45,546 nucleotides of DNA from Candidatus Woesearchaeota archaeon (lineage in GTDB: Archaea; Nanobdellota; Nanobdellia; Pacearchaeales; GW2011-AR1), in contig CAYHBQ010000001.1 of NCBI GenBank assembly GCA_964354995.1, positions 727-46,272 on the forward strand. Direction: 5' to 3'. Below are positions 1-45,546 of this stretch, piece after piece (the stretch's first letter is position 1; each line of letters starts with the position of its first letter). The translations under genes were made by a program, and so were the position numbers. Under the pieces are notes generated by a model. That model did not search any database and had not been told where the DNA came from. It was given only the letters and a program-made list of their open reading frames with translations.

Positions 1-363
1 CTCAATGCCGAGGGGCTGCATCAAAAAAGAAAGATTTTCATTGAGGAAGTTGTAATATTTGAAAATCGCGAGTACTCCAACGTTCGAAAGAATACTCGCA
101 ACAAGAAAAAGTTTTCTCCGTTTTCCCGAGCTTTTTTCAATTAAAATTCCTGCAACATAATCTACACAGATGGTAAATCCCAGTATGAGGATATAAATCG
201 GGACAAAAGACATATAGAAATAAGCACTTGCGATAAGAAGAAGGAACCAACGATATTTATGGGGGATCGAAAAGTAGAGGGTAAGCACTAGAATAAAGAA
301 GACTGCGAACTGAATCGAGTTGAATATAAGATACCCTGAAAAAAGGGATTCCCATCCGACCAT
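1..363 (-). CDS. MBOAT-family membrane O-acyltransferase (AlgI/DltB-like), N-terminal part; gene continues beyond window start
   Basis: Own translation of the minus strand from ATG (363..361): MVGWESLFSGYLIFNSIQFAVFFILVLTLYFSIPHKYRWFLLLIASAYFY...LAIFKYYNFLNENL. This is a typical AlgI/MBOAT N-terminus. It is absent from the ORF track because no stop falls in the window. Confidence 0.75.
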   Translation of the reverse strand, partial: MVGWESLFSGYLIFNSIQFAVFFILVLTLYFSIPHKYRWFLLLIASAYFYMSFVPIYILILGFTICVDYVAGILIEKSSGKRRKLFLVASILSNVGVLAIFKYYNFLNENLSFLMQPLGIE

Positions 364-460
364 AATTCCTAGGGGCAGTTAGTCCCTTTTTAATACTTGC
401 GAGTCGAGTAAATAACGTCTTAAACAAGATTTATATAAGCACAGGTTTCCTTAGCAGAAG

Positions 461-3184
461 ATGGAAAACCTTTCTGTATCGTCAGAAGAACGGCTCATTG
501 GAGCACGAAAAGAGAAAATCATTTCATTTGCAAAACGGAATGTTTCTGCAATAGGGTATGTGTTTCTTGCCTTAGTGGTTTTTATAGCAATCAAAATTCG
601 CACGGCAAATCTTCCCGGGCTCAAGGATATAACCACGGGAGATTGGACACTTGGTCCTGATTTGGACCCTTTCTTGTTTCTTCGCTGGGCTAAATATATA
701 GTAGAAAACGGCAGCCTTATGGTCTTGGATACCATGCGATACGTCCCTCTCGGATTTGACACGTCTTACGAATTAAATCTTCACGTCTATCTGATGGTCT
801 GGTTTGATAAAATTGCCAGCCTATTCGGTTCGACTTCAATAACTCACTCTGCGGTCCTCTATCCTGTTTTCATGTTTGCGCTTTCAGTAATCGCTTTCTT
901 TTTCATGACGAGGATAATCTTCTTAAAACATATGGGCAAGTCATGGGCCACAACATCTGCGGTTATAGCCTCATTTTTGTTAACCGTCACTCCCGCATTG
1001 TTGCCCCGAACTATTGCAGGTATTCCTGAAAAAGAAGCAAGCGGAATTCTATTCTTATTTCTCGCATTCTATTTTTTCATGGCAGGTTGGGATGCGAAGA
1101 ATAAGACGTATAAGTATATCTTAGGTTTTCTCGCAGGGGCATCGACAGCGGTTATGGGTCTTGTGTGGGGGGGGTATCTGTACATCCTCATAACTATCGG
1201 GCCTCTTATCTTTTTTTCATTCGCATTAGGACAAATGGATCGAGACAGGAAATATTTCTACGCGACGTGGCTTGCCACCACCATGATTATTCTAGTCATA
1301 GGAACTAAACGATATCCTTTGTCGGAATTACTTTCTTCAACGACAACGCTCCCTGCTGTTTTCATGTTAGTGGTCCTCATCGTGGATTCGCTTATCCACG
1401 AAACCAGTCTGATGCGCCGAATGCCTCCCTATCGAATTTTTAATCTCCCTTCACCATTGCTTTCGCTTATTATCACTGTAGGGCTTGGTCTACTCTTTGC
1501 ACTCGTCTTTTTTGGGCCGGATTATATAGTCCACAACGTACTCGCCCTCAAAAAGTTTCTCATCACAACGGGAACTGACAGAGTAAGCGTTACGGTCGCA
1601 GAAAACAGACAGCCTTATTTCACGGAATGGGCTGCCAGCTTCGGACCCTTCTTTGCAAACTTCCCCTTGCTCTTCTGGATGTTTTTTGCGGGCTCAATCG
1701 TCGCGTTTTATCATGCAATCGCCTCATTCGACAAAAAATCTCGCATAATAATGACTGCAGCGTTTACATTTATGCTCATTTCGTTAGCCTTCAGCAGGTA
1801 CTCGCCTACAAGTCTTTTTAATGGGACCAATTTTGCAAGTCTCGCCTTCTACGCATTAGGTCTTCTCGTCTTTTTGGTGATTGGAGGAAAATACTACCTC
1901 AAGTATCATTCTACAAACGAACCCGATCGATTACGTAACGTTAATTTCAATTTCATGCTCTTACTCTGCTTCTTTGTTATCAGCATACTTTCGGCAAGAG
2001 GGGGCGTCAGACTCATCATGATGCTTGTGCCTGCCGCGTCAATATTGGGAGCATATATTGTGGTGGAAGTAGCACGCTGGACTCATGCATCTTATAAGTC
2101 CAAGTCTTCTTCAAAATATGTTTCAGCGTTTTGCGCTGCGCTTCTAATCTTGAGCCTATGCTTCGCGGGATATTCTTTTTATAACGCCTCGATGATATCT
2201 GCCCAAGGGTATATTCCCAGCATTTATACCCAGCAATGGCAAAAAGCAATGGCTTGGACACGAGACAATATCTCACAGGAGGCAGTCTTTGGCCATTGGT
2301 GGGACTATGGCTATTGGGTCCAAAGCATAGGCGAGCGCGCAACCGTTCTCGACGGAGGAAATGCAAAAGCGTACTGGAATCACATGATGGGAAGATATGC
2401 GCTCACGGGCCCGAATAATGAACAGGCGCTAGAATTCTTGTACGCCCACAAAACGACCCATTTTCTTATTGACCCTACCGATATTGGCAAGTACGGGGCT
2501 TTCTCAAGCATAGGTTCAGACAAAAATTATGATCGAACTAGCTTTATATCGACGTTCAATAAAGACCCAAATCAAGTTCTCGAAAAAAAGAATTCAACTG
2601 TTTTTGTTTATGTAGGTGGAATTCCAACCGATGATGATATCTTTTACATTCTCAACGGCACGCAAATCTTCTTACCAAAAGGGAACGCAGCACTCGGTGC
2701 GATTCTTCTAGAAAAAGATTCTACTACGGGAGAACTTACTCGTGCGCCTGACGCCGTTTTCATTTACAAAGGGAACCAGTATCTTATCCCCCTAAGGTAC
2801 ACATTTGATGAAAAACTAACTGACTTTAAGGAAGGACTGGATGCAGGCATATTTATCATGCCTCGACTCGTTAGTGGTACGAATGGACTCCAGATTCAAG
2901 ACGAAGGTTCACTTCTTTACCTCAGCAACCGCACAGTACATTCGCAGTTCGCACGTCTTTATCTATTCCAAGAAGAGAACGGCTTTTTCGAGCTCGTGCA
3001 TTCAGAAGATGACCCTCTCGTGACACAACTAAGGTTGAGTGTCCCCGATTTCAAGGGAGACTTTGTTAACTATGATACGGTGCGTGGCCCCATACGCATA
3101 TGGGAAATTAATTACCCTGCCGATATGACGGTCAAGAGCGAATACCTCTCGGAAGAATGGCCTGCAGAACTCTTCAGAACATAA
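461..3184 (+). CDS. aglB: Archaeal oligosaccharyltransferase AglB (STT3 family, GT-C)
   Basis: 907 aa with a multi-TM N-terminal half. Carries the diagnostic WWDYGYW motif (FGHWWDYGYWVQ) and a DxxK-like DIGK downstream. A TATA-like TTTATATA lies at 430..437. Confidence 0.9.
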   Translation: MENLSVSSEERLIGARKEKIISFAKRNVSAIGYVFLALVVFIAIKIRTANLPGLKDITTGDWTLGPDLDPFLFLRWAKYIVENGSLMVLDTMRYVPLGFDTSYELNLHVYLMVWFDKIASLFGSTSITHSAVLYPVFMFALSVIAFFFMTRIIFLKHMGKSWATTSAVIASFLLTVTPALLPRTIAGIPEKEASGILFLFLAFYFFMAGWDAKNKTYKYILGFLAGASTAVMGLVWGGYLYILITIGPLIFFSFALGQMDRDRKYFYATWLATTMIILVIGTKRYPLSELLSSTTTLPAVFMLVVLIVDSLIHETSLMRRMPPYRIFNLPSPLLSLIITVGLGLLFALVFFGPDYIVHNVLALKKFLITTGTDRVSVTVAENRQPYFTEWAASFGPFFANFPLLFWMFFAGSIVAFYHAIASFDKKSRIIMTAAFTFMLISLAFSRYSPTSLFNGTNFASLAFYALGLLVFLVIGGKYYLKYHSTNEPDRLRNVNFNFMLLLCFFVISILSARGGVRLIMMLVPAASILGAYIVVEVARWTHASYKSKSSSKYVSAFCAALLILSLCFAGYSFYNASMISAQGYIPSIYTQQWQKAMAWTRDNISQEAVFGHWWDYGYWVQSIGERATVLDGGNAKAYWNHMMGRYALTGPNNEQALEFLYAHKTTHFLIDPTDIGKYGAFSSIGSDKNYDRTSFISTFNKDPNQVLEKKNSTVFVYVGGIPTDDDIFYILNGTQIFLPKGNAALGAILLEKDSTTGELTRAPDAVFIYKGNQYLIPLRYTFDEKLTDFKEGLDAGIFIMPRLVSGTNGLQIQDEGSLLYLSNRTVHSQFARLYLFQEENGFFELVHSEDDPLVTQLRLSVPDFKGDFVNYDTVRGPIRIWEINYPADMTVKSEYLSEEWPAELFRT

Positions 3185-3223
3185 CTCCGACCTCTTTAAA
3201 AAGAAAGAAAGGCTACAAGTCCT

Positions 3224-4351
3224 ATGAAAATACTTGAATTAACGACCTATAGCGCAGGCGGTTGCGGAGTCTGGGCGCGCGTTTATAGGGAAGCTCAATT
3301 TTTCGCAGAACAGGGTCACCGAGTAGAAGTATTCTCGTCGGATTATATCAAAGGATCAAATGACCGAGCCCCTCGTCAAGAAAAAAGAGGAAGCGTTTTA
3401 ATAACGCGTTTTCCAGGCGTCAAACTGGGAGGTGAAAGTTTTACCTACTGGAACTTCAGACGCGAAGCACTAACGTATAAACCCGAAGTTATTATCGCCC
3501 ACGCCTATCGTCATACCCACACGACAAAAGCGCTTTCTATAGGGAAACAGTTAGGGATTCCTGTTTTTTTGGTCACCCATGCCCCCTTCGATAGGGCCAC
3601 AACTCGTTCGCGGTTAGCTAAAGTTGCCGTATTTGTATATGACTATTGCATAGGAAAGAGAACGCTTCCCCAATTCACAAAAGTAATTGCGATTACGCAC
3701 TGGGAAGTGCCCTTTCTTAGGAAGTTAGGTCTTATCGATAAAAAAATCGCGTATGTGCCCAACGGATTACCCGAGGAGTTTTTCACACCCTTGAAGAAAG
3801 GAGGAAAGGGAATCGTGTATACGGGCAGAATGGCCCCCATAAAAAATCTCGAGACCATCAGCAGCGCACTCTCTGTTCTACTATCTGAACAGGAAACTCT
3901 TCCTTCGGTTGTCTTTTTTGGCCCGGCAGAAAAAGAATATCTGGCCGCATTGCAAAATAGAATAAAAATCGATGGGTCAGAGATAACTATAATCAACAAG
4001 ACTTTCGGTCCAAGAGAACAGATTAACGAACTCGAAAAACGCGAAATCTTTATCCTTCCTTCTCTAAGCGAAGGGTTACCCCAATCTCTCTTAGAGGCGA
4101 TGGCTCGCGGAAAAATCGTCCTCGCCAGCAATAATAAAGGGAATAAAGATGTTATCAAAGATGGAAAAAACGGTTTTCTATTTCCTGTGGGGGATAAGAA
4201 ACGTCTTGCAGAACGCATTAAGTATATCACCCTTCTTTCTCAAAAGGGGAAAGAGAAAATAAAAAAATCTGCGCGTATAACTGCTGAGAACTATCGTTGG
4301 AAAGTGCTTGGAAACCGATTTTTATCGCTGATTAAGCTACATACGAAGTAG
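3224..4351 (+). CDS. Glycosyltransferase family 4 (GT-B, GT1/GT4 type)
   Basis: 375 aa with C-terminal EGLPQSLLEAMARGKIVLASN (E-x7-E type motif of GT4 enzymes). TTTAAAAA at 3195..3202 lies 21 nt before the ATG. Confidence 0.85.
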   Translation: MKILELTTYSAGGCGVWARVYREAQFFAEQGHRVEVFSSDYIKGSNDRAPRQEKRGSVLITRFPGVKLGGESFTYWNFRREALTYKPEVIIAHAYRHTHTTKALSIGKQLGIPVFLVTHAPFDRATTRSRLAKVAVFVYDYCIGKRTLPQFTKVIAITHWEVPFLRKLGLIDKKIAYVPNGLPEEFFTPLKKGGKGIVYTGRMAPIKNLETISSALSVLLSEQETLPSVVFFGPAEKEYLAALQNRIKIDGSEITIINKTFGPREQINELEKREIFILPSLSEGLPQSLLEAMARGKIVLASNNKGNKDVIKDGKNGFLFPVGDKKRLAERIKYITLLSQKGKEKIKKSARITAENYRWKVLGNRFLSLIKLHTK

Positions 4352-5018
4352 GATCGGGAATATTCGCCCAGTAAAATCCATGTTTGCGCAAGGCGCATGC
4401 CAAGCACGCCCCGCACTGGTACGTTCCCTCAGCATAACAACTCCAGGTCTTTTCAAAGTTAACACCCAGAAGCGCACCTTTGGATATGATATCTTCTTTA
4501 TTGGACTTAAGGAAAGGTGCACGAGTCACGAAGGGGGCTGCGCAAATGTCTCGTGTTAGTAAATTAATATCCTTCAGAAACAAGGTTCCTGCATCAGGGT
4601 AACTGTCACTTCCTTCGGCACCAAACCCGACAAATATATCACTTTTCACATGGGATGTTGTGTAGTCTTCTTCTGCAAGCGAAAGCGCATGAGCCATAAA
4701 GAGGAGATTCCTACAGGGCACATACCACTGTTTGCTTATACCCTTTGTATCTTTAAGTTCCTCTTTTCCCACCGAGCTGAAACGAGCTCGCGGTTTATGA
4801 ATAAGGGCGCTCGTTTTTAGATTAATTCGGACAAGCTTCAGTTCACACCCTAACTGACGAGCGTGATAAGACGCACAATTTTTTTCATGCGCCCACCCAT
4901 TCTGACCATAATCAAAAAAGAGCAAGAGCACTTTATCATAGTTCATTTTCTTTCGAACAAGGTACGCAGTGACCACACTATCTATTCCTCCAGAACAAAG
5001 AACCAATGCCTGTTCCAT
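4332..5018 (-). CDS. queC: 7-cyano-7-deazaguanine synthase QueC (PP-loop ATPase)
   Basis: MEQALVLCSGGIDSVV (SGGxDS PP-loop), FDYGQ, VPCRNLLF, YPD, and a C-terminal Zn cluster SCY...CGACLACALRKHGF. The start was moved to the ATG at 5018; the 62-aa upstream extension in the track has no support and would cover the promoter. Confidence 0.8.
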   Translation of the reverse strand: MEQALVLCSGGIDSVVTAYLVRKKMNYDKVLLLFFDYGQNGWAHEKNCASYHARQLGCELKLVRINLKTSALIHKPRARFSSVGKEELKDTKGISKQWYVPCRNLLFMAHALSLAEEDYTTSHVKSDIFVGFGAEGSDSYPDAGTLFLKDINLLTRDICAAPFVTRAPFLKSNKEDIISKGALLGVNFEKTWSCYAEGTYQCGACLACALRKHGFYWANIPDPTSYVA

Positions 5019-5039
5019 ATGTAACAAAAGGAAACAATC

Positions 5040-5047
5040 TTTATAAG
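5040..5047. promoter_or_regulatory. Shared bidirectional TATA box between queC (-) and the mini-aIF5A ORF (+)
   Basis: TTTATAAG sits at the centre of a 49-nt divergent intergenic region, about 25 nt from both start codons (5018 and 5068). Confidence 0.5.
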
Positions 5048-5067
5048 CCTGTAGACGTACTAGTTCC

Positions 5068-5262
5068 ATGAAGAAAAAAGCCAGTGAGATACGGGTAGGC
5101 GACTCGCTTATAGTCGGTGGCGAACACCTTAAGGTGTTGACGTGTGAGCTGTCAGAAACGAGTAAGCAAGGCGCGAAAAAATGTCGTCTCGAAGCACAAC
5201 GCACATCGGGAGAAAAAGTGGTTCTTATTCGTCCTGCAGATTACCCGCTTGAAGTCGCATGA
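5068..5262 (+). CDS. Stand-alone aIF5A N-terminal (SH3/KOW-like) domain paralogue, 64 aa
   Basis: Aligns end to end, about 40% identity by eye, with residues 8-67 of the aIF5A at 41888..42277 (VGGE, S-x-T-x-K-x-G-A-x-K-C-R-x-E-A). The stop overlaps the next ATG (ATGA at 5259..5262). Confidence 0.55.
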   Translation: MKKKASEIRVGDSLIVGGEHLKVLTCELSETSKQGAKKCRLEAQRTSGEKVVLIRPADYPLEVA

Positions 5263-6176
5263 TTGATGTTATTCTTACCTCTTATAACGAACCAAAGGCC
5301 ACATGCAAGGCCCTTGAATCTATTTTGGAACAGTCTGCAAGAAAAGATTTACAAGTCATTGTAGTCGACCCGTTTCCAGAAACTGAAGTTTTTCTAAAAT
5401 CTCAAATAAAAGATGCTCGATGGTCTTTTTTTCTCGACCCCGGGGAAGGAAAGGGATTCGCACTTAATATGCTCTTTCAGGAGCGAGCATCAAGCAACCC
5501 CCATGATATTTTTATTATGACTGACGGAGACGTCTTTCTTGACAAGGGGGCCATCGAGGCGATTATCACTGCGTTCAAGGATAAACGTGTCGGTTGTGTC
5601 GCAGGACATTCCGCGCCGCTCGAATCAAGAGAAACAATGTATGGATATTGGGCGCATCTGTTTATGGAGGGTATTGATAGAGTACGAGAGGGCTTCTCAA
5701 AAAGAAAGGTTTTTTTCGAGTGTTCGGGATATCTCTTTGCAATAAGAAAAGGAATCTTACTTGATTTCCCTACAGAGACCTCAGAAGACAGCGTAATTCC
5801 CTATCTTATCTGGAAAAAAGGACATCAAATAGCGTACGCGCAGAGGGCGCTCGTGTACGTGAAGAACCCAGAAAACTGGGCCGATTGGATTGCTCAGAAG
5901 GTTCGAAATATAAAAGCGCACGAAAGACTAAAAGAAATCGCTCCCGATATGCCTCGCACAAAGAGTTTTCTTAACGAAGTGAAACTTGGCACTCTTTTTG
6001 CATTGAAGTACCCAAAGACGGTTCGTGAACTATGGTGGACACTATGCTCTTTTGGTGCACGCCTCTATATCTACAAGAAAGCGTTCTCAGAAATGAAAAA
6101 AGGAAAGAAATACACCGATGGCTGGAGAGGAGAAGCCCTCACACATTCAACTAATCCTCTATCCGAGCATTCTTAA
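5259..6176 (+). CDS. Glycosyltransferase family 2 (GT-A)
   Basis: MIDVILTSYNEPKATCKALESILEQ N-terminus, then TDGD (DxD-like). 305 aa. Confidence 0.8.
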   Translation: MIDVILTSYNEPKATCKALESILEQSARKDLQVIVVDPFPETEVFLKSQIKDARWSFFLDPGEGKGFALNMLFQERASSNPHDIFIMTDGDVFLDKGAIEAIITAFKDKRVGCVAGHSAPLESRETMYGYWAHLFMEGIDRVREGFSKRKVFFECSGYLFAIRKGILLDFPTETSEDSVIPYLIWKKGHQIAYAQRALVYVKNPENWADWIAQKVRNIKAHERLKEIAPDMPRTKSFLNEVKLGTLFALKYPKTVRELWWTLCSFGARLYIYKKAFSEMKKGKKYTDGWRGEALTHSTNPLSEHS

Positions 6177-6573
6177 AAGAATTTAATCGGTCGCGCAACG
6201 CTTCCTCTGTGTTCACAATATCAACGGAAGAAAGAAGGATGGGGCTCAAGTAATCGACTGCTTCTTCGAGAGGCTCGTCGGTCTTCAATCCAATACACGG
6301 GATTCCTTGTGCATAAGCAAATCCTAGCTCCCATGCGGTTCCTGCGCCAACATGTAATCCTTCAAGCAACGCAACAACCACATCACATGTGCGCAAGCCT
6401 TCGAAAATATCTTTGTGAAATATAGCCTCTGCATTTTTTATTTCATAAAAGAGACCAACCTCACGATGAGGAAGGAATGTTTCAAACCCAAGGTTTTCAC
6501 ATAAGGCCGCAATTTCATTAAGCGATTCTCTTTCTGAACTCGTACTGAGCTTTCCCGCGATATAAATCCGCAT
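6151..6573 (-). CDS. Nucleoside 2-deoxyribosyltransferase-like protein (PF05014-like Rossmann fold)
   Basis: MRIYIAGKL...GAGTAWELGFAYAQGIPCIGL matches the NDT-family pattern (IY.AG ... G T.fE.G.A.a.g.P). The start was set at the ATG at 6573; the track extension overlaps the promoter. Confidence 0.6.
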   Translation of the reverse strand: MRIYIAGKLSTSSERESLNEIAALCENLGFETFLPHREVGLFYEIKNAEAIFHKDIFEGLRTCDVVVALLEGLHVGAGTAWELGFAYAQGIPCIGLKTDEPLEEAVDYLSPILLSSVDIVNTEEALRDRLNSFKNARIED

Positions 6574-6593
6574 GCAAGGAAGAAGGCCAATAG

Positions 6594-6601
6594 TTTTAAA
6601 A
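6594..6601. promoter_or_regulatory. Shared bidirectional TATA box between the NDT-like gene (-) and GT9 (+)
   Basis: Palindromic TTTTAAAA sits in the middle of a 49-nt divergent spacer, 21 nt before the ATG at 6623 and 20 nt from the ATG at 6573. Confidence 0.5.
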
Positions 6602-6622
6602 CATGATGGTCGTAGCTCAACC

Positions 6623-7621
6623 ATGCAAATAATAGTGATAAAATTGGGGGCGGCAGGAGACGTTTTAAGGACGCTCCCTCTGATGCGAGCTATACGAGAT
6701 GCCCACACAGGAGCAGAAGTTACACTTGTTACAAAAGAGGATATTGTAGAACTGGTTAAGGGAATCGATTACATACATCATGTCAAAACAATCCCCTTGC
6801 GCGCAGGCTTAGAGGCAGACATGCTCTATAACTTTGATACTGATGAAATTGCACTTGAAATAGCAACACACACTCCCGCAAAAAGGAAATATGGTTTTTA
6901 TGCGCTTGATGGGTATCCGGCCGCATACAACACGGGTGCAGAATATTACCTGAACACTATATTCGATGACGAATTAAAGAAAAAGAATACTCTAACTTAC
7001 CAGGAGATGATGTTTGCGGCTGCCGAACTACCGGTTACAAAAGAGGTTTATCATCTACCCATAGAATCCTCTGCCAAAAACTATGCGAACCGATTCGTCG
7101 AAAGCAGGCTCTCCGGAAGGGGACGCATAATAGGAATCCATATGGGCGCGTCATCTCGTTGGCCTTCAAAAGTTTGGTCATTATCATACGTTGAAGATTT
7201 TATAAAAAAGGCTTCGACACAGGGATATGAAACTATTCTTTTCGGGGGGCCAAACGAAATAAATGAGCATGAGTTACTTTCTAAAAAACTTGTTTCAGAA
7301 AACATACCCTTTGCGCGCAACAATCCCCAGAACTCTAAACAAGAATTCCTTGCGTTATTGGAAAAATGCGATGTAGTTATATGTTCTGACAGTTTTGCAC
7401 TTCACGCCGCAATCGGGCTGCAGAAAAAGATACTCGCTTTATTTTTTTGTACAAGCCCCAACGAACTCGAAGGTTATGGGCTGGTGACAAAGATAATTTC
7501 TCCTAAACTTTACGAGTTTTTCCCAGAAAAAAGCGATGTTTTTGATAAAGGGCTCGTTGAGAGCATATCCGTCGAACAGGTTTTAACCGAGCTTAAAAAA
7601 TTGGTACCTCCGAAGATATAA
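6623..7621 (+). CDS. Glycosyltransferase family 9 (heptosyltransferase-like)
   Basis: MQIIVIKLGAAGDVLRTLPLMRAI N-terminus and VVICSDSFALHAAIGLQKKILALF near the C-terminus. Both are typical of GT9 ADP-heptose transferases. Confidence 0.75.
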   Translation: MQIIVIKLGAAGDVLRTLPLMRAIRDAHTGAEVTLVTKEDIVELVKGIDYIHHVKTIPLRAGLEADMLYNFDTDEIALEIATHTPAKRKYGFYALDGYPAAYNTGAEYYLNTIFDDELKKKNTLTYQEMMFAAAELPVTKEVYHLPIESSAKNYANRFVESRLSGRGRIIGIHMGASSRWPSKVWSLSYVEDFIKKASTQGYETILFGGPNEINEHELLSKKLVSENIPFARNNPQNSKQEFLALLEKCDVVICSDSFALHAAIGLQKKILALFFCTSPNELEGYGLVTKIISPKLYEFFPEKSDVFDKGLVESISVEQVLTELKKLVPPKI

Positions 7622-7645
7622 ATAGGCAAAATCGTATGATAAAAA

Positions 7646-9181
7646 ATGCCTTCTAAATCAGCAGAAGCGGTTAAACTTTGGCTTAAGGATGGCCATAATG
7701 CTCTCTTTGTTTTGATATTGATACTTTCTTTTCTCGTTAGGCTTTATTTTTTCGCCAACGCACACAGCCAACCCCTTTGGTGGGATGAGGCCGAGTATAT
7801 GGCTACTGCAAAACATTGGGCATTTGGCGTACCTTACGATATCAATCCACAGCGACCGCCCCTTTTTCAGTTGGCAGCAATACCCTTCCTCTGGTTCGGT
7901 CTTGGCGAAGGGTCACTCAAGTTCTTCCTCGTCCTCCTTCCCTCAATTTGTACGATAGGGCTTATTTATTTCGTTGGACGAGAACTATTTGGAAAAAGAA
8001 TCGCGCTTATCGCAACAGCCGCATCATCGGTAGTGTGGTCTTTTCTTTTCTGGAGTGTTCGATTTCAGCCAGATTTCTTTTCCTTAAGCTTTCAGCTTCT
8101 CTCAGTTCTCTTTTTCTGGAAAACGTTTAAGGAAGGGAAAAAATCCTTCGCAATCCTTACAGGGCTGTTCATCGCACTCGGGTTCTACTTTAAGATTTCT
8201 GCATTACTTGTCCCATTGTCATTTTTAATATTTATTTTATTCAAGGACGGGTTTTTATTCATCAAAAACAAAAATTATTGGATAATCTTTTTCTCATTTC
8301 TCATTTCACTAATACCTTTCGGCATATGGCAGTATGTTCTCTTCGGAAATCCCGTCGCGTTCGCACCCTCTTACATCGGCGGAACCGGAATTGGACAAGG
8401 ATGGGAGTTAGGATGGATGGCTCTGAACTTTTTTTACCAATTTCCAAAACCTCTTTTCTTTGTTCTATTCTTAGCAGGCGTTGCTCTCTCCCTGTTGCAC
8501 ATAGCGCTCTCGGCCGACTTATACTTCAAAAATAAAGAACGGAGACTCGATTCATCCCTATTTTCGCTAATATTGTTGCTTGTGATGACTTGCTTCTATG
8601 TATTTTACATACGGGGAATAATTGAAGACAGATGGGTCTTCCTCATGGTTCCGTTCATCATGTATTTTTCGGCAAAGGGGCTCGATGCAATCGCAGAAAA
8701 GACGAAGCAACTACACCCCCACGCCCCGCTTATAGTAATCCTTGTCGCGCTTATCCTTCTTGCGTACGTGCAAGTACAGCATGCACATTCGTTGATCGAA
8801 TTGAAAAAGACATCGTACCTCCCCGTTAAAGAAGCGTCGTTATGGATTAAGCAAAACTCTGCCCCCGAAGATACAATACTTAGCAATTCTTATACGCAAG
8901 CAACTGCTTACGCCGAAAGGAAAATTCTGCCTTATCCTGCGCTTGTGAGAAATGAAAGCGATAGTTATTCATACATGCCTTCGAGTAAAGAGATGCTTGA
9001 CAAACTCGTAGCTGAGAATCATCCGACATATTTAATGGTTTCCATATTCGAGAGACATCCCGATTGGACGCAAGAATGGTTGAACGAGAATCAGCTTAGA
9101 CTAAATCCCGTACAAGCCTATTTTGCGGATGCGCAAAAGACACAAGCAACATTAATAGTCTACGAGATAAACTACGTTTAG
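7646..9181 (+). CDS. GT-C membrane glycosyltransferase, GT39/PMT_2 (ArnT-like) family
   Basis: 511 aa, polytopic, with PLWWDEAEYM near the first loop as in ArnT/PMT_2 proteins. TATAAATA at 7617..7624 lies 21 nt before the ATG. Confidence 0.7.
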   Translation: MPSKSAEAVKLWLKDGHNALFVLILILSFLVRLYFFANAHSQPLWWDEAEYMATAKHWAFGVPYDINPQRPPLFQLAAIPFLWFGLGEGSLKFFLVLLPSICTIGLIYFVGRELFGKRIALIATAASSVVWSFLFWSVRFQPDFFSLSFQLLSVLFFWKTFKEGKKSFAILTGLFIALGFYFKISALLVPLSFLIFILFKDGFLFIKNKNYWIIFFSFLISLIPFGIWQYVLFGNPVAFAPSYIGGTGIGQGWELGWMALNFFYQFPKPLFFVLFLAGVALSLLHIALSADLYFKNKERRLDSSLFSLILLLVMTCFYVFYIRGIIEDRWVFLMVPFIMYFSAKGLDAIAEKTKQLHPHAPLIVILVALILLAYVQVQHAHSLIELKKTSYLPVKEASLWIKQNSAPEDTILSNSYTQATAYAERKILPYPALVRNESDSYSYMPSSKEMLDKLVAENHPTYLMVSIFERHPDWTQEWLNENQLRLNPVQAYFADAQKTQATLIVYEINYV

Positions 9182-9220
9182 TTTCCTAATGTTTAAATAC
9201 GAATTAAGGCAACATCGCAC

Positions 9221-11047
9221 ATGTGCGGTATAACCGGTTTTACCTGGGCCGATTCTTCGTTAATCAAGAAGATGACTCAAGTCATTAAGCATAGGGGTCC
9301 GGACGATGTGGGGCTCCATATAGCTTCAGGAATATCTCTGGGACATCGAAGGCTAAGCATCATTGACTTGTCCCCAAAGGGACACCAACCCATGTTCAAT
9401 GAAGATAGAAAAATAGTTATAACTTTCAACGGAGAGATTTGGAACTATAAAAAACTGAAAGCAGACCTTGTAGAAAAAGGGCACCTATTTCGAGGAGCAT
9501 CTGATACAGAGGTCATAGTGCATGGTTATGAGTCTTACGGAGAAAAAATTTGTTCTATGCTTGAAGGCATGTTTGCCTTCGCACTTTACGATGCAAAACA
9601 GAGAAGGCTCCTTCTCGCAAGGGACAGACTTGGTAAAAAACCGCTTTATTATACAGAAACAAAGAAAGGATTACTGTTTGCGTCAGAAATAAAATCGCTC
9701 GCCGTCGATTCCATTCCTCTTGTTCTTGATAACGAGACCCTCTCGGACTATCTCGCCCAGCGATTCTCGCCGAAAGACAAGACAATGTTTAATAAAATAA
9801 AAAAAGTACTTCCGGGAAGTTACGTCTCCTATAAGGACAAAAAAATAGAGTCGAAGAAATACTATGCCCTCCCCGAGTTTAACGTACGAAACGAACCGAG
9901 CATAAAAAAAGCAGATTCGTTAATCAAGGATGCAATTCAAAAAAGACTTATGTCAGATGTACCCATAGGAGTTTTTCTCTCAGGAGGTCTCGATTCAAGT
10001 GCAATCGTGGCATATATGTCCCAGATGTCTTCTAACATAAAGACCTTTTCGGTCGCTTTTAATAGCAAAGTAGACGAATCGAAGTATGCCCGAATTATCG
10101 CAGAAAAATTCAAGACAGAACATCACGAAATTAGAGTAGACTCTGATCTTCTACACTATCTTCCTGAAGTAATCTGGCATCTCGATGAGCCACTCGCAGA
10201 CCCTGCTTGCCTTCCCACGTATTTTCTTTGCCGAGAAGTATCCAAACATGTAAAAGTTGCGTTATCAGGAGAAGGAGGGGACGAAATTTTTGGAGGATAT
10301 CAAAGTTTTAATTACATCCCTGAGATAAAGATTATCCAAAATTTTCCAAGGTCAATTAGATCAGCTCTTGCAGCGTATGCGTTTGCACTCGCTAAATACA
10401 AAACGTATCCTGAAAAACACAAGTTTCTCGCAATTGCTAATATTTTAAAGAAAACCTCTTTGAAAGAAGCCTTTAAAGAACTTTTTTATTTTGCATTTGA
10501 CACGAAAGAGAGATTAGAGATATTTTCAAAGGCATTAGAAGAAGATGCCTTTGATCGTATCTTTGCAGAGTCTTCTTCATTAGATGAAGCGGCACAATCC
10601 TATTATTTTAAGGAATGGTTGCCTAACGACTTGCTCATGAAAGCAGACAAAATGAGTATGGCCTTCGGGTTGGAGGTGAGAACTCCCTTTCTTGATCAGG
10701 AACTTCTCGAATATTTTTCTGGCTTAGACCCGAGAGAGAAACGGAAGAGAAAACTTTTCAAACAAGTCGTTGCGAACTATCTTCCTCAAGAAATTCTAAA
10801 CAAAAAGAAACAGGGTTTTACACTTCCTCTTTTCGAATGGTTCGGAAGTCGAGAAACGTTAGAACGAGTTCGACCCTTCCTTGAAAGACTGAAGAAGAGA
10901 GAAATCTTTTCCGAGAAAGTAATTGAAAACCTTTTGCAAAATCCGACTGCATTTAAAAACGAACATAAAATTTGGGTGTTGCTCAATTTTGAGATTTGGT
11001 ACGAACTTTATATAGAAAAAATTCCCTTGAAGGAGATAAAACTATGA
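9221..11047 (+). CDS. asnB: Asparagine synthase (glutamine-hydrolysing), AsnB family amidotransferase
   Basis: MCGITGF Ntn-amidotransferase start and SGGLDSS PP-loop. 608 aa. Confidence 0.9.
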   Translation: MCGITGFTWADSSLIKKMTQVIKHRGPDDVGLHIASGISLGHRRLSIIDLSPKGHQPMFNEDRKIVITFNGEIWNYKKLKADLVEKGHLFRGASDTEVIVHGYESYGEKICSMLEGMFAFALYDAKQRRLLLARDRLGKKPLYYTETKKGLLFASEIKSLAVDSIPLVLDNETLSDYLAQRFSPKDKTMFNKIKKVLPGSYVSYKDKKIESKKYYALPEFNVRNEPSIKKADSLIKDAIQKRLMSDVPIGVFLSGGLDSSAIVAYMSQMSSNIKTFSVAFNSKVDESKYARIIAEKFKTEHHEIRVDSDLLHYLPEVIWHLDEPLADPACLPTYFLCREVSKHVKVALSGEGGDEIFGGYQSFNYIPEIKIIQNFPRSIRSALAAYAFALAKYKTYPEKHKFLAIANILKKTSLKEAFKELFYFAFDTKERLEIFSKALEEDAFDRIFAESSSLDEAAQSYYFKEWLPNDLLMKADKMSMAFGLEVRTPFLDQELLEYFSGLDPREKRKRKLFKQVVANYLPQEILNKKKQGFTLPLFEWFGSRETLERVRPFLERLKKREIFSEKVIENLLQNPTAFKNEHKIWVLLNFEIWYELYIEKIPLKEIKL

Positions 11048-12063
11048 GCTCAAAGAAAGGCCTTCCAAAAGTCAGTTTTATCCTCGGAATTCTTAACGCC
11101 GAACGAACACTTGAAGAATGTTTGAAAGGAATCTTCATGCAAGACTACCCAAGGGATCTTTTCGAGGTAATTATCATCGATGGAGGCTCAACGGACAAGA
11201 CTCTTCAGGTCATTGATTCATTTATGCGTAAAGAAAGGAACATTTCTCTCCTCCATAATCCAAAAAAACTTTCAGAAGGCCGAGGTATGAGCAAAGACAT
11301 GGGTATAAAAAAATCTAAAGGAGATATTGTAATTCTCTTAGACCATGATAATCTTATTTCAGACCCTCAATGGCTAAGAGGGATATTGCGGCCCTTCAGA
11401 GATAAACAAGTTATGGCCTCCCAATCGCTTTTAGAGTTCAGGAAGGAGGACTCAAATTTTCTTAAATACATCAACGCAGCAGGAGTTGAAGACCCCTTTG
11501 CTATACCTTATTCCCTCGTTGCGCAGGTGCAATTATATCCCCATAAGTTTCGATTAGTTGAAGATGTTTATTATGTCCATAAGCTTAATCCAAATTCGGT
11601 TCTTTTTGGTGGAGCGAATGGCTGTGCGTTCGTAAAAGACGTTTTTGAAAAAATCGGAGGGTATACGAGAGACGTGGATGTTTTTGCAAAAATGGCTGAA
11701 CTTCGTATGCTTGTTGCAGTCCCTAAAAACGTCAGATTATATCACAAAACTGCAAGCAATCTGTGGTCCTTTATGAAGAAAAAAGGGCTTTATTTCTATC
11801 GATTTATAAATAAAGAATATGCTGAAAAAGATTTCCAATGGGTTAAACCAGGGCTCGCAAACAAACTTAGATTTTTCCTTATGGTCGCGTCAAATCTTTC
11901 GTTCGTGCTCCCAAGCGTCTTGGCTTTACAAAGGACATTTAAAACAGGGAGGTTCTTTTGGATTTTACACCCATTTTATGTCTTCTTCGTTACACTCGAG
12001 TATGGATTAATAACCCTCCTAAAAATCAAGAACTTCTTCTCATATGCCCGCGTCAAATCTTAA
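11044..12063 (+). CDS. Glycosyltransferase family 2
   Basis: KVSFILGILNAERTLEECL...IIIDGGSTDKT...LDHDN. The ATG at 11044 overlaps the asnB stop (ATGA). Confidence 0.8.
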   Translation: MSSKKGLPKVSFILGILNAERTLEECLKGIFMQDYPRDLFEVIIIDGGSTDKTLQVIDSFMRKERNISLLHNPKKLSEGRGMSKDMGIKKSKGDIVILLDHDNLISDPQWLRGILRPFRDKQVMASQSLLEFRKEDSNFLKYINAAGVEDPFAIPYSLVAQVQLYPHKFRLVEDVYYVHKLNPNSVLFGGANGCAFVKDVFEKIGGYTRDVDVFAKMAELRMLVAVPKNVRLYHKTASNLWSFMKKKGLYFYRFINKEYAEKDFQWVKPGLANKLRFFLMVASNLSFVLPSVLALQRTFKTGRFFWILHPFYVFFVTLEYGLITLLKIKNFFSYARVKS

Positions 12064-13165
12064 CAGCACGTACTGCTATATCTAGTCCGCTTCTGTTTAT
12101 TTGTCGATAGCTGCGATTAGCCCTTCGGCTGAACGTAAGAAAGTTTTTGCTTTTTCCAAGGAAGTACTTGTAGAACAAGTGGACGTAGAGGTTAGCCAAG
12201 AGCGTCCAGCACTCAACCACGTTAAAATGTTCTATTTTAAAGCCAGTCTTTTTCATCAAGTCGCGTACAGACTGGTTCGTATACTGGCGCTCGTGTTGCA
12301 TATAGGTAACAGGATGTAGGTAGTGCAGAAAGTGATTATTGGGCACAGAGATAATAAGCTTACCCCCTGGTTTTAAGAGGGAACGAATGCCCATCAGAAC
12401 TATATCCTCGTTCTTTAAATGTTCGAGCACTTCACACATAACTATCTTGTCGTAATAATACTTTTTTAGAACATTATCTTTGGTAATATCCCCTTCAACC
12501 AGCTTTGTTTTGTGTAAATAATGGGCTGCCTTTTTAAGTTTTGGACCATCTATATCCACGGTCCAACATTCTTTTACTTTATTTTCAAGTATCATTTCGA
12601 TTTCAGGAATATTAGAAATGCCAATATTCAAAACCTTATCTGTTTTTTGCGGATTAACGAGATTGACAAAATAGTCAATACGATCCTTTCCAAGAGGTGC
12701 AATTGACTTAAAAAAGGCGCGATAGTTGCTTCGCAACTCCTTGATGTTCGCAAGGTCAATCTTCGGTACTGTAGCATATCTTTTCAAAAGTTCAGGAGTT
12801 ATTTTTTTAACATCTGTAAAGCAAGAAATTCCCGTTTTCTTTGCAAAGAACTCGCCAAATTCTACTTGATGATTGTTAATATGTTCCCCATATTTTTTTT
12901 GCCGAGGGACCGTAATAACGGGCTTTTGATATTTCATAGAAACCTCTATGAGCGACGTAGCCGATTGGACAATGACCATCCTCGCTTGACGATAATACTC
13001 ATCCAAGGTAGGCGCAAAAGCAAAAAATTCAATATTTTTTGGCTTGTAAGTGCCTGCACCAACCTGAGCAACTATTTTTTCTTTAATATAGGGTGCGATT
13101 TCATCAATTCTTCGGATAAGTCTATCGAATTGTCCGTCATGTGTCCCGACTGCAACAAAAATCAT
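12053..13165 (-). CDS. Alg13-like (Glyco_tran_28_C / PssE-like) domain fused to a class I methyltransferase-like domain
   Basis: N-terminal MIFVAVGTHDGQFDRLIRRIDE. C-terminal half has VMCEVLEHL...LLKPGGKLIISVPN (Methyltransf_11-like). The ATG at 13165 overlaps the Alg14-like stop (ATGA). Confidence 0.7.
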   Translation of the reverse strand: MIFVAVGTHDGQFDRLIRRIDEIAPYIKEKIVAQVGAGTYKPKNIEFFAFAPTLDEYYRQARMVIVQSATSLIEVSMKYQKPVITVPRQKKYGEHINNHQVEFGEFFAKKTGISCFTDVKKITPELLKRYATVPKIDLANIKELRSNYRAFFKSIAPLGKDRIDYFVNLVNPQKTDKVLNIGISNIPEIEMILENKVKECWTVDIDGPKLKKAAHYLHKTKLVEGDITKDNVLKKYYYDKIVMCEVLEHLKNEDIVLMGIRSLLKPGGKLIISVPNNHFLHYLHPVTYMQHERQYTNQSVRDLMKKTGFKIEHFNVVECWTLLANLYVHLFYKYFLGKSKNFLTFSRRANRSYRQINRSGLDIAVRAVKI

Positions 13166-13635
13166 AAAACCCCTCCCCAATATTCTGACTTTTTACCATA
13201 TTTGTGCATCATTTCTCGATGCTGTACTAAGAATCTATCTGCAAAAAAGTAACAAAAGCGCGCAGACCAGTTTGGGGTTTTGACTCGAATAATGGTGTCC
13301 ATAAATACCACCGGTATAGAAAGGATCTTTCCAGCGATAACAGCAGGGATTGAAAGCTGCGCGCCATTAGTGACTATCGCTTCAACACATTCTCTTTTAA
13401 AAAGCCTAATCATTGCAATAAGCGTCTTGAGATACTCAAAGGGATTAAGTTTAAGCACATCAGGCGCAAAATAAAAAGCAGGAAATATCCCCAAGAACGC
13501 GCGCGGAACAAGACCATTTTTGAAAAAGTCTTCGGTAACGAGGATTGCCCGATTATCTCCCAGAACTCTCTCTGTAAAAATAAGTTTCATCTGACCTAAA
13601 TGTCCTCCCTTTGAGGCAACTAATGCGATATTCAT
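13162..13635 (-). CDS. Alg14-like (PssD-like) membrane-anchoring subunit of a bipartite glycosyltransferase
   Basis: MNIALVASKGGHLGQM matches the SSGGH..Q/E motif of the Alg14/PssD family. The ATG at 13635 overlaps the upstream GT2 stop (ATGA). Confidence 0.7.
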   Translation of the reverse strand: MNIALVASKGGHLGQMKLIFTERVLGDNRAILVTEDFFKNGLVPRAFLGIFPAFYFAPDVLKLNPFEYLKTLIAMIRLFKRECVEAIVTNGAQLSIPAVIAGKILSIPVVFMDTIIRVKTPNWSARFCYFFADRFLVQHREMMHKYGKKSEYWGGVL

Positions 13636-14423
13636 TGTTTCCAAATACGGTGATGTACTTTTAACCCTTGCGGGAACGAATCATAGGCACGAACAAGGAA
13701 CCTAAAAGGGGAATAAACAAGACGTAAGCGAACAACTGACAAAAACATCTCAAGAGAAGCCTTAACGAGCTTAATTTTGGAATCGTCTTTACTTTCCCAT
13801 GTTGTTGACGTTTCAACAATTGAGAAACCTTTTTTCCTAAGCTTATAAAGGAGATCTATATCGAAGGCCCATTTTGTAATCTGCATCTTGTCTTGGACAT
13901 ACATAATGGCCTCTCGTCGAAATAGTTTCGCTCCGCACTGGGTATCTCGATACGGAAATCCGAAGAGGCTCCGTACGACAAGATTAAATACAAAACTCTT
14001 GAGCTTAAAGAGCAAGCTCTGTTTGGTGACCTCGCTGTCCCTTCTCCAACGGGAAGCAATGATGCCGTGGTGTCTCCCTATTCGTTCCATAAGCCCCGCA
14101 AAAGCCACAGGGGGCGTAGCCATATCGGCATCAACAAAGCCAATAAGGTCATTAGGGCGCTGCAATGCATCCTTGAACCCTTCCATCACCGCAAATCCCT
14201 TTCCTCCTTGTTTAAATTCAATCAACCGAATATGGCTGTTTGTACGTTTATATTGTTGAACAACGAGGGCAGTATGGTCTTGTGTATTGTTGACGACAAC
14301 CACAATTTCATAGTCTAACGCGTTTTCTAACCTCAATTGCTCAAAATAAGGCCCATACTGTTCAAGAAACAAAGGTATCCTTTTTTCTTCATTCTGAGCA
14401 GGGACCACGATTGAAATGCGCAT
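13632..14423 (-). CDS. GT2 family, dolichyl-phosphate sugar synthase-like (Dpm1/Alg5-like)
   Basis: MRISIVVPAQNEEKRI, VVVNNTQDHT, VDADMATPP (DxD). 263 aa. TTTAAAAA lies 21 nt upstream of the ATG. Confidence 0.75.
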   Translation of the reverse strand: MRISIVVPAQNEEKRIPLFLEQYGPYFEQLRLENALDYEIVVVVNNTQDHTALVVQQYKRTNSHIRLIEFKQGGKGFAVMEGFKDALQRPNDLIGFVDADMATPPVAFAGLMERIGRHHGIIASRWRRDSEVTKQSLLFKLKSFVFNLVVRSLFGFPYRDTQCGAKLFRREAIMYVQDKMQITKWAFDIDLLYKLRKKGFSIVETSTTWESKDDSKIKLVKASLEMFLSVVRLRLVYSPFRFLVRAYDSFPQGLKVHHRIWKQ

Positions 14424-14474
14424 GTATTCCGGTATAGAAAAGCGTTTTTAAAACTACCTAGAACAAGCTAGAAT

Positions 14475-15740
14475 TTACTTATCGGGTCGAGGTAACAAAT
14501 CTTTCAGAGCAATTGCGAGCGTATACATCAAAAAGAGAGCACCAGAACAAACTAAGGCTAAGCTAAACTCCATCTGTGTTTTATGGAAAAGGTAGAAAAG
14601 GATAATCTGTATGACGGGGAAGAGCATAAGGAAGAACGCATGTTTTCCAATACGATTAATCGAAATCTTGTAGAGGACAATAATGTTCGCAATCGAAAAG
14701 AACGAATACGCAAGACCCATAGTGAAAAGAAAGTCTGCGCCCCCTAAATAAGCGTCCGAGCCAAGACCAATTATCCAAATTATCTCTCGCGGGATGAGGA
14801 GATAGAACACAAGGGCCGTCAAGGCGATAACCATCACAAACGCAATCGCTTTCTTGAGAATACGAGAGGTTTTACGTCCCTGTTCAAACCCTTCAGTCGA
14901 TAAAGGCAACATGGCCTTTGCTACGGCCGCGCTAGAAAAGAAGATTACCTTGCCTATGAGAGAGATGAACGCAAATTCGCCTGCTTCTACCGGACTGAAG
15001 AATTTACGTGCAAAAAGAATGTCTGTGCTATAAAGAAGCACTACAGCCGTTATAGCAACCAAGACAGTTAAATTGCCCCTCGTAAAATAAGAAGAGGCTT
15101 CTGTTTGGCGAGTGTGTGCAACAACATCTCGTAAAACGAAGAGACTTATAACGAACGCGAGTGCAAGCCCAATAATCACCCCTATAATTGCCCCATATAC
15201 TCCAAGTCCAACAATAACCAAAACAAGCGCAATAATTATCTTTAAGAAAGACTCTATAAGCAGGCTGCCACCTAATGCAAAAAACCGTTTTTTACCTTGA
15301 ATAATTCCTCGAGTAACGGGAATGGTAAACAATACAAAAAGGATAACTCCTGTAACGCCCACAAGTCTCGCAGGAATTGAAAAAAAGGAGGAAAGGAAAT
15401 GAGTACAGGCTAGTAGAAGGATGAATCCCAAGAAAGCGAACGTGGTTGAACGGCGTAAACTTCGGATGAGGAGGTCTTTTATTTTACCCTGTTCGCGTCG
15501 AGCATTGAATGCACTAGTATACCTCGCAACGACAGTTTGCACAGCCTCCGTTGGGATACTAAACAAATAAACTAAGGACATGAGGGCCGCAAGCACGCCA
15601 TAATCGGAAGGCCCAAGCGTCCGAGCCATAGACATTTGGAATATGTAGTTAAGCACGTTGTAAAATCCAAACATCACAAAGAGAACAAAACTTCCGCGAA
15701 ATAATTCATCTTTTCCTATAGAAAAAAGTTTAGAAAGCAT
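14475..15740 (-). CDS. MOP-superfamily oligosaccharide flippase (Wzx/AglR-like polysaccharide biosynthesis protein)
   Basis: 421 aa with about 12 predicted TM segments. The N-terminus resembles polysaccharide biosynthesis/flippase proteins. Confidence 0.7.
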   Translation of the reverse strand: MLSKLFSIGKDELFRGSFVLFVMFGFYNVLNYIFQMSMARTLGPSDYGVLAALMSLVYLFSIPTEAVQTVVARYTSAFNARREQGKIKDLLIRSLRRSTTFAFLGFILLLACTHFLSSFFSIPARLVGVTGVILFVLFTIPVTRGIIQGKKRFFALGGSLLIESFLKIIIALVLVIVGLGVYGAIIGVIIGLALAFVISLFVLRDVVAHTRQTEASSYFTRGNLTVLVAITAVVLLYSTDILFARKFFSPVEAGEFAFISLIGKVIFFSSAAVAKAMLPLSTEGFEQGRKTSRILKKAIAFVMVIALTALVFYLLIPREIIWIIGLGSDAYLGGADFLFTMGLAYSFFSIANIIVLYKISINRIGKHAFFLMLFPVIQIILFYLFHKTQMEFSLALVCSGALFLMYTLAIALKDLLPRPDK

Positions 15741-16752
15741 GTGTAAAAATGCCTTCTCTGAAAATAAAGAACCCTAAAAGTATAACAATGAACTGAAACG
15801 CCCAAACTAAGTAAACAGAACGTTTCTCGGTCGCCCTAATTCCAAACCTTTGTTGAACGGCAATAGCAAGATGGGTAAGCCCATATACGCGAGGGTAAAG
15901 AAGTTCTAACGTACCATCGGGTGTAGGTTTCCCAAAGGAGGATTTAACGAAGGCCCCCTGAGCCTTGAGAAATACTTCAAGCATAACGGGTATAAAGAAG
16001 AAGACTGCAATCTTTTCAAAATTTCCTAAAATGGCCATCATTGCAATCATACCTCCGATAGGATAGGTCAACGAGTCTCCGGGAAAGACTTTCGAAGGGA
16101 AGAAGTTGTACACCAAAAAGGCGAGCAATGCCATAACAAAACAGAGCCCCAGAAGAGCAAGCCACGTGTTTCCTGTGAGGTACGCGACGAGACTGAGTGC
16201 ACCAAGTATAAGAGCCCCCTGCCCTGCTTCAAGCCCGTTGAAACCTGCAAGAAAGTTGAACGTAGTGGCGGCCCCAACAATTCCAAGGGGTATCAAAACA
16301 AGAGGGTATAGGAGCCCAAGGTTCACAAGTCCGAGAAAAGGGATATCCATTGTAGCCCTTCCTGCATTAATAACAACAAGCGGCAACGATGCAATAACCA
16401 CGAGAATGATGCGCGAGCGACGTGAAAGTCCTCCGCGCTGCCAGCCTAACAAATCGTCCATAAACCCTATACCGCAAAGTAGAACAAGCGCAACCAAGAG
16501 TCCGAACATTTCAATGAGATACAACGAAGAGTGCAAGTAAAATACGCGGTATGCCACAAAGACTAAAATAGAAACCACGAAAACTCCCACGACTGCCGCA
16601 CCACCCGAGCCAGCAACAAGAGGTTTGCTATATTTGTTAACATCGGGCCAAACCAATTTAATCTGATGCGCCTTACGAATCCAATAAGGCACAAGCAGTA
16701 GCGTAAGGAGAAGACTCAGAAAGGGGATGCTGAAGAGTAACGCGTCAGTCAT
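15730..16752 (-). CDS. aglH: UDP-GlcNAc:dolichyl-phosphate GlcNAc-1-phosphotransferase (AglH / Alg7 / MraY-WecA family)
   Basis: Polytopic, with FMDDLLGW (DD motif) and NFLAGFNGLEAGQG (N..aG.NGLe.G motif of the MraY/WecA/GPT family). Confidence 0.85.
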   Translation of the reverse strand: MTDALLFSIPFLSLLLTLLLVPYWIRKAHQIKLVWPDVNKYSKPLVAGSGGAAVVGVFVVSILVFVAYRVFYLHSSLYLIEMFGLLVALVLLCGIGFMDDLLGWQRGGLSRRSRIILVVIASLPLVVINAGRATMDIPFLGLVNLGLLYPLVLIPLGIVGAATTFNFLAGFNGLEAGQGALILGALSLVAYLTGNTWLALLGLCFVMALLAFLVYNFFPSKVFPGDSLTYPIGGMIAMMAILGNFEKIAVFFFIPVMLEVFLKAQGAFVKSSFGKPTPDGTLELLYPRVYGLTHLAIAVQQRFGIRATEKRSVYLVWAFQFIVILLGFFIFREGIFTHAF

Positions 16753-16784
16753 TACGAGAGGTCTCCTTTTTTTGTAGAATCATC

Positions 16785-16916
16785 TTACAACTCGTTAACC
16801 AAGTCTTCGGCATTCTCAATCTCAGACAGTGTTCTGCGCTCGCCACAATAAGGACAGGCGTCCTTAATTGTAGGGGTCTCAAACCGGTAGCCGCACCGCG
16901 TACATAGGGCTTTCAT
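16785..16916 (-). CDS. 43-aa zinc-ribbon protein (CxxC...CxxC), function unknown
   Basis: Own translation: MKALCTRCGYRFETPTIKDACPYCGERRTLSEIENAEDLVNEL. It is below the track's length cutoff. A BRE/TATA-like element lies 20 nt upstream of the ATG. Confidence 0.5.
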   Translation of the reverse strand: MKALCTRCGYRFETPTIKDACPYCGERRTLSEIENAEDLVNEL

Positions 16917-16936
16917 GAGGCTAGATCGTTCAAAGT

Positions 16937-16950
16937 TATTTAAACGTTAC
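16937..16950 (-). promoter_or_regulatory. BRE/TATA-like element GTAACGTTTAAATA upstream of the Zn-ribbon ORF
   Basis: A 14-nt sequence identical to the one at 31454..31467 (uL3 operon promoter). The TATA 8-mer ends 20 nt before the ATG at 16916. Confidence 0.45.
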
Positions 16951-16976
16951 TCCGGGGCTCGTTGAAAGAAGGGCAC

Positions 16977-17840
16977 CTAAAAACTAAAAAGCAGAGGGGT
17001 AAGAAATACTTCCATAAGAGCTGCAAGAAAGAGGACAATCACTGCAACAATTACAAGATTAAGCGAGTCCTGAAGAATCTCCCAGAAATCTTCTGAGCCA
17101 ACCTGATGACGTATGACTGCCACGGAAATAATCCCTCCTGCTAATGCGGCGATGAAATAAGCCGCAATCTCCGGGATACCATGTATCAAATATCGTATAA
17201 GTCCAAACGGAAGTTCAGAGAGATTAGAATTGGTGAATATGGCTATTGCAGCAGCAATAACGCTCGCATTCCACGCTAAGATAAAGATGACTCCTGCTCC
17301 AAAAACAAGTGAAAATACGAGCGTAAAAATAAGGACGTAAATATTGTTCGCAAATATAAGAAATAATCGTTCTTTATTACCTGCAAATGCTGTTTGCTGT
17401 ACGCCCTTTGAGCCACCGAACTGCGCAAGACATCCATCGTATTGTTCAGGACGATTTATTGCGCAAAACGTTTCAATCTGTGCGCGATAGGTCTGTGTGG
17501 TCGGAAATAAAATATACCAAAATGAAAACGCTACGACAAATCCTGTGAAGAGCCATAAGAACGCCCAGAGCGCATGTTCGTGTTCTTGTAATAATCGAAA
17601 CATTCCTTTATGTTGCCCAACTTTTTTTTCTTCATAGCGCAACATGTAATACATGAAAGGCAGGGAAAACATAACGGTAAATGTAACCGTGAGGATGCCA
17701 GAATATTTTACGAGGACCGCATCGCGAGAGAATATCCAATTTACAAGCAGAATCGCAACGCTTGCGTAAAAAGCCCCCACAAAAAAAAGTTCCCATGGTT
17801 CGCGTTCTGCCTTGCGCGGACTTATCAATACCTCTAACAT
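16977..17840 (-). CDS. SpoIIM-like (DUF95) integral membrane protein
   Basis: 287 aa, multi-TM, with LIHGIPEIAAYFIAALAGG typical of the stage II sporulation protein M family. Confidence 0.6.
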   Translation of the reverse strand: MLEVLISPRKAEREPWELFFVGAFYASVAILLVNWIFSRDAVLVKYSGILTVTFTVMFSLPFMYYMLRYEEKKVGQHKGMFRLLQEHEHALWAFLWLFTGFVVAFSFWYILFPTTQTYRAQIETFCAINRPEQYDGCLAQFGGSKGVQQTAFAGNKERLFLIFANNIYVLIFTLVFSLVFGAGVIFILAWNASVIAAAIAIFTNSNLSELPFGLIRYLIHGIPEIAAYFIAALAGGIISVAVIRHQVGSEDFWEILQDSLNLVIVAVIVLFLAALMEVFLTPLLFSF

Positions 17841-17863
17841 CTACTCTCGGTCGCAGAGAGCGC

Positions 17864-18268
17864 TTAAATAGTTTTTCTAGTCTGTGCTCGCTCGTTTTCT
17901 ATACGAGAGATAATAGTTTCAAATTCGTTTTGAAGCATCTGAAGTTGTGCTTGGGATTCGCTTCGCATGCGCGATAGGTTTTGAAGCTGACCCTGAATAA
18001 TTATTTGCACGTCAGAAATTGATTTTTTGACGATCACTCCCGCACCAGCATCAACAAAAAGTTGCTTGCTCTTCAATGTCGCCTCAAGAAAGATGCCTTT
18101 ACCCATTGAAGAAAAGAAATTTTCTTCTTTAGTCTGCGCAAGAAACGAAAGATGCCCTAAAAAATCAGTAAGCTCAGCAACTTGTTTATCAATAAATGAG
18201 AGGCGTTCTTCAACAAGTTCGGATTCTCCATGTAATTGTTGTATGCTTTCAATGAGTGCTTGATTCAT
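17864..18268 (-). CDS. pfdA: Prefoldin alpha subunit
   Basis: Coiled-coil ends flank a central SSMGKGIFLEATLKSKQLFVDAGAGVIVKKS double beta-hairpin region, typical of PfdA. Confidence 0.75.
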   Translation of the reverse strand: MNQALIESIQQLHGESELVEERLSFIDKQVAELTDFLGHLSFLAQTKEENFFSSMGKGIFLEATLKSKQLFVDAGAGVIVKKSISDVQIIIQGQLQNLSRMRSESQAQLQMLQNEFETIISRIENERAQTRKTI

Positions 18269-18280
18269 AGTCGGGGCGCT

Positions 18281-18808
18281 TTACGGAAGCTTAAATACCT
18301 TTCTAAAAATCATCGAAGCAATTATAGCAAAAATAATATACGCCCATATCCAGCCCATAAATCCAAAAATTTTCACATCGAGTTCGGCAAAATAGTCTCC
18401 AAACCATCTAATAAGGAGGATAAACGGTATCGCCGTATAGAGCGCAGGTCGCATCGTGATGTCCATTGTCTTTGGAATGAGCTCCATTTGTTTTTTCTGA
18501 AGTTCAAGCATTTTTTCAGGATGTTCTTTAAATTGTTTCATTTGGTCGCCAAGCAGTTTTTGTTCCGCTTTAATTGACCGCAAGGTTTCTTGGTCGGTAG
18601 TATATTTTTGTAAAAGAGAGGTAATCAGCGAAATTCCTACGGAAATAAACAACAACCCCCAACTAACGTTCCAATCCAATAAGCGACCCGCAGTAGGGTT
18701 GAGTACGAAATGTACGCTTTCTTTAATAAAAGGGAGCGCACTCCAGAAAAATGCTACGGCAATACCTAGCAAAGAAATAATAAACAGGGTACGAAGTCCG
18801 CGATTCAT
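18281..18808 (-). CDS. DUF106 / EMC3-TMCO1-like membrane insertase (archaeal YidC/Oxa1-like, MJ0480 type)
   Basis: LLQKYTTDQETLRSIKAEQK...ELQKKQMELIPKTM coiled hairpin between TM segments. It occupies the conserved position downstream of secY. Confidence 0.7.
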   Translation of the reverse strand: MNRGLRTLFIISLLGIAVAFFWSALPFIKESVHFVLNPTAGRLLDWNVSWGLLFISVGISLITSLLQKYTTDQETLRSIKAEQKLLGDQMKQFKEHPEKMLELQKKQMELIPKTMDITMRPALYTAIPFILLIRWFGDYFAELDVKIFGFMGWIWAYIIFAIIASMIFRKVFKLP

Positions 18809-18810
18809 AG

Positions 18811-20196
18811 TTACTTCATGAAATTGCGCAAGGCCGGATGCATATCTACTGCATGCTGCTGCGCAATATTCTGATAGAGCTGATAGGTGATAGTAATCGC
18901 AAGCAAAATAGATGTTCCAGAGGTTATAACTCCCAAGAGGTTAGCCATGCCGGCTAAAAGCCCGATAGCCGCACCACCCATAACGGTTAAAGGCATCACG
19001 TATCGCACAAGCACGCTCTCTAAAACACGTTCATCCTTTCTAAATCCGGGTATCTGAAGTCCCGAGCTCATAATGTTACGGGCCTGACTAGCAGCATCCA
19101 TGCCCGCAGTCTTTACCCAAAATATAGAAAATATTGCCGAGAGAGCCACGTAAAAGAGAACGTGAGTAATTCCTTGTAGCACTTGGGTAAGTTGCAGGCT
19201 GTTTCGTATCGTTGCCGTAACGACATCAGAATATCCAATCCAATAAGCGAGACCGCTAACCGCAACCCCATTAGAAAACGAGCCTAAAAGGGTAGGGTGC
19301 CCAAGCCAGTTCTCAAAGAGCCCTGCGAATAGTTGAAAGTTCGCAACGAGCGCAGCAACAAGAATAACGGGCATGTTAGACGCGTAAAAAAATGATAAAG
19401 GCCATTTGACCGGATATCCTCGAAGCCTATCAAACGTGAGGGGAATCTCAACTTTCAAACTTTGGGCCCACACAACTCCCAAGAAAACAATGGCAGTCAT
19501 GGCAATGATGGTAAATGCTAACAAGGCCTCACGAGGTGCTCCATTAAGAAACGATTGGAAAATAATAAGAACTTTCCCCCCACAGGGTGTTGAAGTAAAA
19601 TCAAGAAGACAGTTTTCTCCAGAGGTGCCCACGAATTGAAACAAGCCCGTAAATAATTGAAGTGCAACACCTGCCACAATGAACAATGAAACGCCCGAAC
19701 CAAATCCCCACTTGCTAACTACCTCGTCCATAAGCATAATGGCAATACCCCCCAAGATAAGCTGTGTAATCACAATCCCCGTAAAACCAGGTGCGGCTTG
19801 TAATCCTTGCATAAGCACGTATACAAACGCCTCAAAGAATATGAAGAACAGAACTCCTAACTTTTGCAATCCTTGATAATATTTTTTCCCTTCCTCAGAT
19901 TTCACGTCTATTCTCAAAATACCCGAACCAACTAACAATTGCAAAATGATAGAGGCCATCACTATCGGCCCAATTCCGAGGCTGATGATACTCCCAAAAT
20001 CTGTACCGAGGATAGTTGCCAAATACTTAAATCGCTCAAGAGAGTTGCTGCTTAAACCGTGTAACGGAATGTTGTAAAGGATAAAGAACGCACCTAAAAC
20101 AATGAGCGTCCATTTAAGCTTTACATTAAAACTTACTTTTTTTTCCGTGGGCTTGCGAACCTCGGGAAGGTAGGAAAGGATAGTGCGTAAGACCAT
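18811..20196 (-). CDS. secY: Protein translocase subunit SecY
   Basis: 461 aa with 10 TMs, at the end of the spc operon. TTTAAAAA lies 21 nt upstream of the ATG. Confidence 0.95.
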   Translation of the reverse strand: MVLRTILSYLPEVRKPTEKKVSFNVKLKWTLIVLGAFFILYNIPLHGLSSNSLERFKYLATILGTDFGSIISLGIGPIVMASIILQLLVGSGILRIDVKSEEGKKYYQGLQKLGVLFFIFFEAFVYVLMQGLQAAPGFTGIVITQLILGGIAIMLMDEVVSKWGFGSGVSLFIVAGVALQLFTGLFQFVGTSGENCLLDFTSTPCGGKVLIIFQSFLNGAPREALLAFTIIAMTAIVFLGVVWAQSLKVEIPLTFDRLRGYPVKWPLSFFYASNMPVILVAALVANFQLFAGLFENWLGHPTLLGSFSNGVAVSGLAYWIGYSDVVTATIRNSLQLTQVLQGITHVLFYVALSAIFSIFWVKTAGMDAASQARNIMSSGLQIPGFRKDERVLESVLVRYVMPLTVMGGAAIGLLAGMANLLGVITSGTSILLAITITYQLYQNIAQQHAVDMHPALRNFMK

Positions 20197-20232
20197 GCGG
20201 GTGAGAAAACAAAGAGCTTTTTAAAACTTCGT

Positions 20233-20697
20233 TCAGTTCGACTTTTCCTTTTCCGACGTTACTACCAGTGATCCGCCCGCTCGTTCTACTGCCTGTCTCG
20301 CACCCGCAGATGCAGACTTTGCTCTAATGTTCATTTTCAGGTCAAGCGCGCCATTTCCTACGATTTTATAGTCTTCAAGATTAACTTCGTATATTCCCTT
20401 GATTTCTCGAGCCTTTCCTTTTTCAACAAGCATGCGCAATTGAGTCTTCAGTGTTGCAAGGCTAAGGGACTTTGTCTTTTTCTTTTCACGAGTTCCCGCA
20501 CCGCGTCGTTCCTTACCGAAATAATCTCCGCCGTATAATTTTATAATAAGCGTTTTTTTCTGGTCGCCACGCTTACCCGTACCCGACATCCCGCGTCCTC
20601 CTCGGTTCCCCAGACCTCTGGTTCGATTTTTACGTCCACGTCCATGAGTTTTACTTCCAGGATATCTCGAAGACTTACGTCGTTTTCGGTAGCTCAC
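20233..20697 (-). CDS. rpl15: Ribosomal protein uL15
   Basis: Gly/Arg-rich HGRGRKNRTRGLGNRGGRG N-terminus, plus operon position. Confidence 0.9.
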   Translation of the reverse strand: MSYRKRRKSSRYPGSKTHGRGRKNRTRGLGNRGGRGMSGTGKRGDQKKTLIIKLYGGDYFGKERRGAGTREKKKTKSLSLATLKTQLRMLVEKGKAREIKGIYEVNLEDYKIVGNGALDLKMNIRAKSASAGARQAVERAGGSLVVTSEKEKSN

Positions 20698-21110
20698 AGC
20701 ATGCGCTCCACGAGGCGGTCAATAGCCTCTTTGTGATCTCCCAAAACACCCTTCCTGACTCCGACGTGTTTACCCGAATCAATTCCCTTCCTCGGAGGGT
20801 GTAGCCTGAAAAATGGCTTAAGTCCCGATTCGGAAATGCTTTTCAAATTAAGCAAAGATGCAACTTTTTTAGCATCAAAGGGTTTCTTTGTGCGCAAGGT
20901 ACCTCGCGCTTCAAGCAATCTCTCAACCATCGCTTCAGAAGGAGTCCCATATGCGACAAAATTACGAACTTTGAGGAGAAGCTTTCTATTTTCAGGGGTG
21001 TCGAGAAGGACAGTCGCAGTATATTTACGACGGAGCCTCATTCTAAAAAGGGTTTCAGCAACACTCGAAGGCAATTGCGTGTCTCCTACAATTCGAATAA
21101 CAACTATCAT
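20694..21110 (-). CDS. rpl30: Ribosomal protein uL30
   Basis: MIVVIRIVGDTQLPSSVAETLFRMRLRRKY, plus operon position. Confidence 0.9.
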   Translation of the reverse strand: MIVVIRIVGDTQLPSSVAETLFRMRLRRKYTATVLLDTPENRKLLLKVRNFVAYGTPSEAMVERLLEARGTLRTKKPFDAKKVASLLNLKSISESGLKPFFRLHPPRKGIDSGKHVGVRKGVLGDHKEAIDRLVERML

Positions 21111-21874
21111 TTGCCCCTCCGCGTTTTAAGAAGCGCTTCAAAACAGGCTTTCACTGCATTAAACGTCGTTCGTGTTTGTCCACTTGTTACCCCATAGGCA
21201 TCTCTAATTCCGGCAAGTCTAAGAATTTTTTTAATCTCATCACCGACCACTAATCCCGTCCCTTGTGGTGCAGGCATCAGTTTTATACGCACGCTTCCAC
21301 ATTTTCCTTCGACAATGAAAGGTACGCTGTGAGGTTCGTTACATGAACAGTCAAAGTGCCCACAACCTCTTTCAATCTTTTGAATAGAAAGTTTTGCGTA
21401 ACGCTGTGCTTTTTCACGTGCGGGCAGTGTTTCTTTTCCTTTTCCCATACCAATCCCCACATGTCCGTTTTTATCCCCCACAACAGCCATCGCAGAAAAT
21501 GAGACCACATTCCCCTCCATGGTTTTTCTTTGTGTTGTCCTCCACGCACGTCGTTTACCGCCTCCAAACTTTCCTTTGGCTTGACCAATCTCGATGAGCT
21601 CATGCTCGAGCGGAAGAAGACTCTCAACAATTTCAGGTTCTAATATACGTCTCCCTCCTGAGAGAATTTCGTCAACGTCTTTAAGGGTACCTTGTTTGAC
21701 GGCTCTACCGACGGCAGTTTTAGGCACCCACGCCGCAAGCCGAGCATCACGATTATCTGCATCACGTGCTCCACGACCTTTTAAGATAGGAACTACGTCT
21801 GCCACTTTCGCAAGTTCTTCAGGCACCGCTTCCACAAGAACCTTGGGATTATTTCGAGTTTCTTTCTCAGCCAT
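21107..21874 (-). CDS. rps5: Ribosomal protein uS5
   Basis: AVVGDKNGHVGIGMGKGKETLPAREKA core, plus operon position. Confidence 0.92.
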   Translation of the reverse strand: MAEKETRNNPKVLVEAVPEELAKVADVVPILKGRGARDADNRDARLAAWVPKTAVGRAVKQGTLKDVDEILSGGRRILEPEIVESLLPLEHELIEIGQAKGKFGGGKRRAWRTTQRKTMEGNVVSFSAMAVVGDKNGHVGIGMGKGKETLPAREKAQRYAKLSIQKIERGCGHFDCSCNEPHSVPFIVEGKCGSVRIKLMPAPQGTGLVVGDEIKKILRLAGIRDAYGVTSGQTRTTFNAVKACFEALLKTRRGK

Positions 21875-22364
21875 GAGTAGCTAGTTTCCCCTTGAGTTTT
21901 ATAAATGCTTCGCGTGTCTTCACGTTAGCAATAAGTCTTGCTTCGTCGGGCAGTGCAGATTTATTATGCGGGACGTGCATTCCGCCCGCCACAACACCTG
22001 CAAGAAATGCATAGAGGCGTCCACGAGATGCGCTGCGTTGCATTCCTATGTCCAAAATTGCTTCCGAAGCATGAGCCTTCGCTTTTCGAGCAAAGAGTAA
22101 ACCGGTAAGATACGCTGCAGGAATACTCTTTAAACTTCCTTCCAGCGAGGCAGGCCATCCATGTTCCACAAGTTCTTCTGAAGAGACACCAACAATAATA
22201 CGGTCCTGCGCCTTCTCGGAGCTAACGAGCTGTGCAAATATATATCGGTTCGTACGACGAACAACAATACGCGGTTTCTCGGAAGAGAGTAATTGAACTC
22301 TCGCCTTATAGTCCGTCTTATACTCGTGTCTCCTACGCTTTATTGTTCTTCCTATTCCTTTCAT
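21867..22364 (-). CDS. rpl18: Ribosomal protein uL18
   Basis: RRRHEYKTDYKARVQLL...PRIVVRRTNRYIFAQLV. Confidence 0.92.
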   Translation of the reverse strand: MKGIGRTIKRRRHEYKTDYKARVQLLSSEKPRIVVRRTNRYIFAQLVSSEKAQDRIIVGVSSEELVEHGWPASLEGSLKSIPAAYLTGLLFARKAKAHASEAILDIGMQRSASRGRLYAFLAGVVAGGMHVPHNKSALPDEARLIANVKTREAFIKLKGKLATHG

Positions 22365-22768
22365 GGTCGTTGCACCTCTTTCATACGTTCGCGTAACATC
22401 GCCCTGGCATTGACGCGTCCAGATCTAATCTCTTTCCGTAATAATTGTGCATGTTCCCCTGACAGCGTCCCTTGTTCTTTCGCATGAGCGATGGCTCGTC
22501 GTGCTCCGCGAATAAACGTGACATAATCTTTTTTACTTGTATCAACTTTCTTTCTAAAACTTCCCGTTCGGCGTCGCTGTTTCGAACGTTCGTGTGTCTT
22601 GCGACCACTCACTTCTTTAACAAACAGTGCGCCATCCTTTGCTAAGTCCCTGATATCTTGCTTAGTAATCGCTTCCTTAATTTCGGCAAGACGTTCATTA
22701 TTGAAACGTATCCGCTCAATACCCACATTCAGTGCGCGCGCCGCGAGTCTTTTTTTATCGAGTTTCAT
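22361..22768 (-). CDS. rpl19e: Ribosomal protein eL19
   Basis: KKRLAARALNVGIERIRFNNERLAEIKEAITKQDIRDL. Confidence 0.92.
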   Translation of the reverse strand: MKLDKKRLAARALNVGIERIRFNNERLAEIKEAITKQDIRDLAKDGALFVKEVSGRKTHERSKQRRRTGSFRKKVDTSKKDYVTFIRGARRAIAHAKEQGTLSGEHAQLLRKEIRSGRVNARAMLRERMKEVQRP

Positions 22769-23138
22769 GCGTTACCTCCCGTGCATTTAAAACGATAAGA
22801 TGCATTTCATGCGCTTGCTTCAGAAGAGCAAGTTTCTTTCGAGCCCCTAAGCGCCGACTCATGATAATGAGTTGTCCTTTCTGTAAGTTTTGCAAGTCGC
22901 CTGAAGTTACGATGTGAACAGGCCTTTTTCCTTTAATGAGTCCCGAAACGGCAGAAGACTGCTTATATCCTATCCCTGGCTGAACAGGGTATCCAAACCG
23001 CTTACGACGCATTTTATTATGCCTTCCACGAGGTTTGCGCCACTTCTGTAGTCTGCGCTTAGTTTTACCAAGTCGGATGTGTCGTACAGTATCACTTCTC
23101 AAAAAGCGAGGTTTTTTCATTAGATAGGCCTCCCGCAT
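22755..23138 (-). CDS. rpl32e: Ribosomal protein eL32
   Basis: RFLRSDTVRHIRLGK...WRKPRGRHNKMRRK. Confidence 0.9.
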   Translation of the reverse strand: MREAYLMKKPRFLRSDTVRHIRLGKTKRRLQKWRKPRGRHNKMRRKRFGYPVQPGIGYKQSSAVSGLIKGKRPVHIVTSGDLQNLQKGQLIIMSRRLGARKKLALLKQAHEMHLIVLNAREVTHETR

Positions 23139-23662
23139 TTACTCGTAAGAAATATTCCATCTTGGAAGACACGACGATCTCTTTTAAGAATACGTGTTGC
23201 CTTTTCTATATTGGCCGCAGTCTGTCCTGCAGCCTCCAAGTTAGGGCTCGAGACGAAAACTTTCGATCCTTTTACTTCGACCAAAGTCGAAGGGACAATC
23301 GTTGCCATGCGCTTTTCCTTTTCTCCCAAAAAATTAGTCACTACGAACTTATTGCCTTCTACTTTAACTGTCATAGGGAAGTGCACGTTACAAATTTCAA
23401 GCTCATACACATAGGGCGTTGACAATCCCTCAAACAAATTCATGATATGAGCGCGCGCCGTTTTAAGGTAGGCCCGCGTGCGTCTGTTCGCGCGCAATGC
23501 AGTTAGAACAATAGAACCTTCTCGAACTTCCATGGAACTTCCTGGAATCGAGAACGTACGAGAAACAGATACGCTGCCTTTCGAACAAGCAAGTGAACTC
23601 CCATGGAGCACACACGTAACTCCTTGAGGAATTGTAATTACTTCGCTAGCTTTTTGTCTCAT
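23120..23662 (-). CDS. rpl6: Ribosomal protein uL6
   Basis: 180 aa with two repeated alpha/beta domains, plus operon position between uS8 and eL32. Confidence 0.9.
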   Translation of the reverse strand: MRQKASEVITIPQGVTCVLHGSSLACSKGSVSVSRTFSIPGSSMEVREGSIVLTALRANRRTRAYLKTARAHIMNLFEGLSTPYVYELEICNVHFPMTVKVEGNKFVVTNFLGEKEKRMATIVPSTLVEVKGSKVFVSSPNLEAAGQTAANIEKATRILKRDRRVFQDGIFLTSKCGRPI

Positions 23663-23663
23663 G

Positions 23664-24041
23664 TTAATAGAAATAAGCTACAATGCTTCCTCCAACGCCT
23701 TTCTCTATAGCCGTATGATGAGTCATAAGCCCTTGACTCGTCGAAATAACAACGAGACCCATATGTCTGGAAGGGAGATATCGACGAACGTATTTCATTA
23801 TTTCATCATGTTTAACAAGATATCGAGGTTTAATGGCAAGGCACGCATTTAATTTATCACCAAGTTCGATATCCAACATCTTTCCGTTGACTCTAAAATC
23901 TCGAATATATCCGTGTAATTTTCCTATCGAAAGAACATTCATCAAAAACTTCGAATTATGCTTAACGCTAACTGTTAGGTGACTCGCCCGCTTGGCGTTC
24001 ATGATTTGATTGAGTGTATCTGCTATAATATCTTGGCTCAT
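23664..24041 (-). CDS. rps8: Ribosomal protein uS8
   Basis: DIIADTLNQIMNAKRASH...GYIRDF...GGSIVAYFY. Confidence 0.92.
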   Translation of the reverse strand: MSQDIIADTLNQIMNAKRASHLTVSVKHNSKFLMNVLSIGKLHGYIRDFRVNGKMLDIELGDKLNACLAIKPRYLVKHDEIMKYVRRYLPSRHMGLVVISTSQGLMTHHTAIEKGVGGSIVAYFY

Positions 24042-24043
24042 GG

Positions 24044-24274
24044 TTAACTATATTTTTTAAAGCCGACCTCCTCAGCAATTTCCCTAAAGCATTGTCTACA
24101 AAGTTGCAAATTGTATTGGCTAAGATGTGCTCCAAATCGCCCGCACCGCCTACACTTTTTAACAGAGAGACCATACTTTCTATCTTGAGGTTTATTGTGT
24201 TTTAGAAACTTCTTAAAAACCACGGGCTTCGATCGAAGCATTTTCGCAATTTTATTCCAGTCGCTTGCAGTCAT
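24044..24274 (-). CDS. rps14: Ribosomal protein uS14 (zinc-binding type)
   Basis: C-terminal KKCRRCGRFGAHLSQYNLQLCRQCFREIAEEVGFKKYS. The N-terminus is longer than usual, so the internal ATG at 24241 is an alternative start. Confidence 0.8.
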   Translation of the reverse strand: MTASDWNKIAKMLRSKPVVFKKFLKHNKPQDRKYGLSVKKCRRCGRFGAHLSQYNLQLCRQCFREIAEEVGFKKYS

Positions 24275-24275
24275 G

Positions 24276-24779
24276 TTATATAAATTTCGTCTTAAACGTT
24301 TCTCCCATTAGTTGTATTATTTCTTCTGCACTAACAGATTGTCGTCTAGGTACATGACCTTTCTTGGCCTTTTTATGCTTTACTCTCAGTCCGGGACGCT
24401 CAAAAACAACCGTTACATTAAACCCTCTAATACCTATCTCTCGAATGTATTCCATGTCAGGTATATCGATATATTCTTCAATACCAAACGAAAAATGATT
24501 CTCTGCAACTGCCTTTGCAGATACCGCATTTTCAACTGCACCCAACAATCGCCTAAGAAGGCGTAATGCTTCTTCACCTCGCAATGTCACACGAACACCT
24601 AATTCTAATCCGGGTTTAACGCCCAACTCAGGAATACGTCGTTTAGGTCCCGCCTTAATAATTTGTGTTTTGTGGTTCGTTAGCATTTCAAGAAGTTTGT
24701 GTGCCTTGGTCAAATCTGATCCAGTCGCACCCGCGCTGAGAACAACTTTAGCTATAAACGGCTTCTTCATCACGTTCAT
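24276..24779 (-). CDS. rpl5: Ribosomal protein uL5
   Basis: KVVLSAGATGSDLTKAHKLLEMLT...GVRVTLRGEEA. Confidence 0.92.
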   Translation of the reverse strand: MNVMKKPFIAKVVLSAGATGSDLTKAHKLLEMLTNHKTQIIKAGPKRRIPELGVKPGLELGVRVTLRGEEALRLLRRLLGAVENAVSAKAVAENHFSFGIEEYIDIPDMEYIREIGIRGFNVTVVFERPGLRVKHKKAKKGHVPRRQSVSAEEIIQLMGETFKTKFI

Positions 24780-25393
24780 ATCACAACCACCTGCGCTTGT
24801 TTAAGCGCAACCGCTTTGTCGTGAAGTTTAATAAGGAACCCTTCTTTCGTTACACGGCTGATTGTTCCTATCGCACCTACATTTCTCCCAGAGTTTACCA
24901 TAACTCGTGCACCTTCTTTAAGCGGAAGCACGCGAACAAACTTGCACATCAAATCGATTTCAAGCGAGTCGCCCACTTTGATTGATTCTGAACTGAGGAG
25001 GTTGGTACCATCATGGAGATTTATTTGAGTTTCTTTATTTGATAGTACTTTCTTGTTGATAACTTTCACAACCCGCGTGGTCTCCTTGGTGGGCTCAAAG
25101 GCAAATCGTCCCGTCGGCAAAAGAATAACCTTATAGCGTTTATCTGCTTCAAATAACGAGAGAAGTAAAAGCGGTTCTCGCATATCTCGTACAACACGAC
25201 CATTTATCTTGAGCTTCTTCTCCTTAATCATCTCTTTAACTTCGCGGGCGGTTTGAGCAAGGTGAAGAACATCCCTCACAGCACTCAATGCGGTAATTGC
25301 GTGGTTCATATGTGAAAGCGGCCGTGCTATGTATTGTGTGCCTTTTCGAGGAATGGGCGTCTCTCTATTCACATCAGCTCTTGTTAGGTGCAT
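24776..25393 (-). CDS. rps4e: Ribosomal protein eS4 (short, 205 aa)
   Basis: S4-like RNA-binding region AREVKEMIKEKKLKINGRVVRD, NLHDGTN, and a C-terminal KOW-like segment. Confidence 0.88.
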   Translation of the reverse strand: MHLTRADVNRETPIPRKGTQYIARPLSHMNHAITALSAVRDVLHLAQTAREVKEMIKEKKLKINGRVVRDMREPLLLLSLFEADKRYKVILLPTGRFAFEPTKETTRVVKVINKKVLSNKETQINLHDGTNLLSSESIKVGDSLEIDLMCKFVRVLPLKEGARVMVNSGRNVGAIGTISRVTKEGFLIKLHDKAVALKQAQVVVI

Positions 25394-25790
25394 GGTTGGC
25401 CTCCTTTGAATGTGATGGTTTATTCTGTCGCATGCGTTTTTTATCTTCCGTACTTAATGAAATGATGCGAAGCGCAGGGGTTCGGAAAAAAACAGGGGCT
25501 TTGCTCCCATCTTTTTTCGATCGGGTTATTCCTTCAAGCACAACACGTGAACGACTCAAATCAACCGAAGCAATTTTTCCCTTCTTCTGAGCAAAAGAAC
25601 CCCTCATAACCAAAACTTCATCGCCTTTACGCACAGTCACACTTCGTTTACCATATTTTGTATGCAACTCTTTTGAGAGGCGAGCGTTAAGGAATCTGTT
25701 TCTCGTATGCAAAGGAGCGTTATGTACATACTTTCTTTGTTTGCGTACCTGCGAGCTACCCTTCCAATGAACAGAAAATTCCTGTTTCAT
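25374..25790 (-). CDS. rpl24: Ribosomal protein uL24
   Basis: KOW motif VRKGDEVLVMRGSFAQKKGKI. The ATG at 25790 overlaps the uL14 stop (ATGA); the longer track start lies inside uL14. Confidence 0.9.
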   Translation of the reverse strand: MKQEFSVHWKGSSQVRKQRKYVHNAPLHTRNRFLNARLSKELHTKYGKRSVTVRKGDEVLVMRGSFAQKKGKIASVDLSRSRVVLEGITRSKKDGSKAPVFFRTPALRIISLSTEDKKRMRQNKPSHSKEANHAPNKS

Positions 25791-26188
25791 AGTACAAATT
25801 GCGCAATTTTCATAACAATCGGCCATCTATCTGCAGCCTCACGCGCCATGACTCCTTTTATCTGAGTTCCCTTGGGGTTCCCTTTATCATCTTTAAGCAA
25901 CGCAACCGCGTTATCTTCAAACATAACATGTTCTCCAGTCAATCGACGGTATGTTCTTTTCTGGCGAATAACTACGGCCTCAAAAACTTGTCCAATCATG
26001 TCTGGCTTTCCTGCGCGCACAGATACTTTAACCATGTCGCCTACCTTTGCGAACTGTTGTCGACCCTTGGTAACTTTTCCTCTCTTGACACCAACAATGC
26101 GGACAATGCGCGCACCACTGTTATCGCTTGCGTGTACGTTACTTCCAATATTCAACCCCCTCGTTACTCGCGCAGCCATTGCTTTCAT
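25787..26188 (-). CDS. rpl14: Ribosomal protein uL14
   Basis: NVHASDNSGARIVRIVGV...AVVIRQKR. Confidence 0.93.
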   Translation of the reverse strand: MKAMAARVTRGLNIGSNVHASDNSGARIVRIVGVKRGKVTKGRQQFAKVGDMVKVSVRAGKPDMIGQVFEAVVIRQKRTYRRLTGEHVMFEDNAVALLKDDKGNPKGTQIKGVMAREAADRWPIVMKIAQFVL

Positions 26189-26502
26189 GGGTTCACCTTC
26201 CTAATAACATCAGTCATAACGAAATGGATAATCTTACTTAAAGGTCTACACTCGCGAACTTGAACCTGATCTCCGACTGCAACAGGTACACCGGCAGGCA
26301 ATCGTGCATGAAGGCGCGTTTTGGTCTTTGTGTATCGCTCATATTTAGGAACATAGACCGTGCGTTCAAATTCTACGACTATTCTTGTGGGGAAAACTTT
26401 GATCACATGCCCCTGAAACACGCGCCCTCGAGTAGCCACTACAGAAGTCGTTTTTTTCTCTTGGATAGGTGATTGTCTTTGTTTCATGATTTCTCGTTTC
26501 AA
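26185..26502 (-). CDS. rps17: Ribosomal protein uS17
   Basis: GRVFQGHVIKVFPTRIVVEFERTVYVPKYERY...VRECRPLSK. Confidence 0.92.
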   Translation of the reverse strand: MKREIMKQRQSPIQEKKTTSVVATRGRVFQGHVIKVFPTRIVVEFERTVYVPKYERYTKTKTRLHARLPAGVPVAVGDQVQVRECRPLSKIIHFVMTDVIRKVNP

Positions 26503-26506
26503 AAGG

Positions 26507-26806
26507 TCAGTCGCTAATCGAATCAGGTGAAAAACCTAACTTAACCAGTGTTTGTCTGACTTGTTTTTGATGGTTTCCTTGAAGTTCGATAACGCCATCC
26601 TTCACTGTACCGCCGCATGCCAAGGACTCCTTTAGGGATCTGGCTGTCTGCTTGAGGTCGATTGTTTTATCGAACCCTGAGACAAGTGTAATAATTTTTC
26701 CATATCTGCGGGACACCGTTGAGACGGTTATTTTCTGCTCGCTTTTAGCGAGATCTTCCCATGTGATAGCTTCCACAGGCAGTCCTGTTCGCGGGTCTAT
26801 CTCCAT
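26507..26806 (-). CDS. Translation initiation factor aIF1 (SUI1)
   Basis: ITVSTVSRRYGKIITLVSGFD...LKESLACGGTVKDGVIELQGNH is the SUI1 domain. Confidence 0.88.
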   Translation of the reverse strand: MEIDPRTGLPVEAITWEDLAKSEQKITVSTVSRRYGKIITLVSGFDKTIDLKQTARSLKESLACGGTVKDGVIELQGNHQKQVRQTLVKLGFSPDSISD

Positions 26807-26808
26807 GT

Positions 26809-27015
26809 CTAGTGTGCAGTCACCGACGGGCTTTTTCGGCTCTCATTGATGACGGTAAGTAGGCGTGCGATAGCCTTTTTAATCTCTTTGGTTCGTATTT
26901 TTGAACTTTTTCCGGCGACGCGTGAACGGATAAGTTCAACACGAAGTTCGTTAAGCTTCGTAGTCCTCTGACTCTTGTCCATTTTAGATATCTCTTGGGC
27001 GGTTAATCCTTTCAT
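26809..27015 (-). CDS. rpl29: Ribosomal protein uL29
   Basis: LTAQEISKMDKSQRTTKLNELRVELIRSR. Confidence 0.9.
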   Translation of the reverse strand: MKGLTAQEISKMDKSQRTTKLNELRVELIRSRVAGKSSKIRTKEIKKAIARLLTVINESRKSPSVTAH

Positions 27016-27716
27016 GCTTTTTCACCTCGCTTTTTCGTAATGCGTTTTTTCTTTTTAGGACTGTCTTCTACCAGAACTTCCTGTTCGCGGGCTTCCATCT
27101 GGGCCCTAAGCGTCTGAATAAGTGCAGAGTCAACCACAATCTTATCGTGGATATGCGCAGTCGGAGGAAGGATGCTTACTTTGATGCCAATAACTCCCGC
27201 CATCGTCTTTGCTTGGGCCATTGCACGTCGTACTACCTTTGCAGGGTCTCCTGTCTTCTTAAGATACCCTTGAGCGAACCGCCAGCTTTTAGCGCGGTCA
27301 CTCGGAAGCTTCCCTGAGAGAACAATTTCTGCACCGAGTGCACCTGCAGACATAATGCTTTCAAGCATACGATAGGCAATAAGTTTGAACTTCAATGAAC
27401 CCTTACGTTCAAGACCGAGCGCAATTTCATCAGCAACTAGCTGTGCATCAAATAAAGGCTCGGTTATTTCTCGTATCTCGATATGAGGGTTATCAAGTTT
27501 AAATCGTTTTTTCAAGACACTTGTCAGTTCATTTATTTTGTCTCCGCGTGTACCTATGACTAATCCGGGTTTGTTAGTGGCCACTATAATCTTCTCACCG
27601 ACGGGCGTATACTCAATAGAGACTTCGCTAATGCGTCCTTTTCCTAACGAGTTCTTGATATATTCTCGTACCTCTAGCTCTTCTTCTTTAAGCTGTACGA
27701 ATTTCTTTTCATCCAT
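27012..27716 (-). CDS. rps3: Ribosomal protein uS3
   Basis: KH domain IIVATNKPGLVIGTRGDKINELT. Confidence 0.93.
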   Translation of the reverse strand: MDEKKFVQLKEEELEVREYIKNSLGKGRISEVSIEYTPVGEKIIVATNKPGLVIGTRGDKINELTSVLKKRFKLDNPHIEIREITEPLFDAQLVADEIALGLERKGSLKFKLIAYRMLESIMSAGALGAEIVLSGKLPSDRAKSWRFAQGYLKKTGDPAKVVRRAMAQAKTMAGVIGIKVSILPPTAHIHDKIVVDSALIQTLRAQMEAREQEVLVEDSPKKKKRITKKRGEKA

Positions 27717-28278
27717 TTTTCTTTTCCTCCAGTTTCATTTCACGAGCTTTAACCACAAGATTGATACGTTTCGCCTTGCGCCCACCTCGTCGTAGTGGAC
27801 GAACCGCCCAACTCGCAGATGCATAGGTGATGCGCGTTCTGTCAAGGTCGAGCCCATGTGCGATAGCATTGCCCTTGAGGTTTTTAAGTACGCGGATAAA
27901 CTCCTCCGAGGCTACACGGGGATAGCGTCCAGACATAACTCCCGGAGCGCTTCGATGAGGAATTTCACCCTTGAACGGCACTACTTTGCGCAACGCAATA
28001 ACTTCGCCAAGGTCATGCAAAGCAACATCAATCGATTTTCTTTTAACAAATCGACTTAAGTACATGCTATGCTTGAGAGAGGTGTGGAGGTTAAGTCCTT
28101 TTGCAATAACCTCTTCCTTCTTTATAGTTTTCTTCTCTTCTTTCGTGGGTGTTGTCTCGCTCGCAACAGGTTTCTCTTCCTTCTTCTCATGCGCGGTCGC
28201 GTGAACCTGGTGCTTTTCTACGGAAGGCGTTACCTTGATATGCTTATCCGGTTGCGTATTCGTAGGTCGTTCAGTCAT
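27709..28278 (-). CDS. rpl22: Ribosomal protein uL22 with a ~55-aa Lys/Glu/Thr-rich N-terminal extension
   Basis: The core runs from AKGLNLHTSLKHSMYLSRFVKRKSIDVA to the C-terminus. The start is tightly coupled to the uS19 stop. Confidence 0.88.
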   Translation of the reverse strand: MTERPTNTQPDKHIKVTPSVEKHQVHATAHEKKEEKPVASETTPTKEEKKTIKKEEVIAKGLNLHTSLKHSMYLSRFVKRKSIDVALHDLGEVIALRKVVPFKGEIPHRSAPGVMSGRYPRVASEEFIRVLKNLKGNAIAHGLDLDRTRITYASASWAVRPLRRGGRKAKRINLVVKAREMKLEEKKNG

Positions 28279-28279
28279 G

Positions 28280-28678
28280 TTACTTCTTTAGGGCCCTCGA
28301 ACCCTTAGTCGCTCCAATTCCCGCCGCCGAGTGCGCAACTTTCTTTCGGGTAGGTGCGAACTCTCCAAGACGATGTCCCACCATATCAACCACAATCGCA
28401 ATGTCTTCAAACGTTTTTCCGTTATGCACTCCTATCGTTTTTCCGACTAAATGAGGTACAATAACCATTTCTCGCAGATGCGTGCGTATCTTCTTCTTGT
28501 GCGACTCGCTCTGTTCACATCGTCTGATAAACCTTTCAATAAGTTCAAAGTGTCGCAAGACGCTGCGTCTGCTACGAGAAGGGAGATAGGTCGCACACGC
28601 ACGCACATCGAGTTTTTTCAACTCTGCGAGTAGCGTACCGCGATATTTTTCCTCTCGTGATTTTACTTCTACGTCCAT
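28280..28678 (-). CDS. rps19: Ribosomal protein uS19
   Basis: GKTIGVHNGKTFEDIAIVVDMVGHRLGEFAPTRK. Confidence 0.93.
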   Translation of the reverse strand: MDVEVKSREEKYRGTLLAELKKLDVRACATYLPSRSRRSVLRHFELIERFIRRCEQSESHKKKIRTHLREMVIVPHLVGKTIGVHNGKTFEDIAIVVDMVGHRLGEFAPTRKKVAHSAAGIGATKGSRALKK

Positions 28679-28680
28679 GA

Positions 28681-29373
28681 TTAATGTCTCCCCGTTCTGC
28701 GCGGTCGTATGTGTCCGACACGAGCTCCGGCAGGTGCGTTTCGTTTAGCAATCTTAGACTTGATACGTTTACCACGTCCAGAACCGAAAGGATGGTCAAT
28801 AGCGTTCATTTTAACCGCAGAGGTTCGAGGCCATAACTTGCCTTTTGCTTGCATCTTGAAAAACTTTCGTCCCGCAGTAATAAACGGCTTCTGTTGTCGT
28901 CCGTCGCCCGCCACAACACCCACCGTTGCTCTACAGCTCCCATCAACAATGACTTCATGTTTATTGGGCATAATGACTCCTACTTTATCATGTTCGTAAT
29001 GCTTGTTAATGAACGCATTAGTGCCTGCAGCACGAATCATCTTACCTCCATCACCAGGGTTTCGTTCAATATTATAAACCGCAGTTCCTGCAGGAATCTG
29101 TTTAAGCGCAACGACGTTTCCCACATTAATTTCATTTCCTAAAACAAACTCTTGCCCTTCAACTGCACCTTCAAATGCAACATTGTAGAAAATATGGGTT
29201 CCCGCTTGTACTTTAATAAGCGGCGCCGAGTGTGCTGCCGAGTGAATGATGCGCAGGACTCGTGCGGAACCCTCAAAGAGAGGATATCTTACTCTATAAA
29301 TAAACGCTTGCTTTCGAACTTGATATCGAGGCCCACCATGACCTCGTGCCTGCGAGATAATTGTCTTTCCCAT
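28681..29373 (-). CDS. rpl2: Ribosomal protein uL2
   Basis: GNVVALKQIPAGTAVYNIERNPGDGGK...MNAIDHPFGSGRG. Confidence 0.95.
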   Translation of the reverse strand: MGKTIISQARGHGGPRYQVRKQAFIYRVRYPLFEGSARVLRIIHSAAHSAPLIKVQAGTHIFYNVAFEGAVEGQEFVLGNEINVGNVVALKQIPAGTAVYNIERNPGDGGKMIRAAGTNAFINKHYEHDKVGVIMPNKHEVIVDGSCRATVGVVAGDGRQQKPFITAGRKFFKMQAKGKLWPRTSAVKMNAIDHPFGSGRGKRIKSKIAKRNAPAGARVGHIRPRRTGRH

Positions 29374-29621
29374 TATATGAGTCCCAACCGAGTAGCCAAA
29401 TCGGCTGCAGGGTTTTTAACATTGAATTTAACATATGCAAATTTTTTGTTAGCTCGAACTGACGTTCTAATCTTTGCAATCTTCACGTTAAACAATTTTT
29501 CAATTTCAGCTTTCAAAGATTCTTTCCGTGCGTTTCGATTCGTTTCAAACACAAGTGTATTCTCAAGGTCCATAAGCTTAACCGCTTTTTCGCTCGCAAC
29601 AGGTCGTAAATGAATGCTCAT
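29373..29621 (-). CDS. rpl23: Ribosomal protein uL23
   Basis: 82 aa; LVFETNRNARKESLKAEIEKLFNVKIAKIRT. Confidence 0.9.
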   Translation of the reverse strand: MSIHLRPVASEKAVKLMDLENTLVFETNRNARKESLKAEIEKLFNVKIAKIRTSVRANKKFAYVKFNVKNPAADLATRLGLI

Positions 29622-30391
29622 AGGGAATTCAACTCCTCAGCAGCCTTTTCACTCAAGATTATAAGTCTTCCCAAGGGGTAGAGCATACTTACCGTCACAT
29701 CCTTAACTGTTCGAATTTCTATTCCCCCAACACGTGCCTTTTCCTGCGCGCCAACCACTAACAGAACACCTGCGTTACGCTTATAACGTCGTCCACGAAT
29801 CTTGCCTTTTCCTGCGCGCACTTTTTCAGATACAAGAGCGAGAGGACTCAATTCTCCAAAAAGCGTTTTGATAAACTTCGTAAACGCTTTCGTATTTGCA
29901 GAAAGAATGTCTGACCCCGCAACAATTGGAAAACCAAAAGGTGCCTTTTCAAATCGCTCATATCTTTTTTTGATAAACGCTTCCTGCGCGCACGCAGCGA
30001 ACGCAGAACGGAGCGCAAGCTTGTATTCCTTTTTATTCATTCGAAGAAGATTGATGCTCGGTTTCGGTCCATGAGGGCGTCTTCCGCCACGCGTATTAGA
30101 AACTTCAGCACCAACCCAGTTGAATTGCGTTCCTCGTCGCCATAATATTTTACGAGGAGTTCGTGCAATTCCTCGCCCATACTGACCTTTCCAATCGTGA
30201 CGCTTGTGACTAATAATTCCTGAAGCAACATGGCGTCGTCCTGCTTCCACATAAAGCCCGTAGGCTTGGGGGCTACGTTCAAACTCAACAGCGCGGCTGA
30301 CGAGATCAGCCCTAATCGGAGACTCAAAAAACGCAGGAAGCGCAACGTCCTTTTTTTTATTCCCCATTACATCATACAAATGGGCTTTCAT
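29618..30391 (-). CDS. rpl4: Ribosomal protein uL4
   Basis: 257 aa; ISHKRHDWKGQYGRGIARTPRK...GGRRPHGPK. Confidence 0.92.
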   Translation of the reverse strand: MKAHLYDVMGNKKKDVALPAFFESPIRADLVSRAVEFERSPQAYGLYVEAGRRHVASGIISHKRHDWKGQYGRGIARTPRKILWRRGTQFNWVGAEVSNTRGGRRPHGPKPSINLLRMNKKEYKLALRSAFAACAQEAFIKKRYERFEKAPFGFPIVAGSDILSANTKAFTKFIKTLFGELSPLALVSEKVRAGKGKIRGRRYKRNAGVLLVVGAQEKARVGGIEIRTVKDVTVSMLYPLGRLIILSEKAAEELNSL

Positions 30392-31317
30392 AGTTTCAAC
30401 TCCATAAATTCATACTTCTTCTTTGCCTGTTTTTTAGTCGGTCTAAAGGAAGGAGTCACAAGGAGAACGCGTTTAGGAGGGCCCTGAACACTACCCGCAA
30501 TGATAATGTGATTATCGGAGATGGGACCATAATGCTTAAACCCGTAGGATGCAGGAATATGTTCTCCTGCTTTTCCGTGGGCAAGAATAGGCACATTGTA
30601 TTGAATACGAGTAAACATACCGAGCTGTCCCGAAAGAGGAACTTTAAACGTAACACGCGCAGGGTGCCACGGACCGAGGCTTCCGGGGCGACGAACTCCC
30701 TTTTCAGACTTATGGGACTTGAGGCTGATTCCAAATCGCTTGACAGGACCAACAAGTCCCTTTCCTCGCGTAAGTCCGCGAACGTCAATTAAACTTCCCT
30801 TAAAAACATCCTGTATTCCGATTTCTTTTCCAATATGGTTCTTAACGAATGCCAGGGGATCCTGCGCTCGCACAGCTACTTCTGCAAAGTCAGGGGCCTT
30901 CTTGAATAAATCTTTTGTGACAGGATAGACAATGACGTGTATCTCATCCCATCCCTGAATATTTTCAAGAGAGCCCGTCTTTTCAGGAACACGAATAACG
31001 CGCTTTAGAACAGGATCATTTGAAACGATAACATCTTTCATAACGCGGCCATTTTTATAAAACCTCACCGAGAACAATTTCATCTTAGGGACTTCGAGAA
31101 TAGTCACGGGAAGTGCAACTTTCTTATTTGCAGTCATGGACTTTTCAGTTTTATCGCGCACGTACGCGGTTGCCATCCCTGCTTTGTAAGTCAAAAATCC
31201 TAAAAAGCCCTCTCCCTCTTTAATTGTTGTCCAGTTAACTCTAGGCACAGCTTTACGAGCGCGCTTTCGCGGCCAATACTGTAAACTTCCATATCTGGGT
31301 CTGCTTAATTTTGCCAT
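30388..31317 (-). CDS. rpl3: Ribosomal protein uL3 (first gene of the operon)
   Basis: AKLSRPRYGSLQYWPRKRA...FLTYKAGMATAY. Confidence 0.95.
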   Translation of the reverse strand: MAKLSRPRYGSLQYWPRKRARKAVPRVNWTTIKEGEGFLGFLTYKAGMATAYVRDKTEKSMTANKKVALPVTILEVPKMKLFSVRFYKNGRVMKDVIVSNDPVLKRVIRVPEKTGSLENIQGWDEIHVIVYPVTKDLFKKAPDFAEVAVRAQDPLAFVKNHIGKEIGIQDVFKGSLIDVRGLTRGKGLVGPVKRFGISLKSHKSEKGVRRPGSLGPWHPARVTFKVPLSGQLGMFTRIQYNVPILAHGKAGEHIPASYGFKHYGPISDNHIIIAGSVQGPPKRVLLVTPSFRPTKKQAKKKYEFMELKL

Positions 31318-31448
31318 ATCTATGAACGATCAAAATGTACATTACATTATACAACAAGGCGCAACCCAACCGCCTCTTTATCAGAGAGGTGTTGATTGTA
31401 TGCTCCAATCAGATTCTTCTACCGTAAACCGTAGTTCCTTTTGATGTT

Positions 31449-31467
31449 GAGGGTATTTAAACGTTAC
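31449..31467 (-). promoter_or_regulatory. Promoter (BRE/TATA) of the uL3...SecY ribosomal operon, followed by a ~110-nt leader
   Basis: Minus strand reads GTAACGTTTAAATACCCTC. The 13-mer TTTAAATACCCTC is repeated at the uL1 operon promoter (38540..38552). Confidence 0.5.
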
Positions 31468-31475
31468 GAGAATAG

Positions 31476-32177
31476 TCACGCCGCAAATGTTTTCTCAGAG
31501 ATGTGCGTTGTACCATCAACGACCATAGAACGGACGAGCACACCTTTACGCTTCGCTAATTTCCTCATCTCTTCGGGCGTTTTCGCATCGCTCGGAACTT
31601 CGATATCAGTTATAGTAAACGTGTGCCTAATTTCAATAGACTTCCAAGAAGAGGGCGCGCCAAATACAAGTTCTCGTGCAAGAGTTTCATCTGGAGTCTT
31701 GATGGAGCAAAAATCAATCTTGGGTCCTGCCTCGCTTGTACTTGGTTTGGCAGATTTAGGCGCCTTCGGTTTAATTTTCAGAATTTGATCTCCGACGCTA
31801 AAACTCAATGCAAAAAAAGCATTCGGTGCTTTATCCACCAATGCAATAATTTCCTCACCTTTCATAGTCCCCGAAACAACGTATTGCTTAATGCCCATGA
31901 ATTGTTTCAATCCCGTTGAAGGGATTTTACTTTTAAGGTCCATTGTAGACACAACAACGCCACTCACTTCAGTGCTTTTTCCTCCAAGCTTGGTCGCCAT
32001 TAACTTTACAATATCGTTTGCATATTCTGCAGTAGTAGATATGGAATACCCCTTTGCCGATCGAGATGCCTTGACCATAGCCCGTTCCTTAAACGATCCC
32101 TTACTGAATTTCTGGAACTGCAAATGTACAAGCTCATCGACGTTACCCTCGAATATCTTCTTGATAAACGTAGTCAT
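31476..32177 (-). CDS. Hypothetical protein, 233 aa, two domains joined by a KPKAPKSAKP linker; no family recognised
   Basis: Long ORF with its own TTTATAAA box exactly 21 nt upstream of the ATG at 32177. The track start at 32183 is a GTG inside the predicted leaderless start zone. Confidence 0.6.
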   Translation of the reverse strand: MTTFIKKIFEGNVDELVHLQFQKFSKGSFKERAMVKASRSAKGYSISTTAEYANDIVKLMATKLGGKSTEVSGVVVSTMDLKSKIPSTGLKQFMGIKQYVVSGTMKGEEIIALVDKAPNAFFALSFSVGDQILKIKPKAPKSAKPSTSEAGPKIDFCSIKTPDETLARELVFGAPSSWKSIEIRHTFTITDIEVPSDAKTPEEMRKLAKRKGVLVRSMVVDGTTHISEKTFAA

Positions 32178-32263
32178 AGACACGTCACGATTGTTCGATT
32201 TATAAATCTAACAGCGTTTAGAGCCTAGCCAACCTTTATATACATAAAATTCGTTTCTCCGAC

Positions 32264-33295
32264 GTGGCAATTAAAGAACGAGACGTTAAGAAATATTCGG
32301 CGATTTTGCTCGTAGTGCTTCTCACAGTGCTTGCGTTTATGATAATTCGCCCCATTGCTCTTTCAATAGCCGCCGGTTTGCTTTTGGCCTATGTTTTTTA
32401 TCCCTTATACAAATATCTTTTCAAAGTTTTTCGTGAAGGTACAACGACAGCTCTCGCCGTCTCGGTAGTGGTCATTCTCCTCATCTTTATCCCCCTTTGG
32501 TTTATTGTGCCATTGATAATGCGTCAACTTTTTGATATGTTCACGTTCTTCCAGACCTTGGATGTGGCTAATTTTGTAAGGCAAATATTACCTACTTCTT
32601 CAGCCCAGTTGCAAGTTGATGTAACCACTGCAATCGTTAGTTTTATAGGAAAAATCGCAACAACTTCCTTGAGTAGCTTGGGGGCACTTTTGGTTGATCT
32701 TCCAAAGGTATTGCTCAACTTGACCATAGTCATTTTCGTATTTTTCTTCGCAATGCGCGACGGAGAAAAACTAAAAAAATACGTTGCAGAACTTTCTCCC
32801 CTTAAGAAAGAAAAAGGGACCGTGCTCGCACGCCAATTTAAGCAAATAACAAATTCGATTATTTACGGTAATTTCATTATAGGAATCGTGCAAGGTGTTC
32901 TTACGGGAGTGGGGCTTCTTATCTTTGGTGTGCCCAACGCGCTTCTTCTCACGTTTTTTGCGATTATAGCTGCAATTCTTCCCGTGTTAGGGGCTTGGCT
33001 TATCTGGATTCCTGCAGCCATTTACTTGTTTTCAATGGGAAGCACAGGCGCAGCTATAGGATTTACGGTTTATAGCATAGTTCTCGTCTCGACAGTCGAT
33101 AATCTCCTACGCCCCTACTTAGTCGCACGTAATACAAAGTCGTCGTCAGTCGTTGTGCTTGTCGGCATGCTTGGGGGACTCATGGTCTTCGGAGTACTAG
33201 GGCTCCTTATCGGGCCCCTCGTGCTCGAATATCTTATTTTGTTCCTAGAAGCCTACAGAACAAAAGCATTGGCAGATATGTTTGAATCAGATTAA
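32264..33295 (+). CDS. AI-2E family transporter (PerM/UPF0118)
   Basis: 343 aa, about 8 TM, with a VDNLLRPYLV-type C-terminal motif. GTG start sits 21 nt after TTTATATA. Confidence 0.7.
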   Translation: MAIKERDVKKYSAILLVVLLTVLAFMIIRPIALSIAAGLLLAYVFYPLYKYLFKVFREGTTTALAVSVVVILLIFIPLWFIVPLIMRQLFDMFTFFQTLDVANFVRQILPTSSAQLQVDVTTAIVSFIGKIATTSLSSLGALLVDLPKVLLNLTIVIFVFFFAMRDGEKLKKYVAELSPLKKEKGTVLARQFKQITNSIIYGNFIIGIVQGVLTGVGLLIFGVPNALLLTFFAIIAAILPVLGAWLIWIPAAIYLFSMGSTGAAIGFTVYSIVLVSTVDNLLRPYLVARNTKSSSVVVLVGMLGGLMVFGVLGLLIGPLVLEYLILFLEAYRTKALADMFESD

Positions 33296-33330
33296 ACAAA
33301 GTATAAAAGCTCCTTTTTTCATTAGGTATC

Positions 33331-34800
33331 ATGAGGTGTTCTTTAAAGAAATTAAACGTTCAAGCAGGAAAGCCCATCGCCTTTCTTCATGCGTCCGATG
33401 CGCGTATTTTAGGCGTTCACCCAGGGGATAGAATTTTAATACGTACAAATGGAACAAAGGAAATCGCCGTTGTCGATGTAACGACTACATTCATAAAACG
33501 ACGAGAGCTAGGACTATCAGATGAAGTTATTCGCTCCCTGAACCTTTCTCTTTCGTCCTCCATCGAGGTACAACCTATGAAATTTGCTCAAAGTAGCATT
33601 CTTCTCAAGCAGAAACGGGAATGCGACCCCTATACCGAAGAGCAACTTAAGAAAATAATGGGAGATATAGTAAGTGGGGCGCTAACCGAAGCCGAAATTG
33701 CGTATTTTATTTCAGGAATTAATTATTGCGGGATGTCTCTTCAGGAAACGCGGTCGCTTGTTAACGCCATAGTAAGCACCGGGACTAAACTCTCCTGGGG
33801 AACAAAAAAATGTGCCGATAAACATTCAATAGGAGGTATTCCAGGTAATCGTACGACGCCTATCGTTGTAGCCATTTGTGCCGCAGCAGGAGTCATTATG
33901 CCAAAGACTTCTTCACGCGCCATAACCTCTGCTGCAGGAACCGCAGACACGGTTGAAACACTAGCTCGGGTGAATTTTTCAGTGCGCGAGTTACAGGAAA
34001 TTGTGTATAAAACGGGTGCGTGTCTCGCATGGGGGGGTTCGCTCGGTCTTGCGCCAGCCGACGATAAAATAATCCAAATAGAGAAAATACTTAATCTAGA
34101 TCCTGAACCTCAGCTTCTTGCTTCTATTCTGTCAAAGAAGATTGCTGTAGGGAGCAAGTACGTACTCATCGATATCCCCTATGGTTTGGGTGCAAAGGTC
34201 ACGCGCAAGAAAGCACTCGATCTTAAGAAAAAGTTTCTGAAATTAGGAACCTCCTTGGGACTCATTATACAAGTTGTGCTAACCGAGGGTTCACAACCAA
34301 TTGGGGATGGGATAGGCCCCTCGCTTGAGATGAGGGATATCGTACGCGTGCTTACTAAAAACAACTCTCCCCAAGATCTTGAGAAAAAATCAATTTTTCT
34401 TGCAGGTAAAATTCTTGAAATGACAAAAAAAGCGAAACCAGGCAAAGGCGCAGCACTTGCGCGCAAAATGTTATCGAATGGAAGCGCCTTTGTAAAGTTT
34501 AAGGAAATAATTGAGGCACAGGGCGGCTACGTGCGCGAGTTGCCCTTGGCACAATATAAAAAAACGCTCTTTGCGTCAGCGACGGGAACCATCGAGGCGA
34601 TTCATAATAGGCTTATTAACACAACGGCCCGAATCGCAGGTTGTCCTCAGGACAAGGCTTCGGGAATTGATCTCCATGTACACGTCGGAGACAAGGTAAA
34701 AAAAGGCGAGCCACTTGTAACGCTTTACGCCGAATCTCTGTTCAAACTCAAATCGGCTTCAACGTTCTTCATAACAGACCATCCTATTGAACTAGGATAA
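33331..34800 (+). CDS. AMP phosphorylase (archaeal thymidine phosphorylase family II, DeoA-like)
   Basis: Has the N-terminal extra domain (KLNVQAGKPIAFLHASDARILGVHPGDRI) specific to AMPpases, then HSIGGIPGNRTTPIVV and the pyrimidine-nucleoside phosphorylase core. Confidence 0.8.
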   Translation: MRCSLKKLNVQAGKPIAFLHASDARILGVHPGDRILIRTNGTKEIAVVDVTTTFIKRRELGLSDEVIRSLNLSLSSSIEVQPMKFAQSSILLKQKRECDPYTEEQLKKIMGDIVSGALTEAEIAYFISGINYCGMSLQETRSLVNAIVSTGTKLSWGTKKCADKHSIGGIPGNRTTPIVVAICAAAGVIMPKTSSRAITSAAGTADTVETLARVNFSVRELQEIVYKTGACLAWGGSLGLAPADDKIIQIEKILNLDPEPQLLASILSKKIAVGSKYVLIDIPYGLGAKVTRKKALDLKKKFLKLGTSLGLIIQVVLTEGSQPIGDGIGPSLEMRDIVRVLTKNNSPQDLEKKSIFLAGKILEMTKKAKPGKGAALARKMLSNGSAFVKFKEIIEAQGGYVRELPLAQYKKTLFASATGTIEAIHNRLINTTARIAGCPQDKASGIDLHVHVGDKVKKGEPLVTLYAESLFKLKSASTFFITDHPIELG

Positions 34801-34831
34801 TTTTTATAAACCAACAATAGTTCAAGGAAGC

Positions 34832-35119
34832 ATGCACAGACCAATAAAAAAAGATGCGAATTACATGCAGAATCTCGTTGACTATGTAAAAAGAAATCTC
34901 AATAAAGGATACGCGTCTGATTCGCTTCGCTGGGCGTTAATCAATCAAGGTCACTCCCGTATAGAAGTCGATAAGGCCCTTACTTTGGCACAGGCAGAAG
35001 TTTCACGAGAGCGTGTTGCGAGTCGACCCACAGCTTCCCCGCAAACGTCTATATCTTCACCTTCTCTCCAAGTTGAACCTGAACCAAAACAGCCTTTCTG
35101 GAAACGCTTCTTCGGTTAA
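34832..35119 (+). CDS. Hypothetical small protein (95 aa) with a helical L..Y....L.KGY....L..AL...G motif and a Ser/Pro-rich tail
   Basis: ORF with TTTATAAA exactly 21 nt upstream of the ATG. No family assignable from sequence alone. Confidence 0.45.
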   Translation: MHRPIKKDANYMQNLVDYVKRNLNKGYASDSLRWALINQGHSRIEVDKALTLAQAEVSRERVASRPTASPQTSISSPSLQVEPEPKQPFWKRFFG

Positions 35120-35428
35120 TCACGCTTTCCCAAATCGCACGGTATCTCGTTTGTAAATCTTATCTATCGCATGATTAAACGCCTCGTCTAGGTCAATACC
35201 CATTGAATTAGCCATACAACACAACGTCACAATGACATCAGCCATCTCATCACCCACTTCTTTCACGTCCTCTTCTGCTTTCTTTTTCTTAGGTCCAAAA
35301 CGATGATTTAGTTCTCGAGCAAGTTCTCCCGTCTCTTCGGTGAGGCGCGCCATCATTTCAAGAGGTTTCCAATACTCCGCGCCCACGCTCTTGAACCAGT
35401 CATCAACTCGTTTTTGATGCTCTTTCAC
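35120..35428 (-). CDS. MazG-like nucleotide pyrophosphohydrolase domain protein
   Basis: LTEETGELARE...EVGDEMADVIVTLCCMA (E-x2-E ... E-x2-D metal-binding helices of the all-alpha NTP-PPase fold). GTG start. Confidence 0.7.
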   Translation of the reverse strand: MKEHQKRVDDWFKSVGAEYWKPLEMMARLTEETGELARELNHRFGPKKKKAEEDVKEVGDEMADVIVTLCCMANSMGIDLDEAFNHAIDKIYKRDTVRFGKA

Positions 35429-35480
35429 CTCGTTTTATGGCTGGGAGATTAATAAGGATTTATGTAATTGGAAGAAATGT

Positions 35481-35492
35481 ACGCCCGGACCC
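35481..35492 (+). repeat. 12-nt direct repeat ACGCCCGGACCC, a copy of the 3' acceptor end of tRNA-Ser
   Basis: Identical to 36577..36588 and located where GC content drops. Confidence 0.5.
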
Positions 35493-35543
35493 CGCGCGAG
35501 AATAAAGTGCCCCAATCCGGTTTTATTCGCTTAAATTTATGTC

Positions 35544-35586
35544 TTCTGATATAATTAAATAATAGAATATTATATTAATATCAGAA
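35544..35586. repeat. Inverted repeat TTCTGATAT(N25)ATATCAGAA immediately upstream of the GH114-like start codon
   Basis: 9-nt perfect arms at 35544..35552 and 35578..35586 span the AT-rich promoter zone. Confidence 0.4.
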
Positions 35587-35590
35587 TAAA

Positions 35591-36517
35591 ATGGAAATTA
35601 AAAAGGGGTTGTTCGTGTTAATTTTTGCGGGAATTCTTTTGCTCGGGGGCTACACTATAAAAAAAATAGTAGACGATGTTGCAGGACAATCACTGGCTGA
35701 AAAAACTGAAAACATAACTGCGGAACAAAGTGTTTCAAGCATAGATGTCGTTAAAGCAAATAAATCAGGATCACAAGAAGTGCAAAAAACTAATGAAGGT
35801 TCGGAGAACATTGTTTGGTGGAAACCAAATCCAAATACGTCGTGGCAATGGCAATTAATGGGAACAATAAATCAAAACTATGATGTGGAGATGTATGATC
35901 TCGATTTATTTGATAATTCAAAAGAGGTCATAAATGCATTGCAAAATAAAGGTATAAAAGTTATTTGCTATTTTAGTGCTGGAAGTTATGAAAACTGGAG
36001 AATCGACAAGGATGATTTTCCAATTGAGGTTCAGGGAAAAACTCTAGAAGGATGGGAAGATGAAAAATGGCTTGACATTTCCAAAATTGACTTGCTTGCA
36101 CCTATTATGAAAAACAGATTAGATTTAGCAGTAGAAAAAGAGTGTGATGGTGTTGAGCCAGATAATGTAGATGGTTATTTGAACGATAATGGGTTTGATT
36201 TAACCTATCAAGACCAACTGGCCTATAATAAATGGCTTGCAGAAGAAGCTCATAAAAGAGGTTTAACAGTTGGTTTGAAAAATGATCTAGAGCAAATTTC
36301 TGAATTGGTCGATTATTTTGATTTTGCTTTAAATGAACAATGTTTTGAATATAATGAGTGTGAAACTCTTTTGCCATTCATTGAACAAGATAAGGCCGTT
36401 TTTGGTGTAGAATATGAATTACAACCAGCAGAATTTTGCAACGAGGCAATTGAGTTAAACTTTGATTGGTTGAAGATGGAATATGAGTTGGATGGCGGAA
36501 GAATCTCTTGCAGATAG
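35591..36517 (+). CDS. Secreted/anchored GH114-like glycoside hydrolase (endo-alpha-1,4-polygalactosaminidase family)
   Basis: N-terminal TM/signal anchor, then WQWQL, DLDLFD, VICYFSAGSYENWR, WLDI, DGVEPDNVDGY, GLTVGLKN and ALNEQCFEYNEC, the motif series of PF03537/GH114. Confidence 0.75.
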   Translation: MEIKKGLFVLIFAGILLLGGYTIKKIVDDVAGQSLAEKTENITAEQSVSSIDVVKANKSGSQEVQKTNEGSENIVWWKPNPNTSWQWQLMGTINQNYDVEMYDLDLFDNSKEVINALQNKGIKVICYFSAGSYENWRIDKDDFPIEVQGKTLEGWEDEKWLDISKIDLLAPIMKNRLDLAVEKECDGVEPDNVDGYLNDNGFDLTYQDQLAYNKWLAEEAHKRGLTVGLKNDLEQISELVDYFDFALNEQCFEYNECETLLPFIEQDKAVFGVEYELQPAEFCNEAIELNFDWLKMEYELDGGRISCR

Positions 36518-36576
36518 TTAAAATTCTATAATTTTAGCGTTGCATTTTCCACACATCTAATATACCCAAGTAGGAG

Positions 36577-36588
36577 ACGCCCGGACCC
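36577..36588 (+). repeat. 12-nt direct repeat ACGCCCGGACCC (partner of 35481..35492), overlapping the tRNA-Ser 3' end
   Basis: Exact match to 35481..35492. Confidence 0.5.
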
Positions 36589-36688
36589 GGAATCGAACCG
36601 GGATATCCCGAAGGAAACTGGTTCTCTCGTTTTTCGAGTTTATCGATGCTAACTCAAGACCAGCGCAATACCATTATGCGATCCGGGC
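36578..36688 (-). tRNA. tRNA-Ser(UGA) with a 29-nt intron at the canonical 37/38 position; no encoded CCA
   Basis: Hand fold. Acceptor GCCCGGA/TCCGGGC, discriminator G, T-arm CCCGG-TTCGATT-CCGGG. Long variable arm has a UCC-UUCG-GGA hairpin. Anticodon stem CTGGT/ACCAG, loop CU-UGA-G. Intron spans 36624..36652. A 4-bp central helix CUUG/CGAG is flanked by 3-nt bulges (BHB-like). Confidence 0.8.
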
Positions 36689-36710
36689 ACATAGGTGTAT
36701 AGAAAAACCG

Positions 36711-36718
36711 TTTTTAAA
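36711..36718 (-). promoter_or_regulatory. TATA box (TTTAAAAA) of tRNA-Ser
   Basis: 22 nt separate the 8-mer from G1 of the tRNA. This matches the geometry that places protein-gene TSSs at their ATG. Confidence 0.5.
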
Positions 36719-36734
36719 GGTTTACTAGCTACAA

Positions 36735-37061
36735 CTAAGAAAAAGACTGTTCGGTAAAAATAAAAGTAAAATCTTTTCCGAACTGCGATGCAAGTCCCGC
36801 AGCTGATTCTTCCGCCTTCTTTTCTTCAGCAGGTGCCGCAGCCTCAGGCGCAGCAGCTCCGCCAGCAGCAGGTGCCGCAACAGCAATCTGTGCGTTAGCG
36901 AGTTCCGTTGCAATATCAACACCGTGTAAGCTTGCAATAAGCGTCTTGACTTTAGCTTCGTCAACATGAGCTCCAGCGGCCTCGATGACTTTCTTCAAAT
37001 GAGTCTCATCAACTGGCTTGCCAAGCTTATGAAGTAACAAAGCTCCGTAAATATATTCCAT
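36735..37061 (-). CDS. rpl12: Ribosomal stalk protein P1 (aP1/L12e) with 13 extra residues after the conserved GL..FG tail
   Basis: MEYIYGALLLHKLGKPVDETHLKKVIEAAG, then an Ala/Pro/Glu hinge, then AGLASQFG-KDFTFIFTEQSFS. Confidence 0.88.
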   Translation of the reverse strand: MEYIYGALLLHKLGKPVDETHLKKVIEAAGAHVDEAKVKTLIASLHGVDIATELANAQIAVAAPAAGGAAAPEAAAPAEEKKAEESAAGLASQFGKDFTFIFTEQSFS

Positions 37062-37846
37062 TATATGCCCTCCTTTATCATGTTTTGAATAGCCTTTTCA
37101 TGTGTACTCGCCTTAGCAATAAAGTACTTGATGGTCTGATCCGTGTAATAATCTCGCCCTACCGCAAATCCGACGGCCTTTCTAATAAGCTCTCGTAACT
37201 CATTGAGTGTGCCTTCCTTATCAATACGTATACCCGCATATACCTTATCATCCTTTCCATCATAGGCTGCAAGCGGAATAAATCCTACTTTCATAGGGCT
37301 CACACCCAATTTACCAAGTACGCTTGCAACATTTTCTTTTATCGCCTCTCCTTTCTTGGCCACAATCGCACCTTTGATAATTTCTAATTTTCCTTCTTTA
37401 ACGGCCACCTTTAATCCTGCCCCTGAAAGTTCAGATATCGCTGGACCAGGGACTAAATCAGTAGGCCCAGCCGGAATTTCAATATCTTCAAGGGCAATAT
37501 CGCCCGCACGAGCTTTACTCGGAATTTGATTATCTGATAAAATGCCCGAGAGCGCAAATGCATCTTCCTCTGAGAAGAAAAAGGCAATGTCTGCTGTTAA
37601 TTGCGATTTAAGTTCGATGATTCCGCCTTTACCGATGAGTTCAATGGCGCGAATCGCTGCATTTTTCTTAACCATAATAACATCGGCAGTTCCTCGCAGA
37701 CTCTTTTTAATTGCATGAAACTGCGAGCTAGGCAATCCCTTACACGACGCGATAAGCGTGGTACGAGATTTCTTCATGCGTTCAGCAAGCTTCTTAACAA
37801 GCTCTACTTTTCCTTTAGGGACAGGTTTTATACGTTGGCGAGTCAT
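37061..37846 (-). CDS. rplP0: Ribosomal stalk protein P0 (uL10), short form (261 aa) without acidic hinge or C-terminal tail
   Basis: N-terminal uL10 domain and archaeal insertion domain (EDIEIPAGPTDLVPGPAISELSGAGL). Ends at ...KAIQNMIKEGI. The stop overlaps the P1 ATG (TAATG). Confidence 0.85.
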   Translation of the reverse strand: MTRQRIKPVPKGKVELVKKLAERMKKSRTTLIASCKGLPSSQFHAIKKSLRGTADVIMVKKNAAIRAIELIGKGGIIELKSQLTADIAFFFSEEDAFALSGILSDNQIPSKARAGDIALEDIEIPAGPTDLVPGPAISELSGAGLKVAVKEGKLEIIKGAIVAKKGEAIKENVASVLGKLGVSPMKVGFIPLAAYDGKDDKVYAGIRIDKEGTLNELRELIRKAVGFAVGRDYYTDQTIKYFIAKASTHEKAIQNMIKEGI

Positions 37847-38460
37847 AGACTTTCGACCTTAATAGGCGCCCCCATAGTGAGTTTAATCATAACCTTGCGT
37901 ATATTCTCTTTTTTAGCTGGCAACACGTTAACGATATCATTGTAGACCGTTCGAATATTCTGAGCAAGGTGCTCATCGCTCATGGTCTCTTTTCCGATTG
38001 CAATACGGATAGCCGGTTCTTTCGCTTTGATCTTAATCGATTGAGAAATGCGTGCGAGCAGTGCTTTAATCGCTTCAGGAGTTTCTTGCATAAGGACTCC
38101 CAACTGCGGAGTCGGCATTTTACCTGTCGGCCCAAGGGACTTACCGAATGCAGTTGCAACGGCCGGCATGACCTTCGCACTTGCAATGAAGAAGTCATAA
38201 TCCCGTACGAGTAACTTAAGCGCTTTTTTATCTTTATACTTATCAAATTCTGCTTTCATCACAGTTTTGACAAGGTCGCTCTTATTTTCAAGAAACCCAC
38301 ACACGCGCTTCTCAGAGAAAACATGAGGAATTGTGCTCACCACGTTAACGCTATCGCGTCGCATGTCCATTCCCTTTAAACTGATAAGTAAATCAACTGT
38401 CTGTTCGAACTTTCGTTTGTCTCCCTTGCGGATTTCTTTAAGTGCGTTTTCGAGTTCCAT
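37843..38460 (-). CDS. rpl1: Ribosomal protein uL1
   Basis: KRKFEQTVDLLISLKGMDMRRD...PTGKMPTP. Confidence 0.92.
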   Translation of the reverse strand: MELENALKEIRKGDKRKFEQTVDLLISLKGMDMRRDSVNVVSTIPHVFSEKRVCGFLENKSDLVKTVMKAEFDKYKDKKALKLLVRDYDFFIASAKVMPAVATAFGKSLGPTGKMPTPQLGVLMQETPEAIKALLARISQSIKIKAKEPAIRIAIGKETMSDEHLAQNIRTVYNDIVNVLPAKKENIRKVMIKLTMGAPIKVESL

Positions 38461-38466
38461 GTGTGT

Positions 38467-38516
38467 CTCCTACGTGATGACCTCCCGACCCAGAAAAAAG
38501 GTCTGCAGGTACGTAG
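38467..38516 (-). promoter_or_regulatory. Structured 5' leader of the uL1-P0-P1 operon: nested stems abutting the GGAG Shine-Dalgarno
   Basis: Complementary pairs 38470..38475/38511..38516 (CTACGT/ACGTAG) and 38479..38483/38499..38503 (GACCT/AGGTC). SD GGAG is the complement of 38467..38470. Confidence 0.35.
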
Positions 38517-38539
38517 TATGCGACGAAACTGGATTGAAA

Positions 38540-38552
38540 GAGGGTATTTAAA
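38540..38552 (-). promoter_or_regulatory. Promoter of the uL1-P0-P1 operon (TTTAAATACCCTC)
   Basis: The same 13-mer occurs at 31449..31461. The predicted leader is about 60 nt. Confidence 0.5.
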
Positions 38553-38635
38553 TGTGTCTCTTAATAAATGCAATCAAGAGCCACTGTTCTCTCAACAAAC
38601 CGAAAAATCTATAAAATTAAGTTCTCTAAAAGATT

Positions 38636-39049
38636 ATGAAATTTGATAGCCTTAGGAAAAACGACCTTCATTTGATTGCAAGTTTTGTTTTGTTATCGGT
38701 CTTCTTATCTTTTTTCTACTTGTCAAACGGTCTTTCTGAAAGTACACTTATTCTTCTTTCTTCGATAAGTGCACTTATTTCTTTTCTTTTTCTTCTGAAG
38801 ATAGTCTGCTTAGAAGTAAATTATAAACGATGGGGATTCGTAATCTGCACGATACTTTTTTCTCCAATTTCTCTATTAGTCGGAGCTTTTTTTGTATTGG
38901 GGCCAAGCCCCTCTTTCTTTTTAGCTTCTATAACCTTCCTACCTTTTAGCTGTCTTTCTCCAGCGTCGCTCATTTTTTACTTCACAGAATACCGTCCCTT
39001 TCTAAAAGGAAAAAAGAATGAAAAAGAAATAAAAGAGGGAATTTATTAA
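38636..39049 (+). CDS. Hypothetical membrane protein (137 aa, ~4 TM), low GC
   Basis: Hydrophobic ORF in a ~32% GC stretch. No recognisable motif. Confidence 0.4.
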   Translation: MKFDSLRKNDLHLIASFVLLSVFLSFFYLSNGLSESTLILLSSISALISFLFLLKIVCLEVNYKRWGFVICTILFSPISLLVGAFFVLGPSPSFFLASITFLPFSCLSPASLIFYFTEYRPFLKGKKNEKEIKEGIY

Positions 39050-39066
39050 AGGGGTTCGTTTGATTT

Positions 39067-39417
39067 TCATGAAGGAAATCCTTTGTCTCTTTCTCGATAT
39101 AGATAAGACATAGCCCTCTTGTGTCGGTTGTTTAAGGCGAATAATTTGTATAATCCTCCCACAAGAAGGGTAGCCGAAATTATAAGAAAAAAGAGGGCAT
39201 AATTTTTAAAGAAGTTATCTAGTCCATTTATCGAACCCATGGTTCCTCCGGAAAAAAGAATGGCTACTCCTAGTCCAATAAGCCATTTTGGAATATCCAA
39301 GTCTCTTTCATATCTAAACTTGACTAAATCAATTAAGTTATTAACATCCCTGAAGTCTCCTCTCGTCTTTTTTAAATCATTAAACCATCCCAAACCAAAA
39401 GAAGAGGAATCAGCCAC
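39067..39417 (-). CDS. Hypothetical membrane protein (116 aa, 2 TM), low GC
   Basis: ORF with two hydrophobic segments. No recognisable motif. Confidence 0.4.
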   Translation of the reverse strand: MADSSSFGLGWFNDLKKTRGDFRDVNNLIDLVKFRYERDLDIPKWLIGLGVAILFSGGTMGSINGLDNFFKNYALFFLIISATLLVGGLYKLFALNNRHKRAMSYLYRERDKGFPS

Positions 39418-39448
39418 TCTGCCGAGACCTTAATAATCTATTTAAAAC

Positions 39449-39901
39449 TTATTGCACGTTATCAATCTTGCCGAGATACTCTTTCACACGTTCAATGGTC
39501 TGAGGAATAAGAAATCCTTCTATCTTCTGTTCAAATAAATGCGATAAGGGCTCAAATTCCGCAAGCCGATACACGTTATTTTTCTTGTCGACAAGCATCA
39601 AGTCCCGCAGGCGTTTTAATTGTCGGCGAATATTGCTTTCTGCAAGCCCTTTAGGTTCAAGCGAATGTTCCTGTCGCAATGCTTTAATCTTATCGATAAT
39701 CTCAAACGAAGTCATTTCCTTACGCTCTTTACGTGCGTCGTCTAACGCGAGCAAGACATCTACCATCACATCTCGTGAATCGCCGGGCTGCAAAAGTCCA
39801 AGGCTTAAACAGATTTTTTTAACCAACTCTCTTCGGCTTGTCTCATACGGGCGCTCATACCTTCTGAGTGTAATCTCGTTTAACGGAGCATCGCGAGCCA
39901 T
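39449..39901 (-). CDS. Winged-helix transcriptional regulator-like protein (150 aa)
   Basis: LSLGLLQPGDSRDVMVDVLLAL...NIRRQLKRLRDLMLVDKKNNVYRL resembles a wHTH with recognition helix and wing. Family not assigned. Confidence 0.5.
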   Translation of the reverse strand: MARDAPLNEITLRRYERPYETSRRELVKKICLSLGLLQPGDSRDVMVDVLLALDDARKERKEMTSFEIIDKIKALRQEHSLEPKGLAESNIRRQLKRLRDLMLVDKKNNVYRLAEFEPLSHLFEQKIEGFLIPQTIERVKEYLGKIDNVQ

Positions 39902-39923
39902 TACTCACTCTGATACGAGAAAG

Positions 39924-39931
39924 GTTATAAA
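39924..39931. promoter_or_regulatory. Shared bidirectional TATA box between the wHTH gene (-) and the CARF-like gene (+)
   Basis: GTTATAAA sits at the centre of a 51-nt divergent spacer, 21 nt before the ATG at 39953 and 22 nt from the ATG at 39901. Confidence 0.5.
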
Positions 39932-39952
39932 GCTACCTCCGCCCACGGTAGC

Positions 39953-40306
39953 ATGGAACTTGTTGCAACCGTTGGCCTCGATAAAGAATCATGGGGACAG
40001 GTAACGGGGTTAATAAATCACGGAACGTGGGATCGTGTTGTGCTTATAAAAAATAAACTCGCGCTCGACTTTCCCGTTCCTGAAGGCGTCGATGCACTCT
40101 TTATCGATACCACCCAACCTCTTTTAGAAATAAAAAAATACCTCGTTGAAAAACTTAAACCGCTCTTGTCTGAGTTCGACGCCTGCGTCTCAATAGCGTC
40201 AGGCACTGGCAAGGAACACATGGCCCTCATCTCAGCATTACTTGCAATTCCCACAGGCATACGTCTTGTCGCATTCACAAAAAACGGCGTCGAGTTTGTT
40301 AATTAA
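39953..40306 (+). CDS. Small Rossmann-like protein (117 aa), possibly a minimal CARF / Csa3 N-domain-like sensor
   Basis: Beta1 LVATVGLD (compare Csa3 FVTMGFN). Late motif SIASGTGKEHMALISALL (compare Csa3 DLTMGMRMINTLIL and the CARF xTGGTK pattern). Resemblance judged by eye only. Confidence 0.35.
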   Translation: MELVATVGLDKESWGQVTGLINHGTWDRVVLIKNKLALDFPVPEGVDALFIDTTQPLLEIKKYLVEKLKPLLSEFDACVSIASGTGKEHMALISALLAIPTGIRLVAFTKNGVEFVN

Positions 40307-40309
40307 CTT

Positions 40310-41710
40310 TTAGAAAAATATGAACACCCAACGCACCATCATCAAGGCAAGAAGCGCAATGAAGAACCAACTCGCAATTTTGAATGCGCGCTTTCCCCAT
40401 AATTCTCTTCTCGTGATGCTCCAAACAGCCAAATAAAAGAATCGGCCTCCGTCAAGCATACCCAAGGGAAGCATATTGAATAACGCAACGAGCAAGTTAA
40501 TCATAAACACCCACCACAATAAGTAATAGACAAACCATGCGAAGTCCCCGCCCCACGTTGGCGCGTAATAAATGTAGGGATCTTTAATCTTGAAGATAAC
40601 TGAGGAAACAAATCCCTTGAATCCGGACTGACTAGGTTTACTTATGCCGATGCCCAAATACGCGTTTCCATCACGATCTGCCAAAGTAATTGAATGGTCA
40701 AAATCAGCATCGCCTTCACGAGTTGTTACAACAATCGTTTGACCGGGCCGTTTGGAAGCAATGGCCGAGCGGAGCTCTTCAATAGAACGTGTCGGCATAC
40801 CGTCAATAGAAAGGATAACGCCCGAGAGACGAGCATTAATGGCGGGCGCGTCATCGTAAACCGTAATCGCAGGAACCTCGTTAGCAAATGCGGTTTTAAG
40901 TGCGCTTCCCAGAGCGAAGAATCGCGTTTCGCCTACGTTAAACGCAATAAGGCTATCGTTTATTGAAATGAAATCAACATGTGCAACTGGAACTCCTCCA
41001 ATAGAGGTAATCGCAGAAACATTCACAATTGCAGGCGTGTACGTATTGAAGTTAACTCCCGCAGGAGCAAAGCTCAGTGCAAAAAAGCCCCAGAGGATAA
41101 GTCCAAACAAAATAGTCATTAACACATTAGCAAACACGCCTGCCGCGAGGATAGCCATTTGAGGGAATTTCCGTATCTTCTTCATGTCACGGTCGTCCTG
41201 TTCAACAAAGGCACCAAAGAAGGGTCCAAAGAAAGCAACACCCGTCGATTTAATCCGTACGTTATTTAAGCGTGCGAACAGCCCATGAGAAAATTCATGA
41301 GTTATAGCGACTATTGCAATGGCTACCAGAAAATAGGTAAAATAGAACGGGGGAAAAATACTTTCAATATTAAACAATTGGGGGAAATACGGAAATAGAG
41401 GCAACAAAGGGGGAATCTTTAACGCTTTCGCCAAGAACGGCGAGGTAACGTAATCATATACCGTCGTTACAAGCAACCAGCTCATCGCGCCGAGCAATAT
41501 CACTCCAACAATCACAATTACATATTGCAAGGGCTTGAGAATGCGTCGATATTTTCGCGCCCAACGGTCCATCAGCGTAAGGCCCCACTTTGCATGATAC
41601 AAAAATATCCAGCCTTGGCGTTTCAAACCTTTTTTGTTGCGCGATATAAATGAAATCGCAAAAAGCGCAAAGATAGCTAAGAAGATGATGTCGTATAGTA
41701 TGAAACTCAT
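40310..41710 (-). CDS. Site-2 protease family (M50) intramembrane metalloprotease with a PDZ-like insert
   Basis: HEFSH (HExxH) in a TM helix and NMLPLGMLDGGRF (NxxPxxxLDG). Confidence 0.85.
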   Translation of the reverse strand: MSFILYDIIFLAIFALFAISFISRNKKGLKRQGWIFLYHAKWGLTLMDRWARKYRRILKPLQYVIVIVGVILLGAMSWLLVTTVYDYVTSPFLAKALKIPPLLPLFPYFPQLFNIESIFPPFYFTYFLVAIAIVAITHEFSHGLFARLNNVRIKSTGVAFFGPFFGAFVEQDDRDMKKIRKFPQMAILAAGVFANVLMTILFGLILWGFFALSFAPAGVNFNTYTPAIVNVSAITSIGGVPVAHVDFISINDSLIAFNVGETRFFALGSALKTAFANEVPAITVYDDAPAINARLSGVILSIDGMPTRSIEELRSAIASKRPGQTIVVTTREGDADFDHSITLADRDGNAYLGIGISKPSQSGFKGFVSSVIFKIKDPYIYYAPTWGGDFAWFVYYLLWWVFMINLLVALFNMLPLGMLDGGRFFYLAVWSITRRELWGKRAFKIASWFFIALLALMMVRWVFIFF

Positions 41711-41716
41711 GGATGC

Positions 41717-41887
41717 CTACTTTTTCTTTGAACGTATCGGTCTAAAAACGCGACCACCACATCGGCGGCAGGCCACTAGTTTCTGGACGACACGAATAGG
41801 ATCAGTTCGCAATTTCTGACTGCATCGTCTACATACAAAGATATTCTTGAACAGTCGTTTTTGCGCCGCAATAATTTTAGTCGCCAT
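41717..41887 (-). CDS. rpl40e: Ribosomal protein eL40 (56 aa, zinc ribbon)
   Basis: Own translation: MATKIIAAQKRLFKNIFVCRRCSQKLRTDPIRVVQKLVACRRCGGRVFRPIRSKKK. It is below the track cutoff and lies directly after the aIF5A stop. Confidence 0.8.
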   Translation of the reverse strand: MATKIIAAQKRLFKNIFVCRRCSQKLRTDPIRVVQKLVACRRCGGRVFRPIRSKKK

Positions 41888-42277
41888 TTACATAACCCTC
41901 ATAATCTTTTTCTTACCTTCAATATCCCAGTATTCCACCTGTTTCTCAGAGGCAAGTGAGTCTTTAAGTTCTTCCATAAACGGTATATCGATTGTTTCAA
42001 AATTATCAAGGTCCATAACAGAAGCAGTAACATCCCCCACATTAAGTACTTGTGCTTTGCGCTTATCAATGTGAGGCACTTCAAATCGTTCGTGACCGGG
42101 AACTGCAATGACTTTTTTCTTCCCTGTGAAAATTTCAATGGCCTCAATACGACACTTACTTGCGCCATGTTTTCCGGTCTTGCTGATATCATTTGAGCGC
42201 ACGGTACAAGCCTCTCCACCGACGAGAACAGTGACTCCTGTACGAGCTTCAGTTGCATCAATAACTTTTAGGACCAT
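41888..42277 (-). CDS. eif5a: Translation initiation factor 5A (aIF5A) with hypusine loop SKTGKHG
   Basis: MVLKVIDATEARTGVTVLVGGEACTVRSNDISKTGKHGASKCRIEA plus a C-terminal OB domain. The ATG at 42277 lies 21 nt from TTTATAAA; the longer track start is rejected. Confidence 0.9.
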   Translation of the reverse strand: MVLKVIDATEARTGVTVLVGGEACTVRSNDISKTGKHGASKCRIEAIEIFTGKKKVIAVPGHERFEVPHIDKRKAQVLNVGDVTASVMDLDNFETIDIPFMEELKDSLASEKQVEYWDIEGKKKIMRVM

Positions 42278-42298
42278 GCGAGCACGTGCCAAGAAACG

Positions 42299-42306
42299 TT
42301 TATAAA
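42299..42306. promoter_or_regulatory. Perfectly symmetric shared TATA box (TTTATAAA) for aIF5A (-) and FKBP (+)
   Basis: Palindromic 8-mer with exactly 21 nt to each start codon (42277 and 42328) in a 50-nt spacer. Confidence 0.55.
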
Positions 42307-42327
42307 ACTTACTAAACATGCAACACA

Positions 42328-43002
42328 ATGACAACCGTCGCCAAAGGAGACTTCATAGAACTTAGTTATACGGGATATGTTAACGGCGAAGTCTTTGATT
42401 CAAATCGAGATGTCGACCTAAAAAAACTTAATTCTGAAGCAAAACCAGAAAAAACCCCTATAATCATAGGCGAGGGTATGGTCGTTCGGGGCTTAGATAA
42501 AGCACTCGAAGGCAAATCAATCGGAGAAGAATATTCGATTTCGTTACAAGCAAAAGAAGCCTTCGGCGCACGCAACCCCTCGTTACTGAAACCGATTCCT
42601 CTGAAAGTATTTGGTGAAAAAGGAGTTCATCCGCGTCCAGGGATGAGTTTTGTGTTGGATAACAATCTCGTGCAAGTGCGCGCAGTTTCAGGTGCGCGTG
42701 TTATCGTCGATTTCAACAATCCTCTTGCAGGAAAAGATGTTTCGTATGCGTTCAGAGTCGTTGCAAAAGTAGAAGACGTTAGTGAAAAAACGAAGACGTT
42801 CTTTGGCAGATTTTTACGGGCAGTTCCTGAATTCGAGGTGGGGGAAAAAGTTGTTATCAAAGGTCCTGCGCAGATGAAGCCCATTGTTGATATCTTCGGA
42901 GAAAAGTTTAAGCTCCTTGTTGGAAAAGAGCTAGGCTTTGTTGAAACCGAACAGCCCTCAAAACAACCCGATTCGCAAGAGGGAATACAACAATCCTTAT
43001 AA
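42328..43002 (+). CDS. FKBP-type peptidyl-prolyl cis-trans isomerase (archaeal SlyD-like, with IF domain)
   Basis: KGDFIELSYTGYVNGEVFDSN...VRGLDKALEGKSIGEE...VDFNNPLAGKDVSYAF. Confidence 0.85.
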   Translation: MTTVAKGDFIELSYTGYVNGEVFDSNRDVDLKKLNSEAKPEKTPIIIGEGMVVRGLDKALEGKSIGEEYSISLQAKEAFGARNPSLLKPIPLKVFGEKGVHPRPGMSFVLDNNLVQVRAVSGARVIVDFNNPLAGKDVSYAFRVVAKVEDVSEKTKTFFGRFLRAVPEFEVGEKVVIKGPAQMKPIVDIFGEKFKLLVGKELGFVETEQPSKQPDSQEGIQQSL

Positions 43003-43025
43003 ACGATTTACCCGTGAGAAAGTAA

Positions 43026-44123
43026 ATGGCATTAAGTATTGAAAAAAGAGGGCAGACGACGGCGCATCCGCTCGATAAAGAACTCGAAACGTTAATACAG
43101 AATCAGGTTTCTCGAATAAAAGTAGTAGGGTGTGGAGGCGGAGGAGGCAATTCAGTATCTCGTATGAAAGAAATCGGAATTAAGGGATGCGAGGTTGTCG
43201 CGCTCAATACCGATGCACAGGATCTCTTGTACGCTAACGCTGACCACAAAATTCTCATCGGTCGCGAATTAACGCATGGTCTTGGAGCAGGGAGCAATCC
43301 GAAAATAGGCGAGGAAGCCGCTCGCGAATCGGAGCAAGAAATTCGAAAAAGACTTTCGAATAGTGACTTAGTTTTCATCACGTGCGGGCTCGGCGGAGGC
43401 ACCGGAACCGGAGCAGCACCCGTAGTCGCGGATATAGCTAAAAAACAAGGGGCACTTACCATCGGTATTGTTACACTGCCTTTCACAGTAGAGGGTCAAA
43501 AAAGAATAGAAAATGCGCAGTATGGGCTTGAACGTATGGCGGAGATTGCAGACACACTCATAGTTATCCCCAATGACAAATTGCTCGAACTTGCGCCCGA
43601 ATTGCCTCTGCATACGGCATTCAAGGTGGCAGATGAGATTTTAACGAACTCTGTGAAGGGAATTGCAGAACTCATTACTACTTCAGGTCTCGTTAACCTT
43701 GATTTCGCAGATGTAAAAGCAGTCATGTCAAACGGAGGGGTGTCTTTAATTGGCATTGGCGAGTCTGATTCTGCAACGGGTCGGGCTGAAGAAGCAGTAG
43801 AACGAGCGATTGATAACCCGCTCCTCAACGTCAATATTAGAGAAGCAAAGGGGGCACTTATTAACATCATTGGGGGTCCTGACTTGACACTCGAAGAATA
43901 TAAGACAGTTATGGAAATTATCGGCAATCGCATAGCCCCCGATGCTAAAATAATTTCGGGCGCCCAAATTTCTGCAGATATGGAGAAATCAATAAAAGTA
44001 TTGCTAATAGTCACGGGAGTCAAAAGTGCGCAGATTCTTGGTTCAGGCGGAAATGATTTATCAAAGAAAACCGAATCGGAATTGCAAGATGAGCTCGGTA
44101 TAGACTTTGTTGACGACGAGTAA
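43026..44123 (+). CDS. ftsZ: Cell division protein FtsZ
   Basis: VVGCGGGGGNSVSRM and the tubulin signature GLGGGTGTGAAPVVA. Confidence 0.95.
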   Translation: MALSIEKRGQTTAHPLDKELETLIQNQVSRIKVVGCGGGGGNSVSRMKEIGIKGCEVVALNTDAQDLLYANADHKILIGRELTHGLGAGSNPKIGEEAARESEQEIRKRLSNSDLVFITCGLGGGTGTGAAPVVADIAKKQGALTIGIVTLPFTVEGQKRIENAQYGLERMAEIADTLIVIPNDKLLELAPELPLHTAFKVADEILTNSVKGIAELITTSGLVNLDFADVKAVMSNGGVSLIGIGESDSATGRAEEAVERAIDNPLLNVNIREAKGALINIIGGPDLTLEEYKTVMEIIGNRIAPDAKIISGAQISADMEKSIKVLLIVTGVKSAQILGSGGNDLSKKTESELQDELGIDFVDDE

Positions 44124-44153
44124 CTTTAAAAACCACAGTCTACTAATGCGCGC

Positions 44154-44333
44154 ATGAAAGAAAAAATAAAATCTTTTCTGATTCAATGTAATCGTGTTTG
44201 GCGCGTCTTACGAAAGCCCTCTGGAATAGAATATAAAACCATTACCAAGGTCGCAGCGCTCGGACTACTCGCGCTCGGACTACTCGGATTTGTTATCTCG
44301 TTAGTCGTGAAAGAGCTTGTTCTTAACGCATAA
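44154..44333 (+). CDS. secE: Protein translocase subunit SecE (Sec61 gamma), 59 aa
   Basis: Own translation: MKEKIKSFLIQCNRVWRVLRKPSGIEYKTITKVAALGLLALGLLGFVISLVVKELVLNA. It sits in the conserved position before spt5. TTTAAAAA lies 21 nt upstream. Confidence 0.8.
   Translation: MKEKIKSFLIQCNRVWRVLRKPSGIEYKTITKVAALGLLALGLLGFVISLVVKELVLNA
44256..44285 (+). repeat. Perfect 15-bp tandem duplication (GCGCTCGGACTACTC x2) inside the SecE TM helix
   Basis: Units at 44256..44270 and 44271..44285. They encode ALGLL-ALGLL in frame. Confidence 0.9.
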
Positions 44334-44400
44334 AAACATTTATAAATCTGCCAAAAACTATCTGAGTACTACTTCTTGATTATTCACGGGGTAGCAGGCT

Positions 44401-44886
44401 ATGATTTTCGTTATAAAGGTAACCACAAACAAGGAAGAGAAAGCAGTTGAAATGATTACTGACCGTGCTCAAAAAAAACAATTGAACGTGTTCGCGGTCG
44501 TCCGTCCTCACGGGTTGCGAGGATATGTCCTACTTGAAGCGGCCGACCGGGATTCTGCCGAAGAGTCTGTATTTAATTTACCGTACGTAAAAGGTATTAT
44601 CGGCAAGACCCTTGTCTACGATGAAATAAAAAACATGGTACAACCAGAGGTAGAAGATTATAATATCGAAGTAGGAGATATTGTCGAAATGATTGCAGAT
44701 TTGTTCAAAAAAGAGAAAGGAAAAGTATTGCGTGTTGATAAACAAAAACGAGAAGTCGTTGTTTCGCTCCTTGGGGCAGCAGTACCTATTCCGGTAACTG
44801 TAAAAATGGATAACATAAGAGTTATAAGGCGTGAAAACGAGCCCGAAAGTACTGACGCGGAGGAAAAAACAAATGCCCGTGATTAA
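44401..44886 (+). CDS. spt5: Transcription elongation factor Spt5 (NusG)
   Basis: NGN domain MIFVIKVTTNKEEKAV...GYVLLEA and KOW EVGDIVEMIADLFKKEKGKVLRVD. Confidence 0.88.
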   Translation: MIFVIKVTTNKEEKAVEMITDRAQKKQLNVFAVVRPHGLRGYVLLEAADRDSAEESVFNLPYVKGIIGKTLVYDEIKNMVQPEVEDYNIEVGDIVEMIADLFKKEKGKVLRVDKQKREVVVSLLGAAVPIPVTVKMDNIRVIRRENEPESTDAEEKTNARD

Positions 44887-45546
44887 ACTCATTGTTGAAG
44901 GAGGGGCCATGAAGCCCGGACCAGCCGTAGCTCAGCAATTAGGTCCTCTCGGTATCAATCTGGGAAAAGTAATCTCAGACGTAAACACCGCGACAGCAGG
45001 ATTCAAAGGTGTCAAAGTCCCCGTTGAAATCGATGCAAATGCAAAAACGAAGCAATTTACCATAAAAGTATTCTCACCTCCCGTGGCCGAGTTGCTTAAG
45101 AAAGAGTTAGGTCTTGAGAAAGGATCAGGCTCTCCCAAGGACACGAAGGTAGGTAACTTGGCTATAGAGCAAGTTATTGCAATTGCTCAAACGAAGTTGC
45201 CCAACATGCTTGCTCGAGATTTGCGTGCCGCCGTTAAACTTGTGGTAGGAAGTTGTGTTTCACTGGGAATTATGGTTGAAGACAAACAGGCGAAAGACAT
45301 AGAACGAGATATCGACGCGGGATTGTACGACAAAGAACTAAAATCGGCTAAGACAGAAGTTTCTGCCGAAAAGAAAGCACGTCTTTCATTAGCATTCGCA
45401 TCGGTCAAGAGCCAGCAGGAAGCTAAAGCGAAAGCCGCTGAAGCTGCCAAGCTTGCTGAAGAAGCAGCCAAAGCCGCAGCAGCCGCAGCGACGCCAGCCG
45501 TAGGAGCAGCACCAGCTGCAGGAACACCAGCAGCCGCAGCGACGCC
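44873..45546 (+). CDS. rpl11: Ribosomal protein uL11 with a long Lys/Ala then Ala/Pro/Thr-rich C-terminal extension; open at window end
   Basis: Own translation: MPVIKLIVEGGAMKPGPAVAQQLGPLGINLGKV...GSCVSLGIMVEDKQAKDIERDIDAGLYDKELK, then SAKTEVSAEKKARL...AKAAAAAATPAVGAAPAAGTPAAAATP. Not in the track because there is no stop in the window. Confidence 0.85.
   Translation, partial: MPVIKLIVEGGAMKPGPAVAQQLGPLGINLGKVISDVNTATAGFKGVKVPVEIDANAKTKQFTIKVFSPPVAELLKKELGLEKGSGSPKDTKVGNLAIEQVIAIAQTKLPNMLARDLRAAVKLVVGSCVSLGIMVEDKQAKDIERDIDAGLYDKELKSAKTEVSAEKKARLSLAFASVKSQQEAKAKAAEAAKLAEEAAKAAAAAATPAVGAAPAAGTPAAAAT
45477..45546 (+). repeat. Direct repeat of 19 nt (CAGCAGCCGCAGCGACGCC) with 51-nt period inside the uL11 extension
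   Basis: Copies at 45477..45495 and 45528..45546. This implies a 17-aa repeat unit (AAAATPAVGAAPAAGTP) that may continue past the window. Confidence 0.7.

What the first reader, a model, noticed from the sequence alone, without database searches (positions are those of the whole stretch)
4332..6176. Mini-aIF5A paralogue translationally coupled to a GT2 glycosyltransferase and sharing one TATA box with queC
The 64-aa ORF at 5068..5262 aligns along its whole length, about 40% identity by eye, with the N-terminal SH3/KOW-like domain of the genuine aIF5A at 41888..42277 (shared VGGE and S-x-T-x-K-x-G-A-x-K-C-R-x-E-A). It has no C-terminal OB domain. The hypusine loop SKTGKHG becomes SETSKQG, so the modified Lys is kept but the flanking Gly and His are changed. 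Its stop overlaps the ATG of a GT2 glycosyltransferase (ATGA, 5259..5262), and its TATA box (5040..5047) is equidistant from divergent queC. In bacteria the equivalent EF-P loop is modified by neighbour-encoded enzymes, for example the rhamnosyltransferase EarP or EpmA/B. The inference is that this is a paralogue whose tip residue receives a different modification, possibly glycosyl, or that it acts as a decoy or regulator. I know of no described stand-alone aIF5A N-domain with a dedicated GT.
Basis: partly seen in the sequence, partly recalled or inferred. Interest (0 to 1): 0.7.

Follow-up and report, generated by a model that had tools for sequence, protein, structure and literature searches.

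The report
Mini-IF5A protein with QueC–glycosyltransferase module
A 64-residue copy of only the lysine-loop domain of translation factor aIF5A is a real, strongly conserved protein of small DPANN archaea, always encoded in one fixed gene module with a membrane-type glycosyltransferase and a QueC-like enzyme; this points to an undescribed and testable role, most likely as a protein whose loop lysine is chemically modified.

Summary
ORF 5068..5262 encodes a 64-aa protein that is 42% identical (E 2e-12) to the N-domain of the window's full-length aIF5A. Its predicted fold is that domain (TM 0.85 to PDB 1bkb).

It belongs to an undescribed family: at least 224 clusters at 90% identity, all about 64 aa, from Pacearchaeota/Woesearchaeota MAGs. 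The family is under purifying selection (dN/dS 0.03-0.16). The loop E-x-S-x-x-G-K-[Q/H]-G-x-x-K-x-R is 97-100% invariant.

In 15 of 15 forward look-ups and 80 of 84 reverse loci the gene sits directly upstream of one orthologous GT2, with stop/start spacing of -4 to +1 nt in 49 of 66 loci. It is divergent from a QueC-like gene across a 49-53-nt spacer with one central TTTATAA. NDT-like, GT9, PMT_2 and GT4 genes complete the core module.

The GT2 is hyaluronan/cellulose-synthase-like, not EarP-like. The QueC-like enzyme keeps the deazaguanine-binding residues but lacks two canonical QueC motifs.

Best reading (confidence about 0.4): a dedicated acceptor or carrier protein whose tip Lys is modified by module enzymes, possibly by Cap9-like deazaguanylation followed by glycosylation. 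Function is untested.

The parts
5068..5262 (+). mini-IF5A: 64-aa stand-alone aIF5A N-domain (SH3/KOW-like beta-barrel) paralogue, probably leaderless
   Evidence: Family of at least 224 clusters. dN/dS 0.03-0.16.
5146..5187 (+). Codons for E27..R40, the near-invariant hairpin loop E-x-S-x-x-(G/S)-K-(Q/H)-G-x-x-K-x-R. The tip Lys K33 is codon 5164..5166, the counterpart of the hypusinated Lys.
   Evidence: Alignment to aIF5A. Conservation over 204 members: E27 99%, S29 100%, K33 99%, G35 97%, K38 100%, R40 99%. The loop has the lowest pLDDT in the model.
5019..5067 (.). 49-nt divergent spacer between the queC-like ATG (5018..5016) and the mini ATG (5068), acting as a bidirectional promoter
   Evidence: Spacer is 49-53 nt in 53 of 59 distinct loci, and 50 nt in 35 of them.
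5040..5046 (.). Single central TATA box TTTATAA, about 21 nt from each start codon
   Evidence: Present in 53 of 53 spacers of 49-53 nt. The 21/7/22 geometry holds in 35 of 53. Flanks AAAC/GTTT are often symmetric.
4332..5018 (-). QueC-like PP-loop ATPase (228 aa), non-canonical clade: SGGIDS, YGQ(x)5E, VPCRN, YPDA, C(x)7CxxCxxC
   Evidence: Pfam QueC E 5e-40. TIGR00364 scores 108.9, below the 150.3 cut-off. PDB QueC 3bl5 and Cap9 9nto. Motifs. Present in 59 of 62 loci.
5259..5262 (+). ATGA: the mini stop codon overlaps the GT2 start codon
   Evidence: Spacing is -4 in 22, -1 in 5, 0 in 2 and +1 in 20 of 66 distinct loci.
5259..6176 (+). GT2 glycosyltransferase (305 aa), synthase-like GT-A with D, DGD, SED and QKxRN motifs and C-terminal interface helices
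   Evidence: Pfam. 743 homologues, the best 120 at 57% identity or more and all about 300 aa. AF2 pLDDT 88.9. Foldseek top hits are HAS, PcManGT, BcsA and Chs1.
6151..6573 (-). Nucleoside 2-deoxyribosyltransferase-family protein (140 aa, start ATG 6573..6571). It keeps GAGTAWELG (the catalytic Glu motif) and converges on the GT2 3' end.
   Evidence: Pfam PF05014 E 2e-16. PDB 7m5h. Present in about 51 of 50 loci with room. Start read.
6574..6622 (.). Second 49-nt divergent spacer (NDT-like to GT9) with a central TTTTAAAA at 6593..6600
   Evidence: Read. The GT9 start at 6623 is inferred from orthologue N-termini.
6572..7621 (+). GT9 (heptosyltransferase-family) glycosyltransferase. The likely true start is 6623.
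   Evidence: Pfam Glyco_transf_9 E 9e-14. NCBIfam heptosyltransferase families. Present in 40 of 42 loci.
7646..9181 (+). PMT_2 (GT-C, ArnT/PMT-like) membrane glycosyltransferase
   Evidence: Pfam E 1e-15. Present in 31 of 37 loci.
3224..4351 (+). GT4 glycosyltransferase, the upstream flank of the module, converging on queC-like
   Evidence: Pfam. Present in 30 of 39 loci.
41888..42277 (-). Canonical two-domain aIF5A (129 aa, GKHG loop), the donor lineage of the paralogue. It shares the KCRIEA motif with mini.

Best explanation
SHOWN. ORF 5068..5262 encodes a folded, selected, stand-alone copy of the aIF5A N-domain. It keeps the hypusine-type beta-hairpin and its tip lysine. It is a fixed component of a chromosomal module of Pacearchaeota/Woesearchaeota:
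- a QueC-like gene, divergent across a 50-nt single-TATA spacer;
- mini followed by a stop/start-coupled, synthase-like GT2;
- a convergent NDT-like gene;
- a divergent GT9 (often with NUDIX or HldE) and PMT_2.

INFERRED. Mini is not a translation factor. It is a dedicated acceptor or carrier protein that presents Lys33 at the tip of a rigid hairpin to module enzymes, as IF5A does for deoxyhypusine synthase and EF-P domain I does for EarP or EpmA.

Most likely chemistry, step by step:
1. The QueC-like enzyme adenylates 7-carboxy-7-deazaguanine and, like Cap9/QatC, uses a protein amine instead of ammonia. Here the amine would be the Lys33 epsilon-amine. The product is an amide-linked 7-deazaguanine.
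2. The NDT-like enzyme and/or the glycosyltransferases (GT2 first, being made 1:1 with mini) add a (deoxy)ribosyl or sugar group to the tethered base at the membrane interface.

Neither chemical step has been demonstrated.
For: Identity of the protein:
- Homology and fold.
- A full aIF5A coexists in the window, so mini is an extra paralogue.
- The family is broad and constrained: 48 clusters at 50% identity, almost all 62-84 aa, with almost no full-length aIF5A among the hits; at least 224 clusters at 90% identity; dN/dS 0.03-0.16.

Functional site:
- The most conserved part is the loop, with K33 at 99%.

Linkage to the module:
- mini-GT2 adjacency in 15 of 15 forward look-ups, down to 34% identity, and in 80 of 84 reverse loci.
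- Stop/start spacing -4 to +1 in 49 of 66 loci.
- QueC-like in 59 of 62 loci, with a fixed spacer and TATA box.
- One lineage lost mini and QueC-like together, while its GT2 stayed intact in 91-92 of 93 conserved columns.

The QueC-like enzyme:
- It keeps the Y/D/R residues that hold the deazaguanine in Cap9.
- It lacks the canonical His (it has YGQ(x)5E, the Cap9-type spacing) and the Cys of YPDC.
- It is below the NCBIfam QueC cut-off.
- A bona fide queuosine-precursor transporter (TIGR00697, 179.6 bits) is inserted between QueC-like and mini in two lineages.

Precedent:
- Cap9 and QatC modify a protein encoded next door, and the authors note that the free N9 could accept ribose.
- DHS needs only the N-domain of eIF5A.
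- EarP was crystallised with EF-P domain I alone (5wxk).
Against: - There is no biochemical, proteomic or transcript evidence.
- The GT2 is of the membrane-interface synthase class, whose acceptors are normally sugars or lipids.
- The GT2 is fully conserved in the one lineage that lacks mini and QueC-like, so it can work without them, unless they moved elsewhere in that genome.
- Cap9 and QatC target an N-terminal glycine on a flexible tail, not a lysine. Mini starts with MKKK.
- The QueC-like protein is close enough to canonical QueC (E 3e-24 to 3bl5; NCBI names it QueC) that it may simply make preQ0.
- The H/Q switch next to the Lys shows no co-varying column in GT2, QueC-like or NDT-like.
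- The mirror-tree signal is weak and favours GT2 (r 0.55) over QueC-like (r 0.29).
- The 50-nt single-TATA divergent promoter is generic in this genome.
- The module lies inside ordinary glycan or N-glycosylation clusters.
Confidence: 0.4

Rival explanations
1. Non-covalent accessory or regulatory subunit of the synthase-like GT2, comparable to the small partners PgaD/IcaD of PgaC/IcaA. Mini would bind the GT2 at the membrane interface. Its conserved basic loop would act in trans, for example by gating or completing the acceptor or nucleotide-sugar site. QueC-like is then merely co-regulated.
For: - Tight, conserved stop/start coupling implies 1:1 synthesis.
- mini was found with the GT2 directly downstream in every lineage looked up or scanned.
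- The highest distance correlation is mini-GT2, r 0.55.
- The GT2 is HAS/BcsA-like but lacks the channel and has QKxRN instead of QxxRW, so it may need a partner.
Against: - The GT2 in the mini-less lineage keeps 91-92 of 93 conserved columns.
- Near-absolute invariance of a single tip Lys within a hypusine-type loop is more typical of a reactive or modified residue than of a docking surface.
- No co-varying GT2 column was found.
- This reading does not explain the joint loss of mini and QueC-like.
Confidence: 0.25
2. A translation-directed paralogue. Mini would still be (deoxy)hypusinated by DHS, at least the GKHG forms. It would bind the ribosomal E-site or PTC region or tRNA as a minimal factor or competitor of aIF5A, tuning translation of the adjacent glycan genes or of the whole cell.
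For: - The loop is almost the canonical archaeal E-x-S-K-x-G-K-H-G-x-A-K-x-R, and 40% of members keep K-H-G.
- DHS contacts only the N-domain.
- The closest relative is the organism's own aIF5A, with which it shares KCRIEA.
Against: - Ribosome binding of eIF5A uses nearly the whole N-domain plus part of the C-domain, and mini lacks the OB domain.
- Obligatory operon linkage to a GT2 in more than 60 lineages has no translational rationale.
- A full aIF5A is present.
- No DHS gene is in the window. The rest of the genome was not seen.
Confidence: 0.12
3. A nucleic-acid or tRNA-binding adaptor in 7-deazaguanine metabolism. QueC-like would be a canonical preQ0 synthase working on salvaged CDG, with the YhhQ-type transporter and the NDT-like enzyme as salvage hydrolase. 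Mini would recruit the GT2 or other enzymes to tRNA carrying archaeosine or a related base, by analogy with glycosylated queuosine.
For: - The QueC-like enzyme is near-canonical.
- TIGR00697 transporter genes lie in the locus in two lineages.
- The IF5A/EF-P N-domain contacts the tRNA acceptor end (established knowledge).
- Mini is basic.
Against: - No tgt, arcS, queD or queE gene lies in any of about 95 loci.
- The GT2 is of a membrane-interface type.
- The module is embedded among surface-glycan genes.
Confidence: 0.08
4. Conserved neighbourhood without a shared function. Mini has an unrelated role and is held next to the GT2 and queC only by compact-genome architecture and the shared promoter.
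For: - 50-nt single-TATA divergent promoters are generic in this genome.
- DPANN genomes are compact.
- The flanks of the module vary.
Against: The order, orientation and spacing persist while the proteins diverge to 34-40% identity and the surrounding genes are reshuffled. The reverse test gives 80 of 84.
Confidence: 0.05

Closest known systems
aIF5A/eIF5A N-terminal domain (Pfam PF21485) and its hypusination by deoxyhypusine synthase
   Same: Same fold (TMq 0.85). Same hairpin with S..GK(H/Q)G..K.R and an aligned tip Lys. The N-domain alone is what DHS recognises.
   Different: No OB domain. An acidic residue replaces the canonical Lys after the Ser. Q replaces H in 57% of members. It has a family-specific C-terminal IIRPxDYP motif. 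It is encoded in a glycan/QueC module rather than with translation genes. The window protein scores below the Pfam and NCBIfam cut-offs.
EF-P domain I with neighbour-encoded modifiers (EarP rhamnosyltransferase; EpmA/EpmB lysylation)
   Same: A tip residue of the same hairpin is modified by enzymes often encoded nearby. Domain I alone suffices for EarP binding (5wxk and 6j7m appear among the fold hits).
   Different: The tip is Lys, not Arg. The adjacent GT is a GT-A synthase-like GT2, not the GT-B EarP. No EpmA/B homologues were seen. Mini is a separate extra protein, not the factor itself.
Protein deazaguanylation systems: Cap9 with CD-NTase (type IV CBASS) and QatC with QatB
   Same: A QueC-family enzyme is encoded beside a small or partner protein. 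The SGGxDS, RN and YxD deazaguanine-binding residues are kept. It has the Cap9-like YxQ(x)5E spacing. A base-handling partner enzyme is present: Cap10 (TGT-like) there, NDT-like here.
   Different: The known substrates are N-terminal glycines on flexible tails in bacterial anti-phage operons. Here the candidate amine is a hairpin Lys, the host is archaeal, the context is glycan biosynthesis, and there are no PADLOC hits for the partners. Not tested biochemically.
QueC-family 'Cluster 4' of Libby et al. 2026 (QueC-like with a PfkB-PF05014 fusion, Proteobacteria)
   Same: Co-occurrence of a QueC-like enzyme with an altered YGQ...E motif and an NDT-family (PF05014) protein, sometimes with PfkB.
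   Different: The Cys signature differs (CH(x)5CxxCxGCxK there, SCY..CGxCLxCxLR here). The taxon differs. No IF5A-like protein or GT is reported there.
EfpL (YeiP), the bacterial EF-P paralogue
   Same: A paralogue of the factor with an altered loop and its own regulation (8s8u among the fold hits).
   Different: EfpL keeps all three domains and acts on the ribosome. Mini is a single domain in a non-translational operon.
Minimal cellulose-synthase-like GT2 (PcManGT, PDB 6yv7) and hyaluronan synthases
   Same: Best structural matches of the coupled GT2 (E 2e-13 to 8e-12). It has the D, DxD, (S/T)ED and Q..R motif series.
   Different: No transmembrane channel. QKxRN replaces QxxRW. It has a conserved C-terminal Y.DGWR...STKPLD tail. 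It is always preceded by mini.

Membership tests
IF5A-like N-terminal domain superfamily (PF21485 / EF-P KOW-like) | Sequence profile match at the curated threshold | tested here: inconclusive
   The window protein scores 16.8 bits against a gathering score of 27.1. Many family members carry precomputed PF21485 hits. The family profile hits aIF5A 1bkb at E 1e-6. Pairwise E to the window's own aIF5A is 2e-12.
IF5A-like N-terminal domain superfamily (PF21485 / EF-P KOW-like) | Six-stranded SH3/KOW-like barrel with a protruding beta3-beta4 hairpin | tested here: met
   AF2 pLDDT 88.7 with six strands. The Foldseek top 50 are all aIF5A/eIF5A/EF-P, with TMq 0.79-0.91.
Translation factor aIF5A (NCBIfam NF003076 / TIGR00037 equivalogs) | Two-domain architecture with a C-terminal OB fold (PF01287) | tested here: not met
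   64 aa, ending at the domain boundary. NF003076 scores 24.3 against 138; TIGR00037 scores 15.7 against 75.45. The genuine aIF5A of the window has both domains.
Translation factor aIF5A (NCBIfam NF003076 / TIGR00037 equivalogs) | Hypusination loop G-K-H-G with the modifiable Lys | tested here: inconclusive
   The Lys is kept in 99% of members. The window has S-K-Q-G. 40% of the family has G-K-H-G. Modification state is unknown.
Translation factor aIF5A (NCBIfam NF003076 / TIGR00037 equivalogs) | Modified by deoxyhypusine synthase; binds the ribosomal E site | not testable with these tools
   No DHS gene in the 45.5-kb window. Whole genomes could not be scanned.
EF-P/EarP-type glycosylated factor | Arg at the hairpin tip and an EarP (GT-B) rhamnosyltransferase | tested here: not met
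   The tip is Lys. The neighbouring GT is a GT-A, HAS/BcsA-like.
Canonical QueC (7-cyano-7-deazaguanine synthase) | Signature motifs SGGxDS, YxQxHxxE, VPxRN, YPDC and C(x)8CxxCxxC (Libby et al. 2026) | tested here: not met
   SGGxDS and VPCRN are present. YGQ(x)5E lacks the conserved His in most orthologues. YPD(T/A) replaces YPDC. The Cys spacing is variable. TIGR00364 scores 108.9 against 150.3. The Pfam QueC gathering score is passed.
Canonical QueC (7-cyano-7-deazaguanine synthase) | Genomic linkage to queD, queE or tgt | tested here: not met
   None in about 95 loci. In their place are mini, GT2, NDT-like and GT9.
Protein deazaguanylation (Cap9 / QatC type) | QueC-fold ligase retaining deazaguanine-binding Tyr/Asp/Arg and the PP-loop | tested here: met
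   The Y-P-D, R-N and SGGxDS residues are invariant in 8 orthologues, matching Cap9 Y115/D117/R86/S18/S23. PDB Cap9 is hit at E 2e-16. PADLOC PDLC00911 scores 79.5 bits.
Protein deazaguanylation (Cap9 / QatC type) | Partner protein with a flexible N-terminal tail ending in Gly after Met removal | tested here: not met
   The mini N-terminus is MKK(K/Q)A. The candidate amine would be Lys33 instead.
Protein deazaguanylation (Cap9 / QatC type) | Covalent 7-deazaguanine adduct on the partner | not testable with these tools
   Needs intact-mass or peptide mass spectrometry.
Processive GT2 synthases (HAS/BcsA/Chs/NodC) | D, DxD, (S/T)ED and QxxRW motifs plus a transmembrane channel | tested here: not met
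   The D, DGD and SED motifs are present. QKxRN replaces QxxRW. Only three C-terminal helices follow, with no channel.

The most novel reading that the evidence does not exclude
An archaeal protein-modification pathway of a new kind. A duplicated IF5A N-domain would serve as a dedicated scaffold. Its hairpin lysine would be amide-linked to 7-carboxy-7-deazaguanine by a QueC-like ligase, which would be the first side-chain, non-defence, archaeal deazaguanylation. The tethered base would then be ribosylated or glycosylated by the NDT-like enzyme and the GT2/GT9 enzymes, giving a nucleobase-glycan-protein conjugate, or a protein-bound intermediate of a glycosylated deazapurine, at the membrane of DPANN cells.
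Probability: 0.2. Interest if true: 0.9.

Novelty: new variant of a known kind. Interest (0 to 1): 0.72.

Why it matters
IF5A/EF-P is the textbook case of a protein whose single hairpin residue carries an exotic, dedicated modification. QueC-family enzymes have only recently been shown to write nucleobases onto proteins. Here the two themes meet.

A stand-alone hairpin domain has been duplicated away from the ribosome. In hundreds of DPANN lineages it is locked to a QueC-like enzyme, a base-transferase-like protein and several glycosyltransferases.

If the lysine is modified, this would extend deazaguanylation, or IF5A-type modification, to a new residue, a new domain of life and a non-immune context. 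If it is not, the family is still a clean example of a translation-factor domain recruited as a subunit of a membrane glycosyltransferase.

Either way, a family currently labelled 'hypothetical protein' or 'EF-P/IF5A' gets a precise hypothesis that can be tested in E. coli. The QueC annotation in these genomes is also flagged as doubtful.

Tried and rejected
1. Spurious ORF or split aIF5A gene. Rejected: more than 200 intact homologues of 62-66 aa, dN/dS of 0.16 or less, and a full aIF5A in the same window.
2. GT2 as an EarP-like enzyme. Rejected on fold. A sequence search of the PDB with the GT2 gave nothing, and a profile search gave only weak GT-A hits.
3. Anti-phage or viral origin. PADLOC matched only the QueC-like protein, and PHROGs matched only the QueC-like and NDT-like proteins; mini and the GT2 matched nothing in either. 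No relatives were found on IMG/VR contigs.
4. Covariation between the H/Q loop state and partner-protein columns, to identify the interacting enzyme. No column scored above 0.62 in GT2, QueC-like or NDT-like, and the higher scores in PMT_2 and GT4 rest on 4-6 sequences. This was a dead end.
5. Mirror-tree correlations. They are weak (0.27-0.55) and not decisive.
6. Metagenome scan with the broad mini alignment A2. It failed because the alignment has no stretch conserved enough. The GT2 alignment was used instead.
It was repeated with database homologues.
8. The genome-contig scan used too narrow a pattern and returned only one true locus plus a bacterial EF-P-like hit.
9. Loop divergence (SKQG) as the defining feature. 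Rejected: GKHG forms share the same module.
10. The shared TATA box as proof of functional linkage. Downgraded: the same 21/7/22 geometry occurs at the aIF5A/FKBP pair and at a third pair in the window.

Full report
**1. The observation**

The 64-aa ORF at 5068..5262 (+) exists as described. BLASTP against the window's two-domain aIF5A (41888..42277, minus strand) gives 25/60 identities, E = 2e-12. The alignment covers residues 5-63 of the small protein and 8-67 of aIF5A, which is exactly the N-domain.

Curated profiles see the protein only weakly:
- Pfam IF5A-like_N scores 16.8 bits against a cut-off of 27.1.
- NCBIfam IF-5A gives E 1.9e-5, far below the equivalog cut-offs, as expected for half a protein.

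Other evidence is clear:
- A profile of the family hits Pyrobaculum aIF5A (1bkb) at E 1e-6.
- The AlphaFold2 model (pLDDT 88.7, six strands, lowest confidence in the loop) matches only aIF5A/eIF5A/EF-P domain I among its top 50 PDB hits. TMq is 0.85 to 1bkb and 0.87 to the isolated EF-P domain I bound to EarP.

The stop codon overlaps the ATG of a GT2 (ATGA, 5259..5262).

By homology the queC-like start is ATG 5018..5016, not the upstream GTG of the mechanical ORF. The divergent spacer is therefore 5019..5067 (49 nt), with TTTATAA at 5040..5046.

**2. It is a family, not an accident**

- A word-indexed search found nine 63-64-aa homologues at 55-100% identity.
- An exhaustive HMM search of 1.84 billion cluster representatives found 48 clusters at 50% identity. 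Almost all are 62-84 aa. They rank ahead of canonical aIF5A, which appears almost only as fragments.
- A profile search found at least 224 clusters at 90% identity.

Named sources are Pacearchaeota, Woesearchaeota and 'Nanoarchaeota' MAGs. NCBI calls these proteins hypothetical, and JGI calls them 'EF-P/IF5A'.

Over 204 distinct members, E27, S29, K33, G35, K38 and R40 are 97-100% invariant. The residue after the tip Lys is Q in 57% and H in 40%.

Seven close pairs give dN/dS of 0.03-0.16.

The Cys in K-C-R-I-E-A is shared with the window's own aIF5A and with DPANN aIF5A fragments, but not with the Pyrobaculum or Pyrococcus proteins in the alignments. This suggests a duplication within this lineage (inference).

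**3. Context**

Window 461..16752 is a glycan/N-glycosylation cluster: STT3/AglB, GT4, GT2s, Alg13/14-like genes, a flippase, a GPT and AsnB.

Forward look-ups of 15 lineages, down to 34% identity with the window protein, show the same core:
- QueC-like (minus strand);
- mini and GT2 (plus strand);
- NDT-like (minus strand; plus strand in one lineage);
- GT9, often fused to or followed by NUDIX (plus strand);
- PMT_2.

Occasional extras are an HldE-like kinase/adenylyltransferase, a B12-radical SAM enzyme, and, between QueC-like and mini in two lineages, a transporter. That transporter passes the equivalog cut-off for 'queuosine precursor transporter' (TIGR00697, 179.6 bits against 50.95).

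The reverse test scanned metagenomes with a GT2 alignment. It found 274 relatives, of which 80 loci were kept.
- 80 of 84 loci with at least 230 nt upstream of the GT2 carry mini directly upstream.
- 59 of 62 loci with at least 1 kb upstream carry QueC-like.

The exceptions are:
- One lineage (L025, L026, L029) lacks both mini and QueC-like but keeps GT2, NDT-like and GT9. Its GT2 is unchanged in 91-92 of 93 conserved columns.
- One locus has mini-GT2 but no adjacent QueC-like.
- One locus has a truncated GT2.

Clustering all neighbours gives these core frequencies:

| Gene | Loci with the gene / loci with room |
|---|---|
| GT2 | 68/68 |
| NDT-like | about 51/50 |
| GT9 | 40/42 |
| PMT_2 | 31/37 |
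| GT4 | 30/39 |

No relatives occur on viral contigs.

**4. Fine structure**

The spacing from the mini stop to the GT2 start is -4 in 22, -1 in 5, 0 in 2 and +1 in 20 of 66 distinct loci. Co-translation is therefore a conserved feature.

The queC-like/mini spacer is 49-53 nt in 53 of 59 distinct loci. Every one of these carries a central TTTATAA-type box. In 35 of 53 the box lies 21 nt from one ATG and 22 nt from the other, with A-rich, often symmetric flanks (consensus TAATAAaCTTTATAAGTTT). With the box centred about 25 nt from each ATG, both transcripts are probably leaderless (inference from standard archaeal promoter geometry).

The same 21/7/22 arrangement links canonical aIF5A with an FKBP-type PPIase (42278..42327). 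A similar one occurs at 39901/39953 and between NDT-like and GT9 (6574..6622). The architecture is thus generic for this genome. It shows co-regulation of queC-like and mini-GT2 but does not by itself prove a shared function.

**5. The partners**

*QueC-like enzyme.* It is close to QueC: Pfam E 5e-40, and a profile hits 3bl5 at E 3e-24. It also matches Cap9 (9nto, E 2e-16; PADLOC 79.5 bits). Compared with the canonical signature defined by Libby et al. (PMC13082051):
- It keeps SGGxDS, VPCRN and the zinc cysteines.
- It has YGQ(x)5E in place of YxQxHxxE. Most orthologues have no His, and the spacing is the same as in the Cap9 variant.
- It has YPD(T/A) in place of YPDC.
- It falls below the NCBIfam QueC cut-off, although NCBI names orthologues QueC.
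- The Tyr, Asp and Arg that hold the deazaguanine in the Cap9 structure are conserved.

*GT2.* It is very conserved, with 57-68% identity across lineages. Its model (pLDDT 88.9) is closest to hyaluronan synthases, PcManGT, BcsA and chitin synthase. It has the D, DGD and SED motifs and QKxRN in place of QxxRW, but no channel. I therefore read it as a membrane-interface enzyme.

*NDT-like protein.* It keeps the GAGTAWELG motif containing the catalytic Glu of the family (the motif assignment is from my own knowledge).

**6. Interpretation**

What is shown:
- a selected, stand-alone IF5A N-domain with an intact hypusine-type loop;
- obligatory co-transcription, and probably co-translation, with one GT2;
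- co-regulation with a non-canonical QueC-like enzyme;
- membership in a seven-gene core module.

What is inferred: the domain is used for what it is known to do well, which is to insert a lysine-tipped hairpin into an enzyme. Three precedents support this. DHS contacts only the N-domain of eIF5A (PMC10042821). EarP binds EF-P domain I alone. Cap9 and QatC are QueC-family ligases that attach 7-carboxy-7-deazaguanine to an amine of a protein encoded next door, leaving N9 free for possible ribosylation (10.1101/2025.04.06.647259 and PMC13279940).

My preferred model is that mini is an acceptor or carrier protein. Lys33 would be acylated by QueC-like, and the adduct would then be elaborated by NDT-like and the GTs. 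I put about 0.4 on 'covalently modified acceptor of module enzymes', and about 0.2 on the specific deazaguanylation-plus-glycosylation chemistry.

The joint loss of mini and QueC-like in one lineage, and the queuosine-precursor transporter inserted between them in two others, fit this model.

Points against it:
- the GT2 is of the synthase type and survives intact without mini in one lineage;
- a lysine acceptor, rather than an N-terminal glycine, has no precedent;
- the QueC-like enzyme is near-canonical;
- no covariation signal was found.

The main rival is a non-covalent subunit of the GT2 (0.25). Next come a ribosome- or DHS-directed paralogue (0.12), a tRNA adaptor in deazaguanine salvage (0.08) and mere neighbourhood (0.05).

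**7. Novelty**

Full-text searches found no paper that connects DPANN archaea with IF5A. A 2026 review of proline-stalling translation factors does not mention stand-alone aIF5A N-domains. A 2026 survey of the QueC family does not mention an IF5A or GT neighbourhood.

Pfam's 'IF5A-like_N' already implies that the domain occurs outside IF5A. Two eukaryote-like proteins with tandem copies turned up here.

I rate the finding as a new variant of a known kind: an IF5A/EF-P-type hairpin domain with neighbour-encoded enzymes. It could prove categorically new if the predicted chemistry is confirmed.

Noticed in passing
window 42278..42327 (between aIF5A 41888..42277 minus strand and FKBP-type PPIase 42328..43002 plus strand); also 39902..39952: Canonical aIF5A and an FKBP-type prolyl isomerase are divergent across a 50-nt spacer with one central TTTATAA in the same 21/7/22 geometry as queC/mini. 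A third pair has a 51-nt spacer with GGTTATAAAG. The single-TATA, double-leaderless divergent promoter therefore seems to be a general architecture of this genome. The pairing of a polyproline factor with a prolyl isomerase is itself suggestive.
   Followed up: partly
window 6574..6622: NDT-like (ATG 6573..6571) and GT9 (likely ATG 6623) are also divergent across 49 nt with a central TTTTAAAA. The module is therefore two back-to-back divergent units whose inner genes (GT2 and NDT-like) converge and overlap at 6151..6176.
   Followed up: partly
P0041 (707 aa) and P0048 (1434 aa): Large, low-complexity, eukaryote-like proteins each contain two tandem IF5A-like_N domains (PF21485, 91.5 and 73.9 bits) that keep SKTGKHGS. 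P0048 also has a faint VIT hit. This is another non-IF5A use of the hypusine-loop domain.
   Followed up: partly
P0018 (84 aa): The protein consists of a GT2 N-terminus (MINVIITSYREP...DPFPEVE) joined to mini residues 27-64 at an 'EVE' microhomology. It is probably an assembly or recombination chimera of the two adjacent genes.
   Followed up: no
L010 5307..5969 and L011 5278..5952: A TIGR00697 queuosine-precursor transporter (YhhQ/Vut_1) gene is inserted between QueC-like and mini in two lineages. This splits the usual 50-nt spacer.
   Followed up: yes
L009-L012 (GT9-NUDIX fusions), L013 6903..7307 (separate NUDIX), L012 8976..10382 and L013 2490..3479: The module's GT9 is fused to, or followed by, a NUDIX hydrolase in several lineages. 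HldE-like ADP-heptose synthesis genes lie alongside in two lineages. This suggests an ADP-activated sugar donor.
   Followed up: partly
L025, L026 (4300..4900) and L029: One lineage has replaced QueC-like and mini with a gene for a large surface protein with Tyr/Gly repeats, directly upstream of an otherwise unchanged GT2/NDT-like/GT9 block.
   Followed up: yes
P0155, P0163, P0168, L093 4105..4320, L094 3677..3892: Some family members carry a 6-7-residue insertion in the hairpin loop (for example ..AGKSSIKDKKIARKCR..) that adds further lysines.
   Followed up: no
L073 339..536: This mini has a foreign N-terminal 24 residues and a GTG start, but a normal loop and C-terminus. It may be a rearrangement or an assembly artefact.
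   Followed up: no
window 12053..13180 and 13162..13644: An Alg13-like GT28 C-terminal domain is fused to a SAM methyltransferase domain, next to an Alg14-like gene.
   Followed up: no
L013 97..2493: The GT4 upstream of the module is about 800 aa, with duplicated GT4 domains and a faint intein-splicing hit.
   Followed up: no
window 4332..5204 and 6151..6708 (mechanical ORFs): Both minus-strand ORFs run upstream to GTG codons and so appear to overlap mini and GT9. Homology places the true starts at 5018 and 6573.
   Followed up: yes

Follow-up and report, generated by a model that had tools for sequence, protein, structure and literature searches.

The window analysed here, a stretch of 45,546 nucleotides that ends together with contig C1, closes within a gene for ribosomal protein uL11 whose reading frame runs well past the end of the canonical protein. 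We consider it reasonably probable that this is a genuine uL11 of the Pacearchaeota-type Nanoarchaeota (DPANN) whose C-terminal arm, about 80 residues long, is translated, maintained by selection, ancestral to the class and built of a docking helix, a hinge linker and a tip that contacts RNA or the P1 tails, and that the arm is neither an artefact nor a transplanted P-stalk tail. The protein is universal and sits at the GTPase-associated centre, where elongation and initiation factors dock and thiopeptide antibiotics bind; elsewhere among archaea, to our knowledge, it varies very little in length and has about 160 residues. A selectively maintained uL11 arm of 80–100 residues across a class of uncultured, small-genome archaea would imply ribosomes that, at a functional centre, are unlike every solved archaeal ribosome. 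A search of the literature on DPANN, Woesearchaeota and Pacearchaeota turned up no paper describing such an extension of uL11, and a 2026 preprint on insertions in universal proteins of DPANN does not mention uL11.

The uL11 gene and its canonical core

The features discussed below are collected in Table 1. The start codon of the uL11 gene overlaps the 3′ end of spt5 (Spt5/NusG-like ORF, 44401..44886), and in the ORF map secE-like and spt5-like ORFs immediately precede it. A search of the genome returned one uL11 match; the gene is single-copy and adjoins spt5/nusG.

Table 1 Features of the uL11 gene and of the stalk genes in the window
Feature	Position	Strand	Remarks
P1 stalk protein, 108 aa	36735..37061	-	PF00428, TIGR03685; Ala/Pro hinge, atypical C-terminus AAGLASQFGKDFTFIFTEQSFS
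P0 (uL10), 261 aa	37061..37846	-	PF00466 and PF17777; N-terminal domain, insertion domain, spine helix I, YYT loop, helix II
uL1	37843..38460	-	PF00687; upstream of P0-P1
GGAGG Shine–Dalgarno-like motif	44859..44863	+	9 nt before the uL11 ATG; read directly from the letters
uL11 (rpl11) CDS	44873..45546	+	224 codons, 3′ end open; ATG start (MPVIKL)
Canonical uL11 core, residues 1–160	44873..45352	+	N-terminal domain, rRNA-binding domain, archaeal C-terminal helix ending ...GLYDKELK
Connector and helix N-cap (K-T-E-V-S)	45353..45364	+	Belongs to the class-wide motif KTE.S.E, common to both arm architectures
Predicted single long α-helix, residues 165–205 (AEKKARLSLAFASVKSQQEAKAKAAEAAKLAEEAAKAAAAA)	45365..45487	+	AlphaFold2 and conserved columns
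19-nt word CAGCAGCCGCAGCGACGCC, copy 1	45477..45495	+	Exact match
Disordered Ala/Pro/Thr/Gly linker, start (ATPAVGAAPAAGTPAAAAT...)	45488..45546	+	Cut at contig end; in relative G005 18 codons more to the tip PAKAADAKTEAKPAAKKK*
19-nt word CAGCAGCCGCAGCGACGCC, copy 2	45528..45546	+	Exact match, 51 nt after copy 1; last letters of the contig

The first 160 residues form a complete, high-scoring member of the canonical archaeal uL11 family (L11P), including the C-terminal helix with its ...GxYD.. ending. Pfam assigns L11_N (PF03946) to residues 4–62 (E = 1.7e-17) and L11 (PF00298) to residues 68–134 (E = 2.4e-20), both above the gathering scores, and the protein reaches 184.7 bits (cut-off 162) with the NCBIfam model of archaeal L11 (NF002232), residues 3–160 matching model positions 5–162 of 164. 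L11 of P. furiosus (164 aa, PDB 4v6u) likewise aligns over residues 3–160 only. Since both alignments stop at residue 160, the window contains at least 62 extra residues, and the full protein has about 80 of them. The original prediction of a real, long C-terminal extension is thereby confirmed; the peptides it cited are found in the ORF. The solved canonical proteins (P. furiosus 4v6u chain BH, 164 aa; M. jannaschii 5col/5d8h, 161 aa; H. marismortui 1s72, 162 aa) stop 2–10 residues past GxYD, whereas the uL11 of the window runs on for about 80 residues that have no counterpart in solved structures.

A Foldseek search of the AlphaFold2 model against the PDB matched uL11 cores only, and Pfam and NCBIfam searches with the whole protein (E up to 0.1) gave no further domain in the arm. 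A match to GltJ (E = 0.0012; 18 bits, where the cut-off is 450) was rejected as purely compositional. The family NF011111 (PRK14539, “50S ribosomal protein L11/unknown domain fusion protein”) also combines L11 with extra C-terminal sequence and matches residues 3–190 weakly; at 57 bits, far below its cut-off of 310, the uL11 of the window is not a member.

The open 3′ end

The frame was described as open at the window edge, which is correct; it lacks a stop codon because the contig ends at this very position. None of the other 42 contigs, searched by k-mers and for Ala/Pro-rich ends, carries a continuation. The missing end is supplied by a close relative, G005, at 98% protein identity: its gene reads on for 18 further codons to ...PAKAADAKTEAKPAAKKK*, placing KPAAKKK at the tip of a protein of 242 aa. 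With the continuation taken from this relative, the full-length uL11 of the present genome would comprise about 242 residues.

The linker had been thought to be built on a 51-nt DNA repeat, and one part of this description holds, in that an exact 19-nt word occurs twice at 51-nt spacing. A 51-nt array is not present: Tandem Repeats Finder (TRF) detected only weak 9- and 18-nt periodicity, and the sequence of G005 continues into unique DNA beyond the second copy. This second copy is the likely reason for the assembly break. The GC content of the linker-coding stretch is 62.5%, compared to about 43% genome-wide.

Architecture of the arm

The arm of about 80 residues begins with an N-capped helix (about 41 residues), continues as a disordered linker (about 30 residues) and ends in a Lys-rich tip. 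AlphaFold2, run on the monomer, places the helix at residues 179–219 in P0002 numbering (+14) with a pLDDT of about 70 and a pTM of 0.47, that is, the helix is modelled at moderate confidence; in the linker the pLDDT falls to 35–41. One seam of the helix is formed by L171, F175, V178 and Q182, followed by A188/A192/A195/A199/A202, so that bulky Leu, Phe and Val side chains grade into Ala. Nearly invariant among 59 homologues are K167, K168, L171, Q182, K187, A188, A192, A195, E197–K200, A202, P208 and the terminal KK.

Single α-helices and rigid helical spacers include ER/K motifs and EAAAK-type linkers. The uL11 helix would resemble these in being long, rich in Glu, Lys and Ala and alone in the monomer model, but its conserved stripe from Leu/Phe/Val to Ala suggests that it packs on a partner. 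On account of this stripe, the helix probably docks along another surface instead of projecting as a free rod. The partner would belong to the stalk base and might be P0, the C-terminal domain of uL11 itself or rRNA helices H42–H44. The linker, as a flexible hinge, could then give the basic tip a sweep of up to about 10–15 nm around the GTPase-associated centre, where weak electrostatic contacts may link the tip to rRNA, to incoming tRNA or to the acidic P1 tails. As it lacks the hydrophobic GLxxLF(G) motif, the arm probably cannot recruit translational GTPases in the way the P0 and P1 tails do.

Distribution and selection

A uL11 match was obtained in 41 of 41 relatives within the order and in 294 of the 301 genomes that sample the phylum, and 147 among the 150 uL11 matches listed are in frames that stay open for 209 codons or more. 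The class-wide hallmark of the arm, a KTE.S.E cap and a long helix directly after GxYD, is present in the uL11 of the window. The comparison of lengths in related lineages covered 69 complete uL11 sequences from the class (median length 240 aa); 68 of them keep the arm, genome G129 being the one without it.

Over the whole arm, the window and G005 differ at 11 synonymous and no non-synonymous sites, with dS at about 0.5 in the core; six of the synonymous and again none of the non-synonymous differences fall in the linker-coding stretch 45488..45546. Pooled pN/pS rises from 0.20 in the core to 0.29 in the helix and 0.41 in the tail. Judged by these substitution patterns, the arm is under purifying selection. 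An unrelated low-complexity frame lacking conservation, the outcome that would have spoken against the extension, is not what was found; there are conserved columns and a low pN/pS instead. The distal arm varies greatly in length and composition across the class. Its last 10 residues carry a net positive charge in 53 of 69 proteins, and at least two Lys or Arg occur within the last three residues in 52 of 69. With 16 of 69 tips neutral or acidic, a basic tip is common rather than universal.

The stalk proteins and the lengths of their tails

The P0 of this genome aligns to residues 8–253 (of 339/284) of P0 from P. furiosus and P. horikoshii. That it lacks a hinge and a C-terminal factor-binding tail had been noted correctly, and helix III is missing as well. 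Helices I and II of P0 are separated by a YPT loop (PMC3616719), which in the present protein reads YYT. The P1 hinge cited in the original prediction is present, on the reverse strand; P1 of relatives ends in AAGLASLFG*. The ORF map of this genome shows a break in the usual L11-L1-P0-P1 cluster. Seven stalk tails have been described for the Pyrococcus ribosome (PMC7768734); the hybrid-ribosome assay for archaeal stalks in the same paper combines an E. coli 50S core with archaeal L11 and the P0-P1 complex. A P0 devoid of helix III and tail, together with the arm, suggests a stalk with fewer factor-binding tails (four, by inference, versus seven) and one new appendage. The Nanoarchaeia lineages thus offer a natural experiment on the number of stalk tails that a ribosome requires and on what else fits the stalk base.

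One possibility is that uL11 and P0 each bear a floppy, motif-less tail and that the two can partly stand in for one another as bristles of the stalk base, acting entropically or electrostatically, one lengthening when the other is lost. Across the 44 genomes of the order, a longer uL11 tends to go with a shorter P0 (Spearman −0.35), as it does in phylogenetic contrasts (r = −0.40, one-sided p about 0.01). The trend is clearest in a sub-clade of 16 genomes, where a uL11 of at least 226 aa always occurs with a P0 of at most 279 aa and a uL11 of at most 219 aa with a P0 of at least 281 aa (r = −0.73). This sub-clade was, however, chosen post hoc and drives the overall r = −0.40, as the remaining 28 genomes yield r = 0.05. 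Moreover, sign tests on independent pairs are not significant (p 0.25–1), rho drops to −0.14 in the class-level sample, and the chemistry differs, with strongly acidic tails on P0 and, on uL11, neutral tails that end in a basic tip. The data thus contain a weak inverse relation of tail lengths that is confined to one sub-clade, and such an exchange of tails is rather unlikely.

A wider scenario would have the stalk base of Nanoarchaeia rebuilt: P0 repeatedly lost its tail, and in this order helix III too, while the ancestral uL11 arm serves as a flexible, mostly basic tether that catches acidic P1 tails or tRNA–factor complexes and keeps them near the GTPase centre. If the arm were a working part of factor handling in this manner, a longer tail on uL11 would be expected to evolve along with a shorter one on P0, and vice versa. 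We rate this scenario in its entirety as unlikely.

Origin and role of the arm

Returning to the selectively maintained arm as the preferred reading, three other accounts of its origin or role were weighed. The extension might be neutral low-complexity sequence, appended when the rpl11-rpl1 cluster broke and the stop codon was lost, and drifting ever since. The arm does co-occur with the split between L11 and L1-P0-P1, G129 retains the cluster and has no arm, and the variability of the distal part would agree with drift. Nevertheless, a helix register and a terminal KK that are nearly invariant in 59 homologues, pN/pS values well below 1, the complete lack of non-synonymous changes against G005, and retention in all but one of the 69 sequences across the class render this account quite improbable.

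Alternatively, the Lys/Ala/Pro tip might serve off the ribosome, binding nucleic acids like a histone-H1-type or HU-type basic tail. The last 15 or so residues (AKTEAKPAAKKK) may resemble such tails in composition. Yet the tip is basic over a very short stretch that includes a single KKK, and many lineages have acidic tips. As uL11 is encoded by a single gene, every copy of the protein must also serve the ribosome. Taken together, an extra-ribosomal role is highly improbable.

The original prediction had suggested that the extension could be a relocated stalk arm. On such an account, uL11 would have taken over the hinge and factor-binding tail lost from P0 and would now recruit aEF1A, aEF2 and aIF5B. 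The truncated P0 of this genome would fit, as would the position of uL11, which sits beside P0 at the stalk base (PMC9932298). Furthermore, the linker shares its richness in Ala and Pro with the P1 hinge, and in a scan of the whole 661-kb genome Ala/Pro-rich stretches of 30 residues occurred in two ORFs only, those of uL11 and P1. The asserted similarity to the P1 hinge holds for the linker, which is rich in Ala, Pro, Thr and Gly and has a pLDDT below 50, as a likeness of composition only. The factor-binding motif GL..LF(G), for which the end of the frame was checked in the full-length orthologue of G005, is absent from that protein, and GLxxLF(G) occurs in 0 of 69 complete uL11 tails of the class. 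Profile alignment with hhalign gave the extension a probability of 0.6% against P1 and of 0.2% or less against P0, and a Pfam search for PF00428 in uL11 returned no match. The basic tip also differs from the stalk tails, which are acidic and hydrophobic. Finally, G022, G041, G105 and G245 have both a canonical P0 tail and a uL11 arm and G129 has neither, on which grounds strict complementarity between loss of the P0 tail and gain of the arm was rejected. In its strict sense a relocated stalk arm is not supported and hardly credible; the earlier interpretation, taken as a whole, is partly supported. Homology of the arm to the spine helices of P0 was considered separately and rejected (hhalign 0.2% or less).

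An assembly artefact or chimeric contig end, conceivable because the ORF enters the contig end within GC-rich repetitive DNA, is practically negligible in view of in-frame arms inside long contigs of dozens of independent genomes (e.g. contig C1 of G004, at 375 kb, and contig C12 of G005).

Relation to P-stalk tails and to a second type of arm

The hinge and C-terminal domain of P1 and P0 (PF00428, TIGR03685) share with the uL11 arm the principle of a flexible segment, rich in Ala and Pro, that is fixed to the stalk base. They differ in that the uL11 arm has neither the acidic block nor GLxxLF(G), ends in a basic tip and lacks profile similarity, and in that its linker follows a long helix instead of a dimerisation domain.

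A second, Woesearchaeota-type architecture (type B) is found in many other Nanoarchaeia families. It comprises a KTELSAEE cap, a long ER/K-rich helix, a small helix–loop–helix knob of the pattern GKE..IKAKL.EAGIP..II.ELLP and a short tail. The GK....LK..L.AAG-like pattern of the knob raised the idea of a fragment of the P1 N-terminal domain, which was rejected (hhalign 0.6%). As the knob replaces the linker in so many families, the distal arm may not have one single function. The proximal 45 residues of type B and of the arm in the window (type A) are homologous (hhalign 98%) and occupy the same position on uL11, and both types usually end K-rich; where type B has its knob, type A carries the Ala-rich helix and the Ala/Pro linker.

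Extent of canonical uL11 and of the contig

The original prediction had uL11 finishing near residue 165, and domain models as well as archaeal L11 proteins agree with this. Pfam assigns Ribosomal_L11_N to residues 4–62 and Ribosomal_L11 to residues 68–134 of the window protein, and the match to NF002232, the 164-position archaeal equivalog, spans residues 3–160 only, at 184.7 bits (cut-off 162). Alignments with solved archaeal L11 proteins span residues 3–160 for P. furiosus (164 aa, 4v6u), 3–157 for M. jannaschii (161 aa, 5col) and 4–154 for H. marismortui (162 aa). The core fully belongs to archaeal uL11, and these limits together identify the sequence from about residue 161 onwards, the C-terminal arm, as extra. 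Among solved uL11s, including those of archaeal, eukaryotic and organellar ribosomes, Foldseek aligned the core alone, whereas the arm is without counterpart. Membership in the NCBIfam 'L11/unknown domain fusion' family was rejected (57 bits, cut-off 310), and a literature search returned no published description of the arm.

Features of the window (nt) and parts of the uL11 protein (residues, 242-aa numbering)
Feature	Position	Strand	Description
L1-P0-P1 genes	36735..38460	-	6.4 kb upstream of secE-spt5-L11
P1, 3' end	36735..36800	-	
P0	37061..37846	-	261 aa
Genes upstream of spt5-uL11	43026..44333	+	FtsZ (365 aa) and 59-aa secE-like membrane ORF, named by eye
spt5-like gene	44401..44886		3' end overlapped by uL11 start
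GGAGG motif			9 nt upstream of uL11 ATG
uL11 ORF	44873..45546	+	ATG at 44873, MPVIKLIVEGG..., 224 codons, frame open to base 45546
Two copies of a 19-nt word	45477-45495, 45528-45546		exact copies
uL11 core	residues 1-160		AlphaFold2: expected fold
Connector	residues ~161-164		AlphaFold2: short
Helix	residues 165-205		AlphaFold2: single unbroken helix, pLDDT ~70
Linker and tip	residues 206-242		AlphaFold2: disordered, pLDDT 35-41

Contig C1 comprises 46,272 bases and the window (G000:C1:727-46272) runs to the last of them, so that its end coincides with that of the contig. No continuation of the ORF was found on the other 42 contigs of the genome (source assembly: 661 kb, 43 contigs, 91% complete, about 43% GC). 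The last 18 codons were inferred from G005, a relative of the same genus with 98% protein identity in uL11. Its ORF is contig-internal and extends 18 codons beyond the point where the window stops, ending ...AAAATPAKAADAKTEAKPAAKKK* at 242 aa in total. The many synonymous differences between the two genes (dS about 0.5 in the core) mark G005 as an independent lineage and a different strain from the window organism. The same ending, PA(A)KKK, recurs in 8/8 further genomes of this genus. Downstream of uL11 in G005 lies a 75-aa CxxC...CxxC zinc-ribbon ORF, eL43 (L37Ae)-like by eye (L002 1052..1279, minus strand), followed by a coiled-coil ORF; both genes are probably present beyond the window's contig end, too.

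The 51-nt repeat originally described in the extension stands as two copies of the 19-nt word at a spacing of 51 nt; it does not form an array. L11, L1, P0 and P1 usually form one gene cluster in archaea. In the window this cluster is split, with L1–P0–P1 on the minus strand and apart from secE–spt5–L11. The contiguous classical L11–L1–P0–P1 order is kept in G129, the sole sampled genome without the arm. The arm may have originated at the time of the cluster break.

Anatomy of the arm

The AlphaFold2 monomer model was computed from an alignment of 59 homologues; its first row, P0002, is longer by 14 residues at the N-terminus, and the numbering of this row is accordingly shifted by +14. A conserved capping motif, KTE.S.E, marks the start of the arm helix. 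Positions with no or almost no variation among the 59 homologues (63–86% identity) are K167, K168, L171, Q182, K187, A188, A192, A195, E197, A198, A199, K200, A202, P208 and the terminal KK. The succession L171–F175–V178–Q182 and then A188–A192–A195–A199–A202 (i, i+4, i+7, ...) draws a continuous stripe along one helix face, a putative packing seam. The linker is rich in Ala, Pro, Thr and Gly, and its DNA has 62.5% GC, compared with about 43% for the genome.

Distribution and two architectures

Close homologues bear the plain product name 50S ribosomal protein L11 and the source names 'Nanoarchaeota archaeon', 'Candidatus Pacearchaeota archaeon' and 'Candidatus Nanoarchaeia archaeon'. A uL11 match was obtained in 41/41 relatives of the order (open frames of 211–276 codons) and in 294 of the 301 genomes of a phylum sample, all from one class; these genome sets being samples, a missing match does not amount to absence. 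Among the matches listed for the phylum sample, 147 of 150 have an open frame of at least 209 codons. The 69 complete uL11 proteins extracted measure 159–263 aa (median 240), and the arm is missing from one of them, the 159-aa protein of G129.

Two types of arm can be distinguished. In type A, found in the window and several other families, the helix is followed by a low-complexity Ala/Pro/Glu/Lys string and a K-rich C-terminus. Type B occurs in many other, Woesearchaeota-like families (loci L073–L102) and combines the same cap with a longer ER/K-rich helix, a knob and a short tail. The knob is a conserved small helix-loop-helix (GKE..IKAKL.EAGIP..II.ELLP) for which hhalign detected no similarity to P1 or P0. 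Over their proximal 45 residues the two types are homologous (hhalign probability 98%), which makes the arm an ancient feature of the class whose distal part varies.

P0 and P1 of the stalk

The predicted loss of hinge and tail from P0 was borne out. The alignment of window P0 with Pyrococcus P0 breaks off at residue 253 of 339, and the window protein stops directly after the second spine helix (LNELRELIRKAVGFAVGRD, YYT loop, DQTIKYFIAKASTHEKAIQNMI), without helix III, hinge or tail. A YPT loop is described between helices I and II of P0 (PMC3616719). The same three elements, spine helix III, the hinge and the C-terminal tail, are missing in most of the order, where most P0s finish at 260–276 aa or have acidic tails without the factor-binding motif GLxxLF(G). 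In other families of the class, P0 usually has three helices, yet no tail. A canonical tail is kept by G022 in the order and by three genomes (G041, G105, G245) of a 20-genome class sample. Some P0s carry long acidic or K/E-rich motif-less tails and reach up to 469 aa. The P0 comparison across order and class covers loci L033–L062 and L103–L123. Of the seven tails on a canonical archaeal stalk, P0 contributes one (PMC7768734); the window organism, with a tail-less P0 and P1 dimers at two sites, would have four.

Window P1 ends AAGLASQFGKDFTFIFTEQSFS; in all relatives examined the ending is AAGLASLFG* or AAEGLSALFG*. Relative to G005, a CTC-to-CAG change puts Gln in place of Leu where the factor-binding motif has a conserved hydrophobic residue, and a change of the stop from TAA to AAA extends the protein by 13 residues. 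If this variant is real, the window organism would be without any canonical stalk tail. A terminator-like hairpin overlapping the gene end is altered on both sides of its stem, and one of the changes is compensatory, which favours a real variant over random error.

Possible function of the arm

The C-terminus of uL11 sits at the stalk base. In the arm, a conserved long helix leads into a flexible linker and a mostly basic tip; the arm is under purifying selection and has no factor-binding motif. We favour, with moderate confidence, a lineage-typical structural or tethering arm and not a stalk tail. A model with specific partners is far more tentative, and on balance doubtful. In this model, the helix would use the hydrophobic-to-alanine seam to dock on a neighbouring partner, namely P0, uL11 itself or rRNA H42–H44, the linker would give the tip a reach of about 10–15 nm (41 helical residues × 0.15 nm plus about 30 extended residues), and the tip would make weak electrostatic contacts with RNA or acidic P1 tails.

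The original prediction regarded the extension as a relocated stalk arm replacing the hinge and tail of P0. A weaker form of this reading, an inverse relation of uL11 and P0 lengths within the order, is a lead, not a finding. Over the 44 genomes of the order with both proteins, Spearman rho was −0.35, and phylogenetically independent contrasts on a uL11-plus-P0 core tree gave r = −0.40 (one-sided sign-flip p ~0.01). The signal stems from one sub-clade of 16 genomes chosen post hoc (r = −0.73). There, every uL11 of at least 226 aa (Ala/Pro linker) is paired with a P0 of at most 279 aa, and every uL11 of at most 219 aa with a P0 of at least 281 aa (acidic tail; canonical in G022); the pattern loci are from the order-level relatives G009–G023, G071, G146, G288, G319 and G338. 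This pattern was unseen in the remaining 28 genomes of the order (r = 0.05), independent-pair sign tests were non-significant (p 0.25–1), and rho was −0.14 in the class-level sample.

Relocation proper was not supported, as the arm is without motif, without profile similarity and uncoupled from P0 tail loss. The proposed GL..LF(G) ending occurs in 0/69 complete uL11 tails; the last ten residues carry net positive charge in 53 of these, and at least two of the last three are K or R in 52. Profile–profile comparison of either arm type with alignments of P1 and P0 taken from the same genomes gave probabilities of 0.6% or less, and Pfam gave no Ribosomal_60s signal in uL11. G022 keeps the P0 end ...AGAGLASLFG alongside an extended uL11 of 213 aa, G041, G105 and G245 likewise possess both canonical P0 tail and arm, and G129 has neither. 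Thus, the two traits are uncoupled, and the arm is neither required to offset a lost P0 tail nor ruled out by a present one.

For ten genus-level and near-genus sequences taken together, pN/pS was 0.20 in the core, 0.29 in the helix and 0.41 in the tail, rough figures because synonymous sites are near saturation. An assembly artefact and neutral read-through are both very unlikely, considering these values, the position of the arm in frame within long contigs of many independent assemblies, and the differences between window and G005, which are exclusively synonymous in the helix (5 versus 0 non-synonymous) and in the linker (6 versus 0).
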